Source: an uncultured Candidatus Saccharibacteria bacterium (GTDB taxonomy: Bacteria; Patescibacteriota; Minisyncoccia; Phycocordibacterales; DATDWN01). From it: a stretch of 64,000 bases of DNA. The stretch lies in the NCBI GenBank assembly GCA_964596875.1, contig CAZQVT010000001.1:107255-171254 (forward strand), in the 5' to 3' direction. Below the pieces are notes generated by a model. The model had not been told where the DNA came from, ran no database searches, and worked only from the letters and a program-made list of their open reading frames with translations. How positions within the stretch are numbered: position 1 is the stretch's first letter; each line of letters begins with the position of its first letter. Below, one piece after another: positions 1-64,000 of this stretch. Made by a program: the position numbers and the translations under genes.

Positions 1-432
<432 letters not shown>

Positions 433-483
433 TTAAAGCCTTTAGGATTTAATTATAAATATATAGCCCGATAAAACAAATAT

Positions 484-3400
484 ATGAAAACAAGAACAAC
501 AACAGATACAAATGATTTTGAAACAATCGCACTGAAACTGGCTTCTCCTGAGAGAATCAAAGAGTGGTCTTTTGGTGAGGTTACAAAACCAGAAACTATC
601 AACTATAGAACACAAAGATCAGAGAAAAACGGTTTGTTTGATGAAAAGATTTTCGGTCCGGACAAAGACTACGAATGTTACTGTGGAAAATACCGAGGTA
701 TTAGATACAAAGGAATTGTTTGTGAAAAATGTGGAGTTGAAATAACACGTTCTATCGTAAGACGAGAAAGAATGGGTCATATTGAACTTGCAACAGTTGT
801 TTCACACATCTGGTTCCTAAAGTCTATGCCAAGTAGAATCGCTCTTGTACTAGGTATTCCTGTAGCAGATATCGAAAAGGTTATCTACTTTGCTGGATAC
901 ATTATTACAAAAGTATCTGAAGAAGACAGAACAAAATACCTAAAGGATTTGGATTCTGAATACAAGTCAAAAGTAAAATCTCTACAAGATGAAAAAACAA
1001 AAGAGAAACTAAAAGAAATGCTTTTGGCAGCAAAAAGAGATATTGATTCTATCCAAGAGGGAAGAGTTTTGGACGAAGTTGAATACTACAACTTTGGAAT
1101 GAAATACGGAACAATGTTTGAGGCAAGTATTGGTGCAGAGGCTATCTACAATATTTTCAAGAAGATTGACCTAAACAAACTACTAGAGCAACTAAACCAA
1201 GAACTAGAAAAAGCTGGAGCGCTTGAAGCACCAAAGGTGAACAAGAGAATCAGTGTTATCAGTTCAATGATAACTTCTAACATTAGACCAGAGTGGATGT
1301 TTATGACATCTATTCCAGTTATTCCACCTGCTTTGCGACCTATGGTTCCACTAGATGGAGGAAGATACGCAACATCAGATGTAAACGATCTATACCGAAG
1401 AGTTATAAACCGAAACAACCGTCTAAAGAAACTAAAAGAGATTAGTGCTCCGGATGTTATTCTTAGAAACGAAAAAAGAATCCTACAGGAGGCAGTGGAT
1501 GCTCTTATCGACAACTCTATTAGACACGGTTCAGCACAGTCAGCACTTAACCAGTCACAAAGACGAGCACTAAAATCTTTGGCAGACAACCTAAAAGGTA
1601 AGAGAGGTATCTTCCGACAGAACCTGCTTGGTAAACGTGTAGACTACTCAGGACGTTCAGTTATCGTTGTGGGTCCAGAGTTGAAACTTAACCAATGTGG
1701 TTTGCCAAAACACATGGCACTAGAACTTTTCAAACCTTTTATTATTTCTGAACTTTTGAAAAGAGAGCTTGCTTACAACATAAAAGGTGCAAGTAAACTT
1801 ATCGAAGACGGTATCGCAGAAGTATGGGCAATCCTAGAAGATGTTATCTCAAACAGATATGTGCTACTAAACCGAGCACCTACTCTACACAGACTAGGTA
1901 TTCAAGCTTTCAAACCTATCCTTATCGAAGGTGACGCTATCCAACTACACCCACTAGTATGTTCTGCTTTCAACGCGGACTTCGACGGAGACCAAATGGC
2001 GGTGCACGTACCACTTTCTGACGAGGCACAACTAGAAGCAAGAGAAATCATGGCTTCTGACAAAAACATTTTGAAGCCTGGTTCAGGAGATCCAACAGTT
2101 TCAGCAAAAATGCTTGATATTATTTTGGGTTGTTACTGGATGACAAAAGAGATTTCCGGTGAAAAAGGTGAGGGCAAGTTCTTCTCATCTCCAAATACTG
2201 CTATCATGGCATACGACCTAGGTGAAGTTTCTTTCAGATCAAAAATCAAAGTTCTTCCAAGTGACAGTGCAAAATACGCACAGTTCGAAGGAAAAATATT
2301 TGAAACAACTGTAGGAAGACTACTATTCAACTCAGTTCTACCATCTGACTATCCATTTATAAATGTAGAAATCAACAAAAAGAAAACTACATCTATTATT
2401 GACGACCTAACAGAGAAATATGGTATTGAAAACGTTCCAACTATTATCGACAAGATAAAAGCGTTCGGATTTAAATATGCAACACACTCTGGAGTTACTT
2501 GGGGTCTAGACGACATTGTTATTCCAGAAGGAAAGAAAGACATTGTTGCAAAGTCAAAAGCAAAGACAGAAGCGATTGTCGAACACTTTAACCAAGGTCT
2601 AATTTCAAAAGAAGAAAGACTACGACAAATAATCGAAGTTTGGAACGGTGCAAAGGCTGATGTTGAAAAACTTATGCCAGATACTCTTCCTAAAAACGGT
2701 TCAGTAGGAGACATGGTTCTTTCTGGAGCTAGAGGTTCTATGGGTAACGTGACTTCAATGGCCGGAATGAAAGGTCTTATCACAAACACACAAGGTGAGA
2801 CTATCGAGTTCCCAATTATCTCATGTTCAAAAGAAGGATTTTCTCCACTTGAGTACTACATTACTACTCACGGTTCTAGAAAAGGTCTAACTGACACAGC
2901 GCTAAACACTGCAAAGTCTGGTTACCTTACTCGAAAGATGTTCGTAGTGGCACAAGACACTATGATTACAGAGGAAGACTGTGGAACAAAAGATGGTGTT
3001 ATTATCGACAAATACGCTATCACTGGTATTGAAACTCCTATCGCAAAACACATAAAGGGAAGATTCCTTTCAGAAGATGTTGTTACAACAGACGGAAAAG
3101 TATTGTTCAAAAAAGATCACTTGCTAACAAAAGCAGAAGCACAAATGATCGAAAGTTCTGGTATTTCAAAAGTTACTGTTCGATCTCCACTTTCATGTAA
3201 AACTCCAAACGGTATCTGTATAAAATGTTACGGAACTGATCTTGGTAAAAACAAAGTTGTAGATCTTGGTGAAGCAGTGGGAACAGTTGCCGGACAAGCT
3301 ATCGGTGAACCTGGAACACAGCTAACTATGAACACAAAACACGCTCACGGTGCTCTATCTGGAGGAGGAGATATTGTTCAAGGTCTTCCAAGAGTTGAGG

Positions 3401-4161
3401 AGTTGTTTGAAAAGAGAAAACCAAAGAACCCAGCAGTTGTTGCATCTGTTTCTGGAACAGTTACAGATATCAAAATCACAGACAAGGAGAAGATCATCAC
3501 TGTTACTCCGCTTCTAGAAGATAGAAAGAAAACAAAAGACACTATCGAGTATTCAACATCTCTAAACCGAACTATGTTGGTAAAAGCAGGTGACGAAATT
3601 AAGAAGGGAGACATAATAACAGACGGTTCAGCAGATATCGACGAGTTGTTCAAATACGCTGGAAAGGATAAAACTGTTGACTATATTATTCACGAGATCA
3701 ACAAACCTTACGAACTACAAGGAGAAAACGTTTCAAGAAAACACATCGAAACTATCGTAAGACAAATGTTCTCTAGAAAGAGAATCAAGACAGCAGGAGA
3801 TACTTACTTTGTTGCGGGCGACATTGTTGAAAACAATTTGCTAGTAGAGGAAAACGCAAAAATGAAGGAGGAAGGAAAAGAACTTGCTACAGCAGAACCA
3901 GTTGTGATGGGTATTACAGATGTTTCACTTTCACGACAAAGTTTCCTTTCTGCAGCTTCATTCCAACACACAACTAGAATCCTTATCTCAAGTGCAATAA
4001 GAGGAAACTCAGACAAACTAGCAGGACTAATGGAAAACGTTATCCTAGGTAGACTAATCCCAGCAGGAACAGGATTTAAGGGAAGTAGTAAACAAGAGAT
4101 GGTGGCGAAGATGCGAGCAGAGAGACCAGTAGTATTCGATGAAAGTACTCGTTACCAATAG
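484..4161 (+). CDS. rpoC: DNA-directed RNA polymerase beta' subunit
   Basis: 1225 aa with Zn-finger [36 protein letters not shown] catalytic motif, trigger loop and C-terminal domains. Synteny after rpoB. Confidence 0.95.
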
Positions 4162-4281
4162 AGTCTTCAAATTTGACGAATTCCTTGTTTCGGTTTTGAA
4201 AATTCTCGTCAATGTACTAGGTGTACACCTCCTCGCATTTCCAAAACCTCAACGGCGGACTTCATTCAAATTCTGAAAACT
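4161..4281 (+). repeat. MITE/REP-like element, family 1, copy R1 (about 121 bp, imperfect TIRs GAGTCTTCAAATTTGA / TCAAATTCTGAAAACTC)
   Basis: Core TTTTGAAAATTCTCGTCA-[palindrome GTGTACAC]-CTCGCATTTCCAAAACCTCAACGGCGGA is shared with 48066-48187 and, in reverse complement, with 13826-13945 and 59207-59319. Starts at the rpoC stop codon. Confidence 0.6.
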
Positions 4282-4303
4282 CTAAAGTTTTTCAGGTTCA
4301 CGT

Positions 4304-6064
4304 TTGATTAAACACACTCTCCTCAAAATGTCCTCAGTAGATCAAATCAAATCAAAAATAGACATTGTTACACTTATTTCAGCCTACATAAAGCTGGAAA
4401 AAGCTGGAACGAACTTTAAAGGTAGGTGTCCTTTTCATAACGAAAAGACACCCTCCTTTTTCGTGTCCCCAGACCGGGGGAACTATTATTGTTTTGGCTG
4501 TCATGCAAAAGGTGACATATTTACTTTTGTACAGGAGTTTGAAGGATTAGACTTTGTCGGGTCACTAAAAGTTTTGGCAGAAAAAGCTGGAGTAGAACTT
4601 GAAAACTATAACACTGGAGAAAAAACAGAAAGAGAAAGATTGTTTTCTGTTTTGGAAAAAGCGGTATTTTTCTACGAGAAGAAACTTTCAGAAAATGTAG
4701 AGGCCCAAAACTATTTGAAAGGCAGAGGATTGCTACCGGAAACTATAAAAAGTTTTAGAATCGGCTACGCTCCACAGGACTGGCGACTATTGCTCGAGTA
4801 TCTAAAAGAAAAAGGAGTTTCAGAAAAAGATATGCTCGCTGTGGGTCTGGTAAAGAAAAAAGACGGAGCACTTTCTGTACTGTCTTCTTACTACGATACT
4901 TTTCGTGGCAGAATAATGTTTCCTATCGCTGACTCATCTGGAAGAGTAGTTGGTTTTTCTGGAAGAATACTAGTACCAGATGAAAAGTCTCCAAAGTATT
5001 TAAACTCTCCAGAAACAGAACTGTTTAACAAATCTGAAATACTTTTTGGATTAGACAAGGCAAAGAAAGATATAAAAATAAAGGACTACTCTGTTTTGGT
5101 AGAAGGTCAGATGGACTTGGTTATGCTTCACCAGGTAGGACTTACAAACACTGTTGCATCTTCTGGAACTGCACTTACTTCAAACCATCTTGTGAAACTT
5201 CAGAGACTTTCTGACAGAATCATGATGTCTTTTGATGCGGACTCTGCAGGTTTCAATGCTTCTGATCGTGCAGCGAAAATTGCGCTTTCTCTCGGAATGG
5301 ATTTGAAATTAGTTTCAATGCCGGAAGGCAAAGACCCTGCGGATTTAGCAAAAGAGGATCCTGAGTTACTTAAAGAGTGTTTTCGAAACTCAAAATCCAT
5401 AGTGGACTTTTACGTTGACACTTTGCTTTCAAAAAACTTAAGCCCAAAAGACCTGACTATAGAAATACGTAAAAAAGTTTTGCCCTACATTGCTCAGATG
5501 AAAGACAAGACTGACCAGGCTCACTTTGTAAAAGTAATCATGAAAAAAACTTTTATAAACGAGGAAGCGCTTTGGGAGGATTTGAAAAAAGTTGGAGTAA
5601 ATGAAAATAACTATAGTCCGGGACAAAGTTCCGCTCCACCAACAAGAAGGGTGGACAGTATCGAGAGAAAAATACTTGGAATAATAATTTGGATAAAGGA
5701 AAAGAAGGATGAAGGAAATATTTTGGAGAAACTGGATGTAGAGGGTAGAGTGAGGAAAATAATCGGCGAAAGACTTTCGGAACTTGAAAAGATTTTTGAA
5801 AAAGACAAAGACCTACTGTTATTTGAAACCGAAAGCCATTATAATAATAAGAATAATTTAGAAAAAGATATCGAAGAACTCCTGGTGTCACTTGAAGAAG
5901 AATATTTGCGAAGAGAATTAACGGTGGCAATGGAAAACTTGCAAAAGGCAGAGCAAAAGAGGGAAAGCGGTGAGATTCTAAAGTTTTTAGAGGAATGTCA
6001 GCGGATAACACAAAGAATAAATACGATCAAAACAATAAAAAGTGCGTTTGAAAATAAAAAATGA
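4304..6064 (+). CDS. dnaG: DNA primase
   Basis: Zn-ribbon [30 protein letters not shown] and [19 protein letters not shown]...SFDADSAG. Alternative start at 4328 (MSSVDQIK). Confidence 0.9.
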
Positions 6065-7350
6065 AAAACAAGAAATTAAAAAAGAATAAATCTAAATCAC
6101 AAAAGTCTACAAAAAAAGTAGCGAAAAAAGTGGTGAAGACTAAAGTAGCATCAAAGAAACAAAAAAAGATTTCTGTGCCAAAGATTCGTGCAAAAAAGAA
6201 AAACAAATCTTCTTTGGCGATGCGGGCTGCAAAGACGACAACAAAGACTGTAAAGCCTCAGAAAAAAGCTGAAAAGCAAAACGACGGTATGGCGAGACTT
6301 CTTCATAAAGGAAAGGAGAGAGGATATATAACCTATGACGAAATTCTAAAAGAGTTTCCAACTATCGAAGACGATATTTTGTTCCTAGAGGAACTTTATG
6401 AAAAGTTTTCTACAGGAGGCATAGATGTTTTGGAAGGAGGAGGACTTCTGGATGCTGGAAACAACGACGACCTGATAGCTAAAAAGTATACATACGGTAG
6501 AGGAGGCGAGTCTTCATATGACTCTATACAAATGTATCTAAAAGAGATCGGCCAGTACCAGCTTATTTCTGGAGGAATGGAAAAAGAGTTGGCGAAAAGA
6601 ATCGAACAAGGTGATGAAGAAGCAAAAACATTACTTGCTCGTGCGAACCTCCGACTTGTGGTTTCGATTGCTAAAAAATATGCAAACAGAAGTGCAGACC
6701 TAACACTTCTTGATCTTATTCAAGAAGGTAACCTTGGTTTGTTTAAGGCGGTAGATAAGTTTGATTGGACAAAGGGTTACAAGTTTTCTACATATGCAAC
6801 ATGGTGGATACGACAGGCGATAACTCGTGCGCTAGCTGATCAGTCTAGAACTATTCGTGTTCCAGTGCACATGGTAGAAACTATCGCAAAATATAAACAA
6901 GTAGTTCGAAGACTTTCACAGGATTTGGGACGAGATCCTTTGCCAGAAGAAATTGCAGTTGAAATGAATCTTTCAGTGGACAAAGTTTACACTATCGAGA
7001 AAATCGACCAGTCTACACTTTCACTTGAAGCACCGATAGGGGACGAGGGTGATGAAAGTAAAAGTAAACTCGGAGACTTTTTGGCGGATGATAAAATACT
7101 TTCTCCAGATCAGGAGTCTTCAAGAAGAATTGTTTCAGACCAAGTTAGAGAAATACTAAATGACTTGCCAGAAAAAGAAAGAAAGATTCTAGAACTTCGT
7201 CACGGACTTGTGGATGGCGTGACACATACACTAGAAGAAGTAGGAAAGGAGTTTGGAGTTACTCGAGAACGTATCAGACAAATCGAAGCAAAGGCACATG
7301 AAAAGATACGACAGCATGATAAGATAAATAGGTTAAGGAATTACTATTAG
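6061..7350 (+). CDS. rpoD: RNA polymerase sigma-70 factor with unusual Lys-rich N-terminal tail
   Basis: Region 2-4 motifs [40 protein letters not shown] and C-terminal [22 protein letters not shown]. First 75 aa are KKxK-rich ([28 protein letters not shown]...). Confidence 0.9.
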
Positions 7351-7501
7351 AATTTTCGTTTTATATTTTTCATCGCTACCAAAAATCGCCCCAGCGGGCG
7401 ATTTTTGCTGGTCCTCAACCCCTCGTCGTCAAGAACGGGGTGCCTTGACGACACCATGCTCGGGGTCTGCGGAGGCTCTGAAAAAAACAAAACGAAAATT
7501 C
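7350..7501 (+). repeat. TIR element family 2, copy A, carrying an intrinsic terminator hairpin (AAAAATCGCCCCAGCGGGCGATTTTT at 7381-7406)
   Basis: Perfect 12-13 bp TIRs AATTTTCGTTTT (7351-7362) / AAAACGAAAATT (7489-7500). Internal stems CGTCGTCAAG..CTTGACGAC and conserved CCATGCT..CTGCGGAG are shared with copies at 32954-33085, 37024-37131 and 43124-43262. Confidence 0.6.
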
Positions 7502-7560
7502 TAATTTGACAAAATGTAATTTTATGTGCCATAATGTTTGTGGAGAGAAAGGGGCGAGAC

Positions 7561-8160
7561 ATGAACTGGTACCAGTCTGTGAGTGTGGTTCTGGCGCTGG
7601 GACTGTATGTCCCACTTGGTGTACAGATCCTTCAGGGTAAGGTCGTGCAGAACTTGGCGACCTTCATTCTGTGGGGGCTGCTCGATACCATCGCCGGCAC
7701 ATCTCTATACGTTCAGGGTGGCAACTACGGGTTGCCGTTCGCGTACGTTGCGGGGTGCACATTCATCATCGCGTGCATCCTGAAGAAGCGAACCTACAAC
7801 TGGACCAGTTTTGAAACGAAAGTATCGTTTCTGGTCCTCCTGTCCATTGTTGCCTGGATGGTCTCCGGACCCTACATGGCGACAATCTTCTCAACTACCG
7901 GCGTGGTGCTCGCGGGAGTTCCCCAGGTGAAAGATTCCTGGAGAAACCCGAAGCAGTCGCCGATGCTTCTTTACATCGGGTACGCATTCGCAAATCTACT
8001 GTCAACTATCGGCGGCAAGTCGTGGACAGTGGAGGAACGACTGTACTCGTTTGCCTGCTTTCTGCTCGTTCTGGTAGTAGTAGGCGCAACGTCGAGAAAG
8101 TACACTCTGGCATATCGTCGTATGGTGGACGATGCTCGCGAGCTGTGGAGTCTCGACTAA
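7561..8160 (+). CDS. GC-rich polytopic membrane protein, possible PQ-loop/SWEET-like transporter (two repeats, second with VPQVKDSWRNPKQ)
   Basis: About 58% GC against about 35% in flanks. RBS AAAGGGG 6 nt before ATG 7561. Hydrophobic helices throughout. Family assignment is from the motif only. Confidence 0.45.
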   Translation: MNWYQSVSVVLALGLYVPLGVQILQGKVVQNLATFILWGLLDTIAGTSLYVQGGNYGLPFAYVAGCTFIIACILKKRTYNWTSFETKVSFLVLLSIVAWMVSGPYMATIFSTTGVVLAGVPQVKDSWRNPKQSPMLLYIGYAFANLLSTIGGKSWTVEERLYSFACFLLVLVVVGATSRKYTLAYRRMVDDARELWSLD

Positions 8161-8176
8161 CAAACTGCCTGTTCTT

Positions 8177-8217
8177 GGCGGAACCCTTTGGGTTCCGCCA
8201 GAGCACGGCTTTTTTTG
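8177..8217 (+). terminator. intrinsic terminator GGCGGAACCCTTTGGGTTCCGCC..GCACGGCTTTTTTT
   Basis: GC stem-loop plus T-run directly after the 8160 stop. The 3' tail GCACGGCTTTTTTG recurs in the 8971-9010 terminator. Confidence 0.6.
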
Positions 8218-8239
8218 TTATAAAATTTTTTGTGTTAGT

Positions 8240-8500
8240 ATCTGGGGGAAGGGAGGTGGTGTTGGTCAAACGATGCAAGTTTTGTCGGAGTCGCAGGATT
8301 GGCATCCTCGGCAAATACTTTCATTGCCATAGGTGCTTCCGACTTCTACAGCATGTGGACCCTGTAGAGCAGGGAAAGGAGAAGACTGCCGTCGAGGATT
8401 TGATGGCAAGGACCCTGGCGCGTGAAGCCGCAGACCGAATAGTTCACAAGAAGTAACTCTCGTGGTGGGGTCGATATAAGACCCCTGTACGAGTTTTTTG
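8240..8500 (+). ncRNA. candidate small RNA / micro-ORF transcript in GC-rich island (possible 17-aa ORF MARTLAREAADRIVHKK at 8403-8456)
   Basis: Extended -10 like TGtTAGTAT near 8243-8251. Hairpins GAGGATtggcATCCTC, GGCAAatactttcATTGCC and CCCTGtagagCAGGG. Terminator GGGGTCgatataaGACCCC..TTTTTTG at about 8466-8497. Confidence 0.25.
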
Positions 8501-8544
8501 TTTGACAATATTTATTTATATGAGAGATTGAGTCGGGGAGGACT

Positions 8545-8961
8545 ATGCTCGGACTTTACTTGCGTGCGGCGTTTTCTGGCCTGTTCTTTGGGCTGTGGCC
8601 ACTTTTCATGAAGCACAGTGGCATTAAGAGTTCTGCGGTCTCGACGATCTTTCTCGAGGCTGTGGTTCTCGCTGTCGTGCTTCTCTACGGAGGGCGTGAG
8701 TTCTCAACAACCGATCTGTCGGGAACAAAGTGGGTGTACTTGTTCCTGGCTGGTGCGAGTGCGGCGACCGGAGTCCTCGCATTCAACAGTGGACTTGCAG
8801 TTTCAACCGAGTCCACTGTGAGTCTGATTGTTGTGACTGCCATTCTGGTACAGGTGGTGGTGACGGCAGTCTACCAAGGAACTATTGGTGGTGGAATCTC
8901 CGTGACCAAGGCGGTAGGGTTCGCCCTCGCGGGCATTTCAGCCTACATCCTTTCGAGGTAA
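8545..8961 (+). CDS. GC-rich small 4-TM membrane protein, EamA/SMR(ArnE/F)-like
   Basis: 138 aa with four hydrophobic helices. RBS GGGGAGG 3 nt before the ATG. High GC. Confidence 0.4.
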   Translation: MLGLYLRAAFSGLFFGLWPLFMKHSGIKSSAVSTIFLEAVVLAVVLLYGGREFSTTDLSGTKWVYLFLAGASAATGVLAFNSGLAVSTESTVSLIVVTAILVQVVVTAVYQGTIGGGISVTKAVGFALAGISAYILSR

Positions 8962-8970
8962 CGCGTCGTG

Positions 8971-9010
8971 TGTGGCGGGACAAGTGTCCCGCCGGCACGG
9001 CTTTTTTGTT
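8971..9010 (+). terminator. intrinsic terminator GGCGGGACAAGTGTCCCGCC GGCACGGCTTTTTTG
   Basis: Stem-loop plus T-run after the 8961 stop. Paralogous to the 8177 terminator. Confidence 0.65.
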
Positions 9011-9038
9011 ATATAAAATAAAGTGGTATCCTATACCT

Positions 9039-11939
9039 ATGTCAGCGGATATTTTTAAAGAAAAATACAAAGCACTAAATAAGGCACAAAAGGAGGCGGT
9101 AGATGCCATAGAGGAGCCAGTTATGGTCGTGGCAGGTCCTGGAACGGGTAAGACAACTATTTTAACGCTTCATATTGCAAACATACTACTTGAGACACAG
9201 ACAAATCCTGGGGGCATTTTAGCCCTTACTTTTACTGACGCCGGGGTAAAGTCCATGAAAAAGAAATTACGACAGATCATTGGTAGTCGTGCTGATGAGG
9301 TCGCTATACATACTTTTCACTCTTTTGCTGGATCAGTTTTTTCACAGTTTCCAGACCATTTCCCAGAACTTTTTAGAACAAAGCAGATTACAGACATAGA
9401 GGCAGAAAGTATGGTTCGTGAAATACTGCGTTCAGAAAAGTTTGGAAAACTCCGACCTTTCGGAGAACCAGACTACTATGTTGGGAAAATATTAAAAGGT
9501 ATAAGTGATTCCAAAAAAGAAAACCAAACTCCAGAAAGTGTTTCGGACTTTGCAAAACAAGAAATAGAAAGACTAAAAAGTGACCCAGCGTCTATCTCTT
9601 CTCGTGGTCCAACAAAAGGAAAACTAAAAGCAGATGTGAACGGGAAAATAGAAAAATGCGAAAGAACGTTTTTGTTTTCTGAAGTTTTTAGAATTTTTGA
9701 AGAAAAGAAAAAAACTCTAAAACTTTTAGACTACGACGATCTACTTCTGAAACTTTTGGAAGCACTGGATAAAGACACTCAACTTTTGCAGGAACTGCAG
9801 GAAAAGTTTCAGTATGTACACATAGATGAACATCAGGATACCAACGAGTCGCAAAACACTATTGTTATGAAACTGGTGGACTTTTTCGACACCCCAAATA
9901 TTTTTATTGTAGGAGATGAAAAGCAGGCGATATATCGTTTCCAAGGCGCGTCTGTAAAAAACTTTCTGACATTCCAAAACAAATGGAAAAAAATGAAAGT
10001 AGTAAAACTCGAAAGCAACTACCGAAGTCATCAGGCCATACTGGATGCTACTTTTAAAATGATAGAAAACAACTACGAAGAAGGAGAACATAAAGACCTT
10101 CGGGTAAAACTAACAGGAAATGGAAAAGAAAGACCGATAGACCTTGTTACAAGTCCAGATGGTTTTACGCAGGATGAATATATTGTAAAAAGAATAAAAG
10201 AAATACAGAAAGAAGACGGGGATGCGACCGTTGCGGTTATTGTTCGCAAAAACAGAGAAGTCGAACACTTTTTGTCTTTATGTGAAAGAAATGACATAGA
10301 AGCCACAGCAGAAAGAGGTGTAAATATTTTTGAATCACCGGTTGGTACTTTGTATTTTGATATTTTGGAGTACCTAAACGACAGAACAAAAACCGAGGCA
10401 CTGGCGAACACCATCGCACGAGGTTTGTGGGGTATAGATTTTCAAAAGTCAGTTGCACTAATAAACAAAATAAGAAGCACTGATGTAGATATAGAAAATG
10501 AGTTGCCTCAAATAAAAACTATACTAAACGAGATAAATACTGGTGGAGTCATAAACTTTCTCATACTTACGGCAGAACTTTCTGGATATGCTGAAGTCGT
10601 AAAACAAAGTCCAGTTTCGGCGGAAGTGTGGAGGGCGATAGTGGACCTTTCAAAAGACATTGCAGAAGGCGGTTCCATACAAGACCCAAAGATTTTGATA
10701 CAAGAACTTTTGAACTACAGAAAAACTGCAGAGAACAAGTCGATAAAAATCGGTAGTGGAAGTATAAATTCTAAAGTTCAAATAATAACCGCGCACTCTT
10801 CCAAGGGTCTAGAGTATGACTATGTTTTAATGCCAAATGTAACAGAGGAGTCGTGGATGAGTCATAGTTTTGGTAACTCTTTTGTGTTTGCATTTCAAAA
10901 AGAAGAGGGTGATGAGGTAAAGGATTCTCGAAGACTTTTCTATGTGGCGATGACTCGTGCAAAACAGCACGTAGAACTTGTGGTCCCAGAAGAAAACTCT
11001 GGTGGAAGGGAACTTACACCGCTACGCTTTTTGTCAGAACTAGACGCTAAACATATAAAAACAACAAACCTAAAAAGAGTTATGGAAAGACCTTTGGAAC
11101 TTTCTTTGGGATATTTTGACAAAGTGAGAGAAAAAGAAGCTCAAGAGTACACAAAAAGAGTTTTGGTACAAAAGGGACTTTCTGTAACAGCATTGAACCA
11201 TTTTCTAGATTGTCCTAGAGGATTTTTCTACAAGAGTATTCTAAAGATTCCAGAAGCACCTAGTGTTTCGTCCGAAAGGGGTATTGCAATGCACAAAGCA
11301 CTTTCACTAGTTTGGAGAGAGGAAAAAAGAAAGGCTTCGGATATAGAAAGAACTATAGTTTCTGTCACGGACGAGTATTTCAAAAAGTCTTTGTTGCCAA
11401 AGTTTGAAAAAGAAATAGTAATGGAGGAAATAAAGTCGTATGCAAAAGTCGTTGCAGTTGAACTGGAAAGTTATTTTGCTTTTGCAGGACAAACCTTTTT
11501 GGAAAAATGGGAAGAAAAAGAACACACTGTAAGGTTTGAAAATGAAGAAGTTACTTTTAACCTGCATGGTCAGCTGGATGCGATACTTGTAGATGACGAC
11601 TACGCTAGGATTTATGACTACAAAACCACCGAGGTAAAAAGCATAGCAAGCATAAAAGGGGAGACAAAAAGTTCGGATGGAAACTATTTTAGACAACTAG
11701 TTTTCTACAAGTTCCTATTACAAGGAAACGCAAACTACAAAGGCAAGGTGATAGAACCAGCACTGATTTTCGTAAAACCAAACGCGGGCGGTAAGTGTCC
11801 AACCGTTGTAATCCCTATAGAAGAAAACGATATAGAAAATATAAAAAATGAAATACAGAGTTTGGTGGAGTCGGTTTGGTCCGGAGAGTTTCTGAAAACT
11901 AGGTGCGACGACAAAAATTGTAAGTATTGCAAGATATAA
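9039..11939 (+). CDS. UvrD/PcrA-family SF1 helicase fused to a C-terminal Cas4/AddB-type PD-(D/E)XK nuclease with Fe-S cysteines
   Basis: Walker A VVAGPGTGKTT and motif II HIDEHQDTN. C-terminal nuclease LDAILVDDDYARIYDYKTTE, with Cys in FLDCPRGFF plus RCDDKNCKYC, a 1+3 Cys pattern like AddB/Cas4. The ORF track start 8730 is rejected because it overlaps the upstream gene and terminator. Confidence 0.8.
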   Translation: MSADIFKEKYKALNKAQKEAVDAIEEPVMVVAGPGTGKTTILTLHIANILLETQTNPGGILALTFTDAGVKSMKKKLRQIIGSRADEVAIHTFHSFAGSVFSQFPDHFPELFRTKQITDIEAESMVREILRSEKFGKLRPFGEPDYYVGKILKGISDSKKENQTPESVSDFAKQEIERLKSDPASISSRGPTKGKLKADVNGKIEKCERTFLFSEVFRIFEEKKKTLKLLDYDDLLLKLLEALDKDTQLLQELQEKFQYVHIDEHQDTNESQNTIVMKLVDFFDTPNIFIVGDEKQAIYRFQGASVKNFLTFQNKWKKMKVVKLESNYRSHQAILDATFKMIENNYEEGEHKDLRVKLTGNGKERPIDLVTSPDGFTQDEYIVKRIKEIQKEDGDATVAVIVRKNREVEHFLSLCERNDIEATAERGVNIFESPVGTLYFDILEYLNDRTKTEALANTIARGLWGIDFQKSVALINKIRSTDVDIENELPQIKTILNEINTGGVINFLILTAELSGYAEVVKQSPVSAEVWRAIVDLSKDIAEGGSIQDPKILIQELLNYRKTAENKSIKIGSGSINSKVQIITAHSSKGLEYDYVLMPNVTEESWMSHSFGNSFVFAFQKEEGDEVKDSRRLFYVAMTRAKQHVELVVPEENSGGRELTPLRFLSELDAKHIKTTNLKRVMERPLELSLGYFDKVREKEAQEYTKRVLVQKGLSVTALNHFLDCPRGFFYKSILKIPEAPSVSSERGIAMHKALSLVWREEKRKASDIERTIVSVTDEYFKKSLLPKFEKEIVMEEIKSYAKVVAVELESYFAFAGQTFLEKWEEKEHTVRFENEEVTFNLHGQLDAILVDDDYARIYDYKTTEVKSIASIKGETKSSDGNYFRQLVFYKFLLQGNANYKGKVIEPALIFVKPNAGGKCPTVVIPIEENDIENIKNEIQSLVESVWSGEFLKTRCDDKNCKYCKI

Positions 11940-11973
11940 AATAAAACCCCTTTCCGGGTTTTATTTTTCAGAA

Positions 11974-12678
11974 TTATTTACTGTATAGCAATGCGTCTAT
12001 GATATTTTTTACACTTTCGTAAGGTTGTGCACCTTGTACTACTGTTTTTGTTCCATCCTTTGAAACAATGATAGAGTTTGGAGTTCCTCTTCCTCCTGCT
12101 TTTACAGCATCATCGTAGTCTGCCTGAACTTTGTCGGCGTATTTGCCACTAGATAGACAAGTGTTAAATGCTTTTACATCCAGACCAATATCTTTTGCGA
12201 TTTTTGGAAGTTCTGACTCTGGTAGAGAGTTGTTTGAGTTTGTTCTAGCGTAAACAGTGTTTAGGTATTCCCAGAACTTTGTTGCGCCACCCAACTCGTT
12301 TGCACATTCTGTTGCTTCTGCTTCTTTACGAGCTTTTGGGTGTAGTTGGTCGATAGGGAAATGTCGATAAACCCAAGCAACTTTTCCATCTTTGCCGTAC
12401 TCGTCCATCATTTGTCGTAGTGTTGTGTGGAATTGTTTACAGAAAGGACACTCGGTATCAGAGTATTCTACAAACATAAGTTCTGCATTTGGATTTCCTA
12501 GGATGTGGTCTGCTTCTGTGATAGGTCGCATTTCTTCACCACCAGAAACCATTTGTGGAACAGTTTTTGCTTTCACTATTTCCTTTGCGTTTTGTAAGTT
12601 TGAATAATAAAAAGCCCCCGCTATTAAACCTCCCGCTATAACTATTGCCAATGGCACCGATAATTTTTCCATATTCAT
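11974..12678 (-). CDS. thiol:disulfide oxidoreductase, DsbA/thioredoxin-like with N-terminal membrane anchor
   Basis: CPFCKQFH active site (CxxC) and N-terminal TM helix. Confidence 0.75.
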   Translation of the reverse strand: MNMEKLSVPLAIVIAGGLIAGAFYYSNLQNAKEIVKAKTVPQMVSGGEEMRPITEADHILGNPNAELMFVEYSDTECPFCKQFHTTLRQMMDEYGKDGKVAWVYRHFPIDQLHPKARKEAEATECANELGGATKFWEYLNTVYARTNSNNSLPESELPKIAKDIGLDVKAFNTCLSSGKYADKVQADYDDAVKAGGRGTPNSIIVSKDGTKTVVQGAQPYESVKNIIDALLYSK

Positions 12679-12882
12679 CCCGTTTGAAATAGGAGATCGT
12701 TATGTATTTGCGACTCCTAATGTTGTAGTTAAACTTAACTGAAAATTTATAAATATTGATCTCCGTATATTTCTTACGGGATTCATATGAAGACATTCTA
12801 CTATGTAAGTCCGTGGTGTGCAATTTATAAAAATGGTGCTAAGATTAAATGGGCAGTTCGTTTGCCTCTCCGAGGAGGGTGC

Positions 12883-12975
12883 GTGGACGACGACACGATG
12901 CATCCCGAGCTGTGGGACCCAGTCTTCCGCACCGAGCGGGGGATCATGGACCCCAAGGCTGTGGAGATGACGTAG
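12883..12975 (+). CDS. GC-rich micro-ORF (30 aa, VDDDTMHPELWDPVFRTERGIMDPKAVEMT)
   Basis: GGAGGG RBS 3 nt upstream of GTG 12883. High-GC island. The 38-aa ORF at 13453 also begins M-x-DDD. Confidence 0.25.
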   Translation: MDDDTMHPELWDPVFRTERGIMDPKAVEMT

Positions 12976-13131
12976 GACCCTCTGGCGGGTCTAGTCTCTC
13001 CCTAACACAGAGAGGAGGGTAGACTATCGGAATGAGTCTCTGAGGGGGCAACCAGTACGTGTGTCGGCCAAAACACCTGGGAAGGGGGAGGACAGCAACT
13101 CTCCCGACCTGGGTTAACAAAGGATTCTCAT

Positions 13132-13194
13132 ATGCCTGGCAGTAAAGGAAGAGCGGTCGACATGGCCGCCAAGAAGACCGCCAAGAAGCGGTAG
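13132..13194 (+). CDS. GC-rich micro-ORF (20 aa, MPGSKGRAVDMAAKKTAKKR), Lys-rich
   Basis: AGGA RBS 7 nt upstream. Followed by hairpin GTCGCGttcGTCGCGAC and terminator GGGGGCACTGTGTGCCCCCTTTTTTT (13212-13250). Confidence 0.3.
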   Translation: MPGSKGRAVDMAAKKTAKKR

Positions 13195-13211
13195 TCGCGT
13201 TCGTCGCGACT

Positions 13212-13250
13212 GGAATATCCAGGGGGCACTGTGTGCCCCCTTTTTTTAAT
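13212..13250 (+). terminator. strong intrinsic terminator GGGGGCACTGTGTGCCCCC TTTTTTT
   Basis: 9-bp GC stem plus T7. Confidence 0.7.
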
Positions 13251-13351
13251 AAAATTTTCTATGCATTTTTCATACAGTTTCAAAAAAGCATTATTTTAAG
13301 CCATATTTTTAGTACACAAAAATGAAAATGGATTTTGCCATAAAAAGTACT

Positions 13352-13380
13352 TGACGTAAATAGTATAGTGTGCTAAGATA
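13352..13380 (+). promoter_or_regulatory. sigma70-like promoter TTGACG-17-TAAGAT
   Basis: TTGACGtaaatagtatagtgtgcTAAGAT, 70 nt upstream of the GC-rich ORF 13453. Confidence 0.5.
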
Positions 13381-13452
13381 TTTGGGAAGCCGTAAGCGTT
13401 GCAATTTAGCGCCCAAGGTTTGCACACCACAACTTCATCGAGAGGACACACC

Positions 13453-13569
13453 ATGATCGACGACGACAAGAGTCCGCCGGCCGCCGCCAACCTGATGGGG
13501 CCCTGCCGCCCCGGATATCTCGGCCTCAGCCACCAGATGCGCAACCACGCCGGCCACGTCGCCGCCTGA
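13453..13569 (+). CDS. GC-rich small ORF (38 aa, MIDDDKSPPAAANLMGPCRPGYLGLSHQMRNHAGHVAA)
   Basis: RBS GAGAGGA about 6 nt upstream and the promoter at 13352. Followed by a structured GC-rich tail and terminator-like GAGGGGGCC..GGCCGCCCTCTTTTCTTTT at about 13765-13800. Confidence 0.35.
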   Translation: MIDDDKSPPAAANLMGPCRPGYLGLSHQMRNHAGHVAA

Positions 13570-13825
13570 CACCGGCCGTCGGCGCCCGCGCTAGCGACTA
13601 GGTTCACGCTGTCGTGACCTAGATGTCGCCCAGCCAAGCGCGTCGCCTGCCCGTGTCGTTTCGCCCGCATCCCGCGGGCAACAGGAGTTCGCCGATGAAC
13701 CGTTCACCGCCCTGAAGTTTCGCCCAGCTAGTCTGGGCACCGTGGATACACAAGAGGGGGCCAGCGTCAGATACGCCGGCCGCCCTCTTTTCTTTTATAC
13801 AAAATTTTTTATTACCACGAATTAA

Positions 13826-13945
13826 GAACTGATAAATTTGAGTTCAGTTCTAGGCGGACGAGAAAAATGCGAGAAGCCTTACTAATAGTAAGGTGACGAG
13901 AATTTTTTGAAGTCCAACAACGAAATGAGCCAAATTTATAAGTTC
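13826..13945 (-). repeat. MITE/REP-like element family 1, copy R3 (inverted orientation), TIRs GAACTGATAAATTT / AAATTTATAAGTTC
   Basis: Reverse complement carries TTCAAAAAATTCTCGTCACCTTACTATTAGTAAGGCTTCTCGCATTT, matching the R1/R2 core. 13 of 14 bp in the TIR pair. Confidence 0.6.
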
Positions 13946-13947
13946 AA

Positions 13948-14529
13948 TTAGAACAGCGACTGAGTTTTGATCTCTTGAATGGGCTCCCAGTGTTTCGTAT
14001 CCAGTTTTATTTCTTTCGTAAACGGACCTTCTTTGAACATTAGTTTTTTATTTTTCATCGCAAACTCGTAAACATCTTTAGTGATTTTCACATCGTCAGT
14101 ACAGTATTTTCGTATTTTATCTATCTCACCACTTCGCCACCAAGCAACTGCTTCCAAACCATTGCCACTTTTTTGTGTGCCAAATGTACCTTGGGCTATC
14201 TGGTCTAGTTTCATTCTTCTACCATAGGCTTGTCGTATCTCTTTTAGCAAGTCCAATGAGTTTATTTGCAAAAGGTCACCTAAACCTGCTTTTTTGTAGT
14301 ACTTGTTTAGTAGGGGGATGTCAAAATGGTCACCATTGAAAGTGATAAGCTGTTCAGCCTTTTTAAATATAGGCCACATCCTTTCAAACTCTTCTTCGAT
14401 AAAAGTCTCGTATTTTTGTGTTTCGTAGTCAAAAACTCCAACAAGTGATATGTCCAGGTCTGCAGGGTCATTACTACCTACATCAGTAAAAATATTTTTA
14501 GTTTCTATATCGAAAACAACTTTTTTCAT
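13948..14529 (-). CDS. DEDD-type 3'-5' exonuclease (DnaQ/RNase H-like fold)
   Basis: Exo I FDIET, Exo II FNGDHFDIP and Exo III YCTDDV motifs. Confidence 0.65.
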   Translation of the reverse strand: MKKVVFDIETKNIFTDVGSNDPADLDISLVGVFDYETQKYETFIEEEFERMWPIFKKAEQLITFNGDHFDIPLLNKYYKKAGLGDLLQINSLDLLKEIRQAYGRRMKLDQIAQGTFGTQKSGNGLEAVAWWRSGEIDKIRKYCTDDVKITKDVYEFAMKNKKLMFKEGPFTKEIKLDTKHWEPIQEIKTQSLF

Positions 14530-14544
14530 AAATTTGGAACAGTA

Positions 14545-15858
14545 TTACCGTAAATTATCTATCAATTCTTCCAGTTTAACTTTCTTCTCTTCTCTTGTTT
14601 CCATATTTTTTAGTGTGTATACACCTGTTTTTACTTCGTCTTCCCCAATACAAATAACAAATGGAACTTTTTGTTTGCTCGCTACTTTTATTTGGTCACC
14701 AAGTTTCTTGTCCGTAAGGTCTACCGCAGTGTTTACTCCCATGTCCCGAGTCTTTTGCGCCAACTCTAGAGCATGGTCTTTGAACTCGTTGCCTACAGTG
14801 CAAACATACAAATGTGTTCGAGGTTTGTAGATAGGAAGCAGGTTGTGTTTCTCTATAAAATCTTTTGCAGTAACATCTCCAGCACCAAAACCAACGGTTG
14901 GGATTTTTTTGCTTCCAAAAATGTCCATAAGTTCGTCGTATCTTCCTCCACCAAAAACAGAACGGTTGTTTTCTGGGTCGGTATCAAATACTTCAAAAAC
15001 AAAACCAGTGTAGTAGTCGAAACCACGCATAAGTGTAGGGTCAAAAGTTACATTTTTCACGCCCAGTTTTAGTAACTCTTCTATAGTTTCAACCATCTCT
15101 TTTGTTAGGTCACTTTCACCTATAAAGTCCAGTAGTTTTTCATGAGACTCTAGTAGGGAAATGAACTCTGAAGTTTTTTCTCCCAAAAGTTCTTCAAATG
15201 CTGTAGCAAAAGCATCTTTGGATATTTTGTCTTTTTTATCTATGATTTTAGAAGCTTTGTATGAAGAATCTTCGTTTAGACCAAACTTTTCAAAAAGTAC
15301 TTTTGTGATTCGGCGATCGTTTACACGAATAATAAAGTCCTGGTCCTTTGCACCAAAGCCAGTCATTATTTTGTAAGCAATATTTACTATTTCAATGTCT
15401 GCCTTGTTTCCATCTACACCAAAAAGGTCGACGTTTAGTTGCCAGTGCTCGCGTAGTCTGCCTCTTTGAGGTTTTTCATATCTAAAAAGGTTGGGAATAG
15501 AGTACCATCGTAGAGGGAAAGAAAGTTCCTGCATTTTTCCAGCAACCATACGACTAACAGTAGGTGTCATTTCAGGTCGCAAGGTTACTTCGCGGTCACC
15601 ACGGTCAGTAAAAGTGTATGTTTGCTCGTTTACTATTTCTTCACCAGACTTTGCCTTGTATAGTTCTGATGGTTCTAATACTGATGCAGAGTATTCTTCG
15701 TAACCAAACTTTTCTACAACATTTTTCCAAACATTGAAAATATAGTTTTGGATAAATAGGTCCTCGGGGTAGAAGTCACGAACCCCTTTGTAACTTTCGG
15801 TACTTATCTTTGATTTATCGCTCATATGGGTTATTGTATCAGAATATGACGAGTTCAC
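14545..15858 (-). CDS. hisS: histidyl-tRNA synthetase
   Basis: Class II motifs GGGRYD and RGFDYYTGFVFEV. An alternative start at 15825 (MSDKSK) would avoid the divergent overlap with truB. Confidence 0.9.
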   Translation of the reverse strand: MNSSYSDTITHMSDKSKISTESYKGVRDFYPEDLFIQNYIFNVWKNVVEKFGYEEYSASVLEPSELYKAKSGEEIVNEQTYTFTDRGDREVTLRPEMTPTVSRMVAGKMQELSFPLRWYSIPNLFRYEKPQRGRLREHWQLNVDLFGVDGNKADIEIVNIAYKIMTGFGAKDQDFIIRVNDRRITKVLFEKFGLNEDSSYKASKIIDKKDKISKDAFATAFEELLGEKTSEFISLLESHEKLLDFIGESDLTKEMVETIEELLKLGVKNVTFDPTLMRGFDYYTGFVFEVFDTDPENNRSVFGGGRYDELMDIFGSKKIPTVGFGAGDVTAKDFIEKHNLLPIYKPRTHLYVCTVGNEFKDHALELAQKTRDMGVNTAVDLTDKKLGDQIKVASKQKVPFVICIGEDEVKTGVYTLKNMETREEKKVKLEELIDNLR

Positions 15859-16616
15859 AAGAAAAAGATTCTACGAAAGATTTGCACCTAGTGTATAAAA
15901 ACTTGGGCGAAACGCCCCTAGAAAGATTGGAAAGGTTTAGAGTGGATCATCCAGAATTTAAAGATTCTAAAATGACATATGCAGGAAGACTGGACCCTAT
16001 GGCAGAAGGTTTGCTTGTGTTACTTACAAATGATGCAGTAAATGCAAAAGAAAATTTTATAAATCTTTCAAAAACATATGAGGTGGAAGTTTTGTGGGGA
16101 GTTGGGACAGATACATTGGATGTTCTAGGTTTGGTTTCTGAAACAAATACTAAAAACCCAACAGAAGACGAGGTAAAGAAGTATGTGCTTGAAAGTATTG
16201 GCAAGTTTTCACAAAAATATCCAGCATACTCTTCTAAACCGGTAGAAGGTAAACCACTTTTTGTGTGGGCAAGAGAAGGTAAGCTAGATGAAATAAAAAT
16301 ACCTAGTCATGAGGTTGAAGTTTTTGATGCCAAATACATTTCAAGAAAAAATATTTTAAAACAGGATTTGCAGAGAGAAATACAGAGAAGAGTCTCATTG
16401 GTTCAGGGAGACTTTAGACAAAAAGAGATTTTGGAAAAATGGGAAGAAATTATGTCAAAGAGTCTCTTTGACATGTTTATGGTAGATAAAATTTTACTTG
16501 AGGTTTCGGGAGGTTTTTATGTTCGGCAGTTTGTGAAAGATATGGCTGAGACACTTGGAACAAGGGCACTAACTTTTCATATAAAACGCACAAAAGTAGG
16601 TGAGTTTGAAATGTAA
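15846..16616 (+). CDS. truB: tRNA pseudouridine(55) synthase
   Basis: AGRLDPMAEGLLVLL catalytic Asp motif. The ORF-track start 15810 was trimmed to ATG 15846. Confidence 0.85.
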   Translation: MTSSQEKDSTKDLHLVYKNLGETPLERLERFRVDHPEFKDSKMTYAGRLDPMAEGLLVLLTNDAVNAKENFINLSKTYEVEVLWGVGTDTLDVLGLVSETNTKNPTEDEVKKYVLESIGKFSQKYPAYSSKPVEGKPLFVWAREGKLDEIKIPSHEVEVFDAKYISRKNILKQDLQREIQRRVSLVQGDFRQKEILEKWEEIMSKSLFDMFMVDKILLEVSGGFYVRQFVKDMAETLGTRALTFHIKRTKVGEFEM

Positions 16617-16733
16617 ATGAAATAAATACACAGTTTTGTTTGTAATAACTATTTACACTATGAATCTCTTGTGATTAGATAATAAGTGGGGTGGTTTTCG
16701 TCGTGAAGGCCACAAAGCGCCAGTGGGGTGAGG

Positions 16734-17066
16734 ATGCCACGAGTTTCGCCTGTTGAAAGTATGGATGTTCGTCAGTGTGCCATCCATCTCGGTTCTCTCT
16801 GTCAGTCGTCCCTTCGTGCTTCGGGGGGTGACAAGCACCAGTATGTCCGTAGGCTTCGGCTGAACGGACTCGACGTGGGAACGTTCGACCTCATCAAGGA
16901 CGGCCGTTCTGACGAGGTGGATCGCCGGATTCTCGTCGTACTGTTCGGGTCGATGGACATCAGTCCGAAGGATCGGCCCGCAGTTCGCGAGATGATCAAG
17001 AAGGTGACCCCCGGGGGGTATCAGCGCGTGAAGGGTTCCCTCGCGCAACAGTCGGCTTCGGCCTAG
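16734..17066 (+). CDS. GC-rich hypothetical protein (about 111 aa)
   Basis: About 62% GC. RBS GGTGAGG abuts the ATG. Candidate promoter TTTACA-18-TAGATA at about 16649-16684. Intrinsic terminator downstream. Confidence 0.4.
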   Translation: MPRVSPVESMDVRQCAIHLGSLCQSSLRASGGDKHQYVRRLRLNGLDVGTFDLIKDGRSDEVDRRILVVLFGSMDISPKDRPAVREMIKKVTPGGYQRVKGSLAQQSASA

Positions 17067-17087
17067 CAAGGGCCACAAGCACACAAG

Positions 17088-17125
17088 GGGCGGGTCGCGT
17101 TCGCGCGACCACGCTCTTTTTCTTG
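17088..17125 (+). terminator. intrinsic terminator GGGTCGCGTTCGCGCGACC..CTCTTTTTCTT
   Basis: Its hairpin resembles GTCGCGTTCGTCGCGAC at 13196-13212. Confidence 0.6.
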
Positions 17126-17150
17126 TCAAAAATACACAAAGGTGGTTATA
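17116..17150 (+). promoter_or_regulatory. sigma70-like promoter TTGTCA-17-TTATAT
   Basis: TTGTCAaaaatacacaaaggtggTTATAT, upstream of ORF 17206. Confidence 0.5.
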
Positions 17151-17205
17151 TATCAAAGGAATTAGAGAGCAAGTCCGACTAACATCTTCCGCTAGGGGTA
17201 GAGAT

Positions 17206-17556
17206 TTGCCAATTTTGAGCCGTAGGGAAAAAATTCAGCGACACGCGAGTATCGTGAAGGGTCGTGTCGCCGAACTCAAGGAAAAGGGGGGCCTCGACAG
17301 AGTCCTGGAAGTACTGGGGGGAAACGAACTCATCACTCGGCTCGGCTCTGATGGAGCACCGTGCGTGAGTACCGTGGATGCTCGTATGGTGTATCTCGAG
17401 CTGGGGCTGGAGGGAGAACTTCTCAACGAGGTCCTCATTCTCCACACGCAATTTCGCCTGAATCGTCCGAACAAACCACCACAGAAGAGGCTTCCGCAGC
17501 CATTCGTGCGTCGTCGGCCAGGCACTATGCCGGTCAGACCCTGTCGTCACAGCTAG
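17206..17556 (+). CDS. GC-rich hypothetical protein (116 aa)
   Basis: High GC. Follows the promoter at 17116. Terminator AGGCTCGAAGG..CTCGAGCCTTTGTTCGTTATTTTTT at about 17583-17640. Confidence 0.4.
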   Translation: MPILSRREKIQRHASIVKGRVAELKEKGGLDRVLEVLGGNELITRLGSDGAPCVSTVDARMVYLELGLEGELLNEVLILHTQFRLNRPNKPPQKRLPQPFVRRRPGTMPVRPCRHS

Positions 17557-17624
17557 CTCCTCTCGTCGTTCTTCGTTTCGAAAAAGGCTCGAAGGTGTTC
17601 GCCACACCCTCGAGCCTTTGTTCG

Positions 17625-19403
17625 TTATTTTTTATAATTTTTCTTTCTAAGTCTTACAGATTTTGGAGTAATCTCAATGTATTCATCGTCTGACATTATT
17701 TCCATGGCTTTCTCAATATCTAGTGGAAGAGTCGCAGCAAGGTATACCTTGTCGTCAGAACCAGAGGCTCGCATATTTGTAAGTTGTTTACCTTTTGTTG
17801 GGTTTACAGTAAGGTCATCTCCCTTTGATACGTTTCCGATAACCATTCCTTCGTAAACTTCAACTCCTGGGTCAATGTAAAGTGTGCCTCTTTGTTGTAG
17901 GTTATCTAGTGCAAAAGCAAGAGCTTTTCCTTTTTCCATAGAAACCATCGAGCCAAATTTTGTTTTCTTTATTTCACCAACGTATTCTCGAAACTCTAGA
18001 AATCTTGAAGAAAGAATTCCTAGACCTTTTGTGTCCACTACGAACTGACCTCTGTAACCAAGTAGTCCTCGTGTTGGGATTTCAAAAATAAGTCTTTGTG
18101 TGCCGTGACCTTGTTTTACATTCATTAGTAGACCTTTTCTTTCTGTAAGTCTTGAGATAATAGAACTAGCAAGTTCATCTGGAACGTCGATAGTAACTTC
18201 TTCAAAAGGTTCTGTCTGAACGCCGTTTATTTCTTTTATGATAACTTGCGGTTGTGATACCTGCATTTCGAAACCTTCTCTTCGCATATTTTCAAGAAGC
18301 ACTGCGATATGAAGTTCTCCACGTCCGTACACAGTAAAGTATTCGTTGTTGTTCCAGTCTACTTTTAGTCCAACGTTTATTTCTAGTTCTTTTTCTAGTC
18401 TGTCGCGGATTTGTCTACCAGTTACAAACTTTCCTTCACGTCCAGCGAAAGGTGAGTCGTTAACCAAAAAGTTTAGAGAGATAGTTGGCTCATCGATGTT
18501 GATAGATGGAAGAGACTCTTGAGAGTCGTTTTCGCAGATAGTGTCTCCAATATAAATATTTGGAAGTCCGGCTATCATCACGATATCTCCAGCGATTGCT
18601 TCCGCTGTTTCGATCCTTTTTGTTCCTTCAAAAGTGAACATTTTCGTAAGTCTGCCACTGAAAGTTTGGCCACTTGGTTGTTTTACGAAAACTGTTTGGC
18701 CACTTTTTACTTTTCCGTCGTAGATTCGGCAAACAGCCTCTCTTCCAAGAAAGTTATCATATGCAAGGTTAAAAGATTGCATTCGTAGAGGTGCTGAAAC
18801 ATCTGCTTTTGCAGGAGGCACAAGTTTTAGAATAGTTTCAAGTAGTGGAGTAAGGTCAGTGCTTTCGTCAGTAAGTTTCATTTTTGCGATACCTTGTCTA
18901 CCGATAGCAAAAACTGTAGTAAAGTCTAGTTGCTCGTCATTTGCACCTAGTTCTAGGAAAAGTTCCAGCACCATTTCGTGTACTTCGTCTGGTCTTGCTG
19001 CTGGTTTGTCGATTTTGTTTATGATAACGATAGGTTTTAGTCCTAGTTCAAGTGACTTTTTCAAAACGAAACGTGTTTGAGGCATTGGACCTTCTTGGGC
19101 ATCTACCAGAAGAAGCACAGTATCGATAGATCGCAATACTCGTTCTACTTCAGAACCGAAGTCAGAGTGTCCAGGTGTATCTACAATGTTAATTTTTGTA
19201 ACCTCTCTTCCAGAATCTTTAGCAGGGTAGTATACAGAAGTATTTTTCGCGTAAATAGTAATACCTCTCTCTTGCTCTAAGGCATTAGAGTCCATAGTCG
19301 CACCTTCTTCTGTAGTCATGCCTGTTTGTTTCATTAAGGCATCTGTCAGAGTTGTTTTTCCGTGGTCCACGTGGGCGATGATTGCTATGTTTCTTATTTC
19401 CAT
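17625..19403 (-). CDS. typA: translational GTPase BipA/TypA
   Basis: G1 [19 protein letters not shown]. The 592-aa length fits BipA. Confidence 0.9.
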
Positions 19404-19686
19404 GATGTTGGTGTGTTGTTCACAGCTCTAGTCTTTTTGTTCGATTTCTTCGTTGCTCGCTTGCGTTTGTTCCTGCAATGTACTACTTGTACATTTTAGT
19501 CACAATCCGCACTCGCGCCTCGAACTTGAACAAAAATCCTCAGAGTTTCTTAATTTTAATTATTATAAATTTATCTGATTTGAAAACCGGCTAACGCCGG
19601 CAATTAGGCTCTAATTAAAGCAAATTTTGGGTGTATAGTCAAATACTGGGGTTGATTTGTGGGTGAAAAATTGAGATTATTAAGAA

Positions 19687-20283
19687 ATGCTTATTTCTCC
19701 GTCGGAGTTACTAGCCATATTGGAACACTATAGGTATTGGATCATTTTTCCAATAGCTATTTTTGAAGGTCCTATTATAATTATTATTTCTGGTTTTTTG
19801 GTAAGTTTAGGTTACCTAAACGGAGTTATCGCCTATGCTGTGGTCGTTACTGCAGATATTATAGGGGATTCGCTCTATTACTCATTGGGAAGGTTTTGGG
19901 GTAAGTCACATTTTATAAAAAAAGTTGGTAAATACATAGGTTATGACGAAAGTAGTGAAAAGTTCATAGAAGAACATTTTAGAAAACACAAAATAAAAAC
20001 TTTTCTTATTGGTAAAGTAAGTCACGGTTTAGGGGGGACAATCCAGGTCGCATCTGGTATTGCCAAAGTTACATACAAAGAGTTTGTTTGGCTTTCTCTT
20101 TTAGGTACAGCACCAAAAGCGCTAGGGCTACTTGTGTTGGGATATTACTTGGGAAGTTATTATGAACAAATAAATGGCTATCTGCATAACATCGCATTAA
20201 TAAGTTTTGGCGTGTTTGTTTTGATTCTCATGTACGTAATTTCCAAAAAAATTAAAAATAATTTTTTGAAAAATAAAGATTAA
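19687..20283 (+). CDS. DedA/VTT-family membrane protein
   Basis: FPIAIFEGPIIIIISGFLV and LGRFWGKSHF DedA signature. Confidence 0.7.
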   Translation: MLISPSELLAILEHYRYWIIFPIAIFEGPIIIIISGFLVSLGYLNGVIAYAVVVTADIIGDSLYYSLGRFWGKSHFIKKVGKYIGYDESSEKFIEEHFRKHKIKTFLIGKVSHGLGGTIQVASGIAKVTYKEFVWLSLLGTAPKALGLLVLGYYLGSYYEQINGYLHNIALISFGVFVLILMYVISKKIKNNFLKNKD

Positions 20284-20318
20284 CTTTTGTTATAAATATT
20301 TGGTATAATATTTACACC

Positions 20319-20576
20319 ATGAATATACCAGAAGTTCTACCAGGTAATTTCCCATTATTTTCTAGTCTTCATTTGCAGATACTTATAAACAAGCCCGTAA
20401 TGTTTGTGATACTCGGAGTTTTCTTTGTTGTTTATTCTATTGTTTCTGCGGTTTTGTTTTACCATTGGCACGCATATGGAATGCGAAGTAGGGGGATAAT
20501 TGTGGCTGAAACAGTTTTCACTCTGGTTTCTCTTTCACTGTTTAGTTTTTCTGTATTATCAATCTTATATTATTAA
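20319..20576 (+). CDS. small membrane protein (85 aa, 2 TM)
   Basis: Hydrophobic ORF immediately upstream of the YdbS-like gene. Confidence 0.35.
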   Translation: MNIPEVLPGNFPLFSSLHLQILINKPVMFVILGVFFVVYSIVSAVLFYHWHAYGMRSRGIIVAETVFTLVSLSLFSFSVLSILYY

Positions 20577-20577
20577 A

Positions 20578-21132
20578 ATGTCTTACGAAAACCTACATCT
20601 AGATCCAGAAGAAAAAGTAATTTTGGAGGTTCGAAAACACTGGATAGTTTTTGCTGGTATTGCTCTGGGACTTTTGTCTTCTGCACTTCTACCACTAGCT
20701 CTTTTTGTGGTAATAAAAATATACGCTCCAAATGTTTTGGTTTTGGATTTGCCGGGTAACGATCCTTCTTTTTATACTTTTCTTTATATTTTGTGGGTAC
20801 TTGTTATGTGGATTCTGTTTTTTATAGATTGGACAAAATATTATCTAGATGTTTGGTATGTAACTGAAAAAAGAATTATTGCTGTAGATCAAAAAAACAT
20901 TTTCCATCGAGAGGTTTCAAATCTTCGTTTTGATAAAATACAGGATGTGACAATAGGTGTTCGAGGTTTTGTTCCAACAATGCTGGACTTTGGAGATGTT
21001 CGGGTGCAAACAGCCAGTGAAGACAATCTAGAGTTCGTTTTGAATGTAGTTAGACATCCGGAAAATGTTAAAAAAGTTATTTTTGAAAGACAAAACAAAA
21101 TAAATGAGAAAGACAGTAATACACAGGTATAG
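20578..21132 (+). CDS. bacterial PH-domain membrane protein (YdbS/YdbT-like, DUF304)
   Basis: MSYENLHLDPEEKVILEVRKHW start and 2 TM followed by a bPH_2-like domain. The track start 20500 was trimmed to ATG 20578. Confidence 0.6.
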   Translation: MSYENLHLDPEEKVILEVRKHWIVFAGIALGLLSSALLPLALFVVIKIYAPNVLVLDLPGNDPSFYTFLYILWVLVMWILFFIDWTKYYLDVWYVTEKRIIAVDQKNIFHREVSNLRFDKIQDVTIGVRGFVPTMLDFGDVRVQTASEDNLEFVLNVVRHPENVKKVIFERQNKINEKDSNTQV

Positions 21133-21197
21133 TTTTTAACTCTTTGGGAGGTGTTATAATTATGTTGTTGATGTAATTATTAATAATTTTATTTTAT

Positions 21198-21416
21198 ATG
21201 AAATCATTACACATGGTTACTTGGATTCTATTAGTAGTTGGAGGTCTAAACTGGGGACTTACAGCATTTGGATACAACTTGGTTGAAATGCTATTAGGAA
21301 CTGATTCTCTAGCAATGCTAGTTTATGTACTAGTAGGTCTATCAGCAGTATATGAGTTGGTAACTCACAAGAAAAACTGCAAAGTATGTTCTGGTGGAGG
21401 AATGGGACAAATGTAA
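21198..21416 (+). CDS. DUF378-family small membrane protein
   Basis: GGLNWGLTAFGYNLVEMLLG motif. 72 aa. Confidence 0.6.
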   Translation: MKSLHMVTWILLVVGGLNWGLTAFGYNLVEMLLGTDSLAMLVYVLVGLSAVYELVTHKKNCKVCSGGGMGQM

Positions 21417-21433
21417 TTCAATAAGTCTCAACA

Positions 21434-21462
21434 AAAAACTGCCGAAAGGCAGTTTTTTTGAA
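21434..21462. terminator. bidirectional hairpin terminator AAAAAACTGCCGAAAGGCAGTTTTTTT
   Basis: Perfect stem flanked by A and T runs between convergent genes. Confidence 0.7.
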
Positions 21463-21470
21463 ACAAAATA

Positions 21471-22361
21471 CTAATCAAAAAAATTAACCAAGTAAGAGTC
21501 AATTACTCTCTGATCTAAGTCATAAAAATGTAACCCATCATTGTGTAGACTTGTTGCCAGGGGAATACTTACAAACCTATAGTGCCAAGGTTCAAAAACG
21601 TAGTAAGTGTTATTTTTTGGGTATGACATAACAAAACCATACTTATGTGCATTATCTGTAAGCCATTTGTAAGCCGGTGTTTTATCAAAACCGACTAATG
21701 CACCATTTAACTCTGGAGTAGTAAGGTCTAGCGTGGTTCCTAGTTGGTGTTCGGAGTATCCCTGGTCAGCAGAAAACTTATTAGCACCACTACCATAGGT
21801 GACTTTATACGAAGACTTTAAACTAGCCTGTGTTCCAAAAGAGCGATAACCAGAGGCAATTAAAATATTTACACCATCGGCTTTTGCTGACTCTAGCATT
21901 GTTTGCAGGTGAGGCCAGACTTGCTCATGGATTTCTATTTTTTTATTCTTTTCGTATATGTATTGTTCGGGTATGGAAACTAGTTTTGGTGGTATGTAGT
22001 TTTCATTTAGGAAATATACTTTTGAATATTTTTTCAAAAGTTCAGAGTCAGTTTTGCTAAGTTTCTCAAGAACTCCAACAGTTCCAGCAAGTGTCTGTAT
22101 TTGGTTTTGAAAAAGGAAAGTGTTTTCTTTTTCTTTTTGTAGATTGTCTGCAACCTGGAGTTTTTCGCTTGTAGTACTAGCGAGTTTGGCTTGGGCTATC
22201 TGTAGAGCCATGCTGTAGTTTTCAATATTGTTTTGTAGACTCAAGTTTTGGTTACGAACTATCCAAAACATGTATAGGTTAAAACCTATAGAAACAAGTA
22301 AAAACAGTGTAGAAGTAAACTTTACGACTGCCTCTCTTGAGAATTTCGAGTTCATTTTCAT
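21471..22361 (-). CDS. peptidase M15 (VanY / D-Ala-D-Ala carboxypeptidase-like), membrane-anchored with coiled coil
   Basis: SEHQLGTTLDL (HxxxxxxD) zinc-binding motif. N-terminal TM helix. Confidence 0.65.
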   Translation of the reverse strand: MKMNSKFSREAVVKFTSTLFLLVSIGFNLYMFWIVRNQNLSLQNNIENYSMALQIAQAKLASTTSEKLQVADNLQKEKENTFLFQNQIQTLAGTVGVLEKLSKTDSELLKKYSKVYFLNENYIPPKLVSIPEQYIYEKNKKIEIHEQVWPHLQTMLESAKADGVNILIASGYRSFGTQASLKSSYKVTYGSGANKFSADQGYSEHQLGTTLDLTTPELNGALVGFDKTPAYKWLTDNAHKYGFVMSYPKNNTYYVFEPWHYRFVSIPLATSLHNDGLHFYDLDQRVIDSYLVNFFD

Positions 22362-22693
22362 CCCTGTATACTATCATACCGGAACTCTTCTATCATTATC
22401 TTGTCATGGCTTTCAAAATATGTTGTTTTTTTGTTTTTCAGTATGATTATTTGGGGAGATTCGTGTTTTATTCCAAAAACTTCTGCAATCTTTTTCGAAA
22501 GCACGGGACTGTCCTGGACCACAACTAGAAATATAATTGCTTCTATTTTGTTTTCATTTTTTGCCCTTTCTAGCATCTCTTTTATTACGTCACTTTGGTA
22601 GCACTTTGATGAGTGTTTGAAAATAATAACAGGGTTTTGTTCTGATTTTTCTAGTATTTCAGAGAGATGGGTCGTTTTTTCGAAGACTATCAT
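22358..22693 (-). CDS. thioredoxin-fold monothiol protein (YtxJ/DUF2847-like)
   Basis: IIFKHSSKCYQS, a single Cys in a Trx-like context. 111 aa. Confidence 0.45.
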   Translation of the reverse strand: MIVFEKTTHLSEILEKSEQNPVIIFKHSSKCYQSDVIKEMLERAKNENKIEAIIFLVVVQDSPVLSKKIAEVFGIKHESPQIIILKNKKTTYFESHDKIMIEEFRYDSIQG

Positions 22694-22778
22694 ATCTGTA
22701 TTTTAGCATAGAAGGATTTGTTTACTGTCCTCATAAGTAGTATTATAAGGTCAATATTTATTAGTTAACACAAAAAAC

Positions 22779-23078
22779 ATGAAAGGATTCATAGAGTTTA
22801 TCAGAGAGCAGGGGGTAGTTGGTCTAGCGGTGGGTTTCATTTTAGGAGGCGCTGTTTCTAAAGTAGTATCTGCTCTTGTTACAGATATTATCAACCCAAT
22901 TTTGGGTGTTATTCTTGGTTCAGCAGAGGGGCTAAAGAGCGCATCATTTGGGATAGGTTCTGCACAAATAATGTACGGAGACCTGCTTTCAGTAGTTATC
23001 GATTTTCTTGTTATTGCTCTTGTGGTTTACTACGGAGTAAAAGGTTTGGGACTAGATAAACTAGACAAGTCAAAATAA
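22779..23078 (+). CDS. mscL: large-conductance mechanosensitive channel
   Basis: MKGFIEFIREQGVVGLAVGFILGGAVSKVVSALVTDIINPILG closely matches the MscL N-terminus. Confidence 0.85.
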   Translation: MKGFIEFIREQGVVGLAVGFILGGAVSKVVSALVTDIINPILGVILGSAEGLKSASFGIGSAQIMYGDLLSVVIDFLVIALVVYYGVKGLGLDKLDKSK

Positions 23079-23100
23079 TATTTATGTATATTTTAAAAAA

Positions 23101-23130
23101 CTCCGCATGGGCGGAGTTTTTTAATTGTGA
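23101..23130 (+). terminator. intrinsic terminator AAAAAACTCCGCATGGGCGGAGTTTTTT
   Basis: Hairpin plus T-run after mscL. Confidence 0.7.
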
Positions 23131-23265
23131 TAAAATACTGCAATGGATCCCGTAAGAGATTATGGGTTAATATTAAAAACATATTTACAAAATAATTAGG
23201 TGGTCGAAATAATTTACTAAACATAATTTAACTACGGAAACTAAAAGTTTCCTATCTCAAACGGG

Positions 23266-23775
23266 ATGGATATTTTTTCACATGGCTTGTATGGAGGGGT
23301 TGCTTTTGGCAGGGAAAATAAAAAAAACTACTGGACTGCCTTTTTCTTTGGAGTTGGACCAGATTTGTTTTCGTTCGGAATATTTTTCCTGTTAAGGATC
23401 TTAAGTTTAGGAAAACTTTTGTCCGGAAGACCAGAGGCTTCATCTATCCCACAATATGTCCACACTCTGTATGACTTTACTCATAGTTTTGTACCTTATT
23501 CTATATTTTTTGCATTGCTTTGGGTTTTTGGTAAAAAAAAGTTTGCCAAACTTACTTTGGGCTGGCCACTACACATACTTTTGGATATGCCACTGCATTC
23601 TCTGCAGTTTTTCCCAACACCTTTTCTGTGGCCGTTTTCTGACTTTAGAATAGACGGAACTCCTTGGGGCAATCCTTATATTTTCTTTCCAAACGTAGTT
23701 TTTATAATAATCCTGTATTCTATTTGGTACTACCAAAACAAAAAGCGAAAAGAAAGTTTGGCTAAACTAGTTTAG
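23266..23775 (+). CDS. membrane-bound metal-dependent hydrolase, YdjM/DUF457-like
   Basis: MDIFSHGLYGG start. Polytopic. LDMPLHSL motif. Confidence 0.55.
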   Translation: MDIFSHGLYGGVAFGRENKKNYWTAFFFGVGPDLFSFGIFFLLRILSLGKLLSGRPEASSIPQYVHTLYDFTHSFVPYSIFFALLWVFGKKKFAKLTLGWPLHILLDMPLHSLQFFPTPFLWPFSDFRIDGTPWGNPYIFFPNVVFIIILYSIWYYQNKKRKESLAKLV

Positions 23776-24595
23776 TGTTTTCTAGTCGTTTGATTCTTTC
23801 TTCCATTGGAGGGTGAGTAGAGAAAAGGGACGTGAGAAGTGAAAGTTTAAATGGATTAACTATAAACATGTGTGCAGTTGCTTGATGTCTAGGACTAGCA
23901 TGTACTGGGTTTTCTTTTGAAATATTTCCAAGTTTTCTAAGCGCGTTTGCCAAACTTTTTGGATCTTTTGAAATATGTGCACCAGTTTCATCTGCCATAT
24001 ATTCTCTGCCTCTAGATATTGCTAGGTGAAGAAGGGAAGCGATGATGGGTGTTAGGAAAACAAAAAGTAAGTTTCCCACACCACTTTTTCTGTCATCTCT
24101 GTCACCAGAATAAAATGCCATTTGAGAAAGATATGAGATAGTGCCTGCAAGCGTTGCTGCAATACTAGAGATAAGAATATCTTTATTTTTTATGTGTGAA
24201 AGTTCATGTGCTAGAACTCCACGCAACTCTTCGTTTGAAAGTAGAGCCAGTATTCCTTCACTTACAGCAACTACTGCATTGTGTTCGTTTCTTCCTGTTG
24301 CAAAAGCGTTTGGTGTCGGCAAGTTTACTTTAAAAAGTTTTGGTTTAGGGAGTCCAGCTGCTTTGGAAAGTTCTTCAACCATTTCGTGAAGTAGAACATT
24401 TTCTTCTCTTGTGATTTCTTTTGCTTTATAAAGAGAAAGGACGATTTTGTCAGAAAACCAGTATGAACTAAAGTTCATAGCAACAGAAAAAAGTAGAGCA
24501 ATAGTTGCGCCATTTCTACCACCAAAATAAAAACCAATAAATACTAGTATTCCGGTAAGTGTTGCCAAAAGTAACGTTGTTTTAAAATGATTCAT
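23762..24595 (-). CDS. htpX: zinc metalloprotease HtpX (M48)
   Basis: HELSHIKNKD HExxH motif. N-terminal TMs. Confidence 0.85.
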   Translation of the reverse strand: MNHFKTTLLLATLTGILVFIGFYFGGRNGATIALLFSVAMNFSSYWFSDKIVLSLYKAKEITREENVLLHEMVEELSKAAGLPKPKLFKVNLPTPNAFATGRNEHNAVVAVSEGILALLSNEELRGVLAHELSHIKNKDILISSIAATLAGTISYLSQMAFYSGDRDDRKSGVGNLLFVFLTPIIASLLHLAISRGREYMADETGAHISKDPKSLANALRKLGNISKENPVHASPRHQATAHMFIVNPFKLSLLTSLFSTHPPMEERIKRLENTKLV

Positions 24596-24612
24596 AGGGT
24601 GGATTATATCAG

Positions 24613-25017
24613 TTATTTTTTACATTTTACACATAGACATCTGCCGTTGCTCAGGTATTCATCAAAGTATTCCTTGCCATAGTCATATGTAAGTTCTTCA
24701 CCGGCTTTTATATTTTTAAGTGCGAAAATAAAAACTCTTCCTTCCGGTCCATCGGCTTCACAGTTTGGTCTGCACGAATGGTTTATATACTTTGCTGTGT
24801 TTTCTTTTGTATTGCCGTTTATGGTTTTGTTTTTACCAACTTCGAAAAGATACTTTGAGTTTATTTTTTCGGCCTCTTCTTCTGTTATCGGAACTCCGGT
24901 GTACTCTATAATGCAAGAACCTTTTTTAATGTCTTCAAGTGCAAAAAGACCTTTTCCTGTTTTTGATTTTTTTACCTTTATTTTAAAATCTCCCGGTGTG
25001 TATTTACTTTTTCTCAT
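24613..25017 (-). CDS. SET-domain protein (putative lysine methyltransferase)
   Basis: NHSCRPNC and ELTYDYG SET motifs, plus C-terminal Cys cluster CLCVKC. Confidence 0.75.
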   Translation of the reverse strand: MRKSKYTPGDFKIKVKKSKTGKGLFALEDIKKGSCIIEYTGVPITEEEAEKINSKYLFEVGKNKTINGNTKENTAKYINHSCRPNCEADGPEGRVFIFALKNIKAGEELTYDYGKEYFDEYLSNGRCLCVKCKK

Positions 25018-25114
25018 AGAGGTCTATTTTATCTTAAATATTTCTTTATACAAATAGCGTAAACCGCTGGAGACGAAGTTCGTTCCAGCGGGGAGAGGTT
25101 TCCCTCATGAGGGT

Positions 25115-25612
25115 TCATTCCATACATCTGCGGTGTATGGTCCGGATTGAAAAGAACCACAATAGTCCAGTCGTTAGTGTTCCCACCAGGACCGAAACCA
25201 TTTTGGGCCAGCCCAGTTTCCACCAAATGTGCACGCCGTCGTGGATGTGTGCATACGCGGGTAGGAAATCGGGCTGAGGCAGGAACCTAAACTTTCCCCA
25301 GACCTGTACTAGGTCCGGTAGTAGCCCAGCAATGAGGCAGAGTGCCAGCAGGACTCGGTAGTCGGGAAGCCTGCGTCCGACTCGATACGTAACCCATGTC
25401 GACAGAGAGATGTCGCCGAGTGCCCACCAGAAGCCAAGCGAAATCGGGCTGGTGTAGTTATCTCCAGCAACGAGCCCAGGTTCGAGATGGGGGATTAGGT
25501 CAAGTGGTAGATGTGCCACAAGGACCAGGATTGGAAGCCAGACTAGTGCCGTTCTGGGTTTGGTCTTAATCCCTAGGGCGATTGCTGGCAGTATGTGCGC
25601 GCTCGGTAGCAT
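25115..25612 (-). CDS. GC-rich polytopic membrane protein, YdjM/DUF457-like (second, foreign-composition paralog)
   Basis: About 60% GC. VAHLPLDLIPH motif. Hairpin CCGCTGGAgacgaagttcgtTCCAGCGG downstream at about 25062-25089. Confidence 0.4.
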   Translation of the reverse strand: MLPSAHILPAIALGIKTKPRTALVWLPILVLVAHLPLDLIPHLEPGLVAGDNYTSPISLGFWWALGDISLSTWVTYRVGRRLPDYRVLLALCLIAGLLPDLVQVWGKFRFLPQPDFLPAYAHIHDGVHIWWKLGWPKMVSVLVGTLTTGLLWFFSIRTIHRRCME

Positions 25613-25617
25613 GTGAC

Positions 25618-25824
25618 CTACTCGATCCTGTGGAGCTCGCGGTCCATGGCGTAGATCGTTTTTTCTTCGTCTGTTTTGACCAGGTGGACTCCACCCGAGC
25701 CGATGCAGTTTTTCGCGACCACCCTGACCCTGCGACCATCGAGGTCCTTATTTCTGCCAAGCCCGGCGACGTTCTGCCGGAAAGTGTAGTAATTACCCTG
25801 GACGATCTCGTCGTTTGTGGCCAT
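25618..25824 (-). CDS. GC-rich small protein (68 aa), possible DUF2945/Tudor-like
   Basis: RBS GGAGGG 3 nt before the ATG. ...GRRVRVVAKNCIGSGGVHLVKTDEEKTIYAMDREL. The family guess is weak. Confidence 0.35.
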   Translation of the reverse strand: MATNDEIVQGNYYTFRQNVAGLGRNKDLDGRRVRVVAKNCIGSGGVHLVKTDEEKTIYAMDRELHRIE

Positions 25825-25899
25825 GCGCCCTCCGAGAGATAGCCTATATTAAAAAGGTTGGAAATTCAAATACACAAAAAGCGCCTATGGCGCTTTTCT

Positions 25900-25974
25900 G
25901 GCTCCGGCGGTAGGGATCGAACCTACGACCAATCGCTTAACAGGCGATTGCTCTACCACTGAGCTACACCGGAA
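25900..25974 (-). tRNA. tRNA-Asn (GTT)
   Basis: Reverse complement TCCGGTGTAGCTCAGTGGTAGAGCAATCGCCTGTTAAGCGATTGGTCGTAGGTTCGATCCCTACCGCCGGAGCCA folds as a cloverleaf with anticodon GTT and CCA encoded. Confidence 0.9.
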
Positions 25975-26089
25975 TAATAAGATAATATCAAAAATAACAC
26001 AGAATGCAATAAAAAATTTTACAAAGCGAAAGGCGAGGACGGGGTCCTCGCCTGGTCGCAACGGGTCTGTTTCAGTCCGTGCGACGTGA

Positions 26090-26596
26090 TTACTTCCTTT
26101 CCCACGGCTGGCGCTCTGCCAGCCTGTTGATCACCTCGATCAAGTTCCTCCGGTTGGCGCGCTCGTTCAGCAGTCCGAGTCGGTGGATCTGCTGATACTG
26201 CCAGATGACCTCCTCGACGGGAGCGCGGTACTCCTGCTTCACGACGTAGAGGCCGAGGTCTTCCGGAATGGTCTTGTCACCTTCGATCACGCTGTGCCCG
26301 TTCAGGACGTACTTGTGGTCCAGGTCGGGGTTCGCAGCGAACCAGCGGTACTCGGTCAGTTGTTCCTCCGAGACGTTCGGGAAGTTGCGCCTGGCCGACA
26401 TGAGTTCGGCCAAGATGAGCGCGTAGTCCCTGTTGTCGAGCTTGACCTCGTCGAGAACGAGCATCGGGTACGGCTCCGTGTGGGTGCTGTTGTTCCGAAT
26501 CGTGATGATTCGGTCTCGGGTAGCCTGAGCTTCCGAGCAGCCCGACACGACGACGATAAGGAAGAGAGCGGTTGCGACACGGGTGAAAGTGTCCAT
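26090..26596 (-). CDS. GC-rich lipoprotein (signal peptide MDTFTRVATALFLIVVVSGC, lipobox VSGC), unknown function
   Basis: About 58% GC. RBS AGGAGG 3 nt before ATG 26596. The ORF track allows an upstream start at 26638. Confidence 0.5.
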   Translation of the reverse strand: MDTFTRVATALFLIVVVSGCSEAQATRDRIITIRNNSTHTEPYPMLVLDEVKLDNRDYALILAELMSARRNFPNVSEEQLTEYRWFAANPDLDHKYVLNGHSVIEGDKTIPEDLGLYVVKQEYRAPVEEVIWQYQQIHRLGLLNERANRRNLIEVINRLAERQPWERK

Positions 26597-26733
26597 ATGC
26601 CTCCTAGGCAGTGGGTTGTCCATATATAATAGTATCATAAATAAGTAATATTGTCAAATATAAATATGTATTGTGCCGTAGTAAACTATGTTAAAATTAT
26701 TCCATTAATATTAATCATTTTTAATTCAAACAT

Positions 26734-27150
26734 ATGGCAAACAAACTTAATCCCTATCTAAACTTTGATGGAAAAACTAAAGAAGCAATGGAGTTTTATA
26801 AAAACGCACTAGGTGGGGAACTTCACATGACGACTTTCAAAGAAGGTAACATGTCACACAAATCTAGTGATGATGTTAAAATCATGCACGCAGAACTTAA
26901 AACAGAAAGTGGTATGACGATAATGTCTTCAGATGTTCCAGAGGGCTGGTCAAATGTTGTTGGAGATAATGTGTCACTTTCCTTAAGTGGTGATGGTGCA
27001 GAAGAACTGCAAGGATATTGGGAGAAGCTTTCGGAGGGCGGAAATATAGGACAGCCGCTAGTTGAGGCACCCTGGGGAGATAAATTTGGCATGTTCACAG
27101 ATAAGTTTGGAATAAGATGGATGGTAAATATAGCAGGTAAGAAGGCATAA
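26734..27150 (+). CDS. PhnB/VOC-family (glyoxalase-like) protein
   Basis: MANKLNPYLNFDGKTKEAMEFYKNALGG...GIRWMVN, typical PhnB-like. Confidence 0.65.
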   Translation: MANKLNPYLNFDGKTKEAMEFYKNALGGELHMTTFKEGNMSHKSSDDVKIMHAELKTESGMTIMSSDVPEGWSNVVGDNVSLSLSGDGAEELQGYWEKLSEGGNIGQPLVEAPWGDKFGMFTDKFGIRWMVNIAGKKA

Positions 27151-27218
27151 GGAAAAACCACCCAAGAAAATAATTGGGTGGTTTTTCTTTATTAGTTTTA
27201 GGTGTATTATATAGGTAT

Positions 27219-27590
27219 ATGAATATCAAAACACACGCAGTAAATTTTGATTTAACAGATGCAATAAGCGAGTATGTCGAGAAGAAAGTTTCATCACTTG
27301 GTAAGTTTATTCCAAATAGTGAAAATCTTTTGTGTGAGGTTGAAATAGGAAGAACGACGAAGCATCATAACTCAGGAGATATTTTTAAGGCAGAAATTAA
27401 TATTCTTGTTCCAGGTGGAAGTCAGGTGTATGCAAAAGCAGAAGAACCGGAATTGTATACTGCTATAGATATTGTTCGTGATGAAGCAGAAAGGGTAATA
27501 GTTAACCAGAAAAATAAAAAGGACACATTGTTTAGAAGAGGAGCATCTCAAGTCAAAAATTTACTAAAGAGAGTTAGTTGGAAGAAATAA
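27219..27590 (+). CDS. hpf: ribosome hibernation promoting factor / RaiA
   Basis: MNIKTHAVNFDLTDAISEYVEKKVSSLGKF start. The track start 27174 was trimmed. Confidence 0.75.
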   Translation: MNIKTHAVNFDLTDAISEYVEKKVSSLGKFIPNSENLLCEVEIGRTTKHHNSGDIFKAEINILVPGGSQVYAKAEEPELYTAIDIVRDEAERVIVNQKNKKDTLFRRGASQVKNLLKRVSWKK

Positions 27591-27757
27591 TGAAGGTTGG
27601 GAATCTACAACAGAAGGCCAACTGGTTTTTAGTTGGTTTTGTATTCGGATGTATTTTTATAATTACTCTACTTCTTTTTGCAAAAGTTAAGGCTGAGCAA
27701 AGAGCCCAAGATTACAGTTATCTTACAGGAGACTATTCTCACTATCTAGAATAATTC

Positions 27758-28621
27758 TTATTTTTTACCTCTTAGATAGTCTTCATACGCCATTTCCTTC
27801 CTTCCTTCCGGTATTATTCTTTCTAGAATAAGTTTTCCATCTTCTATCTTTGCTTTTTTAACTACAATTCTTTTTTCATTATCAAAAAAGTAAGCACTGG
27901 GCCATACAGAAAAAGCCCTAATCTTTCTAAGATTTTTTTCTGAGGAGTCCTCTAGTTTAATTTCCCCATCTGATTTTTCTATTTTTTTACAAAAAGTAGC
28001 ATTGGCGTGGTCCTGTTCCACTGTTTTTATTTTTCCTTGTATCCATTCTGGTATTACTTCTGCCAACATTTCGCCACCAACCTTACCGCAATGTTTTTCC
28101 AAATCCTCAAAGTATGGAGGCCATTCTATGCTCACTTTTTTTTGAGCAAGTATTGGTCCATGGTCTACTTCATTGTCTAGTTGGATTATTGTCACACCAG
28201 TTTCATTCTCCTCTAAAATAGAAAACTGTAGTGGTGATGGACCGCGGAGTTTCGGCAGAAGTGAAGGGTGAACGTTTAAGGTTTTAAACTTGGGCAAATC
28301 CAGAATATTTTGTGGGATTATTTTCCCATAGGACGCTACGATAAAAAGATCGAACCCATTTTCAGAGTATGAAAGAATCTTTTCTAGAACATCCGGAGTT
28401 TTAAGAGACTTTAGTTGTAAGTATTTTATATTTTCTTTTTCCGCCCAAACTTTTGCCTCTGGGGGAGTGAGCAATAGTTTTCTGCCCTTTGGTTTGTCTT
28501 CGGTAGTTACGATTAGTTTCGGTAGTAGTCCCTGGTTTTTGAGTTCATCTAAAACATAGACAGAAAAAGCAGAACTGCCAAAAAAAACAAATTCAATGTT
28601 ATTTTTTAGATTTTCGCTCAT
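27758..28621 (-). CDS. fmt: methionyl-tRNA formyltransferase
   Basis: N-terminal FFGSSAFSV and SLLPKLRGPSPLQ. Operon with def. Confidence 0.85.
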   Translation of the reverse strand: MSENLKNNIEFVFFGSSAFSVYVLDELKNQGLLPKLIVTTEDKPKGRKLLLTPPEAKVWAEKENIKYLQLKSLKTPDVLEKILSYSENGFDLFIVASYGKIIPQNILDLPKFKTLNVHPSLLPKLRGPSPLQFSILEENETGVTIIQLDNEVDHGPILAQKKVSIEWPPYFEDLEKHCGKVGGEMLAEVIPEWIQGKIKTVEQDHANATFCKKIEKSDGEIKLEDSSEKNLRKIRAFSVWPSAYFFDNEKRIVVKKAKIEDGKLILERIIPEGRKEMAYEDYLRGKK

Positions 28622-29183
28622 ACTTTTTTACATCCTCTGGTAATATTTCTTCAACATTTTCTGCTTTGTCTATAAAGAGTATTCCGTCTAGGTGGTCTAT
28701 CTCGTGTTGAAATATCTGAGCAACTAAACTTGTACCACCTCGTTCAAACTTTTGACCAGTTTCATCATAGGCGATCACTGTTGCTTTTTTTGCTCGACTA
28801 ACTTTTCCATACAAGTATCTGACCGACAAACAACCTTCTTCTACTTTTTTTCTTTCTTTTGAGATTTTTTTGATAACTGGGTTAATGAAAACAGTATCGG
28901 GGTATTTTATTTTTGGAGCATCTTCGTGTACAACTTCTTCGCCATCTTTGTTTCTTTTTGCTTCAGCTAGGATTTCTTCAACTCTTCCAGACATAACAAA
29001 AATCCGCAAGTTGTATCCTATCTGAGGTGCGGCTATGGCAACGCCATCATCCTGAGAGTCTAGAGCCTCTTTCATCTCAGAAATTATCTTATTTATTTTG
29101 GGTGTATTTATCTCAGAAATTGGAACCTCCTTTGCTATTTCTCGGAGTACAGGTTCTTCTTTTTGTAGTATTTTCTTCATCAT
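28599..29183 (-). CDS. def: peptide deformylase
   Basis: GIAAPQIG, EGCLSV and QHEIDHLDG motifs. Confidence 0.9.
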   Translation of the reverse strand: MMKKILQKEEPVLREIAKEVPISEINTPKINKIISEMKEALDSQDDGVAIAAPQIGYNLRIFVMSGRVEEILAEAKRNKDGEEVVHEDAPKIKYPDTVFINPVIKKISKERKKVEEGCLSVRYLYGKVSRAKKATVIAYDETGQKFERGGTSLVAQIFQHEIDHLDGILFIDKAENVEEILPEDVKKYERKSKK

Positions 29184-29199
29184 AACTTTACATAAAATA

Positions 29200-31101
29200 T
29201 CACAAAAGGCTTGATGGGTCTATTCGAACACTAAACTGTGGTGGGAGATTTTTAATTTTCAAAAGTAGTTCAGGTTCTGGCCATTTTTCTTTCGGAAGGT
29301 ATAAAAGTCCATTAACGGTATGTTTGTTTTTTGTCCCTGGAGTAAATGCATCAAAAATCTGAAGAACGTATGGCAAAAACATTTCCTTTACAGACTCCAT
29401 TTCTTTTCTCACTTTACTTTTTTCACCAACCAAGGATAGTTTTATGTATGTGTTAAATGGGGGAAAGTCCATCGATTTTCTCTCTTCTATTTCATCGCGA
29501 TAAAAGTCTAAAAGGTTTCCTCTGGTAGCATATTCAAATATTTTTGCTCTATGTTGTCTTGTTTGGATCAGAAATTCTTTTTGCGCTGTAGAGCGCATTT
29601 CAAGTAGTATGTGAAAAACTTTCTCATTTATCTGGTAGTCCGGTATTGAAAAATACGAATCTAGGGAAACTACCGCTACATTTTCTATTTTTTGGTTTAG
29701 ATATGACAGGGCCATTTCTGTACCAATACATATAGAACCCGGTTTGTTGTAAAAAGTGTCTCGAACTTTCTCTGCCTTTTTGTGGGTGGTTATATGGTCT
29801 TTGTCAAAAATAAAAATATTGGATTCTGGGTATAAACTCTGTATTTCCTCGGCGACTTTGTCTATACCTATTCCCATAGGGTTTAGTCGCCAACCAGAGC
29901 AGTGAGCACATTTCACCAAAGCATCAAACCTTTCGCCACAGTGGTTACATACAAACAAGTTTTTTGGTTTTCCATCGGAATCTTTTTTGCTGTAGAGGAT
30001 TACTGGTTGGTTACAGTTTCCGCAACTGACTATTGTTCCACAGTCACTACATACTGTTTGGGGGTAAAGTCCTTTTCTTGAACAAAACAAAAACAAATGT
30101 TCGTTGTTTTCTATATTTTCAGAAATTATTTTCTTTATTTTTTCTCCTAAAATAGTAAACTCCATTTTTTTCATATCCTGAGGAGTTTTCATGTCGACTA
30201 TTTCACAGGTTGCAGTAGTCAGTGACCGGAACTTAAAAGGCGATAGACTGGCGTAACGACCTCTTTTTTCTTCCCACAAAGTTTCTACTCGCAGGAAAAT
30301 ATCACCCAGGACTAGTCGAACTTTCATTTCTTTGGCGAGAGTTTCTGCAGCAGACCTTATGTCTAGAAAAGGTCTGGTTTGCATTTTGTAACCCCTAGAA
30401 CTTTCTTTTTCAATTATTATTGTTCCTATGTCATGTCGAGGTATAGAAAGAAATGAACCTGTGCCGACAATAAGCACAGGATGAGTTTCTTCATTTATTC
30501 TTTTCCAAGTCTCTACTAGTTCTTTTTCTGCGATACCAGAATGCAAAGTAAAAGTATATTTTTCTATGCCTTTTTCCAAAAGAATTTTTGCACTCATCAA
30601 ATCTTCGATAGTTGGTACACAGAAAAATACAGAATGGTTTTTTGCAAACTCCTCCCTGACCAAACTTTTGTATGTAGCAAATCTTTCTTCGCTATCAGAC
30701 TGTATCAAGTTTATTTCGTGAAAGGTATCTTTTGGTTTAGGTTTTGGTGTATAGGTAAGTTTGTCGTTTTTTTCCAAAATATTTTTAGGGAGTAGGGAAA
30801 AAAGTACCGCACCGACACTGCTTGCATTGTGGTCAGCAATTTTTTTTACTCCATTTACAAACTCTGGAGCCAAAAAAGATTTTGAACCAGCCTCTTCTAT
30901 TTTCTTCATACTGTATGAAAGAGACTTTATTTCGGACTTCATCTCTTCCACATTTTTTTCTTCTAGTACAAGTCCGTGGACAATTTTTTTACGTAAGGAG
31001 ATTTTTACAATAGAACCAACGCCGACATCATTTTTGGTAAAGTAGGTGAGGGTATCTTTCGGTATACCTTTGCTTATGGGGACTACGGTTAACAGTTTCA
31101 T
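29200..31101 (-). CDS. priA: primosomal protein N' (PriA)-like, with Cys-rich zinc ribbon but no recognisable Walker A/B
   Basis: CSDCG..CGNC..CNHCG..CAHCSG zinc-binding module. Position after def-fmt. Read by eye, there is no GKT/GKS or DEEH motif. Confidence 0.6.
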   Translation of the reverse strand: MKLLTVVPISKGIPKDTLTYFTKNDVGVGSIVKISLRKKIVHGLVLEEKNVEEMKSEIKSLSYSMKKIEEAGSKSFLAPEFVNGVKKIADHNASSVGAVLFSLLPKNILEKNDKLTYTPKPKPKDTFHEINLIQSDSEERFATYKSLVREEFAKNHSVFFCVPTIEDLMSAKILLEKGIEKYTFTLHSGIAEKELVETWKRINEETHPVLIVGTGSFLSIPRHDIGTIIIEKESSRGYKMQTRPFLDIRSAAETLAKEMKVRLVLGDIFLRVETLWEEKRGRYASLSPFKFRSLTTATCEIVDMKTPQDMKKMEFTILGEKIKKIISENIENNEHLFLFCSRKGLYPQTVCSDCGTIVSCGNCNQPVILYSKKDSDGKPKNLFVCNHCGERFDALVKCAHCSGWRLNPMGIGIDKVAEEIQSLYPESNIFIFDKDHITTHKKAEKVRDTFYNKPGSICIGTEMALSYLNQKIENVAVVSLDSYFSIPDYQINEKVFHILLEMRSTAQKEFLIQTRQHRAKIFEYATRGNLLDFYRDEIEERKSMDFPPFNTYIKLSLVGEKSKVRKEMESVKEMFLPYVLQIFDAFTPGTKNKHTVNGLLYLPKEKWPEPELLLKIKNLPPQFSVRIDPSSLL

Positions 31102-31140
31102 TGCCGTATTATAGCAGAGTGGGGAAATGGGTACTTTGGG

Positions 31141-31892
31141 CTATATTACTACCTGCATTAGAGCGTTTCCGTCCTGTACATATATATAGTCAGGGTTGTT
31201 GCCTACGAAATACGGGTTCTGGCCTTTGTATATTGGCATAAAGTTTTGTCCACCATCTTTGTTTAGTTCTACGACATAGACTCCAATAGTTGTAGAGAAA
31301 ATAATCGCGTCAGTTCTGTTTTTGTAAAAGTTTATATTTTTTACAGGTGTCACAACATTTATTACTTCATTTTCTGTGTTTTCATTTTTTGCAAAAATAG
31401 TACCGTCGTTTACCCATATCAAAATTTTGCCGTCAGTACTTTTTAAAGGTTTGTCTTCTGTTGGTGCAGTATTGTTTCTGATCTGGTTTACAATACTCCA
31501 GTATTCTGGGTCCTGTGTTCCAATAATATTTCCAGAAGGGTTTTGAGAAACTAGAAGAGGCTCAATCTTTACCTTGCTGTTACTTTTTATATCCAAATCT
31601 TTTTTCCATGGATAGTAACTATCTCTAGAAACTATAATAGTGTGTTTCTTTGGTGACAATTTTACTTTTAAAGTCTCATTGTCTTTTTTTGTTGTTAGCT
31701 TTTGTGACTTATCTATGAAAACTGATGTGTTTATAAGTGGTAGTGTTACGGAAACTTCACCAACTTTTCCTATTTTGAAACCGTTTGTGATTCTAAAACC
31801 AAGTGCGTAAAAAATAATCAAAAGTAAAACAACCAAAACAGAAACACCCCAGTAAATTTGTGATTTTTTTATATTTTTTACATTATCATTCA
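31141..31892 (-). CDS. hypothetical membrane-anchored protein (N-terminal TM, extracytoplasmic beta-rich domain)
   Basis: Start chosen at MNDNVKNIKKSQIYWGVSVLVVLL. The track start 32046 would overlap mreB. Confidence 0.4.
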
Positions 31893-31921
31893 TATCGGCT
31901 ATTATACTGAATATATTAAAT

Positions 31922-32935
31922 ATGTCATTTTTCTCTAAAAAAATCGGTATCGACCTTGGAACCGCCAACACTTTGGTGTTTGTTCCGGGTAGGGGGATAG
32001 TCCTAAATGAGCCATCTGTTGTCGCTGTTTCTGAAGAAGACAACAAAATCGTAGCAATTGGTATAGAGGCAAAAGAAATGATAGGCCGTACTCCTGATAA
32101 TATTATTGCCTATAGACCAATGAAGGATGGAGTTATAGCGGACTACCGCGTGACTGAAGCCATGCTTCGATACTATATAGACAAAGCCTTGGGTAAATGG
32201 AGTTTTTGGAAACCAGAGGTTCTAGTTTCCGTTCCAGCAGGAGTTACATCTACTGAAAGACGTGCTGTGATAGAGGCCGCGATACGTGCCGGAGCAAAAA
32301 ATGCATACGTTATAAAGGAACCTATTTTGGCTGCAATTGGTGCGGGTATTCCTATTCATGAAGCAAAAGGCCATATGATAGTGGATATCGGGGGAGGTAC
32401 AACCGATGTTGCTGTTATCTCGCTTGGCGGTATTGTCGCATCAACTTCTGTAAAATGTGCCGGAAATAAAATTGACTATGCAATTGCGGACTATATCAAA
32501 AAAACTTTTAACCTCGGTATAGGAGACAAAACGGCAGAAGATATAAAAATAAAAATCGGTTCTGCAATACCACTAGACGAGGAACTCGCGATAACTATAA
32601 AGGGACGTGACTTTGTTACAGGACTTCCACGAAGTGTAGAAATAAAAACAAATGAAATAGTAAAAGCATTGAGTAAGGATTTGCGCGAGATGATAAAAGC
32701 AATAAAGGATGTGTTGCAAGAAACTCCACCAGAACTTTCTTCGGATATTATAGATCAAGGGATTATTATGACAGGAGGAACTTCACAACTACGAAACTTT
32801 CCTGAACTTGTTTTGAGGCGTACTGGTGTGAAGGCTGTTTTGGCAAAAGATGCGTTGTACTGCGTTGTAAAAGGTACAGGAATTGCACTAGAACACCTTG
32901 ATAACTACAAAAAATCTGTGATTTCCAAGAGATAG
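31922..32935 (+). CDS. mreB: rod shape-determining protein MreB (paralog 1)
   Basis: IGIDLGTANTLVFVPGRGIVLNEPSVVAV and DIGGGTTDVAVISLGG actin-fold motifs. Confidence 0.9.
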   Translation: MSFFSKKIGIDLGTANTLVFVPGRGIVLNEPSVVAVSEEDNKIVAIGIEAKEMIGRTPDNIIAYRPMKDGVIADYRVTEAMLRYYIDKALGKWSFWKPEVLVSVPAGVTSTERRAVIEAAIRAGAKNAYVIKEPILAAIGAGIPIHEAKGHMIVDIGGGTTDVAVISLGGIVASTSVKCAGNKIDYAIADYIKKTFNLGIGDKTAEDIKIKIGSAIPLDEELAITIKGRDFVTGLPRSVEIKTNEIVKALSKDLREMIKAIKDVLQETPPELSSDIIDQGIIMTGGTSQLRNFPELVLRRTGVKAVLAKDALYCVVKGTGIALEHLDNYKKSVISKR

Positions 32936-32953
32936 AAAATTTTCTTTTTCCCC

Positions 32954-33085
32954 ACAATCTTTTCAGAGCGAGCTTTAAAAATTCCAGCGAATTTTTAAAG
33001 CCTGGTCCTCGGCCTCCATCCGTCAAGAAGGGGCGCCTTGACGGAGCCATGCTGGAGGCACTGCGGAGTCTCAGAAAAGATTGTG
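32954..33085 (+). repeat. TIR element family 2, copy B
   Basis: TIRs CACAATCTTTTCAGAG / CTCAGAAAAGATTGTG. Hairpin TTAAAAATTCCAGCGAATTTTTAA. Stems CCGTCAAG..CTTGACGG and GCCTCC..GGAGGC. CCATGCT..CTGCGGAGTC. Confidence 0.6.
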
Positions 33086-33123
33086 AGTCAACGAAAATTT
33101 AGGTATTTGATATAATAGTAGAT

Positions 33124-33795
33124 ATGCACTCATTTTTAGAAATGTACAAAAACTCGGATAGTCTGCACCACGCATACTATTTTGTTGAACACAAACTTGA
33201 GGAGGGGGTAAAAAAACTTAAAGATTTTCTAGAGGAAAAGTTGGGTGTGAAAACTGTAGGTAACCCAGATTTTTCTCATAGAAAGTATGAGAACTTTTCT
33301 ATAGATGATGCAAGACTTTTGAATCAGGGGGAAATGCTTAGGAATTTTTCTGGCGGTAAAAAGATTTTTATTATTGAGACTGACTTTATAACCGAGGAAG
33401 CTCAGAACGCGTTACTTAAAGTTTTTGAAGAGCCAACAGAGGGAACTCATTTTTTCATAATTTCACCACAAGAAGTTTTACTTCCAACTTTGCGCTCAAG
33501 AATGCATGTATTTGCAAATTCTGAGTCTGAAACACTCATGTCAAAGAGTCTCTTTGACATGAGTTTGAAAGATAGGCTCGAAGTGGTAAAAGAGATTACC
33601 GAAGGAATAAAAGATGATGAAAAAACAAAACAGGATGCGATTTCTTTTTTAAACAGTATTGAAAAAGAACTGTATGAAGATGGAGTTTTGAAGAATGCTG
33701 AAAAACTGAAGGTTTGTGAAATGACGAGAGAAGCATTGTACGACCGTGGTGCTCCAGTAAAGATTATTTTGGAGAATCTAGTCATCTCTATTTAG
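33124..33795 (+). CDS. holB: DNA polymerase III delta' subunit-like (short)
   Basis: Sensor and box motifs ...FIIETDFITEEAQNALLKVFEEP..HFFIIS..LPTLRSRMHVF. Confidence 0.65.
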   Translation: MHSFLEMYKNSDSLHHAYYFVEHKLEEGVKKLKDFLEEKLGVKTVGNPDFSHRKYENFSIDDARLLNQGEMLRNFSGGKKIFIIETDFITEEAQNALLKVFEEPTEGTHFFIISPQEVLLPTLRSRMHVFANSESETLMSKSLFDMSLKDRLEVVKEITEGIKDDEKTKQDAISFLNSIEKELYEDGVLKNAEKLKVCEMTREALYDRGAPVKIILENLVISI

Positions 33796-33825
33796 TTTTA
33801 ATATTTTTTGTTATAATCCCGAAAT

Positions 33826-34377
33826 ATGGCATATAATTTTAATCAATTTAAAGAAGGTGTAAAAGGTGTAGAAGAGTGGCTAAAAAAGGAGTTATCTACT
33901 GTTCGTACTGGTAGGGCAAACCTTTCCATACTAGATGGTGTAAATGTAGAAGCCTACGGGACATTTATGCCGATAAACCAAGTGGCAAACCTTTCAATGG
34001 AAGACGTGCGTGTTGTTCGTATCGCACCTTGGGATGCATCCGTTGCAAAAGAGGTGGAGAAGGCAATTGTTGCTTCTGACTTGGGACTTTCTGTTACGGT
34101 AGATGACAAGGGACTTCGAGTCATTTTCCCAGAACTTACTGGCGAAAGAAGATTGGCACTAGTAAAACTAACTAAACAAAAACTAGAGGATGCAAAAATA
34201 ACTTTGCGCGGTGAAAGAGAGAAAACTTTGAAAGATATTGATGCAAAAGAAAAAGCAGGGGAAATGAGTGAGGATGAAAAGTTTAGACTAAAAAATGAAC
34301 TTCAAAAAATGATAGACGAGTGCACAAGAAACCTCGAGTCTATGTTTGAAAAGAAAGAGAAGGAGATAAGTGAATAA
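33826..34377 (+). CDS. frr: ribosome recycling factor
   Basis: VRTGRANLSILDGVNVEAYG and 183-aa length. Confidence 0.9.
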   Translation: MAYNFNQFKEGVKGVEEWLKKELSTVRTGRANLSILDGVNVEAYGTFMPINQVANLSMEDVRVVRIAPWDASVAKEVEKAIVASDLGLSVTVDDKGLRVIFPELTGERRLALVKLTKQKLEDAKITLRGEREKTLKDIDAKEKAGEMSEDEKFRLKNELQKMIDECTRNLESMFEKKEKEISE

Positions 34378-34379
34378 TA

Positions 34380-35474
34380 ATGACTGTAATAATTTTTTTA
34401 ATCATACTGGCGATACTTGTATTTGTTCATGAACTAGGGCATTTTTTGGTGGCAAAAAAGTCAGGTATTCGTGTGGACGAGTTTGCTATTGGTTTTCCTC
34501 CTAAACTTTTTGCAAAAAAGTGGGGGAGCACTTTATATACACTAAACGTTATTCCTTTCGGAGGTTTCGTAAAAATTTTTGGTGAAGATGCTCATAGTGG
34601 GGAAATAAGTGAGGAAAACAAAAGTGTAAGTTTTGTTTACAAACCACGATATATCCAGGCTGCTGTTTTGGTAGCAGGAGTAACTTTCAATATTATTTTT
34701 GCCTGGTTACTTATTGCGGTTACTTTGTTTATGGGGAGCGTGAGTCCTTTGCCACATGACACTATGGGCGAGTTTAATGACGCAAAACTCCTTGTGACAG
34801 AAGTTTTGGTGGACTCTCCTGCAAGTAAAGCGGGTATTTTGCCAGGGGACACTATTGTTTCTATTTCAAACGGAAAACAGACTGCGACAGAAAAGATTTT
34901 TCCAGAAGTTGCCCAAAAAATAATTTCAGAAAGTAAATCGGATATAACAATAAAACTAGAATCAGAGAAAAAAGAGGTTAGGGAACTTAGTGTGACACCT
35001 ACAGAAAACCTTATTGCTGGGAAAAAAGTTGTTGGTGTTTCTATGGAGTGGGTTGGCACAGTAAAATATTCTGCATGGGCATCTCTCACACAAGGAGCAA
35101 AATCTACTTGGTACTTGCTTCGGGAAACTGCAGTGGGACTAGCAAAGTTTTTGTGGCAAACAGTTACATTTCATTCTGACTTTTCACAGGTTACTGGTCC
35201 TGTTGGTATTGCAAAGGTTGTAAAGGAGGCGAACGACCTTGGTTTCAAATACCTACTAACTATTATGGCGATTATTTCTATAAACTTGGCAGTAATAAAC
35301 CTTGTTCCATTTCCCGCTCTTGATGGAGGTAGACTACTTTTTGTTTTTATTGAGGCGGTGATTAGGCGACCACTAAACCCGAGCGTTGTTAAATGGTCAA
35401 ACCTAATCGGTTTTGCACTACTTATGATTTTGATGGTTGCAGTGACTTCGCATGACATCCTGAAACTGTTTTAG
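34380..35474 (+). CDS. rseP: RIP metalloprotease RseP (site-2 protease) with PDZ domain
   Basis: HELGHFLVAKKSG HExxH in TM1. C-terminal LDGG. Confidence 0.85.
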   Translation: MTVIIFLIILAILVFVHELGHFLVAKKSGIRVDEFAIGFPPKLFAKKWGSTLYTLNVIPFGGFVKIFGEDAHSGEISEENKSVSFVYKPRYIQAAVLVAGVTFNIIFAWLLIAVTLFMGSVSPLPHDTMGEFNDAKLLVTEVLVDSPASKAGILPGDTIVSISNGKQTATEKIFPEVAQKIISESKSDITIKLESEKKEVRELSVTPTENLIAGKKVVGVSMEWVGTVKYSAWASLTQGAKSTWYLLRETAVGLAKFLWQTVTFHSDFSQVTGPVGIAKVVKEANDLGFKYLLTIMAIISINLAVINLVPFPALDGGRLLFVFIEAVIRRPLNPSVVKWSNLIGFALLMILMVAVTSHDILKLF

Positions 35475-35505
35475 ACTTTTTTCTTAAACCATGTTATAAA
35501 TACCT

Positions 35506-35721
35506 CTGGACGCGGAAGTGAACCACTCGTTTCAGCCGCACGAGTGTCACGCCCACTTTTGCGGTTAGAAGGGGTTTAGCCGGCCTCTTCGGCCCTCGCG
35601 AGCTGTTCTTTCCGCGTCTACTTGTAATGTTGGACTGCTTTCTGCGCCGCACGCCACCCCACGCAGTCAGATACGACGCCGCCACCTTCGGCCACCCCTC
35701 ACCAGGGTGGCCCTTTTTTTT
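35506..35721 (+). ncRNA. GC-rich structured leader or small RNA between rseP and proS, with its own promoter and intrinsic terminator
   Basis: Promoter TTAGAC-17-TTATAA (35471-35499). Long-range stem GACGCGGAA (35520-35528) / TTCCGCGTC (35607-35615). Internal hairpins. Terminator GGCCACCCctcaccaGGGTGGCC plus T8 (35690-35721), 34 nt before the proS ATG. Confidence 0.45.
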
Positions 35722-35755
35722 GCTCAAAATATTTTTTTGCTGTAGTATTGTCTTT

Positions 35756-37000
35756 ATGAAACAAACACAACTTTTTACAAAAACACGCAAGGAGGCACCA
35801 GCAGATGAGGCTTCAAAAAACGCCCAACTTTTAATACGCGGAGGTTATGTCCACAAAGAACTCGCTGGCGTTTACTCGTATTTACCTTTAGGTCTTAGAA
35901 CACTAAATAAGATTGTTGCAGTAATTCGTGATGAAATGAACAAGATAGGTGGTCAGGAGTTGCTTATGTCTGCACTTCAAGATAAAGAACTTTGGTCACG
36001 AACAGACAGATGGGACGATGCAAAAGTAGACAACTGGTTTAAAACAGAACTTAAAAGTGGTGGAGAAACTGGTCTTGGTATTACACATGAAGAACCACTA
36101 ACTCGTATCATGAGTGAGCATGTTTCGTCTTATAGAGATTTACCGAAACTTGCTTATCAGTTTCAAAACAAGTTTAGAAATGAACTTAGAGCAAAGTCGG
36201 GTATTATGCGAGGAAAGGAGTTTATGATGAAAGACATGTATTCTTTCTCTAGAGATTATGATGCTCACAATATGGATTATGACAAAATACGTGGTGCTTA
36301 TATTAAAATCTTTGAACGCCTAGGTCTTGGTGATAAAACATATGTAACATACGCAGATGGGGGAATCTTTGCAGATTTTTCTGAGGAATTTCAAACTCTA
36401 ACAGAATCAGGTGAAGATATTGTATATGTACACGAGGGTAAAAAAATTGCTGTAAACAAAGAGGTATATACGGACGAAAGTCTTGCAAAACTCGGTGTGT
36501 CAAAGGATGAGTTGGTTGAAAGAAAGGCTGTAGAAGTCGGTAATATTTTTCATCTTGGTACAAGATTTTCTGATGCGATCGGTTTGAAATACAAAGACGA
36601 GGACGGTAGTGAAAAATCTGTTGTGATGGGTAGTTATGGAATCGGTCCAACTAGAGTTATGGGTACAATCGTCGAAGTTTTATCGGATGAAAAAGGAATA
36701 GTTTGGCCAAAAGAAGTCGCACCGTTTGCTATACACCTTGTTCGCCTAGGTGTAAATGATGCAACAGTAAAATATGCTGATGACTTGTATGAAAAACTAA
36801 AACAAAATGGCGTAGAAGTTCTTTACGACGATAGAGACTTGCGACCAGGAGAAAAGTTTGCCGACTCTGACCTTATTGGTATACCTGTTCGTTTTGTTGT
36901 AAGTGACAAAACTGTCGCCGAAGACAAAGTTGAAGTAAAAATGCGAACAGAATCAGATTCAAAACTTGTGAGTGTAGATGAGGCCTTGAAATTAATTTAA
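35756..37000 (+). CDS. proS: prolyl-tRNA synthetase
   Basis: MKQTQLFTKTRKEAPADEASKNAQLLIRGGYVHK start and class II motifs. The track start 35627 is rejected because it reads through the terminator. Confidence 0.85.
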   Translation: MKQTQLFTKTRKEAPADEASKNAQLLIRGGYVHKELAGVYSYLPLGLRTLNKIVAVIRDEMNKIGGQELLMSALQDKELWSRTDRWDDAKVDNWFKTELKSGGETGLGITHEEPLTRIMSEHVSSYRDLPKLAYQFQNKFRNELRAKSGIMRGKEFMMKDMYSFSRDYDAHNMDYDKIRGAYIKIFERLGLGDKTYVTYADGGIFADFSEEFQTLTESGEDIVYVHEGKKIAVNKEVYTDESLAKLGVSKDELVERKAVEVGNIFHLGTRFSDAIGLKYKDEDGSEKSVVMGSYGIGPTRVMGTIVEVLSDEKGIVWPKEVAPFAIHLVRLGVNDATVKYADDLYEKLKQNGVEVLYDDRDLRPGEKFADSDLIGIPVRFVVSDKTVAEDKVEVKMRTESDSKLVSVDEALKLI

Positions 37001-37023
37001 AAAAATTTCTTTCTCCTCATAAT

Positions 37024-37131
37024 TTTTTATCGCAACCTTAAAAACTCCAGCGAGTTTTTAAGGCCAGTCCTCGGCCAAAGTCGTCAAGATGGAGTGCCTT
37101 GACGACACCATGCTTTTGGCCTGCGGGGGCG
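37024..37131 (+). repeat. TIR element family 2, copy C
   Basis: Hairpin TTAAAAACTCCAGCGAGTTTTTAA. Stems GTCGTCAAG..CTTGACGAC and GGCCAAA..TTTGGCC, the latter covarying with GCCTCC/GGAGGC in copy B. CCATGCT..CTGCGGGGGCGCT. Confidence 0.6.
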
Positions 37132-37166
37132 CTAAAAAACCATGAGTCGACGAGATTTTTTTAATT

Positions 37167-38246
37167 GTGTTAGTATGTCTAAAAATGATTAAAAACCTGG
37201 AACAATTTAAACGATACATTTCCAATGATATTGGGATAGACTTGGGTACGGCAAACACCCTCGTTTATTTGTCTGGTAAGGGTATTGTTCTAAACGAACC
37301 GTCTGTTGTGGCTATAAACCAGAAAACTGGTCAGGTTGTGGCGGTGGGTAGGGATGCGAAACAAATGCTGGGTAGAACTCCGCAACATATTGTGGCTGTG
37401 CGACCTTTGGTAGATGGTGTGATTTCTGACTTTGAGGTAACAGAAGAAATGATTACATATCTTTTAAACAAGGCGCAGAAAGGTAACACAAAACTTTTGG
37501 GTCCTCGCGTTGTTGTGGGTGTACCATCTGGCATAACAAACGTAGAAATACGCGCGGTACGTGACGCGACAAAAAACGCCGGAGCGTCAGAAGTGCATAT
37601 TGTAGAAGAACCAATGGCCGCTGCTATAGGTATGCGACTTCCTGTTATGGACCCAAGTGGAACCATGATTATAGATATAGGTGGAGGAACTACAGATATT
37701 GCTGTGATTTCTCTAGGTGGAGTTGTTCGAAGTAAAAATTTGAAGATTGCTGGGGATAAACTAAACAACGATATTATTTCGTACATGCGAAGCGAGTTTA
37801 AAATCCTTGTTGGTGAAAAAACTGCAGAAGAAATAAAAATAGCGATTGGCGCAATAATGCCAGGGGATGAACCACTAGAGGCAAGTGTAAAGGGTCGTGA
37901 CCTTATTACGGGACTTCCTCGTGAGGTTATAATAACTGACTCTGATATTCGTGAAGCGATTTCGCAGTCGATAAATACTTTGGTAGATGCGGTAAAAGAA
38001 GTTTTGGAAACAACACCACCAGAAGTTTTGTCAGACATTATGCAAAAGGGCATTTTCCTCGCTGGTGGCGGAGCACTTATAGTTGGTCTGGCTGAAATAA
38101 TCTCGGAATACACAAAAATACCAGTACACATTGCTCCAGATCCTCTGACTGCAGTTTGTCGTGGTACTGGTATAATTTTGGAAAACCTAGAAACATACAA
38201 AGATGTACTAATAACAAACAAAGATGAACTTCCTCCTAAAAAGTAA
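37167..38246 (+). CDS. mreB: rod shape-determining protein MreB (paralog 2), first gene of mreBCD-mrdA
   Basis: IGIDLGTANTLVYLSGKGIVLNEPSVVAI. Alternative start 37185. Confidence 0.9.
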   Translation: MLVCLKMIKNLEQFKRYISNDIGIDLGTANTLVYLSGKGIVLNEPSVVAINQKTGQVVAVGRDAKQMLGRTPQHIVAVRPLVDGVISDFEVTEEMITYLLNKAQKGNTKLLGPRVVVGVPSGITNVEIRAVRDATKNAGASEVHIVEEPMAAAIGMRLPVMDPSGTMIIDIGGGTTDIAVISLGGVVRSKNLKIAGDKLNNDIISYMRSEFKILVGEKTAEEIKIAIGAIMPGDEPLEASVKGRDLITGLPREVIITDSDIREAISQSINTLVDAVKEVLETTPPEVLSDIMQKGIFLAGGGALIVGLAEIISEYTKIPVHIAPDPLTAVCRGTGIILENLETYKDVLITNKDELPPKK

Positions 38247-39012
38247 ACCAAAAAGAAACTTCGATCCTAAAATAGTTACTGTAGTTGTAGTTTTTTTGGT
38301 ACTTATGCTCGCGTCTTTTTTGTTCCCATCTTTCCTACGAAATTCTTCACAACTTTTTATGCGACCATTTTGGGCTTTTAAGGAAAAAACGTATGGGACT
38401 TTTTCTTTTGCGTGGGACTTCATATCGTTTAAAAGTTCTCTAATAAAGGAAAATGAACTTTTGAAAGACGAAGTTGGACGACTTCGCTTAACAAAAATCG
38501 ACTACGATACTTTGTTCAAAGAAAATGAAGAACTAAAAGCGATGGTCGCGATGAAAAAAAGTTCTATGCGCGCTATCGCAAATATTTTGTCGAAACCACC
38601 ACAGTCGCCATTCGACACACTGGTTCTCTCTAGTGGAAAAGACGCTGGTCTAGAAGTGGGCAACAAGGTTTACATTTCAGACAGTATTATTATAGGTACA
38701 GTTTCAGATGTATTAAACGAAACTTCTGTTGCCAGACTTTATTCTGCGCCTGGAGAAAAAAGTGAAGTGGTTTTGTCACGAACTGGACAGTCTTTTGTGA
38801 TAGAGGGTAGTGGTGGAGAAAACTTTACTTTGGAAGTACCAAAGGATACAGATATTTTATGGGGTGACTCGCTGGTTTTACAGGGCAGTAGTGATTTTGT
38901 TTTGGCTACTGTGTATTTTGTGGACAGTAGTTCTCAGAGTTCATTTAAAACGGTTCATATGCGGGTCCCAGTCAGTTTGTATCAGGTCAAAAGAGTCTTC
39001 ATAGGCAACTAG
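38224..39012 (+). CDS. mreC: rod shape-determining protein MreC
   Basis: N-terminal TM, coiled coil and C-terminal beta domain. Position after mreB. Confidence 0.7.
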   Translation: MNFLLKSKPKRNFDPKIVTVVVVFLVLMLASFLFPSFLRNSSQLFMRPFWAFKEKTYGTFSFAWDFISFKSSLIKENELLKDEVGRLRLTKIDYDTLFKENEELKAMVAMKKSSMRAIANILSKPPQSPFDTLVLSSGKDAGLEVGNKVYISDSIIIGTVSDVLNETSVARLYSAPGEKSEVVLSRTGQSFVIEGSGGENFTLEVPKDTDILWGDSLVLQGSSDFVLATVYFVDSSSQSSFKTVHMRVPVSLYQVKRVFIGN

Positions 39013-39036
39013 TCTTGTATTTGTTAGAATACGGTT

Positions 39037-39291
39037 ATGAATACAACAACAGTCAGATTGCTTTTGTTTGTAACAGTTTTTCTTTCTATTATATTTTTGC
39101 CATGGTGGCTTTCGCTTTTAGTTATGGTTGCTTTAGCATTTTATTTCCCGCTGTATATCGAAATAATCTTTTTCGGTTTCATTTTCGACAGTTTGTTTTT
39201 GTCTTCATATAAGTTCCCATACGCATCACTTATTGCTACCGCGGTTATCCTTGTGCTCATACTAAGTATTAGAAGGCATATTAGAAAATAA
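39037..39291 (+). CDS. mreD: small membrane protein, possible MreD
   Basis: 84 aa, hydrophobic, sits between mreC and the PBP2 gene. Confidence 0.35.
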   Translation: MNTTTVRLLLFVTVFLSIIFLPWWLSLLVMVALAFYFPLYIEIIFFGFIFDSLFLSSYKFPYASLIATAVILVLILSIRRHIRK

Positions 39292-39305
39292 TACTTTATG
39301 GACGT

Positions 39306-41018
39306 ATGTTTTCTAATCTCAAAAAACTTTTAAGAAAGAATACTCTCAGCGTACAAAAATCTATTGACCCAGATGAGATTTTTATTGACTCTCAAAATTT
39401 ACCAAACTTTGATAAACATCAGTTTGAAGGACGTATAGAAAAACCAATTTCTTTTAAGGTTTTTAGTTTTTTAGGGTTATTTCTTCTTTTAGTTTCAGGT
39501 ATATTTATATATCGACTTTGGAACCTACAGATAAACCAAGGTGAAAAGTTTAGACTGAGAAGTGACAACAACAACCTGCATAACATCGTAATTTTTGCTG
39601 ACAGAGGAGTGATTTTTGACAGAAACAAAGTTCCAATAGTTTGGAACAAGGTAAATGAGGCCAACAATGATTTTTCATTGCGAGAGTATGCTACATCTAC
39701 TGGTCTTTCGACTACACTAGGTTATGTAAAATATCCGACAAAAGACTCATCTGGTTTTTATTATCAAGATAAGTTTGACCCAAAAGATGGAATGGAAAAA
39801 ATCTATAACGAAGAAATATCTGGTATCGATGGTATTAGGACAATCGAAACCGATGTAAAAGGTAACGTAGTTTCAGAAAGTGTTGTGCAGTCGCCAAAAG
39901 ATGGAAATAACTTAGACCTTTCTATAGATATAAGACTTCAGAGAAAACTTTATAGTTCAATGCTTGAAATTGCTGACAGAGCCGGTTACAGAGGAGGTGC
40001 CGGAGTAATAATGAATATTGGTACGGGAGAAATAATAGCAAGTAGTAACTTTCCAGAATACGACTCTCAAACACTTTCTTTGGGAAAGGATACAGAAAAA
40101 ATAAAAGGCTGGCTAAATAGTAGTAACCACCCATTTCTAAATAGAGTTATAGACGGTCTGTACACTCCGGGTTCTATCATGAAGGTTTTTGTGGCTATGG
40201 GGGTTTTGGATAAAAAAGTTATTGACCCAAGAACTCAGATATTGAGTACTGGTTCGATACAAGTTCCGAACCCATTTTTCCCAGACAAACCTTCTACATT
40301 TATGGACTGGAAAGCGCACGGCCTGGTTGATCTAAGAAGGGCTTTGGCGGTTTCATCAAACGTGTATTTTTATGAAGTTGGTGGTGGGTACAAAGGCCAA
40401 AAAGGTATTGGTATAGAAAATATAGAAAAGTATTCTAGACTATTTGGTTTTGGAAGTACTACAGGAATATATTTCCCAGGTGAAAACTCGGGAACTATCC
40501 CTAGTCCTTCATGGAAACTCAAAACTTTTAATGGTGAAGCTTGGAGAGTAGGAGATACATATAACACTGCTATTGGTCAGTATGGATACCAGGTATCTCC
40601 GATACAAGTTGTGCGTGCATATGGTGGCATAGCAAGTGAAGGAACTCTTGTTACTCCGACATTTATGAAAATAGATAATCCAAACAGTGTAAAGAAAGAA
40701 AAAGTGGCGCAGGAGTTTGACCCGAATTACTACAAAATAATAAAAGAAGGAATGCGAATGTGTGTTACGGAGGGAACTTGTCAGGCAATGAACTTTCCAT
40801 TTATAGAAGTCGCGGGAAAAACTGGTACAGCGCAGATTGGAGTAAATAAAGACGAGGTAAACTCCTGGGTAGTTGGTTTTTGGCCATACAAAAACCCTAA
40901 ATATGCTTTTGCGATAGTAATGGAACGAGCTTCAAAAACAAACCAGTTCGGGTCCGTTTTGGTGATGCAGTCTTTTCTGGACTGGGTTCACCTGTATGCA
41001 AGTGAGTACTTGGAATAG
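39306..41018 (+). CDS. mrdA: penicillin-binding protein 2 (peptidoglycan transpeptidase)
   Basis: N-terminal TM, SxxK (GSIMK) and KTGTA motifs. Confidence 0.8.
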   Translation: MFSNLKKLLRKNTLSVQKSIDPDEIFIDSQNLPNFDKHQFEGRIEKPISFKVFSFLGLFLLLVSGIFIYRLWNLQINQGEKFRLRSDNNNLHNIVIFADRGVIFDRNKVPIVWNKVNEANNDFSLREYATSTGLSTTLGYVKYPTKDSSGFYYQDKFDPKDGMEKIYNEEISGIDGIRTIETDVKGNVVSESVVQSPKDGNNLDLSIDIRLQRKLYSSMLEIADRAGYRGGAGVIMNIGTGEIIASSNFPEYDSQTLSLGKDTEKIKGWLNSSNHPFLNRVIDGLYTPGSIMKVFVAMGVLDKKVIDPRTQILSTGSIQVPNPFFPDKPSTFMDWKAHGLVDLRRALAVSSNVYFYEVGGGYKGQKGIGIENIEKYSRLFGFGSTTGIYFPGENSGTIPSPSWKLKTFNGEAWRVGDTYNTAIGQYGYQVSPIQVVRAYGGIASEGTLVTPTFMKIDNPNSVKKEKVAQEFDPNYYKIIKEGMRMCVTEGTCQAMNFPFIEVAGKTGTAQIGVNKDEVNSWVVGFWPYKNPKYAFAIVMERASKTNQFGSVLVMQSFLDWVHLYASEYLE

Positions 41019-41125
41019 TTTCGTATTTTGCCTAAATTCTGAAATTTTGGGGTAAAAAGGTTAGGTTGACCGGAGGGTGTTTTTTTGCTATATTTTCACT
41101 TACTTATTTTTAATTTTCACAATAA

Positions 41126-41584
41126 ATGAAAGAAAAAGAATATCTGACAAAAGAAAAATTCGACGAATTTACAGCCGAACTAGCCGAACTAAAAGGCAAG
41201 AGAAGAAAAGAGGTTGCTGAGTCTTTGGAGTATGCAAAATCTCTAGGGGATTTGGCTGAAAATGCAGAATACCATGAGGCAAGAGATGCTCAGGCTACTA
41301 TTGAAGACAGAATTGCAAGACTAGAGGAGTTGCTAAAACATGCACACATTGTTTCTGGAAACAGTACTGATGCAGTTTCTGTTGGTTCAAAAATAACTGT
41401 AGAAAAGGATGGTAAAAAGTTTGAGTACAGTATCGTCGGTTCAGAAGAGGCAGATGTTATTTCAAACAAGATCTCTATGAAGTCTCCGTTCGGACAAGCG
41501 ATCCTTGGAAAGAAAAAAGGTGACAGTTTTACTTTTAAAGCGCCTTCAGGTGAGATTACATACAAGATTGTTTCTATTCAATAA
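41126..41584 (+). CDS. greA: transcription elongation factor GreA
   Basis: GDLAENAEYHEARDAQA coiled-coil tip and C-terminal FKBP-like domain. Confidence 0.9.
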   Translation: MKEKEYLTKEKFDEFTAELAELKGKRRKEVAESLEYAKSLGDLAENAEYHEARDAQATIEDRIARLEELLKHAHIVSGNSTDAVSVGSKITVEKDGKKFEYSIVGSEEADVISNKISMKSPFGQAILGKKKGDSFTFKAPSGEITYKIVSIQ

Positions 41585-41645
41585 GGAATCAAAAAGGACC
41601 CTTCAGGGTCTTTTTTGATTTAGGAAATAGTGCTATATTTACTAT

Positions 41646-43109
41646 ATGGCAGGACTAGACGAAATACGTGAAGGCAGACTTCACAAACTAAATATATTAA
41701 AAGAAAGAGGCATTAACCCTTTTCCAGCACAAGTACCTAGGGATTTTACTATTAAGTTTCTAAAGGATAATTTTGACGCTCAAAGTACAGCCGGCGCAGA
41801 TATTTCTGTGGCGGGTAGAGTAATGGCTTTGCGTGGGCAAGGAGCAATACTTTTTGCTGTTCTTTTTGATGGAACAGAAAAGGTTCAGGCTATTGTGAAA
41901 AAAGATACTTTGGGTGAAGACGCTTTTGGACTTTTTAGAGACGCTGTAGATGTTGGGGATTTTATTTCAGTAACAGGTGCCGCCATTCTTTCTAAAACAG
42001 GGGAGCAGAGTATAGACACAAAAGTTTGGACAATGGCAACTAAAACATTGTTGCCAATGCCGGAAAAATGGCATGGTCTACAAGATATAGACGAAAGATA
42101 TCGAAAGCGATACTTGGATTTCCTTATGAACGACGAGTTGCGAGACCTCATGGTAAAGAAAGCAAAGTTTTGGGATGCTACTAGAACTTTTATGAAGCAA
42201 AATGACTTTCTCGAAGTTGAAACACCTACTATTGAAACAACAACCGGTGGTGCAGAAGCAAACCCATTTAAAACTCATCATGACGACTATGACATGGATG
42301 TTTATTTCCGTATTTCAGTAGGAGAGTTGTGGCAAAAGAGACTTATGTCTGCAGGTTTCCCTAGAACTTTTGAAGTCGGAAGAGTTTACAGAAACGAGGG
42401 TTCTAGTCCAGACCATACCCAAGAGTTTACCAACATGGAGTTTTACGCTTCATTTATGACATATGAAGAGGGCATAAACTTTACGGAGGAACTTATAAAA
42501 TACGTAGCCCAAGAGTCTTTTGGTAAAACAGAGTTTTCAACTAGAGGACATACATTTAATCTTGCTGGAACATGGGACAGAAAGTCATACGTTGAAATAG
42601 TAAAAGAAAAAACTGGTGTAGATGTTATTTCTGCTACAAGTGACGAAATGAAAGATAAACTAGATGAACTAAAAGTAAAATACGAAGGAGATAATAAGGA
42701 AAGACTTACAGATACACTTTGGAAATACTGCCGAAAACAAATCTCTGGTCCTGTATGGATAACAAATGTTCCAAAAATCGTTTCTCCTTTGGCGAAAGCA
42801 AATGTTGAAAACAACGATCTGACACTACGTGTGCAACTAGTTTTGGCAGGCGCCGAAGTCACAAACGGTTTTGCCGAACTAAACGACCCAATAGATCAGA
42901 AAGAAAGATTTGATCTGCAGAAAAAACTTCTAGAAGGTGGAGACAAGGAAGCAATGATGTCAGATGACGAGTTTGTAGAAATGCTAGAACACGGCATGCC
43001 TCCGACTTTTGGTTTTGGAATGGGAGGGGATAGAATTTTCTCATTTTTTGCGGATAAACCGCTACGAGAACTTCAGATGTTTCCTTTAATGAGACCGAAG
43101 GTCGAATAA
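41646..43109 (+). CDS. lysS: lysyl-tRNA synthetase (class II)
   Basis: OB-fold N-domain, FLEVETP, RNEG and GGDR class II motifs. Confidence 0.9.
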   Translation: MAGLDEIREGRLHKLNILKERGINPFPAQVPRDFTIKFLKDNFDAQSTAGADISVAGRVMALRGQGAILFAVLFDGTEKVQAIVKKDTLGEDAFGLFRDAVDVGDFISVTGAAILSKTGEQSIDTKVWTMATKTLLPMPEKWHGLQDIDERYRKRYLDFLMNDELRDLMVKKAKFWDATRTFMKQNDFLEVETPTIETTTGGAEANPFKTHHDDYDMDVYFRISVGELWQKRLMSAGFPRTFEVGRVYRNEGSSPDHTQEFTNMEFYASFMTYEEGINFTEELIKYVAQESFGKTEFSTRGHTFNLAGTWDRKSYVEIVKEKTGVDVISATSDEMKDKLDELKVKYEGDNKERLTDTLWKYCRKQISGPVWITNVPKIVSPLAKANVENNDLTLRVQLVLAGAEVTNGFAELNDPIDQKERFDLQKKLLEGGDKEAMMSDDEFVEMLEHGMPPTFGFGMGGDRIFSFFADKPLRELQMFPLMRPKVE

Positions 43110-43123
43110 ATCTCTTACTCACA

Positions 43124-43262
43124 TATCTTTTCTCCAGACCGCTCGCTTTTCCTGCGAAAAACTCACTTTGTCCTCAGTCGCAATTTGTCAATGAACCGAG
43201 ATTACTCGGACTTTGACAAAACCATGCTTGCTCCCTGCGGAGTCTTGCGAAAAGATCTGTCC
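43124..43262 (+). repeat. TIR element family 2, copy D (divergent)
   Basis: GTCCTCAGTCGCAATTTGTCAATG..CTTTGACAAAACCATGCTTGCTCCCTGCGGAGTC. The inner stem TTTGTCAA/TTGACAAA covaries with GTCGTCAAG/CTTGACGAC in the other copies. Confidence 0.5.
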
Positions 43263-43317
43263 GGCGATATTTATTTATAATATTTACAAAATAATTTTAG
43301 TGTGGTATCGTCAGAGG

Positions 43318-43600
43318 TGGAAAGGGGTGGCCTACGGAAAGCCCAGCCTCGGCTGGGTCTACCGGTGTCCTCCTCCTAAGGGTCATCCCTTTCCGTTTAT
43401 CGGGGTGCAGGGACTGCCTGGTGGGTTCCCAAAGAATGCCTCAGGGATGTTGTGTTCCTAGGGGCTCATTTGGTCCTTGCACCTCGATATCGAGGCACGG
43501 GAGTAGTCGCGTCGGGTTGGTTTCACAAAGTCGCGTATAACTACCAACCCGATTGGCTCCCGTGCCTCGAAAACTCAATGCACCCTCGGTGCATTTTTTC
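43318..43600 (+). ncRNA. GC-rich structured RNA (about 280 nt) of unknown class, with own promoter and terminator
   Basis: Promoter TTTACA-17-TATCGT (43283-43311). Stems GGCACGGGAG/CTCCCGTGCC, GGGTTGGT/ACCAACCC and CCAGCctcgGCTGG, plus alternative GGAAAGGG/CCCTTTCC pairings. Terminator ATGCACCCTCGGTGCAT plus T6 (43578-43599). No credible ORF. Confidence 0.45.
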
Positions 43601-43625
43601 ATATAATTTTTCAAGAATTCAAATT

Positions 43626-43654
43626 TGACAGTGACAATAAATAGTGTTATTATA
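43626..43654 (+). promoter_or_regulatory. sigma70-like promoter TTGACA-17-TATTAT for the amidase gene
   Basis: TTGACAgtgacaataaatagtgtTATTAT, then RBS AAGGAGG 4 nt before ATG 43695. Confidence 0.55.
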
Positions 43655-43694
43655 AACAAAGACTGACTTACATCCTGTAGGTCAAGGAGGCTCC

Positions 43695-44453
43695 ATGAGA
43701 TTGCTGATGCTTGTTCTTTTGGTCGCGTTGGCAGTCTTGCCTACCGAGACCAAAGAACAGAGAAAGTCACGACCCGCCTTGAGTGGTTGGGTTGTGGTTC
43801 TGGATCCAGGCCACGGTGGCGTTGATCCCGGTTCGTCCGGGACATTCAATGGCAAACGTGTGGTCGAGGATGAATACGTCTACGACGTAGCTCTTCGTGC
43901 CAAAAGGATTATCCGCTCAATGGGCGGACTATCCTTCCTGACGATCCAGGACAAAGTCGGCGAAAGATCATTGCCGGCACAATCAGTGTTTCCGGACGTT
44001 CGTTCGGAAACCTACACAGGAACATCTGTGGCTGTCCGTGCTGGTTCCGATGGTCTTAATCGTCGGCTTGCTTATGGCAACAGTATTAGCCGTAAGTATC
44101 CAAAGCATAGACAGGCTTGGATATCCATTCACTTCGATGTCCTCGGCAAAAACCGAGTCATCGAGGGGGTTCGGATCATCAAGGCAGAGTCGAGCAACAG
44201 GCTGGCGGATGCTCTCGAAGCGTCCTTTGCAAAGTACGACCGTTTGCGCGACTACGCGCCGGTTGTACAAAGCGGAGACCCGCAGTTTGGGATGCGCAAC
44301 CTGTTCATCCTGAATGGCAACAACAGGATTCGTGAAAAGGTGCTTGTTGAGTTGGGAAACTTCAACAACACAACAGACGTGTGGAGGGTTCGTAACTCCG
44401 TCACGCGTGAAGCGTACGCAAGAGCGATCGCAGAAGCCTTGCTACGCTGGTAA
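43695..44453 (+). CDS. N-acetylmuramoyl-L-alanine amidase (Amidase_3 family), secreted, GC-rich
   Basis: Signal peptide. VVLDPGHGGVDPG, ISIHFD and VLVELGNFNN (LVExGFxSN-like) motifs. About 58% GC. Confidence 0.75.
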   Translation: MRLLMLVLLVALAVLPTETKEQRKSRPALSGWVVVLDPGHGGVDPGSSGTFNGKRVVEDEYVYDVALRAKRIIRSMGGLSFLTIQDKVGERSLPAQSVFPDVRSETYTGTSVAVRAGSDGLNRRLAYGNSISRKYPKHRQAWISIHFDVLGKNRVIEGVRIIKAESSNRLADALEASFAKYDRLRDYAPVVQSGDPQFGMRNLFILNGNNRIREKVLVELGNFNNTTDVWRVRNSVTREAYARAIAEALLRW

Positions 44454-44461
44454 GGCGGGGA

Positions 44462-44541
44462 AATCCCGCACAGGTCGTCCGAAGGACGGCCTTTCTCGTT
44501 TATAAATTTTTACCAACTTGGACATCCGATGTCCAAGTTGG
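44462..44541. terminator. hairpin cluster: GCGGGGAAATCCCGC, GGTCGTCCgaaGGACGGCC plus TTTCTCGTTT, and a perfect 29-bp palindrome CCAACTTGGACATCCGATGTCCAAGTTGG (44513-44541)
   Basis: Seen directly. Lies between the amidase and mraZ. Confidence 0.55.
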
Positions 44542-44599
44542 ACTTTACATGAAACTCAAAATGGGTTTTATTTTTTTATCCACAGGATTTTTGGGACAA

Positions 44600-44660
44600 A
44601 GTGGTATGCGGGTGGGAAGGAGTGGTATATAATAACTATCAAGTGGGAAGAAGTGGGATA
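44600..44660 (+). promoter_or_regulatory. mraZ promoter region with GTGGG direct repeats (MraZ-box-like operator)
   Basis: -10 TATAAT at 44628-44633. GTGGG at 44612, 44643 and 44653, the last two 10 nt apart within AGTGGGAAG repeats. MraZ is known to bind GTGGG direct repeats. Confidence 0.5.
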
Positions 44661-44680
44661 TCGAATAATTTTTTACAATC

Positions 44681-45115
44681 ATGCTTATAGGTGAATACAC
44701 ACATAGTATAGATGATAAAAATCGACTCTCTCTTCCTGCAAAATTTCGAAGTGAACTTGGCAAAAAAATAATCATCACAGCGGGTTTGGATAACTGTCTC
44801 TGGGTTTTCAAATCAAGCGAGTGGTCAAAGATTGAAGAAAAACTAAATCAGTTTTCAATCGGCCAAGCAGACTCACGAAGTTTCAGTCGTTTTATGTTTT
44901 CATCGGCTGTTGAAGCAGAGATAGATTCAATAGGCCGTGTGCTTATCCCAGATTTTTTGAGGGATAGAGCAAACTTGAAAAACAAAGTAGTCGTCACAGG
45001 TGTTTCTAGCAGAGTTGAAATCTGGAATGAAAAAACTTGGACAGACTACAAGAAGGTTGTAGAAAAACAAGCAGATACTCTTGCCGAAAAACTTGGCCAA
45101 GTAGGCGTGCTGTAA
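44681..45115 (+). CDS. mraZ: transcriptional regulator MraZ
   Basis: MLIGEYTHSIDDKNRLSLPAKFR and duplicated DxxxR motif. Confidence 0.9.
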   Translation: MLIGEYTHSIDDKNRLSLPAKFRSELGKKIIITAGLDNCLWVFKSSEWSKIEEKLNQFSIGQADSRSFSRFMFSSAVEAEIDSIGRVLIPDFLRDRANLKNKVVVTGVSSRVEIWNEKTWTDYKKVVEKQADTLAEKLGQVGVL

Positions 45116-45119
45116 AACT

Positions 45120-46016
45120 ATGATCCATAAAACAGTTCTTTTACATGAAAGTATAGATGGTTTAGATATCAAAAAAGGTGATATCTATGTAGATGGAACT
45201 CTTGGAGGAGGAGGACACTTTGAAGAAGTTGCAAAAAGGTTTGGCAATGACGTTGTCATGATCGGCATTGACCTTGATCCTGATGCAATAACAAGAACAA
45301 AAGAAAGACTTTCTAAATATTCTTTAAAGAATGTTCACTACGTACAAGATAGTTTCAAAAATATAGGTACAATCCTAGAAAATCTAAATATTTCTAAAGT
45401 AGACAAGATTTTGCTAGACATAGGACTTTCTTCAAACCAGTTTGAAGAGTCAGGTAGAGGTTTTTCTTTTCAGAAAAACGAACCACTACTTATGACCTTT
45501 AAAAAAGACATAACTGAAGAAGACTTAACAGCAAAAGAGATTGTAAACACTTGGGAGTTGGAAAATCTTTCTGCAATCCTCCGAGGTTACGGCGAAGAAG
45601 AGTTTGCTTGGAAAATAGCCAAAGCAATAGTTGCCAGACGAGAAGAAAAGCCGATAGAAACAACCTTTGACCTTGTAGAGATAATAAAAATAGCTACACC
45701 AAAGTGGTACCACACACGCAGAATCCATCCAGCAACAAAAACTTTTCAGGCACTACGTATCACAGTAAACAACGAGATCGAAAACTTGAAGCAGGCTCTC
45801 CGAGATGGTTTCGAGAGGCTAAACTCAAAAGGCAGAATGGCAGTCATTTCATTTCATAGTCTGGAAGATAGAGAGGTTAAAAATTTTTTTAGGGATAAAG
45901 ACGATTTAGGGCAGGGGACAAGGATAAACAAAAAACCAATCCTGCCGACTAAAGAAGAGATACAGGAAAACCCACGCAGTCGCAGTAGTAAACTAAGAAT
46001 TTTTGAAAAAATATGA
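45120..46016 (+). CDS. rsmH: 16S rRNA (cytosine1402-N4)-methyltransferase
   Basis: VDGTLGGGGH SAM motif. Synteny after mraZ. Confidence 0.9.
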   Translation: MIHKTVLLHESIDGLDIKKGDIYVDGTLGGGGHFEEVAKRFGNDVVMIGIDLDPDAITRTKERLSKYSLKNVHYVQDSFKNIGTILENLNISKVDKILLDIGLSSNQFEESGRGFSFQKNEPLLMTFKKDITEEDLTAKEIVNTWELENLSAILRGYGEEEFAWKIAKAIVARREEKPIETTFDLVEIIKIATPKWYHTRRIHPATKTFQALRITVNNEIENLKQALRDGFERLNSKGRMAVISFHSLEDREVKNFFRDKDDLGQGTRINKKPILPTKEEIQENPRSRSSKLRIFEKI

Positions 46017-46327
46017 TAAAAGAAAAAATATTACAACTGAATAGAGAGAAAACAATCTTCTGGTCACTTTTGACTATTTTTATATTTGCTATAGGTATGT
46101 ATATGTACCTTATTAACACTACAGTACGAAACGTAGTTGCTTCACAAAACCTTGAAACAAGGATTACTCAACTAAACCTTGCGATAAGTAGTAAAGAGTT
46201 TCAATACATAAAAAGTCGCAACGCAGTAAATCTCTCTATGGCCTACTCTATGGGCTTTAAAGATGCATCTGCAAAGACATACATAACAGAGAAATCCACA
46301 AAAGGTGTCTCATTTTTGTCTAACTAG
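46013..46327 (+). CDS. ftsL: cell division protein FtsL-like (single TM)
   Basis: 104 aa, one TM. Sits between rsmH and the ftsI-like PBP. Confidence 0.5.
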   Translation: MIKEKILQLNREKTIFWSLLTIFIFAIGMYMYLINTTVRNVVASQNLETRITQLNLAISSKEFQYIKSRNAVNLSMAYSMGFKDASAKTYITEKSTKGVSFLSN

Positions 46328-46378
46328 TTTACCTCTTCTGCTATAATGCAGAGTAAGTTTGCGTAAATATATTTCTAT

Positions 46379-48067
46379 ATGACCAGAATCCGTTTTTTAT
46401 CTATATGCGTTTTTCTTTTTGCCCTACTTCTTATTGGTAGGCTTTATTTTTTGCAGGTTATAGAAAGTGACAAATACATAAGCAAGGCCGACAGACAGTA
46501 TCAGTCTGCTTCTAAAAATGTTTTTGATAGAGGTTCTATTTTCTTTACAAACAAAGACGGCAGTCTGGTTTCGGCAGCAACACTTAACTCGGGTTTTATT
46601 GTTGCGGTTAACCCAGAAGTTTTGAAGGACCCAGAGGGAGTATATGCAACAGTAAATTCTCTTTTACCACTAGATCATGATGAGTTTATTGCAAAAGCCA
46701 CAGCCAAAGGCCACTACAAAGAAATCGCCGTTCATGTAGACACAGAAACAGGTAAAAAAATAGGAGACTTAAAAATCCCAGGCTTGAGCATATACAAAGA
46801 TAGATGGAGGTTTTATCCAGGTGGTAACACTGCGTCTCATATCATAGGCATTTTGGGCTACAAGGGCGATGAATACGCTGGACGTTATGGTCTAGAAAGA
46901 CAGTACAACTCTGCACTAGAAAGAAAAGACGGCGCTTATGTAAACTTTTTCGCACAAATATTTTCTGACATAAAGTCGGTGACTCATAAAGATGAAAGTA
47001 TAGAAGCAGATATTGTTACAACCATAGAGCCCACTGTTCAGTCTACTTTGCAAAATGTTATTGCTAGCACTTCAGAAAAATGGAGTGCCGACAGTATCGG
47101 GGCTATTGTTATGAACCCAATGACGGGGGAAATATACGCTATGGACGTGTATCCTACTTTTGATGCAAACAAATCCAGCGAAGAAAAAAATGTTGCAGTT
47201 TTCAGTAACCCGCTAGTGGAAAATGTTTACGAAATGGGTTCGGTTATAAAAACACTTACACTTTCTGCTGGGATAGATGCTGGAGTTGTAAATGCCAACA
47301 CAACCTACTACGACAAGGGTTACACAATGATAAGTGGTAAAAAAGTTAGCAACTTCGACGGAAAAGAAAGAGGTGTGGTAACAATGCAAGACATGCTTTC
47401 TCAGTCTCTAAACGTCGGTGCCGCTCTGGTAGAGCAAAAACTGGGCGCTGAACAGTTTAGAAAATATATGTTTGCGTACGGTTTGGGGAACAAAACTGGT
47501 ATAGAGCTTCCAAATGAAGCCAAAAACCTTTCGGGAAGTCTAAATAGTAAAGTAGACATTGACCTTGCATCGGCATCTTTTGGACAAAGTTTGGCACTTA
47601 CTCCTATTTCAACTATTTCTGCAATCTCTGTTATCGCAAACGGTGGAACGATAGTAAAACCTCATGTAGTAAAAAGTATAAAATACAAAATGGGGGTTAC
47701 TAAAAATACAGAAATACCACTAGGGCAAAGAGTTTTGAAAAGAGAAACTTCCGAAGAAGTGGCGCGTATGATGACATACAGTTTTGATAATGTTTTGGTA
47801 AATGGAACAATGAAACTTCCACGATACAGTGTGGCGGTCAAAACTGGTACAGCACAAATAGCGCGACCAGGTGGGGGAGGTTACTACGAAGACAGAATCC
47901 TACACTCGTTTGTCGGATTTTTCCCGTCGTATAGTCCAAAGTTTATAATATTTTTGTATATGGTAAATCCAAAAGGAGCGAGGTATGGGTCAGAGACTTT
48001 GACTGCGCCTTTTGGGGAGATGGTTAAGTTTCTCATTAACTACTACGAGGTCCCTCCGGATAGATAA
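46379..48067 (+). CDS. ftsI: penicillin-binding protein (FtsI/PBP3-like transpeptidase)
   Basis: N-terminal TM, SxxK (GSVIKT), SxN and KTGTA motifs. Confidence 0.8.
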   Translation: MTRIRFLSICVFLFALLLIGRLYFLQVIESDKYISKADRQYQSASKNVFDRGSIFFTNKDGSLVSAATLNSGFIVAVNPEVLKDPEGVYATVNSLLPLDHDEFIAKATAKGHYKEIAVHVDTETGKKIGDLKIPGLSIYKDRWRFYPGGNTASHIIGILGYKGDEYAGRYGLERQYNSALERKDGAYVNFFAQIFSDIKSVTHKDESIEADIVTTIEPTVQSTLQNVIASTSEKWSADSIGAIVMNPMTGEIYAMDVYPTFDANKSSEEKNVAVFSNPLVENVYEMGSVIKTLTLSAGIDAGVVNANTTYYDKGYTMISGKKVSNFDGKERGVVTMQDMLSQSLNVGAALVEQKLGAEQFRKYMFAYGLGNKTGIELPNEAKNLSGSLNSKVDIDLASASFGQSLALTPISTISAISVIANGGTIVKPHVVKSIKYKMGVTKNTEIPLGQRVLKRETSEEVARMMTYSFDNVLVNGTMKLPRYSVAVKTGTAQIARPGGGGYYEDRILHSFVGFFPSYSPKFIIFLYMVNPKGARYGSETLTAPFGEMVKFLINYYEVPPDR

Positions 48068-48187
48068 ACTTCCAAATTCTCCCGAACTCCTTGTTTCGTG
48101 TTTTGAAATGCTCGTCACCTTACTACTTGTAAGGCTTCTCGTATTTCCAAACCCTCAACGTCGGATTTCATCCAGATTTGGAAGTTT
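48066..48187 (+). repeat. MITE/REP-like element family 1, copy R2 (perfect 12-bp TIRs AAACTTCCAAAT / ATTTGGAAGTTT)
   Basis: Overlaps the ftsI stop by 2 nt. Core TTTTGAAATGCTCGTCACCTTACTACTTGTAAGGCTTCTCGTATTTCCAAACCCTCAACGTCGGA. Confidence 0.65.
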
Positions 48188-48218
48188 ATTCATTCAATTT
48201 CATTTTATAGTTACTTAT

Positions 48219-48719
48219 TTAAAATTGAGGGATTACTACAATAGAACATTTGCTTTCAAATTCAGATATCTTTACTGAATTATCTACTCCGTCCACTAGG
48301 GACCACTCTTTTTGTGATGCTTCTAATCTTTCTATTGTGTTTAAAATTATTAAATCTAGTTCGAGCACAATATCATTTGCAGTGCGATCTTGTTGAAGAA
48401 AACTCAAGCAATCTAATGTATCATATTTATCTTGCAAATTTTTTGGCGTGAGTGAATTATTCTCGACAGATTTCATAAAATTTTGTTGAGCGATAGCGTA
48501 CCGTTTATAGGCGGATTCAAGTTGAGAATTTTTTGAAAATCTTTCACTGATCCATTCTTGTACATCGTCACGAATTCCGTCAGAATCCAAATCGATTCCA
48601 GATAGTGTGTGCTGAATGTTTTTGGTAGTCTTTGTATTATCGTATTTTATATATGAATATGACAATATAATATGAATTACTATTATGAAACATGCTAAAA
48701 ATTTTTTATTTAATTTCAT
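48219..48719 (-). CDS. hypothetical secreted/membrane-anchored protein
   Basis: N-terminal TM or signal sequence. AT-rich host-like composition. Confidence 0.4.
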   Translation of the reverse strand: MKLNKKFLACFIIVIHIILSYSYIKYDNTKTTKNIQHTLSGIDLDSDGIRDDVQEWISERFSKNSQLESAYKRYAIAQQNFMKSVENNSLTPKNLQDKYDTLDCLSFLQQDRTANDIVLELDLIILNTIERLEASQKEWSLVDGVDNSVKISEFESKCSIVVIPQF

Positions 48720-48778
48720 ATCTAAATTATAGCAATATATACGAGATTTTGCGTAGAATTCAAATACAACTAAGTTCG

Positions 48779-49438
48779 CTAAGGTTTTAGAACAATTCTG
48801 TCCTTAGCTTCTTTGGTTATGGTGCTTCTTATTTGTGCCAGTGCATCTACTTCAAGTATTTCTCGGATATGGTTTATAGACGACTCTCTTATTCCACTCT
48901 CTCTGTTTCCCAGAAGAGAAGCTAGGTTTTCATCAATAATTTTTGCATATTTTTCTATATCAGCATGTTCAGTAGAGTTTTCCTTTTTATAGTGACTATT
49001 TCCAACCTCTATCAAAACTCTTTCGTACTCTATTAGTTCATCTTCAAGTTTTTCTGTTAGCCATGCACTGTATTTTCTTCGTATTCTAACTAGAGGTAAA
49101 ACAAGAAGTCCTGTTTCTTTACTGGTGCCATTCTGAGTCAGTTCATCAAAAGTGTTTTCTATTGCTTCAATGTATTCCTCACAAAACTGTACGTGTTTGT
49201 CGTAAGCAACAGCTGCCATATGTGCTCCAGTTCCTGTCGCAAAGTTATTCAAGCTTATTTGTCGTATTGTTCCATAAAAGTGTTCTATCTTTTCTGTGAA
49301 AATATCCATTAGGAAAGAAAATAGTGCAAGTATTCCAGGCAGGGCAACTAGTGTTTTAATGAACGTGCTGGCAGGCAGGTTTATAGATAGGAGGAAAGAC
49401 ACACAAAGAAGCAGTATCTGTAGGCGGTGTTTTTTCAT
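48779..49438 (-). CDS. hypothetical membrane protein
   Basis: Two N-terminal TMs. 219 aa. Confidence 0.4.
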   Translation of the reverse strand: MKKHRLQILLLCVSFLLSINLPASTFIKTLVALPGILALFSFLMDIFTEKIEHFYGTIRQISLNNFATGTGAHMAAVAYDKHVQFCEEYIEAIENTFDELTQNGTSKETGLLVLPLVRIRRKYSAWLTEKLEDELIEYERVLIEVGNSHYKKENSTEHADIEKYAKIIDENLASLLGNRESGIRESSINHIREILEVDALAQIRSTITKEAKDRIVLKP

Positions 49439-49487
49439 AAGAACTTAAGGGTAGGACATTGTGAGGGGGGTGTCAACAGAACTATAC

Positions 49488-49516
49488 TTGACTTACTTGT
49501 ATAAATGTGATATACT
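49488..49516 (+). promoter_or_regulatory. near-consensus sigma70 promoter TTGACT-17-TATACT
   Basis: TTGACTtacttgtataaatgtgaTATACT. About 100-nt structured 5' UTR (ATGAGtaGGTGG..CCACCTCAT) before ORF 49620. Confidence 0.55.
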
Positions 49517-49619
49517 CTATACAGTAATTCCTATTCGTTATGAGTAGGTGGCTCGCAAGAGCAACGAGGCAGTATTTCCCACCTCATCAAAGGGAAATGT
49601 TCGTCACAAGGAGGCCGTT

Positions 49620-49991
49620 ATGGCCACCACGCAGAGTCATGGAATCACTTCGGGAACTCTGGAGTTGCAGAGACGTCGGATTGTCGCGGGCCCATCCCGC
49701 GAATGTCTGTTCGACTCTCTTCGGCTCGGGACCTTCCGTAACAGGATGGCCATTGCCTTCACGGTCGCGCCATCGCACCTGACTGGCAGAAACCTGGCAG
49801 ATGGTCGGCGGTTCGTTCCCGGCAACCTGATGTTCCACGCCACGGTTGTCATGATCCGTCCGGAAGACGGAAGTGGCTATAACTGGCTGTTCGAACTCAG
49901 CGACGAAAATCGGACGCTCGGTTCAGACAAGTTGCGTGGGTACATGAACACGAACCTTCGCACGGGCTGGGTCGAGCCGATCTTCGACTAG
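49620..49991 (+). CDS. GC-rich hypothetical protein (123 aa)
   Basis: RBS AAGGAGG 5 nt before the ATG. About 60% GC. Terminator CAGGCGCACttccttcgggatGTGCGCCTG plus T9 at 50007-50046. Confidence 0.45.
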   Translation: MATTQSHGITSGTLELQRRRIVAGPSRECLFDSLRLGTFRNRMAIAFTVAPSHLTGRNLADGRRFVPGNLMFHATVVMIRPEDGSGYNWLFELSDENRTLGSDKLRGYMNTNLRTGWVEPIFD

Positions 49992-50126
49992 ACCGCCTCC
50001 GCTTCACAGGCGCACTTCCTTCGGGATGTGCGCCTGGTTTTTTTGTAGGGGAATTATTTTGAGATGCCGTGGGATAGAGAGTTCAAGTTTTTTTACTTAG
50101 TTAATTTACTGTGCTAGCATTTGTAA

Positions 50127-50666
50127 ATGCAAGAGGCAACTCCTTTTTCAGACACTATTTCATTATTAGCACTTATTATTTCTTTCGGAGCTTTGGCATG
50201 GAACATAGTTAGAGATTTTGTTTTAGACCGAGTAAAGATAGAGTTTTTCATATCAATGGGGCACATGAGGCAGATTAAAGGTAGTCCCACTGCATTATTT
50301 GCTGAACATGGTGTATTTAGTGATGAAATAGAAAATTCAAAATTGATGTTAACTATGATAAACAATAGTAGAAGGCATTTATATCTTCAAAAAGTTCAGG
50401 GAAAATTCAAGACAGTAATTGAAAATAATAAAGTTTATTTTTCTGTTGCTGTTGCTGGTTTGCCTAAAAAACTCGAATCTTATGAAATGTTTTCTGCAGT
50501 ATCAGATATGGTTCCGAGTGATATTCTATTGGAAAATTTAATTAAAAATAATATTGATTCAATTTGGGTGGAGGACACTTCTAATCACAAATGGTATATA
50601 ACCAAGACCAATCTTGAAAAATTAAGAGAAACGGCTTTTCAGATAAAAAAAGGTGAGCCACAATAA
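50127..50666 (+). CDS. hypothetical protein with N-terminal TM
   Basis: AT-rich. 179 aa. Confidence 0.35.
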   Translation: MQEATPFSDTISLLALIISFGALAWNIVRDFVLDRVKIEFFISMGHMRQIKGSPTALFAEHGVFSDEIENSKLMLTMINNSRRHLYLQKVQGKFKTVIENNKVYFSVAVAGLPKKLESYEMFSAVSDMVPSDILLENLIKNNIDSIWVEDTSNHKWYITKTNLEKLRETAFQIKKGEPQ

Positions 50667-50753
50667 TTTGCTTTTCGTCAAAAGCAAATTTTCCAGCCCC
50701 GGACTCAGCCGTTTTTCTTGCTAGAAAAACATGCTTCCGTCTTCACAAAAGCG

Positions 50754-50784
50754 AAAAAAGACTAGAGCAGTCTAGTCTTTTTTG
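50754..50784. terminator. bidirectional hairpin AAAAAAGACTAGAGCAGTCTAGTCTTTTTT
   Basis: Perfect stem with flanking A and T runs. Confidence 0.65.
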
Positions 50785-50798
50785 CACGCGGGCTTTTG

Positions 50799-50870
50799 TG
50801 ACCCTATGGGGAGTCGAACCCCAATTGCAGCCTTGAGAAGGCCGCGTCCTAACCATTAGACGATAGGGCC
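50799..50870 (-). tRNA. tRNA-Glu (CTC)
   Basis: Reverse complement GGCCCTATCGTCTAATGGTTAGGACGCGGCCTTCTCAAGGCTGCAATTGGGGTTCGACTCCCCATAGGGTCA folds as a cloverleaf. Anticodon loop TTCTCAA. CCA not encoded. Confidence 0.8.
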
Positions 50871-51067
50871 AATGTAAATTCTAAAAATCTTGAGAAAACT
50901 TCGTCCTAGTCACGTATCAAAGTCTGCTGACTTTGTACGCGACCCCACCTCACGCCGACGCGTTCCGGTCGTTCGTTTGGGTCCCAGCCCAAACTTCACC
51001 GCCATACGATAAGGCCATGAGGAACAAGGTGATAATAACATTTATAGAGAAACTTTCAAACGTTGTT

Positions 51068-51097
51068 TTGACAGTGATGAAAAATGTGTGCTATAGT
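51068..51097 (+). promoter_or_regulatory. sigma70 promoter TTGACA-18-TATAGT
   Basis: Upstream of a structured leader (CAACCTACC..GGTAGGTTG) and ORF 51161. Confidence 0.5.
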
Positions 51098-51160
51098 TTT
51101 GAGTGGACAACCTACCGCATGTGCAGTCGCACAAGGCTTCGGGTAGGTTGCGAGGGGATT

Positions 51161-51286
51161 ATGCTCGAGAGTTTCAGACTCGTTTTTGAGGGCGTGGTTC
51201 AGTATCTTCCACCCCCTCAGGTTCTCATCGGATGTCTCATCGCGGGTGAAATGGTTCGTGACCTGCATGACCATTTCGTACGGTAA
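51161..51286 (+). CDS. GC-rich micro-ORF (41 aa, MLESFRLVFEGVVQYLPPPQVLIGCLIAGEMVRDLHDHFVR)
   Basis: RBS GAGGGG 3 nt before the ATG. Terminator CCCCGTG..CACGGGGTTTTT at 51311-51353. Confidence 0.35.
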   Translation: MLESFRLVFEGVVQYLPPPQVLIGCLIAGEMVRDLHDHFVR

Positions 51287-51359
51287 CCTCCGCACGAACA
51301 ACAACATCGGCCCCGTGGGTGTGTGCAATGCGCGCACGCTCACGGGGTTTTTCGTATAC

Positions 51360-51388
51360 TTGACAGAATAGGGTTATATGGTGTATAA
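51360..51388 (+). promoter_or_regulatory. consensus sigma70 promoter TTGACA-17-TATAAT
   Basis: TTGACAgaatagggttatatggtgTATAAT. Followed by a 5' UTR with hairpins CAGTGGTAA..TTACCACTG and CTTGCatatcGCAAG. Confidence 0.6.
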
Positions 51389-51451
51389 TAATGGCAGGAC
51401 AGTGGTAAACTCTTGCATATCGCAAGGTGTTACCACTGCCGGGAGAACACC

Positions 51452-51559
51452 ATGTTCACACCCTTCGAACTCACGTTGACCCTCACGATCTTCGTCGGTC
51501 TCGGCGTCGTCCAGGCGCTCGCCAGGCGCGACCTCGTTCTGTCCATCCGGAAGCGCTAG
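51452..51559 (+). CDS. 35-aa hydrophobic peptide (MFTPFELTLTLTIFVGLGVVQALARRDLVLSIRKR), type I toxin-like
   Basis: Single TM helix plus basic C-terminus. Structured 5' UTR, RBS GGGAG, and terminator GAGCCTCTACGC..GCGTAGAGGCTC plus T-run at 51580-51620. Confidence 0.4.
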   Translation: MFTPFELTLTLTIFVGLGVVQALARRDLVLSIRKR

Positions 51560-51665
51560 ACGCACCTCCGGCCCACATCGAGCCTCTACGCACAACATCG
51601 CGTAGAGGCTCATCTTTTTTATATGATATTTAAAAAAAACAAATAAAATGATATATTAGGAAAAT

Positions 51666-52013
51666 ATGATAACAGCAATAAAATCTTTTAAATACGCGGT
51701 ACGCGGACTAACGAACACATGGAAGGAAGAAAGAAATTTTAAGATAGAGGTTTTTGTGGGGTTTGTAGTGCTTTTCTACGCTTTCTATTTTAGTTTTACT
51801 TTTGCTGAAATAGTTTTCTGTCTTATCGCAGTAACAATGGTGCTAGTTGCAGAAATCATCAACACTATCGTGGAGGATTTGTGTAACAAGGTACAACCAA
51901 ACCAGGACCCAGCAATAGAAAAAATAAAAGACATGTCAGCGGCTTTTGTACTACTTACTGTGCTTTCATCTGTTTTTATCGGAGTTATGGTTCTGATAAA
52001 CCACTTTACATAG
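51666..52013 (+). CDS. dgkA: diacylglycerol kinase (prokaryotic DgkA family)
   Basis: MITAIKSFKYAVRGLTNTWKEERNFKIE and 3 TM. 115 aa. Confidence 0.8.
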   Translation: MITAIKSFKYAVRGLTNTWKEERNFKIEVFVGFVVLFYAFYFSFTFAEIVFCLIAVTMVLVAEIINTIVEDLCNKVQPNQDPAIEKIKDMSAAFVLLTVLSSVFIGVMVLINHFT

Positions 52014-52014
52014 A

Positions 52015-52713
52015 ATGAAGTATCTAGATGTATCCAAGGAAGTTAAAAAGCTTTCAAGTAAAGAAAGAGCTACTCGTTCGCAGTCATTTTTTAAAACAGG
52101 AAAAGGAGAGTACGGTTTCGGAGATATTTTTATAGGTCTTACAGTGCCAGAAATGAAACTTGTTGCCAAAAAGTATAAAGAAATAGACTTTGTTGAGGTA
52201 CAAAAACTTTTAGACTCTAAAATTCACGAAGAAAGGTTTATTGGGCTAACCATTTTGGATTTGAAGTTTGAAAAGGCAAATGAAATACTACGGAAGAAAA
52301 TAGTGAGCATGTACCTAAAAAATACAAAAAATGTAAACAACTGGGATTTGGTAGATACATCTGCGTCATATATTTTAGGAAGGTATCTTTTGGATAAAAA
52401 AAGAGATGTTTTGTATAAATTCTCAAAATCAAAAAATCTATGGGAGAGAAGAATAGCAATAGTTGCAACCTACGAGTTTATTAGAAACAAACAATATTCC
52501 GATACTCTAAGTATTTCAAAAGTTTTACTGGGGGACAAGAAAGATTTGATCCACAAGGCAGTTGGCTGGATGCTACGCGAGGTCGGCAAGAAAGATGAGG
52601 CTATCTTAAAAAAGTTTTTAATTGAAAACATAAAAGAACTCCCACGAACCACACTAAGGTATGCCATTGAAAGATTTGCAGAACCTGAAAGAAAAAAGTT
52701 TCTAAGCATGTAG
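52015..52713 (+). CDS. DNA alkylation repair protein (AlkD-like HEAT-repeat glycosylase)
   Basis: About 230 aa, all-helical, with WDLVD and W..RE motifs typical of the family. Confidence 0.6.
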   Translation: MKYLDVSKEVKKLSSKERATRSQSFFKTGKGEYGFGDIFIGLTVPEMKLVAKKYKEIDFVEVQKLLDSKIHEERFIGLTILDLKFEKANEILRKKIVSMYLKNTKNVNNWDLVDTSASYILGRYLLDKKRDVLYKFSKSKNLWERRIAIVATYEFIRNKQYSDTLSISKVLLGDKKDLIHKAVGWMLREVGKKDEAILKKFLIENIKELPRTTLRYAIERFAEPERKKFLSM

Positions 52714-52757
52714 ATATTTTTCTATCCAAAAGAAAATTCATTTAGTACAATATAAGG

Positions 52758-55493
52758 ATGGAAAATCCTACTAACCAGCGCTTTGCTACACCAGAAGCTG
52801 AAATTGCTTACTTGCGAGAGCAGATTTCTAACAAAGAAAAAATTCTTCGCGAAACAAACCCAAACTTAAACAGTGAAGAAGTTGTAAAAGAAGAAATAGA
52901 AAAATACAAAAATGCTTTGTCGCACGAAGTTTTGGACGAAACCTTGCAACTTTCAAAAGTAGACATGGAGTCTATTGTTTTAAACCTAGAACCAGAGACT
53001 CATGATAACAAAATAGAGGAACTTTTAAGTATTTTAAATACAAAAGGCATCAAAAACGCGATGTCTGTTTTGGCAGAAATGAAAGACCCGCACTTAGAAG
53101 ACGATTTTCATAGGTTTTTAGTGCAATATATAAAACATGGCTATGAGGCAAAAGGTGTAAGTATTTCTGTAGATGAGTTTCGTGGACTAGATATGACTTT
53201 GTTTGAGGTTGTTTTGCCAGAAGAAGCAGGGGAACATAATAAAAAGCCACTAAAGGAACTTGTTTCTAGTATGGAACAGTTTTTGGCCGGAATGCTGTCA
53301 GTTGTAAATGAAAACGGCACAAGAGACTACTCTAAAAACTATATTGTACTTGAAATAGCAAACCCAAACGGTAGTGACCAGTTTGTTTTCTATGTTGCAG
53401 TGCCAAACTCGTATAGACAACTTTTTGAAAAACAGATCATTTCTGTATTTCACAATGCAGTTCTAAACGAGGCAGTGTGTGACTACAATATTTTCAATAC
53501 TGACGGTGTTTCTGTCGGTTCTGTTCTAGAGGCAACCGTAAATCCCATCTACCAGTTTAAAACCTACGAGAGTTTTGACCACGACCCAATGAACGTTATC
53601 TTAAACTCTTTTTCTAAAATCCAAAAAGAAGGTGAGGGCGCGGGTATCCAAATAGTTTTTGCTCCAAAAGACGACTATTTCCTGAAAAATTATAAATACG
53701 CTATAGAACAAATAGAAAATGGTGAAAAAGTAAAAGACGCTATATATCTTCCAGAAACAATTGCCGGAAGTTTTGGTAAAGGTCTAAAGTCTTTGTTCAA
53801 AGCGTCTCCAAAAGAAGAAGAAAAAAAACCAGTAGATACAGAAGCGATAGATAAGATTAAAAAGAAAATGAGTAGTGTGATAGTGGCTACAAACATTCGT
53901 CTTATCGCTTCTGCAAAAACCAGACTAGAAGCTGAAAAGATTTTGCAAACACTAGAGTCTAGTTTCAACCAGTTTTCTGACCCTAGTGCAAACGGCTTGA
54001 AAGCAAAAAGACTAGACAAAGCAAGTTTGGAAAAAATGTTTAGAAACTATTCTTTTCGAAGTTATAACCACAACGAACTTTTACCTCTAAACCTTCATGA
54101 GGTTACTTCGCTGTACCACTTCCAAAACAATGGACTTTCACCTACGCCACAACTAAAACAAACACAGGCTGTTTCTGCTCCTGCTCCTGCAGAAATGACT
54201 GCAGGCGGAACACTTTTGGGAACGAACACATATAGAAACACTGACACCGCAATATATATAAAAGACAACGACCGTTTGAGACATACATATACTATTGGTC
54301 AGACAGGTACAGGTAAAACAACCTTGCTTGTAAATATGATCATGCAGGACATAAACCAGGGAAATGGTTGCTGTTTTATCGACCCACACGGAAGTGATGT
54401 ACAAAATATTCTTTCAAATATTCCAAAAGATAGAATAAAAGACGTGATTTATTTTGATCCAAGTTATACAGAAAGACCGATGGCACTAAACATGCTGGAG
54501 TATGATAGAAGTCATCCTGAACAAAAAACTTTTGTGGTAAACGAGTTGTTTAGTATCTTCCAAAAACTATATGGAGGCGTGCCAGAGTCTTTGGGGCCAA
54601 TGTTCGAGCAATACTTTAGAAACGCAACAATGCTTGTGATAGAAGACCCAGACACAGGATGCACTTTGCTTGATGTTTCCAGAGTTATGACAAACAAAGC
54701 CTTTCGAGATATGAAAGTAGCCAACTGTAAAAACCCAGTAGTTGTTCAGTTCTGGAAAGAAATAGCTGAAAAAGCAGGCGGTGAAGCAAGTTTGGCAAAC
54801 ATTGTTCCATATATTACTTCAAAGTTTGATGTATTTTTGGCAAACGATATTATGCGACCTATAGTAGCGCAAGAAAAATCTTCTTTTGATTTCCGAAAGA
54901 TAATGGATGAAAAGAAAATACTTCTTGTAAACCTTTCAAAGGGAAGATTGGGGGACATAAACGCCAACCTTATCGGTCTTATACTTGTAGGTAAAATACT
55001 TATGGCTGCACTTTCTCGTGTGGACAAACTTGGCACAGAAGACTTGCCTCCTTTCTATCTATATATAGACGAGTTTCAAAATATTACGACAAACTCTATT
55101 TCAACTATTCTTTCTGAGGCAAGAAAATATAAACTTTCTTTAAATATTGCGCACCAGTTTATCGCCCAACTTCAACAGGAAATAAAAGATGCTGTGTTTG
55201 GAAATGTTGGTTCAATGTTTGTGTATCGTGTGGGTGCAGAAGATGCGGAGTTTCTAGAAAAACAGTTCTCGCCTGTGTTTACTGCAAAAGATATTATGAA
55301 TATCGACAACTATAATTTTTATACAAAAATGTTGGTAGATGGAAAAACAGTAAAAGCGTTCAATGTAAAAGCAAACCCAGCACCAAAAGGAAACCCTGGT
55401 GTAGTAGAAAACTTAAAACAACTTTCATATCTTACATACGGAGGGGATAGAGCAAAAATAGAAGAAGAGATACTGGCGAAATATAAAAAATAA
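52758..55493 (+). CDS. large P-loop ATPase, TraG/TraD/VirD4-like type IV secretion coupling-protein family (DUF87-like), orphan
   Basis: Walker A IGQTGTGKTT, DPHGS, Walker B LYIDEFQN. 911 aa with a long N-terminal soluble domain. No other T4SS genes in the window. Confidence 0.55.
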   Translation: MENPTNQRFATPEAEIAYLREQISNKEKILRETNPNLNSEEVVKEEIEKYKNALSHEVLDETLQLSKVDMESIVLNLEPETHDNKIEELLSILNTKGIKNAMSVLAEMKDPHLEDDFHRFLVQYIKHGYEAKGVSISVDEFRGLDMTLFEVVLPEEAGEHNKKPLKELVSSMEQFLAGMLSVVNENGTRDYSKNYIVLEIANPNGSDQFVFYVAVPNSYRQLFEKQIISVFHNAVLNEAVCDYNIFNTDGVSVGSVLEATVNPIYQFKTYESFDHDPMNVILNSFSKIQKEGEGAGIQIVFAPKDDYFLKNYKYAIEQIENGEKVKDAIYLPETIAGSFGKGLKSLFKASPKEEEKKPVDTEAIDKIKKKMSSVIVATNIRLIASAKTRLEAEKILQTLESSFNQFSDPSANGLKAKRLDKASLEKMFRNYSFRSYNHNELLPLNLHEVTSLYHFQNNGLSPTPQLKQTQAVSAPAPAEMTAGGTLLGTNTYRNTDTAIYIKDNDRLRHTYTIGQTGTGKTTLLVNMIMQDINQGNGCCFIDPHGSDVQNILSNIPKDRIKDVIYFDPSYTERPMALNMLEYDRSHPEQKTFVVNELFSIFQKLYGGVPESLGPMFEQYFRNATMLVIEDPDTGCTLLDVSRVMTNKAFRDMKVANCKNPVVVQFWKEIAEKAGGEASLANIVPYITSKFDVFLANDIMRPIVAQEKSSFDFRKIMDEKKILLVNLSKGRLGDINANLIGLILVGKILMAALSRVDKLGTEDLPPFYLYIDEFQNITTNSISTILSEARKYKLSLNIAHQFIAQLQQEIKDAVFGNVGSMFVYRVGAEDAEFLEKQFSPVFTAKDIMNIDNYNFYTKMLVDGKTVKAFNVKANPAPKGNPGVVENLKQLSYLTYGGDRAKIEEEILAKYKK

Positions 55494-55543
55494 ATTATGG
55501 GCCGATCGTGGCGTTCGACCAGCCCATAAACCGCAGGTTTGCA

Positions 55544-55750
55544 TTAGGCACCTCGAGCTTTCTTCAGAAGTTCGAGTCGGAGTCCTCTCGCGATTTCTCT
55601 CACATCCATCCTGATCCTTTCGTTCTCCTCGGTGTCGAGGGAGTTTCTGCGGAACGCTTCCTCGAAGATTTCACCGAGCAGGTTTGGGTTCGCTCCGCGT
55701 CTTATGAACTCTCTGTTCACTTCGCGAGCGATTTTTTCGGCGAGACTCAT
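55544..55750 (-). CDS. GC-rich small helical protein (68 aa)
   Basis: RBS AAGGAGG 5 nt before ATG 55750. About 60% GC. Second gene of a two-gene minus-strand cassette. Confidence 0.4.
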   Translation of the reverse strand: MSLAEKIAREVNREFIRRGANPNLLGEIFEEAFRRNSLDTEENERIRMDVREIARGLRLELLKKARGA

Positions 55751-55842
55751 AGGCACCTCCTTTCCGACATTATTATCGCACAATTTTTTGCATTGAAATA
55801 GGGGCGCGCCTTTCGACGTGCCCCCAGTTCGGCGAGGAGGAA

Positions 55843-55959
55843 CTAGTCCTTGTCGCCGTTCGGTAGCCCCCGGTAGTCGAGTCGGGGATCGGTCTTGCGA
55901 CCTTTCCACTTCACTGCAAACGAGGACTTCTTCACCTTACCTTCATTTTTCTTGGCCAT
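55843..55959 (-). CDS. GC-rich Lys-rich micro-protein (38 aa, MAKKNEGKVKKSSFAVKWKGRKTDPRLDYRGLPNGDKD)
   Basis: RBS AAAGGAGG 8 nt upstream. The segment ...KGRKTDPRLDYRGL has faint bL33-like character. Confidence 0.35.
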   Translation of the reverse strand: MAKKNEGKVKKSSFAVKWKGRKTDPRLDYRGLPNGDKD

Positions 55960-55983
55960 GATGTTGGCCTCCTTTCATTTATT

Positions 55984-56013
55984 ATTATACTACAATAACA
56001 CCTGAAGTGTCAA
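55984..56013 (-). promoter_or_regulatory. consensus sigma70 promoter TTGACA-18-TATAAT on the minus strand
   Basis: Minus strand reads TTGACActtcaggtgttattgtagTATAAT, driving the 38-aa and 68-aa ORFs. Confidence 0.55.
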
Positions 56014-56016
56014 GTG

Positions 56017-56529
56017 TTATGCGATTAGTTGGTCTACAACACGCTTAACAATGTCTCCGTCCGCTTTTCCTTTCAAATCCTTCATAAGTGTTCCCATAAA
56101 CATCCCTGCTTTAGATTTATCTATACTTCCTGCCTCTGCTAGTTTTATTTTTGCGAAAGCCCTCACGTCTTCCTCGGACATCATCTGTGGTAGGTATGCT
56201 TCAAGTACTTTTAGTTCAGCCTGTTCACTTTCAGCTAGTTCTGGTCGGCCACCTTTTGTAAACTGGTCAATAGAATCTTTTCTTTGTTTTACTGCTCGTC
56301 TGATAACATTTAGCACCTCTTCATCAGAAAGTGCATCCTGAGGCATTCTCTTTAGTGCCACAAGTTCGTTTGTAAAACCTGCTACTAGGCCTTTTACTAC
56401 GCCTAGTTTAACTTGGTCTTTTGCTAACATTGCTTCTTTAATTTGCCCTTTGATTGTTTCTTGTAGTGTCATATAAGTAAAGATTACCACAGGCCAGATA
56501 TTTTTGGTAGAATACTGTGATGGAACCAA
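56017..56529 (-). CDS. GatB/YqeY-domain protein
   Basis: LQETIKGQIKEAMLAKDQVKLGVVKGL, a YqeY signature. Confidence 0.75.
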   Translation of the reverse strand: MVPSQYSTKNIWPVVIFTYMTLQETIKGQIKEAMLAKDQVKLGVVKGLVAGFTNELVALKRMPQDALSDEEVLNVIRRAVKQRKDSIDQFTKGGRPELAESEQAELKVLEAYLPQMMSEEDVRAFAKIKLAEAGSIDKSKAGMFMGTLMKDLKGKADGDIVKRVVDQLIA

Positions 56530-57563
56530 TTACTATTATTTTGATATTAGTTGCACTTGGAGTTGGCTTTGCTATCGCGTATTTTTTACGACCAAAACAG
56601 GCAACAGACGAAACAGGACTGAAACTCATCCTACAGCAGATGAACGAACTTTCTCGTGTGGTGGATTCTAAAATAGGTGAGTCTACTCGCCAGATGAACG
56701 ACTCTGTCAGGCACCAACTAGGTGAGTCAGCAAACCTTATCCGCGAAGTGACTATTGGTCTTACTAAACTAGACGAAACCAACCGGCAAGTAGTTTCTTT
56801 TGCGGACCAGTTGCAAAACCTCCAGGACATACTTAAAAACCCGAAACAAAGAGGAATACTTGGTGAATACTATCTTGAAACACTTCTTAAAAATGTTCTG
56901 GCTCCAAACCAGTACCAGATGCAATATGGTTTCAAAAATGGAGAAATAGTAGACGCTGCTGTTTTTGTAAAAGACAAAGTTATCCCAGTGGACTCAAAGT
57001 TTTCACTAGAAAACTACAACAGAATGATAGAAACCACAGATACTACAGAGCGAAGTCGTCTTGAAAAACTTTTTGTAAACGACTTGAAACTTCGTATAAC
57101 AGAAACTGCAAAATATATTCGTCCGGAGGAAGGAACAATGGATTTTGCTTTCATGTTTATTCCACATGAGGCCATTTACTATGATCTCCTTATCAACAAA
57201 ATTGGCGCCCTTCAAGAAGATACAGAAAACTTAATCCAGCGTGCAGCTGGAAAATACAAAGTAATTATTGTTTCTCCAACTTCATTTTTAGCATATTTGC
57301 AGACAGTTTTGCAGGGGCTAAAAGCGCTACAAATAGAGGAAACTACAAAAGATATTATAAAAAGAGTGGGTGAAATAGGTACACATTTGAAAAAGTACGA
57401 GGAGTATCATAATAAACTCGGTACATCTCTTGCTACTGTGGTAAACCACTACAATGGCTCAAGTAAGGAGTTTAAAAAGATAGACAAGGACGTGATGCGT
57501 ATAACAGGGGAGTCCAATAGTTTTGAACCTCAACTCATAGACAAACCCGAGGAGGAGGAATAG
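56517..57563 (+). CDS. rmuC: DNA recombination protein RmuC
   Basis: N-terminal TM, coiled coil and DFAFMFIPHEAIYYDL nuclease-like motif. Confidence 0.8.
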   Translation: MMEPITIILILVALGVGFAIAYFLRPKQATDETGLKLILQQMNELSRVVDSKIGESTRQMNDSVRHQLGESANLIREVTIGLTKLDETNRQVVSFADQLQNLQDILKNPKQRGILGEYYLETLLKNVLAPNQYQMQYGFKNGEIVDAAVFVKDKVIPVDSKFSLENYNRMIETTDTTERSRLEKLFVNDLKLRITETAKYIRPEEGTMDFAFMFIPHEAIYYDLLINKIGALQEDTENLIQRAAGKYKVIIVSPTSFLAYLQTVLQGLKALQIEETTKDIIKRVGEIGTHLKKYEEYHNKLGTSLATVVNHYNGSSKEFKKIDKDVMRITGESNSFEPQLIDKPEEEE

Positions 57564-57611
57564 ACCAATAGGCTTGCATTTTAGGGGCTTTTTAGGTACT
57601 ATACTAGGGCT

Positions 57612-57929
57612 ATGGAATTCGCGATAATCAACACTGGTGGAAAGCAATACAAAGTCTCTAAGGGAGACACTCTTAAAATTGAGAAAATCAAAGGTGATTT
57701 CAAGGTAGGAGACAAGATCGTTTTCGATAAAGTTATGCTGGTAGAAAGTGGTAAGGACACTACTATTGGTACTCCATATATTGCAAAGGCATCTGTTGAA
57801 GCAACTCTAAAAGAAATCGGTAAAAACAAAACTGTAGAAGTTGTAAAATACAAGCAAAAGAGTAGATACTACAAACGAAACGGACACAGACAACCATACT
57901 TTAAGGTTGAAATTGCAGGAATAAAATAA
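57612..57929 (+). CDS. rplU: 50S ribosomal protein L21
   Basis: MEFAIINTGGKQYKVSKGDTLKIEKI. 105 aa. Confidence 0.9.
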   Translation: MEFAIINTGGKQYKVSKGDTLKIEKIKGDFKVGDKIVFDKVMLVESGKDTTIGTPYIAKASVEATLKEIGKNKTVEVVKYKQKSRYYKRNGHRQPYFKVEIAGIK

Positions 57930-57936
57930 ATAATAA

Positions 57937-57965
57937 AATGACCTCCGAAAGGAGGTTGTTTTTGT
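57937..57965. terminator. bidirectional terminator AAAATGACCTCCGAAAGGAGGTTGTTTTTG
   Basis: Perfect hairpin with A-run 5' and T-run 3'. Confidence 0.75.
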
Positions 57966-58540
57966 ATAAGGAAAAGGGCTAGGATCGAATGGTCACGTGG
58001 GGTGTGCGTAGAGACCAAGGATACCTAGCCCTTCTGCCGACTTGGGTCGGCTTCAGTTGAAACAGTATAAAGAGCGAGACCGGTAAGACCGATCTGGAGG
58101 GAAAACACGTTCCTCCACGTTGATGCGTGTATTTCACGCACCCCCGAAATCGAGCCTCCACATACTGGCCGCCAACCTATCGCCCTCACTAGGGTCGGGT
58201 TGGACATCATCCAGTCTCGCGTATTAACCAACATTTGTAATGCAGGCAAATACTCGAGACCGGCTTCTGTATGGAACTATAGCACAAATAAAAAATATTT
58301 CAACCATTAGAAAACGGTCGCCAGGCGACCGTCGTAGGTGGTTCCGTAGGAGTGTCGCAGTGTACAAACCGAAAGACAGTTCGGTTTGAATCCTTTTCTG
58401 TGCCACCAGAATGGTATATATCCTCGACGCAACATTCAAACCGTTACAGACTGGGTCGGGAGTCCCCAAGTGTGGAATCGGTGAAGGGCATCTAGAGAAT
58501 CTACACACGGCAGACCTAACTGAACCATTTCACATACTAT
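57966..58540. ncRNA. GC-rich structured region without credible ORF, candidate ncRNA(s); class and strand unresolved
   Basis: About 57% GC between rplU and recR. Stems GGGCTAGG..CCTAGCCC, GGAGGgaaaacacgttCCTCC, TGCGTGtatttcaCGCA, GTCGCCagGCGAC and AAACCGAAagacagTTCGGTTT. Internal minus-strand promoter-like TTGAAA-16-TATAGT (about 58270-58305). Confidence 0.35.
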
Positions 58541-58544
58541 ATTA

Positions 58545-59156
58545 TTAGTTTCTGTTTTTCAAGGCGTTTTTTATAGTGTCGCTGTCAGAGTATTCCAGTT
58601 CGGTTCCGGTAGAAAGTCCTCTGCCAAGAGTTGAGATTTTAATATTATTTTTAGTTGTAACATCTTTTAGAAATTCAGTTAGGTAGTTTACAGTGTTTTC
58701 TCCTTCAGGGTTGTAGTTTAATGCTAAAATAATTTCATTTAGTCCTGTTGAGACTTTTGTTTGTATGGTTTGAAGTAAATCTTTTTGTCTTATTCTATTT
58801 TCAGGATTTTTTTCAAGTATTGGGACAGTGCCACCTAGTATAAAATAATAGCCGTTATAAAACTTTGTTTTTTCTATATTTTCATAATCCACATCATGGG
58901 AAACTATCATAAGTTGTTTTGGGTCCCGGTTAGTGTCTCTACAAACTGGACAAAGAGTATTTGTGCTGTTTGGAAAAAACCTAAAACAACTTGTGCACGA
59001 ATGTACTGTGGATCGAACCTCTTTTATTAACCCAGCAAGGTCGGTTGCATACCCCGGGTTTTTGTTCAGTAAAAAGTACACAAAACGTTTTGCTTGTCGT
59101 GGTCCGATTCCAGGAAACTCCTTAAAGAGTTCTATGAGTCGTTCAGTGTTGTTCAT
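58545..59156 (-). CDS. recR: recombination protein RecR
   Basis: Zn finger CTSCFRF..CPVCRD and Toprim domain. 203 aa. Confidence 0.9.
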   Translation of the reverse strand: MNNTERLIELFKEFPGIGPRQAKRFVYFLLNKNPGYATDLAGLIKEVRSTVHSCTSCFRFFPNSTNTLCPVCRDTNRDPKQLMIVSHDVDYENIEKTKFYNGYYFILGGTVPILEKNPENRIRQKDLLQTIQTKVSTGLNEIILALNYNPEGENTVNYLTEFLKDVTTKNNIKISTLGRGLSTGTELEYSDSDTIKNALKNRN

Positions 59157-59206
59157 ATAACCATATTATCAAATTTTTAAAACTCTTTCTCCTTGAGTTC
59201 TGGATT

Positions 59207-59319
59207 TCAAACTTTCAGATTTGTGATAAGGTCGCGTATAAAATTTCGAAATACGAGAAGCCTTACAAGTAGTAAGGCGACGAGAATTTTGAAATTTTAG
59301 ACGATGAGATTAGCCAAAT
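59207..59319 (-). repeat. MITE/REP-like element family 1, copy R4 (inverted orientation)
   Basis: TACGAGAAGCCTTACAAGTAGTAAGGCGACGAGAATTTTGAAA is the reverse complement of the R2 core. Ends AAACTTTCAGATTTG / CCAAATGTGGAAGTTTT. Confidence 0.6.
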
Positions 59320-59328
59320 GTGGAAGTT

Positions 59329-60702
59329 TTAGAATTCTGAGAATTCTTTGTCAGCACCCCCGTACTGACTCTTATCCAAACTCTGGAAAGTAGCTTTCTT
59401 TTCGTTAAAGAATAGATCAACTTTTCCAACCTCACCGTTTCTGTGTTTTTCGATAAGTATTTCTGCGATGTTGGTTTTTTCCGACTCGTCTTTGTATTTG
59501 TCTTCACGGTGAATAAACATAACCACGTCCGCATCCTGTTCAATAGATCCAGAGTCACGAAGGTCAGAAAGTCTTGGTCTTCCACCTCTTTTTTCAACTT
59601 CACGAGAAAGCTGTGAAAGCGCTATGACGGGCACATCCATTTCACGAGCAAGATTTTTTAGCCCTCGAGATATTTCTGTTATTTGTTGCACCACGTTGTC
59701 TGACTTTGTGTTTGTTGGAGCAATAAGTTGCAGGTAGTCCACCACGATAAGTCCTAAGTTGTGCTCGTTTTTTAGTCTGCGAGCCATACTTCGCATTTTC
59801 AGTAGATTGTTCCCTGGTTGGTCGTCTATGTGTATTGGTGCTTTGTTTAGTTTATCTAGGGACTCTCGTATCGCTTCAAAGTCATTTTGTCTTGAAAGTT
59901 TGCCAGTACGAAGTTTCCATGCATCCACATTTGCTTGTGCTGCTAGCATTCTATCTACTAGTTGTTGTGAACTCATTTCAAGAGAAAATATTCCCACAGT
60001 AATGTTGTGGTTTACAGCGGCTTGTCTAGCGATATCTAAGGCCAGGGAAGTCTTACCCATTGAAGGCCGTGCAGCAAGGATAATGAGGTCTGACTTTTGG
60101 AAACCAGCAAGCTTGTGGTCAATGTCAGCAAAACCACTTGGGATTCCTCGCATTTCATTTTCTCCTGAGTGAAGTTTGTCGAGTCTTTCCCAGGCCTCTT
60201 CAAGTTCATCTTTGATGTGTACAAACTTGTGAGCAGTGTTAAAGTTTGTAACTTCAAAAAGTTTTTTCTCGGCGTTGTCTAGCATTTCTTCTAGCTCTTT
60301 GTTTTCATCGTATCCGATTTGTGAGATATGGTCAGATGCTTCTATAAGTCTTCGCATCATGTATTTTTTCTGAACAATCTCCGCGTAGTATGTTGCATTG
60401 GCAGAAGAGGGGACTATATTCACTATTTCGGTAAGGTATGTGTTTCCACCAACTTGGTCGAGCCAACCTTTTTCTTTTAGTTTGCTTGAAACAGAAAGTA
60501 GATCGATAGGAGATTTCTTTTGGAAAAGTTCCATCATTGTTTCAAAAATAACTCGGTGCTTTTCAGAGTAAAAACATTCTGACTTTATAGTGTCCATAAT
60601 ATCAAACAGAACTTCTGGTCGAAGTAGTATGGAACCGAGGAGTGCCATTTCTGACTCTAGGTTCTGTGGGGGAATTCTCATGCCTTTAGCGTTTGTTGCC
60701 AT
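59329..60702 (-). CDS. dnaB: replicative DNA helicase DnaB
   Basis: Walker A ARPSMGKTS. RecA-like C-terminal domain. N-terminal DnaB domain. Confidence 0.9.
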   Translation of the reverse strand: MATNAKGMRIPPQNLESEMALLGSILLRPEVLFDIMDTIKSECFYSEKHRVIFETMMELFQKKSPIDLLSVSSKLKEKGWLDQVGGNTYLTEIVNIVPSSANATYYAEIVQKKYMMRRLIEASDHISQIGYDENKELEEMLDNAEKKLFEVTNFNTAHKFVHIKDELEEAWERLDKLHSGENEMRGIPSGFADIDHKLAGFQKSDLIILAARPSMGKTSLALDIARQAAVNHNITVGIFSLEMSSQQLVDRMLAAQANVDAWKLRTGKLSRQNDFEAIRESLDKLNKAPIHIDDQPGNNLLKMRSMARRLKNEHNLGLIVVDYLQLIAPTNTKSDNVVQQITEISRGLKNLAREMDVPVIALSQLSREVEKRGGRPRLSDLRDSGSIEQDADVVMFIHREDKYKDESEKTNIAEILIEKHRNGEVGKVDLFFNEKKATFQSLDKSQYGGADKEFSEF

Positions 60703-60825
60703 GGGTACATTCTAGCATGTTGTTACCACGCTAAGTCCACACAAAAGTCTCATAACTATGTGTAGAATTTGTGGATATCAAAAAACCTCCACTTGGGAGG
60801 TTTTCTGCTTTAGTGTTTTAAAATA

Positions 60826-61968
60826 TTATGGAGTTGTTGTAAATGATTGAACAGTGCCAAATGCTGTACCAGCAGCGTTACTTGCTAAGGCACAGTAGTA
60901 ATAAGTTGTAGATGAGCTTAGTGAAGTTACAAAGTTTGAGTAGGCAACAGAAGTAGAACCATTTCCCAATGAAACTCCGCCTACAAGTGGGGCTCTAGTT
61001 CCAAAAGTATCGTCACAAACTACTGGATCAGTTGTGCTGTATCTGAACCAACCAGTAGATGTAGATTTGTTTGGGTTGGCGTTACCTTTCAGAAGTGCTG
61101 TTGAAGAGGTAGACGCTATTGCAGTGTCAGTGCTTACTGTTGGTGCAGCTAGAGATGTTGTTGATGATGCAATGTTAGAGTAAGAAGATTGACCACCAAA
61201 ATTATACGCTCGTATTCTGTACCAGTATTTTGTATTTGGACTTAGTCCTGTATCGTTATACGCAATTGAATTTGTAGATGTTGTCGCTATTTGTGAAAAT
61301 GGTCCAGACACAGATGTTCCTCTTTCAACAAAATATCCATCTTCAATAGTATTTACATCACTCCATGCAAGGTTAATTTGCGATGAGGAAACTGTAGAGG
61401 CAGTTAGGTATGTTGATGAAGTTGAAATTGTAAGTGATGTGTAGGTTATTACAGTTCCAATTCTACTCAGTCTTGCACCTCTTGTTCCCGCAGAATACAC
61501 TGCGCCGGACTCTAGTGTAGATGTAGAAGTTTTAAGAATATTCAAACTTGAAAAAGTAGATGCAGAAAGTCCGGCTGGTGTTGTGCCTGTTAGAGCATAT
61601 CCTCCAGCGTCACTACTATTTGTTCCATTCATTCTATAAAATACATTCATTGTTGAACTTCCACCACCTGCAGAATTTCTAGATGCGCATGGAGTTATAG
61701 CGATGTCTGTAATTACGGAACCGTTTGGCACTGTGGCCAAACTTATTCCATATGAGTCTCGGTTTCCAACAGTATTTGTAGAGTTATAATCCGTAGTTCC
61801 GTTACAAGTCGCCTCGTCTACAAGAGCAAAATGTGACGCGCCACTGTTTGGTGTCCATGATGTGTAGTTTCCATCAGAAACTGGCACAAGTGATGATGTT
61901 GTTAGCGCACTAGCTACACCCGCTATTGCAAGTAGAGAAAGTATTCCAAAATAATATTTTCTATTCAT
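60826..61968 (-). CDS. secreted Ser/Thr-rich surface protein with fibronectin type III domain
   Basis: Signal peptide. S/T-rich low-complexity regions. FN3-like QINLAWSDV..YWYRIRAYN. Confidence 0.55.
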   Translation of the reverse strand: MNRKYYFGILSLLAIAGVASALTTSSLVPVSDGNYTSWTPNSGASHFALVDEATCNGTTDYNSTNTVGNRDSYGISLATVPNGSVITDIAITPCASRNSAGGGSSTMNVFYRMNGTNSSDAGGYALTGTTPAGLSASTFSSLNILKTSTSTLESGAVYSAGTRGARLSRIGTVITYTSLTISTSSTYLTASTVSSSQINLAWSDVNTIEDGYFVERGTSVSGPFSQIATTSTNSIAYNDTGLSPNTKYWYRIRAYNFGGQSSYSNIASSTTSLAAPTVSTDTAIASTSSTALLKGNANPNKSTSTGWFRYSTTDPVVCDDTFGTRAPLVGGVSLGNGSTSVAYSNFVTSLSSSTTYYYCALASNAAGTAFGTVQSFTTTP

Positions 61969-62104
61969 TGATTAAAATTTAATTATAATTTGTTAACTGT
62001 ATAATTATAACAAAATAAATTTGATTGTTTGTGAAGTTGGGGATACGAACAAGGCCACACATGCGTGTGGCCTGTACTACGTTTCGCCCACGTAGTTGGG
62101 GTTG

Positions 62105-62293
62105 TTACTCGGCCCTGTTTCTGGCCTCGATGAGCGCGCGTCCTCTTTCAGCCCGCGCCTTGTGGCTGGGGTCTGATCTGTTGCACTCGCACACTCCGTC
62201 GGCGCAGTCCATGTCGTGGGCTGCTTCCATGTCTCCAGCGAGTTTACGGACGAGGGTCTTGTCGGTCGACAGTGGTCGCAGCTGCGGGTCCAT
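62105..62293 (-). CDS. GC-rich small protein (62 aa) with DCADGVCEC Cys motif
   Basis: Minus-strand consensus promoter TTGACT-17-TACAAT (62314-62342). RBS GGAGGC 6 nt before the ATG. Downstream hairpin GGCCACACgcatGTGTGGCC. Confidence 0.45.
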   Translation of the reverse strand: MDPQLRPLSTDKTLVRKLAGDMEAAHDMDCADGVCECNRSDPSHKARAERGRALIEARNRAE

Positions 62294-62370
62294 AGCAAAG
62301 CCTCCAATAGAGAATTGTATCAAGCAACAGTTATTTAGTCAAGTCAAGTATAAATAATATTGTGGAAACA

Positions 62371-63726
62371 CTAGGCTATTTCAGTGCCGTCTTTTGTGTC
62401 TTTTACTTCAAAACCTAGGTTCTCAATTTGTTTTCGTAGTTCATCACTTTTTGCAAAGTCCTTGTTGTTGCGAGCCTCATCCCTTTCTTGTACAAGTTTC
62501 AAAACCTCCTCGGGGATTACTACAGTGACGACTCTGTCTAGCTCTAGTCCTAAAACTGCGTCCATGTTTAGTATGGTTTCTTTTTTATCCGCTGGTGAAA
62601 TCGTTTCAGAGTTTAGTACTTCTGAAATAAGTGCCAGGGCTTTTGCAGTGTCCAAATCATCATTTACATATTTAAGAAAGTCAGTCGGAACCTCGCTTCC
62701 ATTGTCAGGAAGTTTAGAAAGTTTTTGACGGATTCTGTTTAGTGCTGTTTGTGCTCCAGCCAGTGTCTCCCAACTAAAAGAAAGAGGGGAAGAATATCTA
62801 GCACCTAGGAAAACATAACGTAGTGCTAGTGGGTCAATATTTTTTTCTTTTAGTGTTTGCAGGGTAATAAAGTTGTCTCCTGACTTTGCCATTTTGTCTT
62901 CACCTATTTTTAGGTGTGCATTGTGTAGCCAGTATTTTGCATATGGGTTACCAGCGCAGACTGACTGAGCTATTTCATTGTTGTGATGCACTGGTATGTG
63001 GTCTATTCCTCCTGTGTGTACATCAAACTCAGGACCTAGATATTTTACTGACATTGCAGAACACTCTATGTGCCAACCAGGGAAACCTTTCCCAAAAGGT
63101 GCATCATAGCCCAGTTCGTTGTTAAATTTCCATACAGCAAAGTCCTGAGAGTTTCTTTTTTCAGGGTTTAGACCTATTCTAGATTCTGTATCATCTGAAA
63201 TTTTTACATTTCCAAGTTTGCCGTAGTCAGGGAACTTTTTAATATCAAAATATATTCCATCAGAAGTTTTGTATGTAAAACCACCTTTCTCTAGTTTTTC
63301 CACAAGTTCAATATCTTCCTGTATGTGGTCAGATGCAAAAGGGAAGTGTTCCGGCATTTCTATGTTTAAAGACTTCAAATCATCTTTAAACTTTTCAAAA
63401 TAAAAGTCAGCGACCTCGCGCATCGCAGAAAGGGTTAGAGGTTTGCCTTCACGTTTCAGGGCTTTTGTCATTTTGTCCTCACCGTCGTCAGAGTCAGACG
63501 AAAGATGTCCAATGTCAGTGACATTTATAACTTGGTTTACATTTAAACCATTGTATTCAAAAACTCGACGCAAGGTGTCAGCAAAAACATATGCTCTTAA
63601 GTTTCCAATGTGTGCGTAGTCGTATACAGTTGGTCCACAGTTATACATAGAAACAGAACCTTCTTTCAAAGGTTTGAACTCTTCTTTTTGCCCCGAAAGG
63701 GTATTATGCAAGTAGATTTCGCTCAT
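62371..63726 (-). CDS. cysS: cysteinyl-tRNA synthetase
   Basis: HIGN and KMAKSG (KMSKS) class I motifs. Zn-binding Cys residues. Confidence 0.9.
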   Translation of the reverse strand: MSEIYLHNTLSGQKEEFKPLKEGSVSMYNCGPTVYDYAHIGNLRAYVFADTLRRVFEYNGLNVNQVINVTDIGHLSSDSDDGEDKMTKALKREGKPLTLSAMREVADFYFEKFKDDLKSLNIEMPEHFPFASDHIQEDIELVEKLEKGGFTYKTSDGIYFDIKKFPDYGKLGNVKISDDTESRIGLNPEKRNSQDFAVWKFNNELGYDAPFGKGFPGWHIECSAMSVKYLGPEFDVHTGGIDHIPVHHNNEIAQSVCAGNPYAKYWLHNAHLKIGEDKMAKSGDNFITLQTLKEKNIDPLALRYVFLGARYSSPLSFSWETLAGAQTALNRIRQKLSKLPDNGSEVPTDFLKYVNDDLDTAKALALISEVLNSETISPADKKETILNMDAVLGLELDRVVTVVIPEEVLKLVQERDEARNNKDFAKSDELRKQIENLGFEVKDTKDGTEIA

Positions 63727-63731
63727 TTATT

Positions 63732-64000
63732 TTATAACCACTTTTTATGCTTTGCGTAGACCAAGGCTACTGTTGCTGATGTTAGCATAAGCACCGCAAC
63801 TATCAAAAAGCCGTTCGGGTTGTCTATAAAAGGTAGTCCTTCTACACGCATAGCAAAAACCCAGGCAATAAGGTTAAGTGGAAGAATTACGAAACCCATC
63901 ACAGTTAGTTGTTTTACTATCTCGTTTTGTTTTGATGTTAGTAGGGAGTTGTTTGTGTTTCTAAGTTCTCGCAACATTTCTAGGTTAAATCTTATATTGC
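63732..64000 (-). CDS. CorA-like Mg2+/Co2+ transporter, C-terminal TM portion (N-terminus beyond window end)
   Basis: Two C-terminal TM helices with an MRVEG loop in the GMN position, and a basic C-terminal tail. Gene continues past 64000. Confidence 0.45.
   Translation of the reverse strand, partial: NIRFNLEMLRELRNTNNSLLTSKQNEIVKQLTVMGFVILPLNLIAWVFAMRVEGLPFIDNPNGFLIVAVLMLTSATVALVYAKHKKWL

What the first reader, a model, noticed from the sequence alone, without database searches (positions are those of the whole stretch)
51060..51620. Tandem micro-gene cassette with consensus promoters: 41-aa ORF plus a 35-aa hydrophobic type-I-toxin-like peptide
Two back-to-back units on the plus strand. 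Unit 1 is promoter TTGACA-18-TATAGT, a hairpin leader, the 41-aa ORF and a terminator. Unit 2 is a perfect TTGACA-17-TATAAT promoter, a 5' UTR with two hairpins near the RBS, then MFTPFELTLTLTIFVGLGVVQALARRDLVLSIRKR (one TM helix and a basic tail), then a strong terminator. This architecture is that of Hok/Fst/TisB/Ldr-type membrane toxins, whose mRNAs carry long structured 5' UTRs and are controlled by antisense RNA. It could be a novel type I toxin-antitoxin locus or a small membrane regulator.
Basis: inference. Interest (0 to 1): 0.7.

Follow-up and report, generated by a model that had tools for sequence, protein, structure and literature searches.

The report
Autonomous micro-gene cassettes; conserved membrane peptide
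Two self-contained mini-genes sit in a strain-specific GC-rich insert of an AT-rich Patescibacteria chromosome; the second encodes a real 35-residue membrane peptide with one known relative, but nothing found here shows it is a toxin-antitoxin pair.

Summary
The described anatomy is real. There are two same-strand units, each with a near-consensus sigma-70 promoter, a 5'-terminal hairpin, a Shine-Dalgarno site, a short ORF and an intrinsic terminator.

Unit 2 (35 aa, one TM helix, basic tail) is very likely a true gene. Its frame is the only one of six that scores as coding, and GC3 is 0.89. One homologue exists among 1.84 billion protein representatives (36 aa, 63% identity). On that contig the promoter, leader hairpin (four compensatory pairs), RBS and ORF are all conserved.

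There the upstream neighbour is a different, 206-aa gene with a paralogous promoter. So the two units are independent modules, not a pair. Unit 1 (41 aa) has no homologue and ambiguous coding signal; it may be a ~250-nt RNA.

No antisense promoter and no complementary partner RNA were found, and no known toxin family matches.

The locus is one of about 12 GC-rich (about 50%) islands of ORFan genes in a 40% GC genome. Most of them start at one of the window's best promoter matches. This island, the island upstream of it and the one after the VirD4-like gene are absent from the closest syntenic relative.

Best reading: moron-like autonomous accessory cassettes. Type I toxin remains possible but unsupported.

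The parts
50798..50870 (-). tRNA-Glu (anticodon CUC); left neighbour of the GC-rich island
   Evidence: ARAGORN; Rfam tRNA 58.5 bits
50889..50908 (-). 20-nt fragment of a tRNA-Glu anticodon arm, 18 nt upstream of the intact tRNA, at the island's left edge
   Evidence: Direct repeat D1. It matches the tRNA-Glu of relative L085 at 18/20, and 0 of 1000 shuffles reach that score.
51032..51059 (-). Promoter-like site (TTGAAA-16-TATTAT with TG), divergent from unit 1 and pointing at tRNA-Glu through a roughly 155-nt GC-rich leader
   Evidence: 10 of 12 matches. Function is inferred.
51068..51097 (+). Unit 1 promoter: TTGACA-18-TATAGT, TG-extended
   Evidence: 11/12
51105..51150 (+). Unit 1 5'-terminal hairpin (CAACCUACC...GGUAGGUUG)
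   Evidence: MFE fold of 51104-51356, z -4.8
51161..51286 (+). 41-aa ORF with SD GAGGGG at 51152-51157. Coding status is unresolved; the unit may instead be a roughly 250-nt structured RNA.
   Evidence: Sequence. No homologue. Codon-model scores for frames +0, +1 and -0 are 6.6, 8.4 and 10.4 bits.
51309..51353 (+). Unit 1 intrinsic terminator (18-pair stem, short T run)
51360..51389 (+). Unit 2 promoter: TTGACA-18-TATAAT (12/12). It is conserved in L162, twice.
51397..51440 (+). Unit 2 5'-terminal hairpin, conserved in structure. Four both-sided changes fall in the 6-bp inner stem, and the 7-bp outer stem is kept.
   Evidence: Independent folds of the window and L162
51441..51462 (+). SD GGGAG (51441-51445) and a small hairpin (51442-51462) that pairs part of the SD, the spacer and the UG of the AUG. 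In L162 it is kept through wobble changes.
51452..51559 (+). 35-aa ORF: MFTPFELTLTLTIFVGLGVVQALARRDLVLSIRKR. One TM segment and a basic C-tail.
51580..51620 (+). Unit 2 intrinsic terminator (12-pair stem, T6); right edge of the GC-rich island
   Evidence: identical in Logan contig L001

Best explanation
The locus is two separate, self-sufficient expression cassettes, not one system. Each cassette carries a strong sigma-70 promoter, a 5'-terminal hairpin, an SD with a start codon, a short ORF and an intrinsic terminator. They lie inside a GC-rich accessory island (about 50871-51620) inserted beside tRNA-Glu in an AT-rich Patescibacteria-like chromosome.

Unit 2 is a genuine protein gene. Host RNA polymerase would start near 51396. 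The conserved 5' hairpin most likely stabilises the short mRNA against 5'-end-dependent decay (inferred). A small SD/AUG hairpin may damp translation only modestly (inferred). The 35-aa product would insert as a single-pass helix, N-terminus out and basic tail in, following the positive-inside rule (inferred). The terminator insulates the downstream diacylglycerol kinase gene.

Unit 1 is built the same way, but its product is unresolved: a 41-aa peptide or a roughly 250-nt structured RNA.

The cassettes behave like phage morons. They are autonomous, compositionally foreign ORFan units that are gained, lost and recombined between otherwise syntenic genomes. The promoter-leader-RBS module is portable between different cargo ORFs.

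What the peptide does at the membrane is unknown. The perfect promoter, the weak RBS occlusion and the lack of any partner favour a tolerated small membrane protein over a lethal toxin.
For: Anatomy.

Unit 2 is coding:
- Position-wise GC is 0.60/0.40/0.89, permutation p < 5e-5.
- A codon model trained on 1585 island codons gives +15.8 bits in the ORF frame, the best of six frames.
- One homologue turned up in an exhaustive HMMER search of 1.84e9 representatives: P0001, 36 aa, 63% identity, E 5.7e-6. A profile search gave E 1.2e-18, but P0001's own sequence (the L162 ORF) is one of the two rows of that profile.
- The frame is kept across a 3-nt indel, and MFTPFE, GLG and RDLxxSIRK are conserved.

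Unit 2 is a module:
- L162 1151-1343 matches window 51359-51553 at 71% identity, covering promoter, leader and ORF.
- The leader hairpin is kept by four compensatory pairs.
- The same promoter-leader-RBS module also drives an unrelated 206-aa ORF on L162.

Foreign and accessory:
- Local GC is 0.50-0.60 against 0.40 for the window.
- The window holds 12 such islands.
- Five of the six best promoter matches sit at island starts.
- Relative L084 (VirD4-like protein 74% identical, syntenic over at least 10 genes) has only about 270 nt where the window has about 3.6 kb between the PBP gene and the diacylglycerol kinase (DAGK) gene. It also lacks the island at 55464-56005.
- L082, L084 and L085 carry other GC-rich units at other intergenic sites. 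The L084 unit read in full has the same build; L082's and L085's are GC-rich ORFs followed by terminators.

Transmembrane character: the best 19-residue Kyte-Doolittle window scores 1.77. The C-tail carries 5 K/R and 1 D, and the N-terminal segment carries a single E.
Against: - Only two family members are known, so conservation rests on one pair.
- Pairwise dN/dS is about 0.78, with differences spread 11/8/11 over the three codon positions. That is not clear purifying selection.
- Promoters, transcription starts and terminators are predictions. There are no expression data.
- The donor of the GC-rich DNA is unknown. Nothing matched in phage, plasmid or viral collections.
- Within this window the unit 2 promoter module occurs only once. 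Recombination at repeated modules is therefore seen only on L162.
- 'Tolerated membrane protein' rests on indirect arguments.
Confidence: 0.55

Rival explanations
1. Unit 2 is the toxin gene of a type I (or type I-like) toxin-antitoxin module. The 35-aa peptide would permeabilise or depolarise the membrane. Its synthesis would be held in check by the leader structure and by an antisense or trans-acting RNA that was not detected here.
For: - The size and layout resemble Ldr/Fst-type toxins: 35 aa, one TM helix and a basic tail.
- The mRNA is stable-looking, with hairpins at both the 5' and 3' ends.
- A conserved small hairpin covers the SD and AUG.
- The locus lies in accessory, horizontally moving DNA.
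- A weak TG-extended -10 (TGTTATCAT at about 51671, minus strand) could give an antisense transcript.
Against: - No sigma-70-like promoter lies on the minus strand of 51380-51640.
- The site at 51671 has a poor -35, overlaps the DAGK start codon and lies in AT-rich DNA, where such matches are common.
- No complementarity of 10 nt or more links unit 1 and unit 2.
- The best antisense match to unit 2 anywhere in the 64 kb is 13 nt, E 0.17.
- Unit 1 is not co-conserved with unit 2.
- No toxin family matched in Pfam, NCBIfam or PADLOC.
- A 12/12 promoter combined with only a roughly 7-pair RBS hairpin would be hard to survive for a potent toxin.
- This is the only TM micro-ORF among the island small ORFs, and it is not present in multiple copies.
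Confidence: 0.15
2. One or both units are non-coding small RNAs, and the short ORFs are incidental.
For: - Both transcripts are unusually structured (z -4.8 and -6.1).
- The coding signal for unit 1 is ambiguous, and the unit has no homologue.
- For unit 2, nucleotide identity is similar across promoter, leader and ORF, and dN/dS is about 0.78.
Against: For unit 2:
- GC3 is 0.89 in the window and 0.83 in L162 (hand count), in the same frame despite 29% divergence.
- The ORF frame is the best of six.
- SD, ATG, stop position and the hydrophobic profile are conserved, and the indel is in frame.

Both units:
- No Rfam match.

For unit 1 this rival is close to even odds, and the best explanation already allows for it.
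Confidence: 0.2
3. Unit 2 is a leader peptide or attenuator that controls the downstream diacylglycerol kinase gene (51666-52013).
For: It is a short ORF followed by a terminator, about 45 nt upstream of the DAGK start and on the same strand.
Against: - The ORF stops 20 nt before the terminator stem, and no alternative antiterminator pairing is evident.
- DAGK has its own promoter-like sites at 51629-51657.
- Relative L084 has DAGK without this unit.
- On L162 the module occurs among unrelated ORFan cassettes, although that contig ends 29 nt after the ORF's stop codon.
Confidence: 0.03

Closest known systems
Type I toxin-antitoxin systems with small membrane toxins (Ldr/Rdl, Fst/RNAII, Hok/Sok, TisB/IstR-1). 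Definition taken from the abstracts of PMC8594479 and PMC8309996.
   Same: - A peptide of fewer than 60 aa with one hydrophobic helix and a charged tail. At 35 aa it equals LdrD in length (from my own knowledge).
- A short, stable-looking mRNA.
- The RBS and AUG are partly paired.
- It sits in accessory DNA.
   Different: - No antisense or complementary RNA gene was found.
- No sequence match to any known toxin family.
- The 5' UTR is short, with no long-range 5'-3' pairing.
- The promoter is a perfect consensus.
- The neighbouring unit is not co-inherited.
- Toxicity is untested.
Phage morons: independent transcription units added to phage genomes (PMC3594210)
   Same: - Each unit has its own promoter and terminator.
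- Composition differs from the surrounding genome.
- The units are present or absent between otherwise syntenic relatives.
- The cargo is small ORFan genes.
   Different: - The units lie between core chromosomal genes of a Patescibacteria-like bacterium (PBP, tRNA-Glu, DAGK, VirD4-like), not in a prophage.
- No meaningful PHROG matches (none below E 0.003).
- The direction of the compositional contrast is GC-rich cargo in an AT-rich host.
PeSL regulatory cassettes of T4-type phages: a strong sigma-70-like promoter plus a stem-loop terminator, which mediate shuffling of ORFans (PMC2839356, PMC4122927)
   Same: - Terminator stem-loop and strong promoter junctions lie between small ORFan genes.
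- On L162 two successive junctions share an 88% identical promoter module, with different cargo behind it.
- The regions that carry them are hypervariable.
   Different: - The context is a bacterial chromosome.
- The conserved part is the promoter, leader and RBS rather than terminator plus promoter.
- Only one copy of this module is in the 64-kb window.
- No evidence of mini-circles.
Small bacterial membrane proteins that act as regulators or accessory subunits (e.g. AcrZ, MgtS, KdpF; from my own knowledge)
   Same: A single-pass peptide of 30-50 aa that stands alone as a gene.
   Different: No partner protein or operon context suggests a target, and there is no sequence relation to any of these proteins.

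Membership tests
Type I toxin-antitoxin system | Small (typically under 60 aa) hydrophobic or transmembrane toxin ORF | tested here: met
   35 aa; the best 19-residue Kyte-Doolittle window scores 1.77; the C-tail is basic.
Type I toxin-antitoxin system | Cis-encoded antisense RNA gene overlapping the toxin mRNA | tested here: inconclusive
   - No promoter-like site lies on the minus strand of 51380-51640 at 9/12 or better, nor in a laxer -10/TG scan.
- There is only a weak TGTTATCAT at about 51671.
- Promoter prediction cannot exclude a non-consensus start. RNA-seq is needed.
Type I toxin-antitoxin system | Trans-encoded partner RNA nearby with extended complementarity to the toxin mRNA | tested here: not met
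   - No inverted match of 10 nt or more between unit 1 and unit 2.
- The best antisense match to unit 2 in the 64 kb is 13 nt, E 0.17.
Type I toxin-antitoxin system | Toxin and antitoxin are inherited together | tested here: not met
   In L162, unit 2 is preceded by an unrelated 206-aa gene, and unit 1 is absent. This holds for unit 1 as the candidate partner only.
Type I toxin-antitoxin system | Toxin mRNA is kept translationally inert by structure that sequesters the SD | tested here: inconclusive
   A small conserved hairpin of about 7 pairs pairs part of the SD and part of the AUG. It is weak, and no long-range 5'-3' pairing was seen.
Type I toxin-antitoxin system | Overexpression is toxic (growth arrest or membrane damage) | not testable with these tools
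   This needs an induction assay.
Known type I toxin sequence families in Pfam (from my own knowledge these include Hok/Gef, Fst, Ldr, TisB and Ibs) | Significant match to the family profile | tested here: not met
   - Pfam: no family at E <= 10.
- NCBIfam, PHROGs and PADLOC: none.
- PDB: none.
Moron (autonomous accessory transcription unit) | Own promoter and own terminator flanking the cargo gene | tested here: met
   By prediction only.
Moron (autonomous accessory transcription unit) | Base composition unlike the surrounding genome | tested here: met
   GC is 0.50-0.60 inside the island, about 0.30-0.37 in the flanks and 0.40 window-wide.
Moron (autonomous accessory transcription unit) | Present or absent between otherwise collinear relatives | tested here: met
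   L084 is syntenic but lacks this island, the neighbouring island at 49512-50119 and the island at 55464-56005.
Moron (autonomous accessory transcription unit) | Resides in a phage or prophage genome | tested here: not met
   - The flanks are core genes: PBP, tRNA, DAGK, VirD4-like.
- No meaningful PHROG, phage or viral-contig matches.
PeSL-type shuffling cassette | A conserved composite promoter and stem-loop motif repeated at many ORFan junctions of one genome | tested here: inconclusive
   - L162 has two copies, 88% identical over 43 nt.
- The window has one copy, even with 3 mismatches allowed.
- The terminators are not clearly homologous.

The most novel reading that the evidence does not exclude
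The GC-rich units may be a chromosome-borne counterpart of phage moron/PeSL systems in Patescibacteria. In this reading a portable promoter-leader-RBS module captures and shuffles ORFan genes between genomes. The 35-aa peptide would be one of its cargoes, acting as a membrane-active toxin or addiction/exclusion factor of a new family. That would make it the first type I-like toxin in the Candidate Phyla Radiation, controlled in a non-canonical way.
Probability: 0.12. Interest if true: 0.7.

Novelty: new variant of a known kind. Interest (0 to 1): 0.38.

Why it matters
Patescibacteria have tiny genomes, and most of their accessory genes have no known function.

This window shows that much of the strain-specific content comes as compositionally foreign single-gene or few-gene units. 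Each carries its own strong promoter, leader hairpin and terminator. At least one promoter-leader module is reused with different cargo.

If that pattern is general, it gives a handle for finding and dating gene gain in these bacteria. It also gives ready-made expression signals for the first genetic tools in them.

The 35-aa peptide is a clean, testable candidate for a new small membrane protein family. As a type I toxin claim, the case is currently weak.

Tried and rejected
- Exact-sequence look-ups of the 35-, 41-, 123- and 147-aa products, the GC-rich amidase and the flanking 179-aa and 219-aa ORFs found nothing on record.
- Word-indexed protein searches with the 48-aa extension and the 41-aa ORF found nothing.
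- A metagenome scan with the peptide found nothing.
- Viral-contig scans with the peptide, the 123-aa, 181-aa and L162 206-aa proteins found nothing.
- A promoter-module pattern scan of viral contigs gave one hit, L163. It lies in an ordinary 40% GC phage region upstream of an unrelated ORF. About 0.7 such hits are expected by my rough estimate, which assumes a collection of about 1e11 bases, so I rejected it.
- blastn and tblastn against phage and plasmid records gave no match.
That gene proved to be widely transferred (best match 59% identity, in many phyla) and gave no close relative.
- RNAduplex of the two whole transcripts is uninformative at this length. The observed -114 kcal/mol is weaker than the shuffle mean of -123. 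I replaced it with repeat and blastn-short scans.
- AlphaFold of the neighbouring 123-aa island protein without an alignment gave mean pLDDT 47. It is unusable, so no fold search was run.
- MAFFT/RNAalifold misaligned the leader hairpin. I read the pairs from independent folds instead.
- Integron cassette reading: rejected on inspection. The units are dispersed, each has its own promoter, and the hairpins have T tails and no attC core sites. IntI was not searched for.
- tRNA-targeted integration: the tRNA fragment lies on the 5' side, only 18 nt from the intact tRNA, which does not fit a classical att duplication. No integrase ORF was noticed in the region, though none was specifically searched for. 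This remains unexplained.
- Literature searches for GC-rich islands or type I TA systems in Patescibacteria, and for the two run accessions, found nothing relevant.

Full report
**1. What is there**

Unit 1:
- Promoter TTGACA-18-TATAGT at 51068-51097, TG-extended, 11/12.
- A 5' hairpin at 51105-51150.
- SD GAGGGG, then an ATG at 51161 opening a 41-aa ORF that ends at 51286.
- An 18-pair terminator at 51309-51349.

Unit 2:
- Promoter TTGACA-18-TATAAT at 51360-51389, 12/12. The spacer is 18 nt, not 17.
- A 5' hairpin at 51397-51440.
- SD GGGAG, then an ATG at 51452 opening the 35-aa ORF that ends at 51559.
- A 12-pair terminator with T6 at 51580-51620.

Both predicted RNAs fold much better than dinucleotide shuffles (z -4.8 and -6.1). 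Matches of at least 11/12 to the promoter consensus number 6 in the window, against 1.1 +/- 1.2 in simulations. An independent Logan contig (L001, SRR12712864) is identical from 51563 onward. So the sequence is not an assembly artefact of this window alone.

**2. Context changes the picture**

The window is a bacterial chromosome of about 40% GC. It carries rpoC, rpoD, aminoacyl-tRNA synthetases, mreB, a PBP, DAGK and a VirD4-like ATPase. The nearest relatives are Patescibacteria and groundwater metagenome contigs.

The window contains about 12 islands of 49-54% GC (one, at 37232-37703 with 46% GC, is just the 5' part of mreB). The finding occupies one of them (50683-51662), next to tRNA-Glu (50798-50870, minus strand).

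Five of the six best promoter matches in the 64 kb sit at the upstream edge of an island: 7506+, 43625+, 51068+, 51360+ and 56013-. Four more islands start with 10/12 TG-extended promoters: 49488+, 26657-, 58303- and 62342-. Strong terminators close the islands.

The islands hold small ORFs with AGGAGG-type SDs and high GC3. They have no Pfam, PHROG, NCBIfam or PADLOC assignment, except one Amidase_3.

The island just upstream (49488-50045) is a textbook single-gene unit: promoter, SD AAGGAGG, a 123-aa ORF and a terminator. The one at 56013-55495 (minus strand) holds a 38-aa and a 68-aa ORF.

**3. The islands are accessory**

I used the VirD4-like protein to fetch relatives. L084 (74% aa identity) keeps the order PBP, tRNA-Glu, DAGK, VirD4-like and the next five genes. 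Yet it has only about 270 nt between PBP and DAGK, where the window has about 3.6 kb. It has 21 nt where the window has the 55464-56005 island.

L084, L082 and L085 carry their own, unrelated GC-rich units at other intergenic sites. The L084 unit read in full has the same promoter, leader hairpin, SD, small ORF and terminator build. L082's and L085's are GC-rich ORFs followed by terminators.

None of the island proteins of the window has a relative in any of the roughly 160 fetched loci.

**4. Unit 2 is a real, conserved gene module**

- An exhaustive HMMER search of 1.84 billion representatives found one homologue: P0001, MFTPFEAAITLLVFFGLGTVAELAKRDLQMSIRKKS, 63% identity, E 5.7e-6. A profile search that included P0001's own sequence (from L162) found nothing else.
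- P0001 lies on a 1381-nt, 52.6% GC Logan contig (L162, ERR6221060).
- blastn aligns L162 1151-1343 to window 51359-51553 at 71% identity. That covers the promoter, the leader, the SD and the ORF.
- Each leader folds on its own into the same two-tier hairpin. The 7-bp outer stem is kept, with one U-A to U-G change. Four of the six inner-stem pairs are changed on both sides.
- The small hairpin over the SD and AUG is kept through wobble changes.
- The ORF frame has GC 0.60/0.40/0.89 by codon position (p < 5e-5). L162 has GC3 0.83 (my hand count).
- The ORF frame is the best of six under a codon model trained on other island genes: +15.8 bits, against +8.0 for the next frame and +3.4 for the exact antisense register.
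- Weak point: with one pair only, dN/dS is about 0.78.
- The peptide has one hydrophobic stretch (residues 5-23, KD 1.77). Its C-tail holds five K/R and one D. That predicts an N-out, C-in single-pass helix (inference from the positive-inside rule).

**5. The two units are not a pair**

On L162 the unit upstream of the peptide gene is a 206-aa ORFan. Its promoter is 88% identical to the peptide gene's promoter, and its SD-ATG region (GAGGACACCATGTT) matches that of window unit 2. So the expression module is portable and the cargo differs.

Unit 1 of the window has no counterpart there or anywhere else. Its coding signal is ambiguous: frames +0, +1 and -0 score 6.6, 8.4 and 10.4 bits. Unit 1 may encode the 41-aa peptide or simply be a structured RNA of about 250 nt.

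**6. Test of the type I toxin-antitoxin idea**

Type I systems are defined by a toxin mRNA plus a cis- or trans-encoded antisense RNA that pairs with it (PMC8594479, PMC8309996).

What is present:
- The peptide format fits.
- A small SD/AUG hairpin exists.

What is missing:
- No promoter-like site lies on the minus strand of 51380-51640. There is only a weak TGTTATCAT at about 51671, overlapping the DAGK start codon.
- No complementarity of 10 nt or more links units 1 and 2.
- Nothing beyond 13 nt (E 0.17) pairs with unit 2 anywhere in the window.
- No toxin family matches.
- Unit 1 is not co-inherited with unit 2.

A perfect consensus promoter with a lightly occluded RBS also argues against a potent unguarded toxin (inference). 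The idea is not excluded, because promoter prediction is not RNA-seq. I put it at about 0.15.

**7. Best explanation**

These are autonomous accessory cassettes that work like phage morons. Morons are independent transcription units spread by horizontal transfer (PMC3594210). On L162 the cassettes also resemble PeSL junctions, in which a strong promoter plus a stem-loop mediates shuffling of ORFans (PMC2839356). Here, however, they sit in a Patescibacteria chromosome and carry GC-rich cargo.

Unit 2 delivers a small membrane peptide whose role is unknown. The 5' hairpin probably stabilises the mini-mRNA, and the terminator insulates DAGK.

Shown:
- The anatomy.
- The compositional contrast.
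- Presence or absence among relatives.
- Conservation of the unit 2 module.
- Independence of the two units.

Inferred:
- Transcription starts and stops.
- Translation.
- Membrane topology.
- mRNA stabilisation.
- The mechanism of spread.

**8. Verdict**

As a kind of system it is a new variant of a known kind. The peptide family itself is new but has only two members. Interest is moderate.

Noticed in passing
window 7385-7492, 32978-33086, 37041-37146, 43149-43260 (all + strand); L082 825-955 (- strand): A structured element of about 108 nt occurs in several copies. It has a terminator-like hairpin followed by a long irregular helix (GTCGTCAAG...CTTGACGAC, ACCATGCT, CTGCGGAGGC). Nine of 26 pairs show both-sided changes. 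Each window copy lies directly 3' of a conserved gene (rpoD, two aminoacyl-tRNA synthetases, and the unassigned ORF 31922-32935). Two copies mark the left edge of GC-rich islands. There is no Rfam family for it. It is a candidate new RNA motif or REP/MITE-like element.
   Followed up: partly
window 4177-4277 and 48083-48183 (+ strand); 13865-13944 and 59249-59328 (inverted): A repeat of about 100 nt, 76-90% identical, sits immediately after the stop codons of four genes (rpoC, the PBP gene and two minus-strand genes), always in the same orientation relative to the gene. It contains the hairpin CTCGTCACCTTACTAnnnGTAAGG. It may be a lineage-specific 3' element or terminator.
   Followed up: no
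window 50889-50908: A 20-nt fragment of a tRNA-Glu anticodon arm lies 18 nt upstream of the intact tRNA-Glu. It matches the tRNA-Glu of relative L085 at 18/20, and 0 of 1000 shuffles reach that score. The tRNA is also inverted relative to L084. This is a trace of a past rearrangement or integration at the island's edge, with the mechanism unclear.
   Followed up: partly
whole window; islands at 7326-9247, 12771-13858, 16652-17662, 25041-26661, 35435-35803, 43117-44569, 49512-50119, 50683-51662, 55464-56005, 57932-58538, 61996-62359: There are eleven to twelve GC-rich (49-54%) islands in a 40% GC chromosome. Most start at a near-consensus promoter, several end at a strong terminator, and they hold ORFan genes with high GC3. 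The donor is unknown.
   Followed up: partly
window 48219-50666 and 52015-52713, compared with L084 and L085: The interval from the PBP gene to the VirD4-like gene is a hot spot of variation. The window has three AT-rich ORFans and a DNA-alkylation-repair gene there. L085 has a GC-richer cytidylate kinase-like ORF (my reading of its translation, not profile-checked) and what looks like a HhH-GPD/AlkA-type glycosylase gene (also not profile-checked). L084 has neither. The DNA-alkylation-repair gene's best relatives (at most 59% identity) are scattered over archaea and many bacterial phyla, which suggests frequent transfer.
   Followed up: partly
L082 1-780: Two GC-rich small ORFs end in a shared C-terminal domain (...ACLIWxxERVIVxWxWLGCGLxGCDPVLLA). 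Each is followed by a strong terminator. They lie upstream of the VirD4-like gene of a relative.
   Followed up: no

Follow-up and report, generated by a model that had tools for sequence, protein, structure and literature searches.

A putative pair of independent, fast-diversifying small basic protein genes between yqeY and a VirD4-like gene in Patescibacteria

The gap between yqeY and a gene for a VirD4/TraG-like ATPase, in the 64-kb stretch of DNA analysed here as a whole (the window), probably holds two genuine and independent genes for small basic proteins, both strongly signalled and fast-diversifying, in a slot for small genes that is specific to the lineage. The yqeY gene (Pfam YqeY, 1.9e-37) is located upstream of this cassette on the same, minus strand, and the gene for the 911-aa ATPase (52758-55493; T4SS-DNA_transf, TraG-D_C and TrwB domains) is convergent with it. 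When 185,579 species genomes were considered, the closest yqeY relatives were all found in Patescibacteria MAGs of the Paceibacteria/Parcubacteria type, and the same cassette, in the same yqeY/VirD4-like site, was recovered in at least five related lineages. The preliminary description of the region had reported a GC-rich cassette with a perfect promoter, two ORFs with their ribosome-binding sites (RBSs), an imperfect hairpin between them and a terminator abutting the end of the VirD4-like gene, and all of these elements were confirmed. Additionally, homologs with conserved reading frames, on which it had made its own reading depend, were found for both ORFs.

Transcription of the first gene is expected to start from promoter P1 (55984..56013, minus strand), in which TTGACA (56013-56008) and TATAAT (55989-55984, preceded by gtag) are separated by an 18-nt spacer, so that the consensus is matched at 12 of 12 positions. 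The 64-kb window contains this exact pattern two times, whereas 100 shuffles give an expectation of 0.00, and the P1 hexamers are invariant in lineages L081, L092, L090 and L093, with a variable spacer. The leader that follows (AAAUGAAAGGAGGCCA, 55960..55980, minus strand) is nearly invariant in every lineage that includes it, carries the RBS AAAGGAGG (55975-55968) 8 nt before the ATG at 55959, and contributes to a GGCC...AUGGCC mini-hairpin across the start codon. ORF1 itself (55843..55959, minus strand) encodes the 38-aa Lys/Arg-rich peptide MAKKNEGKVKKSSFAVKWKGRKTDPRLDYRGLPNGDKD, which is hydrophilic (GRAVY -1.53) and strongly basic (pI 10.2, net charge +7). It was called by gene callers in three datasets, and each of the five lineages retains its RBS, its ATG-GCC start and an open frame whose end falls within the same hairpin. 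The counterparts P0012 and P0013 are 44-45 aa long, begin with the same RBS and ATG and have in common with ORF1 the pattern MA..K.K..FA.(K/R)(W/Y).G..LP..D; homology of the 38-mer with these 44-45-mers is suggested by position and a few shared residues, at 19-32% identity between types, which makes them barely alignable. In close pairs, 10 synonymous and 4 non-synonymous differences were counted, where about 24% synonymous changes would be expected under neutrality (binomial p=2e-4). On the evidence of the alignments, ORF1 is protein-coding, with a support smaller than that for ORF2. Its AlphaFold2 (AF2) model is partly helical and of low confidence (pLDDT 58.6), which is consistent with disorder, and the peptide is probably disordered. 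ORF1 was also considered as a truncated member of the family A genes found in relatives (see below), and this was rejected (hhalign A8 vs A6, probability 0.1%), the two being alike only in the P1-type leader and an acidic G-D-K-D end.

The second gene is better supported. ORF2 with its RBS (55544..55762, minus strand) starts from AAGGAGG (55762-55756) followed by 5 nt and an ATG at 55750, and runs to 55544, encoding 68 aa. An exhaustive HMMER search of 1.84 billion representatives returned homologs of 68 aa (51% identity, E 7e-12) and 75 aa (41%, E 5e-7), and a profile search gathered eight clusters, all unnamed and free of Pfam domains. Between the window and L081, the reading frame of ORF2 has 18-19 synonymous codon changes and no stops, compared with 3-10 such changes in each of the five other frames; over all pairs the counts are 18-28 for the reading frame and 1-10 for four of the remaining frames, the fifth being the wobble-sharing antisense frame, which reaches 26 in one pair but has stop codons within. 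Antisense ORFs were accordingly discarded as candidates, since synonymous counts nearly as high are expected of a wobble-sharing frame and these ORFs contained stops or had no conserved start and RBS. Between L090 and L088, 28 synonymous and 15 non-synonymous differences were found (pS 0.66, pN 0.12). These comparisons indicate that ORF2 is protein-coding. The product had been described as acidic and helical, of which only the second part held: AF2, run on a 9-sequence alignment, gave a confident three-helix bundle (pLDDT 86.8; helices 3-17, 22-36 and 41-67), and the protein is hydrophilic and basic (pI 9.7, net charge +2; family range pI 9.7-10.7, charge +2 to +4). The C-termini of the ORF2 proteins are rich in Arg and Lys. 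Downstream, the predicted intrinsic terminator T2 (55485..55529, minus strand) combines a 14-pair stem (55529-55495) with a T-run and adjoins the stop of the VirD4-like gene; its stem is conserved in all lineages, with some loop and stem variation.

The two ORFs lie 92 nt apart, with two hairpins and an extended -10 box, all of them conserved, in between. The first hairpin (55831..55857, minus strand), predicted in 4/4 lineages folded, encloses the ORF1 stop codon UAG in its apical loop, is smaller than the second, T1, and stands immediately 5' of it. Its stem reads GGCGA/UCGCC in the window and GCACGA/UCGUGC or CACGACA/UGUCGUG in L090 and L088, differences that, as read from the sequences, are compensatory paired changes. 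T1 (GGGGGCACGUCG-AAAG-GCGCGCCCC, 55795..55825, minus strand), whose stem at 55825-55801 corresponds to the imperfect hairpin of the preliminary description, is followed by UAUUUC, and its 3' half together with the following CCCTATTTC is invariant in seven sequences. The twin hairpins gave z scores of -4.7 to -6.3. T1 was missed by the terminator scan because its T-run is short, and it probably acts as a leaky terminator or as a stabiliser of the 3' end or its processing. A stretch UUCCUCC 3' of the ORF1 stop in the window, which could pair as an anti-SD element with the ORF2 RBS, was considered and rejected, as L081 and L092 lack it.

Past T1, the extended -10 box TGnGATAAT (55772..55780, minus strand), with a conserved A6T2-4 tract 5' of it, is a candidate second promoter, P2. 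The box is invariant in the seven sequences of the non-coding alignment (the window, L081, L092, L090, L093, L088 and L084), and ORF2-family genes in L001, L002 and L013 have -10-like boxes of their own. Its -35 region is poor and the promoter scan made no call there. We infer a promoter from the conserved box, but conservation of the block could also reflect an element acting at the RNA level. Since this box stands between the ORFs, transcription of both genes from one promoter, as proposed earlier, is not the sole reading: the candidate P2 box would allow ORF2 a separate start.

Around these signals, the coding segments have changed at a very different pace. When the window, L081 and L090 were compared, yqeY and the 3'-terminal 200 codons of the VirD4-like gene showed 92-98% protein identity (dN 0.02-0.07, pS 0.46-0.65), whereas protein identity was 19-53% for ORF1 and 24-51% for ORF2, with dN of 0.4-1.3. 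The pace of divergence in the ORFs is 10-40 times that in the neighbouring genes. Identity over the full length of the signal-bearing non-coding segments is 62-85%, compared with 52-66% in the ORFs, and most of the non-coding differences fall in the promoter spacer and the hairpin loops. Invariant or nearly so are the P1 hexamers, the leader, the 3' half of T1, the A6T2-4 tract, the P2 box, the ORF2 RBS and the stem of T2. The alignments thus show ORFs that are extremely divergent between types, set among conserved expression signals and flanks, and within an allele type they show purifying selection on both ORFs.

The types themselves are distributed in a way that points to recombination. Two types of ORF2 were distinguished, one in the window, L081, L092 and L084 and the other in L090, L093 and L088, a division at odds with that of the flanks, where L081 and L090 stand together against the window. 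One ORF1 type is common to L081 and L090 and one ORF2 type to the window and L081, a pattern in which the allele types of the two ORFs do not co-vary. Additionally, L081 and L092 differ at their flanks with a pS of 0.37 on both sides, while pS is 0.06 in ORF1 and 0.13 in ORF2 (Fisher p=2e-6) and the spacer is 99% identical. As ORF2 is under no general synonymous constraint, judging from L090 and L088, where its pS is 0.66 and that of the flank 0.62, the L081/L092 pattern is most simply read as a recent recombinational exchange of the cassette or of the flanks. Cassette and flanks have partly different histories, a conclusion drawn, like the allele types, from few comparisons among five independent lineages, the distant pairs of which are near synonymous saturation.

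The independence of the two genes is further suggested by more distant relatives, since other small-gene families occupy the slot there in different combinations and orders. The DNA 3' of yqeY in these relatives is often GC-rich, and a consensus promoter with at most one mismatch opens the stretch in 21/78 loci, against 7/365 control windows. The promoter is followed by one ORF or two, 38-90 codons long, each with an RBS and usually with a terminator. ORF2-family genes were found in first or second position, beside unrelated small genes: a family A (PDxVRxAxLxGD...GxKGA ... GERDDD) in L001, L008 and L019, and a family C in L002 and L013. In L003, L004 and L009 the slot-A genes stand alone.

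These arrangements bear directly on the possibility that the two ORFs form an obligate pair of the toxin-antitoxin kind, co-transcribed from P1, with one product neutralising the other; a likeness to toxin-antitoxin or ribosome-associated pairs had been suggested earlier from the apparent pairing of a basic peptide with an acidic partner. The two genes are indeed adjacent and share a strand, one perfect promoter precedes the two and one strong terminator follows them, the order ORF1-ORF2 is kept in the five closest lineages, and the short U-tract of T1 makes read-through plausible. However, both proteins are basic, the structured 92-nt spacer with its -10 box is not that of a tight operon, and no toxin, antitoxin or defence family was matched in Pfam, NCBIfam or PADLOC at E<=1. 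Co-occurrence of the partners in other genomes, which the preliminary description had put forward as a check, did not bear the pairing out either, given that the ORF2 family goes with unrelated genes, in either order, in L001, L002, L008, L013 and L019, that slot-A genes occur alone, and that the lineages sharing an ORF1 type are not those sharing an ORF2 type. Compared with type II toxin-antitoxin loci, the cassette is similar in its pair of small neighbouring genes on one strand, with a short basic and a helical product, and in its strong upstream promoter, and it differs in its separate signals, structured spacer, independent assortment and two basic products, and in having no known domain. 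An obligate pair is thus unlikely. A type I toxin, a small hydrophobic membrane peptide, was considered as well and rejected for ORF1 on account of its GRAVY of -1.53 and net charge of +7.

A second possibility is that ORF1 is a regulatory leader peptide (uORF), whose translation through the stop-codon hairpin and T1 would set the transcription or translation of ORF2. The layout, in which ORF1 is followed by a hairpin over its stop codon, a terminator-like hairpin and then ORF2, would suit such a mechanism, and ORF1 is poorly conserved between types in a context where the hairpins are conserved with compensatory changes. Nevertheless, ORF1 is under purifying selection within type, and T1 starts 17-20 nt past the stop codon, outside the reach of a terminating ribosome. 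No conserved antiterminator pairing was seen when the sequences were inspected non-exhaustively, and the conserved -10 box lies downstream of T1. Moreover, ORF2-family genes have their own promoters and stand ahead of the P1-driven gene in L001, L008 and L019. Such a role for ORF1 is therefore improbable.

It could also be proposed that the GC-rich transcript is a structured non-coding or dual-function RNA, in which the ORFs are incidental. Its GC content is 51-56% in a genome of about 40% GC, the whole 491-nt unit folds better than its shuffles (z -4.2), as does the ORF1 part with the 3' hairpins (z -3.5), and the best conserved parts are non-coding blocks. However, the structure signal of the whole unit comes from the hairpins, since the body of ORF2 alone shows no excess of RNA structure over shuffles (z -0.58). 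Rfam gave no match, either at gathering score or at E<=10, and ARAGORN found no tRNA or tmRNA in the region. Substitutions follow the codon frame, RBSs and start codons are conserved, and the confident ORF2 protein model was obtained from an alignment of nine sequences, all of which makes incidental ORFs very unlikely.

The composition of the cassette raises the equally doubtful idea that it is foreign DNA, a phage or plasmid moron recently acquired between yqeY and the VirD4-like gene. Measured in 200-nt windows, GC content is 0.49-0.56, whereas the window as a whole has 0.396, and GC3 reaches 0.69-0.72 in ORF1, 0.59 in ORF2 and 0.43-0.73 in the relatives, compared with 0.21-0.36 in all of the window's core genes with 150 codons or more. 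Self-contained units, each with promoter and terminator, and one pair in which the cassette has diverged less than the flanks would also suit a mobile origin. On the other hand, the cassette occupies this same site even in lineages that have diverged at 37-74% of the synonymous positions in the flanks, and is therefore old, and the high GC3 is itself old, being kept across lineages that are near synonymous saturation. No tblastn match was obtained in 50,697 phage and 72,556 plasmid records, there was no PHROG match, and no integrase, repeats or tRNA were found at the cassette borders. Additionally, the high-GC3 class in the window also takes in four larger genes, with near-consensus promoters in those islands, and such scattered GC3-rich genes suggest a resident gene class. 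Ribosomal-gene style codon bias was rejected as the cause of the GC3 excess, since rplU has a GC3 of 0.32. Gene conversion in a recombining locus is a possibility, and the reading of two independent small-protein genes, which we prefer, leaves this excess unexplained.

Finally, it is scarcely credible that ORF1 encodes a divergent micro-protein of the bL33 type, ribosomal or ribosome-associated, as a faint likeness had suggested, and ORF2 another ribosome-associated factor: ORF1 is short, Lys/Arg-rich and strongly signalled, recalls bL33 by eye (FA.K..GRKTDP.L.Y) and lies next to yqeY, which adjoins rpsU in Firmicutes, but neither the 38-mer nor a 45-aa homolog matched Ribosomal_L33 (PF00471) or any other Pfam family at E<=10, no PDB chain, ribosomal proteins included, was returned for ORF1 at E<=10, ORF1 differs by 47-81% in protein between lineages with a 2-8% difference in its housekeeping neighbours, a pace not expected of a ribosomal component, and ORF2 showed no fold match to ribosomal proteins. 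The likeness to bL33 thus amounts to small size, Lys/Arg richness and a few residues, in a hypervariable peptide of 38-45 aa with a low-confidence, partly helical model and no Zn-ribbon or beta-hairpin pattern.

Broader searches agree with the orphan character of both products. Nothing significant was found in Pfam, NCBIfam, PHROGs or PADLOC for the two ORFs or for the slot genes of relatives. The best PDB sequence match, from single sequences and profile, was a designed helical protein at E 0.028, which was taken as chance, and fold searches against PDB and BFVD gave none better than E ~2 (best viral 2.1, VbhA antitoxin 5.0). A search of the full-text literature found nothing on these small-protein families. 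The families appear to be new and their evolutionary pattern unusual, as far as this small sample of sequences goes.

According to the preferred reading of two independent genes, P1, a sigma-70 promoter, and the strong RBS would drive synthesis of the 38-aa disordered polycationic peptide, on an mRNA ending in the conserved twin hairpin, one part of which encloses the stop codon and the other of which is terminator-like. The putative P2, possibly helped by read-through from P1, together with the second strong RBS, would drive the 68-aa basic three-helix-bundle protein, and the strong terminator T2 would end this transcript. ORF1 could then act as a disordered polycation that binds nucleic acid or ribosomes, and ORF2 as a folded helical adaptor or nucleic-acid binder, each independently of the other and not as an obligate pair. 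Only tentatively, it may be proposed that both are abundant small binding factors whose partners change quickly, through phage/host conflict or strain specificity, and thereby drive their diversification.

A more far-reaching version of this idea, rather doubtful as a whole, would make the gap a recombining polymorphic locus, in which abundant small basic proteins persist as discrete allele types under diversifying or frequency-dependent selection at the interface of these episymbionts with their hosts or phages, are perhaps handled by the coupling ATPase, and owe their doubled GC3 to gene conversion as a by-product. That the ORFs may be type IV secretion substrates or adaptors of the VirD4-like ATPase could at most be proposed from the adjacency of the convergent genes and the Arg/Lys-rich C-termini of ORF2, and the synteny could be plain gene order. 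Polymorphic loci with allelic types are known from the Bacillus comQXP pherotype and the Streptococcus comC alleles. The cassette resembles them in its short coding segments, with deeply divergent types that are conserved within type, in its conserved flanks and expression signals and in its signs of recombination. It differs from them in having neither a signal peptide nor a gene for a processing enzyme or a receptor, and in its basic, hydrophilic products of cytoplasmic appearance; balancing selection is not demonstrable here from five lineages.

The general class to which both genes are closest is that of orphan, strongly expressed bacterial small proteins with stabilising 5' and 3' hairpins. 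The monocistronic layout, the consensus promoter, the very strong RBS, the terminal hairpins and the restriction of homologs to a narrow clade are features of that class. The difference is that two such genes, and at least three further families in relatives, are found in one syntenic slot, with a GC3 twice that of the host genome.

Patescibacteria have small genomes with mostly uncharacterised genes, and their dealings with hosts and phages are largely obscure. In this context, the near-perfect and conserved expression signals of both orphan genes suggest that they are heavily used. Should the preferred reading fail, the locus would still be a well-documented pair of lineage-specific hypothetical genes. 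If it is correct, the cassette would add two new small-protein families and would offer a compact, trackable locus for the study of conflict-driven small-protein evolution in an uncultured phylum.

In seven of the fetched loci of relatives (L001, L004, L005, L008, L019, L038 and L079), the small-gene slot downstream of yqeY that is driven by promoter P1 (in the window a perfect TTGACA-18-TATAAT) was found to hold a different small-protein family. This family, here called family A, carries the N-terminal motif PDxVRxAxLxGD..L...GxKGA and has no match in Pfam; GERDDD or ANEHICPV(G)D(D) is frequently seen at the C-terminal end. A third slot family (...EAGY...AHAK.R) is present in L002 and L006, to which L013 was assigned by eye only. 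Regarding the neighboring yqeY, ORF calling extends the gene to an upstream TTG (170 aa), overlapping the start of the divergent rmuC (56466-56529 / 56517-56529). The yqeY proteins of relatives begin at MTLQETIKG (151 aa), so that translation in the window most likely initiates at the ATG at 56472.

A conserved small hairpin (55831-55857), with equivalents in L081, L088 and L090, contains in its apical loop the stop codon of ORF1, the gene of the 38-aa Lys/Arg-rich peptide, and lies directly 5′ of T1, the terminator-like hairpin between ORF1 and ORF2. The stem co-varies, although the last ORF1 amino acids are encoded in its 5′ arm. By eye, the same stop-in-loop layout was observed in the family A genes of L001 and L004.

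In two further units on the plus strand (51068-51290 and 51360-51560), a short ORF lies behind a near-perfect or perfect TTGACA-18-TATA(G/A)T promoter and a long 5′ hairpin; the ORF of the second unit encodes a 35-aa hydrophobic peptide, MFTPFELTLTLTIFVGLGVVQALARRDLVLSIRKR. They may represent more small-gene units in the style of the ORF1/ORF2 cassette, or type-I-toxin-like peptides. Among the long ORFs of the window, the GC content at third codon positions (GC3) is bimodal: 42 core genes fall within 0.21-0.36, and four others (7534-8157, 25118-25612, 26093-26638 and 43695-44450) reach 0.57-0.81. The latter comprise one membrane protein, one Amidase_3 cell-wall hydrolase and two unknowns, and near-consensus σ70 promoters, at 7506 and 43625, lie a short way upstream of two of the four.

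Between rplU and recR, two GC-rich portions were distinguished. In the first (57960-58275), a second promoter-like site, with TG (58303..58276), and a terminator-like hairpin (58095..58077) were located on the minus strand, while neither a convincing ORF nor, by nhmmer, conservation in the fetched loci was found. The other portion (58298-58545) is gene-free and is kept in L002 and L090, according to a search of the fetched loci. On the minus strand, a promoter-like site (58562..58534) and a terminator (58320..58301) delimit a transcript of ~225 nt, and RNAalifold on three sequences returned 61 pairs for this stretch, 16 of them with compensatory changes; no Rfam match was obtained, even at E≤10. 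Folding did not discriminate between the strands. We regard 58298-58545 as a candidate for a structured small RNA that has escaped annotation, probably transcribed from the minus strand.

What the first reader, a model, noticed from the sequence alone, without database searches (positions are those of the whole stretch)
57966..58540. 575-bp GC-rich ORF-less block between rplU and recR: candidate structured RNA(s)
High-GC islands in AT-rich genomes are typically structural RNAs. This one has at least five hairpins and a terminal GGGCTAGG..CCTAGCCC helix. The only ORFs are RBS-less, overlap one another and are on the minus strand. A minus-strand promoter-like TTGAAA-16-TATAGT sits in the middle, and the bidirectional terminator at 57937-57965 could end a ~320-nt minus-strand transcript. 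I could not assign it to tmRNA or RNase P by motif.
Basis: seen in the sequence. Interest (0 to 1): 0.55.

Follow-up and report, generated by a model that had tools for sequence, protein, structure and literature searches.

The report
Two tandem structured small-RNA genes
The GC-rich gap between rplU and recR in this Patescibacteria (CPR) genome holds two neighbouring genes for structured non-coding RNAs of about 220 and 300 nt that match no known RNA family; each has its own promoter and terminator on the minus strand, and their function is unknown.

Summary
The block is two RNA genes rather than one, and both lie on the minus strand.

- **Module B:** promoter TTGAAA-17-TAGTAT at 58562-58534, a 189-nt core at 58527-58339, and its own terminator at 58333-58305. 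The core folds as a four-way junction closed by a long helix.
- **Module A:** promoter TTGAAA-16-TATAGT at 58303-58276, an RNA of about 300 nt from 58269 to about 57968, and its own terminator. The shared rplU/recR bidirectional terminator follows it.

Homologues exist only in some related Zambryskibacteria-like genomes, always in the same recR-rplU slot. B occurs in 8 genomes and A in 10, and each can occur without the other. Every homologue keeps the promoter hexamers and spacing and a covarying terminator.

Covariation is strong. In B, 95% of cells pair, 35 of 65 pairs show double changes, and shifted-register controls pair only 34-47%. G·U pairs outnumber A·C mismatches only when the helices are read on the minus strand. 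No reading frame is conserved.

Rfam 15, ARAGORN and Pfam give no match. Family A also conserves two mutually exclusive helices, which suggests an RNA switch. These are new families of an ordinary kind of gene.

The parts
58534..58562 (-). Module B promoter: -35 TTGAAA (58562-58557, inside the last codons of recR), 17-nt spacer, -10 TAGTAT (58539-58534)
   Evidence: Promoter scan. All 8 B homologues have TTGAnn-16/17-TAnTAT at the same distance from the first helix, while the spacer sequence is not conserved.
58339..58527 (-). Module B RNA core (189 nt): long closing helix P1 (5' and 3' ends pair) enclosing a four-way junction with arms Pa (irregular and highly conserved: GAUGCCCUUC.CCGAUUCCACACC ... 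GGUCUGUAACGG..GAAUGUUGCGUC), Pb and Pc
   Evidence: MFE folds of all 8 homologues are congruent. On CM alignment A9, 95.1% of cells pair and 35 of 65 pairs have changes on both sides; shifted-register controls pair 34-47%. Pair counts are WC 411, G.U 34, A.C 8 on the minus strand. Models R1 and R2 find only these copies in 647 kb.
58305..58333 (-). Module B intrinsic terminator: hairpin (G)ACGGTCGC-CUG-GCGACCGU(C), then UUUUCUAAU
   Evidence: Terminator scan, overlapping hit on the minus strand at 58320-58301. The stem covaries in all 8 homologues and is always followed by a U-run on the minus strand only.
58276..58303 (-). Module A promoter: -35 TTGAAA (58303-58298), 16-nt spacer, -10 TATAGT (58281-58276)
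   Evidence: Promoter scan. 9 of 10 A homologues match TTGAnn-16/17-TAnnnT at the same position; the tenth has TTGTTA.
58211..58263 (-). Module A 5' hairpin: X (CCGGUCUCG, 58263-58255) pairs with X' (CGAGACUGG, 58219-58211), with inner helices and an ACA loop. This is the family's hallmark.
   Evidence: On MAFFT alignment A10, 89.8% of cells pair and 12 of 22 pairs have changes on both sides; shifted-register controls pair 31-40%. CM R3 finds it in 10 genomes at 58-72 bits. G.U 19 against A.C 7.
58074..58083 (-). Module A segment X2 (CCGGUCUCGC): pairs with X' as an alternative long-range helix enclosing the roughly 130-nt central domain (about 58210-58084). This pairing excludes the X-X' hairpin.
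   Evidence: On the same unbiased alignment, 85.7% of cells pair and 7 of 10 pairs have changes on both sides; shifted-register controls pair 33-46%. In L078, X and X2 differ in sequence yet both pair with X' through wobble pairs. X2 was seen by eye in L024, L025 and L077.
57966..58269 (-). Module A transcript (about 300 nt, TSS near 58269), including its own terminator: extended stem GGGCUAGG.../...CCUAGCCC (58031-57976) followed by UUUUCCUUAU (57975-57966)
   Evidence: MFE -128.4 kcal/mol, z = -6.66. Every homologue has a covarying GC-rich stem plus U-run at this position.
57937..57965 (.). Bidirectional terminator shared by rplU (+) and the recR/RNA side (-): ACCTCC-GAAA-GGAGGT (57941-57956) with T-runs on both sides
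   Evidence: (minus-strand hit) and the sequence. In relatives with an empty slot (L006, L021, L036), a terminator hairpin of this kind is all that lies between the two stop codons.
57612..57929 (+). rplU (ribosomal protein L21), flanking gene
58545..59156 (-). recR, flanking gene. Its last codons supply the -35 box of module B.

Best explanation
The block is two adjacent, independently transcribed genes for structured non-coding RNAs on the minus strand. Each is a complete unit: a sigma-70-type promoter, then the structured RNA, then an intrinsic terminator.

**Module B (about 220 nt).** It starts about 7 nt after a -10 box that follows the recR stop codon. Its two ends pair into a long helix that closes a four-way junction. 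One arm (Pa) is an irregular helix with a nearly invariant sequence, a bulged A and fixed C.U and C.C mismatches. That pattern looks like a binding surface for a protein or another RNA.

**Module A (about 300 nt).** It starts at the internal promoter. It opens with a roughly 22-bp hairpin (X-X'), carries a variable central domain and ends in its own terminator. Segment X' can pair with X or with a downstream segment X2. Both pairings covary, so the RNA is selected to adopt two mutually exclusive folds.

**Status of each step.**
- Shown: structure conservation, strand, gene boundaries, lack of coding capacity, patchy distribution.
- Inferred (roughly 30% confidence in any specific reading): both act in trans as stable RNAs, for example as ribonucleoprotein components or regulators. 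No gene lies downstream for them to control in cis. Module A toggles between folds in response to a partner, or after cleavage of its long 5' duplex.

The RNAs are accessory cargo of a variable slot downstream of recR. In other relatives the slot is empty or holds small-protein genes.
For: **Homologues and modularity.** nhmmer and CM searches find B in WIN, L001, L005, L007, L076, L078, L079 and L082. They find A in WIN, L001, L015, L022, L024, L025, L076, L077, L078 and L079. B occurs alone in L005, L007 and L082; A occurs alone in L015, L022, L024, L025 and L077.

**Structure.**
- B: 95.1% of cells pair, 35 of 65 pairs have changes on both sides, and 0 of 500 shuffles reach this; shifted-register controls pair 34-47%.
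- A hairpin: 89.8% paired, 12 of 22 pairs with double changes.
- A X'-X2 helix: 85.7% paired, 7 of 10 pairs with double changes. Both A counts come from plain MAFFT alignments.

**Strand.**
- G.U against A.C on the minus strand is 34:8 in B, and 19:7 and 9:3 in the two A helices.
- MFE folds summed over all homologues give G.U/A.C of 23/2 (B) and 42/3 (A) on the minus strand, against 14/13 and 30/10 on the plus strand.

**Transcription signals.**
- TTGAnn-16/17-TAnnnT lies upstream of 8 of 8 B copies and 9 of 10 A copies with non-conserved spacers. The same strict motif occurs only 27 times in the 128 kb of both window strands.
- Covarying terminator stems followed by U-runs appear on the minus strand only.

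**Not coding.** The longest ORFs differ in strand, frame and position between homologues. Spacing between conserved blocks differs by non-multiples of 3. There are no Pfam hits.

**Accessory.** The recR-rplU gap ranges from 5 to 2384 bp across 74 related loci. Empty sites contain only the terminator.
Against: - No expression data are available. Promoters and terminators are consensus-based predictions.
- The B core is not unusually stable on its own (z = -1.94).
- The B alignment used for pair counts was fitted to the minus-strand model, which inflates its pairing percentage and the G.U excess.
- There are only 8 to 10 sequences per family, all from one clade, so some double changes are inherited rather than independent events.
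- Per-sequence MFE does not uniformly favour the minus strand: WIN, L005 and L082 fold B slightly better on the plus strand.
- The function is entirely inferred.
- Two scans of the metagenome collection and two of the viral collection found no further true copies. Distribution outside the recR slot is therefore unknown.
Confidence: 0.72

Rival explanations
1. The whole block is one large (about 575 nt) structured RNA made as a single transcript. It would be either a recR 3' UTR extension or a stand-alone RNA, comparable in size to ROOL or OLE.
For: The two halves are adjacent in 5 genomes (WIN, L078, L079, L076, L001). The total size resembles known large ornate RNAs. The whole block has a strong z-score.
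Against: Each half occurs without the other in several genomes. A covarying terminator with a U-run and then a conserved promoter separate the halves in every genome that has both. No covarying helix was seen linking the halves. No Rfam hit to ROOL, GOLLD, OLE or any other family.
Confidence: 0.07
2. The RNAs are encoded on the plus strand, read in the same direction as rplU.
For: My first by-eye examples of G.U pairs favoured the plus strand. WIN, L005 and L082 fold module B slightly better on the plus strand. A terminator-like hairpin exists on the plus strand at 58365-58388.
Against: Summed over homologues, the plus-strand folds have as many A.C mismatches as G.U pairs (14/13), whereas the minus-strand folds give 23/2. 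In the consensus helices G.U to A.C is 34:8 on the minus strand. No conserved plus-strand promoter exists. The block begins directly after the rplU terminator, and the conserved promoter and terminator signals make sense only on the minus strand.
Confidence: 0.05
3. The block is a remnant or cargo of mobile DNA (MITE-like elements, IS ends, or cassettes integrated at an attachment site in the recR 3' end). On this reading the hairpins and repeats are DNA-level features, not RNA structure.
For: The slot is hypervariable (5-2384 bp) and its contents are a mosaic. The block sits exactly between the terminator T-run and the recR stop codon. In L007 an 18-nt direct repeat of the recR 3' end flanks another insertion. 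X, X' and X2 form an inverted- and direct-repeat pattern.
Against: Each module is single-copy in the 64-kb window and in 647 kb of related loci. The G.U over A.C asymmetry, and the fact that X and X2 differ in sequence while both still pair with X', indicate selection on RNA rather than repeat homogenisation. Promoters and terminators are conserved. No transposase or integrase is nearby. This rival could still explain how the genes arrived without contradicting that they are RNA genes.
Confidence: 0.08
4. Module A, module B or both are cis-regulatory RNAs (a riboswitch or attenuator) that control read-through into downstream sequence.
For: Module A has the classic arrangement of mutually exclusive helices (X-X' against X'-X2). 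In L077, X2 overlaps the 5' arm of the terminator. Module B is a structured domain followed closely by a terminator.
Against: Nothing lies downstream to regulate. After B comes either A with its own promoter or the convergent rplU; after A come two terminators and the antisense strand of rplU. In WIN, X2 lies about 45 nt upstream of the terminator stem and does not overlap it. No Rfam riboswitch hit.
Confidence: 0.06
5. The block encodes small proteins or is a decaying (frameshifted) gene acquired from a higher-GC donor.
For: Three successive overlapping minus-strand ORFs (94, 74 and 60 aa) tile the block like a frameshifted gene. Other fills of the same slot are genuine small-protein genes with Shine-Dalgarno sequences (L013, L029, L034, L038).
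Against: No Shine-Dalgarno sequence precedes the ORFs, and they mostly start with GTG or TTG. The longest ORFs differ in strand, frame and position among homologues. Indels between conserved blocks are not multiples of 3. There are no Pfam matches. The substitutions preserve base pairs.
Confidence: 0.02

Closest known systems
Stand-alone structured bacterial ncRNAs of unknown function found as GC-rich intergenic regions in AT-rich genomes (the Breaker-lab 'GC-IGR' candidates, e.g. raiA motif RNA, and the larger OLE, ROOL and GOLLD)
   Same: GC-rich island in an AT-rich genome. Own promoter and terminator. Multi-helix junction with covariation. Conserved nucleotides concentrated in internal loops. 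No adjacent gene that explains the RNA.
   Different: No sequence or structure match to any Rfam 15 family, in the window or in 9 homologous loci. Found so far only in Zambryskibacteria-like Patescibacteria and only in one genomic slot. Much narrower distribution than those classes.
6S RNA (SsrS)
   Same: A length of about 190-220 nt. The 5' and 3' ends pair in a long closing helix. Stand-alone gene with a strong promoter.
   Different: 6S RNA is a rod with a large central bubble. Module B has a four-way junction instead. No Rfam 6S hit. 6S is a core gene, whereas module B is absent from this slot in most close relatives.
Transcription attenuators and riboswitch expression platforms (mutually exclusive helices 1:2 against 2:3)
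   Same: Module A conserves two exclusive pairings of one segment (X-X' and X'-X2), and both covary.
   Different: The competing partners are about 130 nt apart. No regulated gene lies downstream. The terminator is generally not part of the competition.
Bacterial class C group II introns and other elements that insert just after intrinsic terminators
   Same: The block lies immediately after a terminator hairpin and T-run, and its size is similar to that of an ORF-less intron.
   Different: No domain V and no Rfam group II hit. The RNAs run on the strand opposite to the one such an intron would use relative to the rplU terminator. They have their own promoters and terminators. There is no reverse transcriptase gene.

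Membership tests
RNase P RNA (bacterial type A/B) | Match to the covariance model, including the conserved P4 regions (GGAAAGUCC ... ACAGAA..CGGCUUA) | tested here: not met
   No Rfam hit at gathering score or at E<=10, on either strand, in the window or in 9 homologous loci. The motif is not seen in the sequence.
RNase P RNA (bacterial type A/B) | Universal presence as a core gene | tested here: inconclusive
   The RNA is absent from this slot in most relatives, but the rest of those genomes could not be searched.
tmRNA | tRNA-like domain plus a tag-peptide reading frame | tested here: not met
   ARAGORN finds only two tRNAs in the window. No Rfam tmRNA hit in the block.
6S RNA | Rod-like fold with a central bubble; match to the Rfam 6S models | tested here: not met
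   The consensus fold of B is a four-way junction. No Rfam hit.
Large ornate RNAs (ROOL, GOLLD, OLE, HEARO, raiA) | Match to the family covariance model | tested here: not met
   cmscan against all 4227 Rfam 15 families at E<=10 on the block, and at E<=1 on 9 homologous loci, found none.
Group II intron (class C, terminator-targeting) | Domain V/VI and 5' GUGYG; insertion after a terminator on the transcribed strand | tested here: not met
   No Rfam intron hit. The position after a terminator is met, but the conserved structure is on the opposite strand.
Riboswitch / cis-regulatory leader | A regulated gene immediately downstream on the same strand | tested here: not met
   Only terminators, another promoter-driven RNA or the convergent rplU lie downstream.
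Independent bacterial sRNA gene (promoter, RNA, intrinsic terminator) | Conserved sigma-70-type promoter at a fixed distance upstream | tested here: met
   8 of 8 B copies and 9 of 10 A copies have TTGAnn-16/17-TAnnnT. The motif is rare in the window (27 hits in 128 kb).
Independent bacterial sRNA gene (promoter, RNA, intrinsic terminator) | Intrinsic terminator at the 3' end | tested here: met
   Covarying GC-rich stems with U-runs on the minus strand in all homologues.
Independent bacterial sRNA gene (promoter, RNA, intrinsic terminator) | A transcript is detected | not testable with these tools
   No expression data are available.
Structured (not merely antisense or seed-type) ncRNA | Secondary structure conserved through compensatory changes | tested here: met
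   with shuffle and shifted-register controls.
Protein-coding gene or pseudogene | A reading frame conserved across orthologues | tested here: not met
   and the indel lengths.
MITE / IS-derived repeat | Multiple dispersed copies and terminal inverted repeats | tested here: not met
   Single copy in the window and in 647 kb of related loci. Whole genomes were not searched.

The most novel reading that the evidence does not exclude
Family A is a trans-acting RNA switch: a stand-alone RNA whose two conserved, mutually exclusive folds are toggled by a ligand, a protein or RNase III cleavage of its 22-bp 5' duplex. Family B is the RNA subunit of a so far unknown ribonucleoprotein or a new ribozyme. 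Together they would be part of a set of exchangeable small genes, RNA or protein, that are loaded into a promoter-equipped slot at the recR 3' end in ultra-small CPR symbionts, perhaps for host interaction or phage defence.
Probability: 0.15. Interest if true: 0.75.

Novelty: new member of a known kind. Interest (0 to 1): 0.5.

Why it matters
CPR/Patescibacteria have tiny genomes of roughly 1 Mb or less with very little non-coding DNA, and my literature searches found no description of their non-coding RNAs. Two well-supported structured RNA families with their own promoters are present in some close relatives and absent from others. That suggests these reduced symbionts keep accessory RNA genes under selection.

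Family A's pair of mutually exclusive, covarying helices in an RNA with nothing downstream to regulate is an unusual design that deserves biochemical study.

The variable slot downstream of recR is also a natural place to look for lineage-specific functions. In different genomes it carries A, B, small-protein genes, a GNAT gene or nothing.

This remains a new member of an ordinary class. Hundreds of orphan structured RNAs are already known, and no function can be assigned here.

Tried and rejected
**Searches that found nothing useful**
- Rfam at gathering score on the window, and at E<=10 on the block, gave only chance hits to the terminator. Rfam at E<=1 on 9 homologous loci gave nothing in the elements.
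- ARAGORN found no tmRNA.
- blastn of the block against the window's other GC-rich islands found no similarity, so the islands are not copies of one element.
- Two exact-pattern scans of metagenome contigs with conserved B blocks returned nothing, even though L076 comes from a JGI metagenome. That collection evidently lacks these contigs.
- Two viral scans gave one chance hit inside a phage coding region.
- blastn against the phage and plasmid collections gave no match.
- Three literature searches found nothing on CPR small RNAs.

**Ideas considered and dropped**
- I first favoured the plus strand from a few by-eye G.U pairs. Systematic counts and the promoter and terminator evidence reversed that.
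- Per-sequence MFE comparison of the two strands was inconclusive.
- The improved CM R2 found no distant B copies in the other slot fills.
- I considered Y RNA (a GGUC-containing closing helix), a T-loop reading of the conserved UUCAA, K-turn and sarcin-ricin motifs in arm Pa, and a two-piece tmRNA. None fitted on inspection, and none is claimed.

**Technical failures**
- My own dinucleotide-shuffle script timed out. I used strand folding instead.
- Exact look-up of the window's own RecR in the look-up of encoding contigs failed, so the source contig was not retrieved.

Full report
**1. Observation**

The window is AT-rich, with GC 0.396. Its RecR protein is 75-86% identical to RecR of Zambryskibacteria/Paceibacteria-type Patescibacteria MAGs. 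rplU (57612-57929, +) and recR (58545-59156, -) converge on a 615-bp gap. GC in the gap reaches 0.56.

The block at 57966-58540 folds much better than dinucleotide shuffles on both strands, with z = -5.5 on plus and -6.4 on minus.
- the GGGCTAGG/CCTAGCCC helix;
- the minus-strand TTGAAA-16-TATAGT at 58303-58276;
- the terminator hairpin at 57941-57956.

Rfam 15 gives nothing at gathering score or at E<=10, and ARAGORN finds no tmRNA.

**2. Homologues and the nature of the locus**

I fetched 74 loci around RecR relatives from GTDB species representatives. I added six more recR-bearing loci (L076-L083) through exact look-ups of close RecR proteins.

The dnaB-recR / rplU-rmuC synteny is conserved, but the recR-rplU gap ranges from 5 to 2384 bp. 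In genomes with an empty gap, only a bidirectional terminator hairpin separates the two stop codons. In the window, the block sits exactly between that terminator's T-run and the recR stop codon.

Gap contents in different genomes form a mosaic of unrelated segments. nhmmer and later covariance models show that the window's block consists of two independent modules.

| Module | Window span | Genomes with it | Occurs alone in |
|---|---|---|---|
| B | about 58305-58540 | WIN, L001, L005, L007, L076, L078, L079, L082 | L005, L007, L082 |
| A | about 57966-58300 | WIN, L001, L015, L022, L024, L025, L076, L077, L078, L079 | L015, L022, L024, L025, L077 |

**3. Strand and gene boundaries**

On the minus strand every module B copy is preceded by TTGAnn, a 16- or 17-nt spacer of non-conserved sequence, and TAnTAT. 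The first helix begins about 6-8 nt after the -10 box. In WIN, L078 and L079 the -35 hexamer is formed by the last codons of recR. In L001, L076, L005 and L082 a separate -35 lies further downstream.

Every B copy ends with a hairpin whose stem sequence differs between genomes. On the minus strand only, a U-run (UUUUCUAUU or similar) follows that hairpin.

Module A has the same layout:
- The promoter is TTGAnn-16/17-TAnnnT in 9 of 10 copies; L079 has TTGTTA.
- Each copy has its own covarying GC-rich terminator with a U-run.

The strict promoter motif occurs only 27 times on both strands of the 64-kb window.

Base-pair statistics agree with the minus strand:
- MFE folds of all homologues give 23 G.U against 2 A.C one-by-one mismatches on the minus strand for B, and 42 against 3 for A. 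On the plus strand the figures are 14/13 and 30/10.
- In the consensus helices of B there are 34 G.U and 8 A.C cells on the minus strand.
- In A's helices, on an unfitted MAFFT alignment, the counts are 19 against 7 and 9 against 3.

My first impression from a few pairs had favoured the plus strand, and these counts overturned it. Per-sequence MFE alone was inconclusive.

**4. Structure of module B**

Independent MFE folds of the eight homologues share the same architecture.
- A long closing helix P1 is formed by the 5' and 3' ends. Its outer 8-11 bp differ completely between genomes.
- P1's inner part is conserved: GGUCUGUUGUGUGUAG pairs with UUGUACACGGCAACACUC.
- P1 encloses a four-way junction with arms Pa, Pb and Pc.

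A single-sequence CM built from the window's fold (R1) recovered all homologues at 29-90 bits and nothing else credible in 648 kb.

| Measure on alignment A9 | Value |
|---|---|
| Cells forming standard pairs | 95.1% |
| Pairs with changes on both sides | 35 of 65 |
| Shuffles reaching any measure | 0 of 500 |
| Pairing with partners shifted 1-3 columns | 34-47% |

Because this alignment was fitted to the model, the percentage is optimistic. The same compensatory changes in the inner P1 helix are visible in plain MAFFT alignments:
- U-A to C-G in the window;
- G-C to U-A in L076;
- G-C to A-U in L078 and L082.

Arm Pa is an irregular helix with nearly invariant sequence, a bulged A and fixed C.U and C.C mismatches. 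That is the pattern expected for a recognition surface.

The core alone is not thermodynamically exceptional (z = -1.94). The improved model R2 found no distant copies.

**5. Structure of module A**

The RNA is very stable (z = -6.66). It begins with a roughly 22-bp hairpin in which X (58263-58255) pairs with X' (58219-58211). On a MAFFT alignment of seven sequences, 89.8% of cells pair and 12 of 22 pairs change on both sides, against 31-40% when shifted. A CM of this hairpin (R3) identifies ten genomes at 58-72 bits.

A downstream segment X2 (58083-58074) is also complementary to X'. That alternative long-range helix is itself supported: 85.7% paired and 7 of 10 pairs with changes on both sides, against 33-46% when shifted. 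I saw X2 by eye in L024, L025 and L077.

In L078, X and X2 differ in sequence but both still pair with X' through wobble pairs. That argues for selection on RNA pairing rather than homogenisation of DNA repeats.

X' cannot pair with both partners at once, so the family conserves two exclusive folds. The central domain between X' and X2 is variable.

**6. Not coding**

- The longest ORFs in the homologues differ in strand, frame, position and length, and mostly start with GTG or TTG.
- Distances between conserved blocks differ by 3, 5, 10 and 12 nt.
- The window's ORFs have no Pfam match.

**7. What it is and how it probably works**

Shown: two tandem minus-strand genes for structured RNAs of about 220 nt (B) and about 300 nt (A). 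Each has a conserved promoter and terminator. Both are accessory and occupy a variable slot.

Inferred: both act in trans. B is followed either by A's promoter or by the convergent rplU. A is followed by two terminators. Neither therefore has a gene to regulate in cis.

B's conserved irregular arm suggests binding to a protein or RNA partner. A's exclusive helices suggest a switch. One possible trigger is a binding partner. Another is cleavage of the long 5' duplex, which is long enough to be an RNase III substrate (my knowledge, not tested here). I give any specific functional reading about 30%.

**8. Comparison with known families**

No Rfam 15 family matches on either strand, in the window or in nine homologous loci. 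That covers RNase P RNA, tmRNA, 6S, SRP RNA, OLE, ROOL, GOLLD, HEARO, raiA, group I and II introns and the riboswitches.

The closest kind is the orphan structured ncRNA found as a GC-rich intergenic region in an AT-rich genome. That discovery logic is the one described in PMC8632094 and PMC11109978 (abstracts listed).

- B shares with 6S RNA only its size and its closing helix.
- A shares with attenuators only the principle of exclusive helices.
- The position just after a terminator recalls class C group II introns, but the strand, the promoters and the absence of domain V exclude that.

**9. Verdict**

These are new families of a known kind of gene, and interest is moderate. The main gaps are expression data, distribution outside this slot, and function.

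Noticed in passing
window 12770-13861, 16648-17663, 25040-26662, 49505-50120, 50682-51664, 61788-62366 (also 7323-9255 and 43116-44572): The window holds about ten GC-rich islands (GC 0.46-0.54 against 0.40). They share no sequence similarity. Most of their ORFs have no Pfam hit, and no Rfam family matches. The strict promoter motif precedes GC-rich DNA at 13351-13379 (+), 17156-17129 (-), 49488-49516 (+) and 51059-51032 (-) without an obvious Shine-Dalgarno sequence, and at 62342-62314, 26657-26629, 25869-25841 and 43625-43653 with one. Some islands may hold further ncRNA genes and others small-protein genes; for example, 13386-13700 contains an SD+ATG small ORF.
   Followed up: partly
window 55443-56006: A GC-rich gap between a 911-aa ORF and the yqeY-like gene holds two minus-strand small ORFs, each preceded by a good Shine-Dalgarno sequence. 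One is 68 aa, starting at ATG 55750 (MSLAEKIAREVNREF...). The other is 38 aa, at 55959-55843. Read from the sequence.
   Followed up: no
L013 1554-1803, L038 4609-4867, L029, L034 (recR-rplU slot): In these relatives the same slot carries small-protein genes instead of RNAs. Their promoter takes its -35 box from the recR 3' end. L013 and L038 encode related proteins of about 56 aa that end in QWHA. L003, L012 and L030 carry a GNAT-like gene in the slot. The slot therefore behaves like a promoter-equipped site with exchangeable cargo.
   Followed up: partly
L007 4575-4591 and about 5170-5187: An 18-nt direct repeat of the recR 3' end (TTGAAAAATAGACAGTAA) flanks an insertion of about 560 bp that carries a 156-aa ORF, placed between recR and module B. 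This hints at an insertion mechanism that duplicates or targets the recR terminus.
   Followed up: no
L078 about 1500-1640; L001 about 5340-5485; L076 about 3075-3200; also L005, L077, L040, L046, L031: A further shared segment ('module 0', alignment A3 columns 1-190) lies between modules A/B and rplU in several genomes, and matches in both orientations in L076. It was not characterised.
   Followed up: no
window 50871-51031 (-): A consensus-like promoter (TTGAAA-16-TATTAT, 51059-51032) lies about 160 nt upstream of tRNA-Glu (50870-50798), with GC-rich sequence in between. This could be a long structured tRNA leader or another small RNA.
   Followed up: no
L001 236-356 (+): A sub-threshold Rfam match to Rickettsia sRNA47 (39.7 bits, gathering score 60, E = 8e-7), far from the element. 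Probably not meaningful.
   Followed up: no
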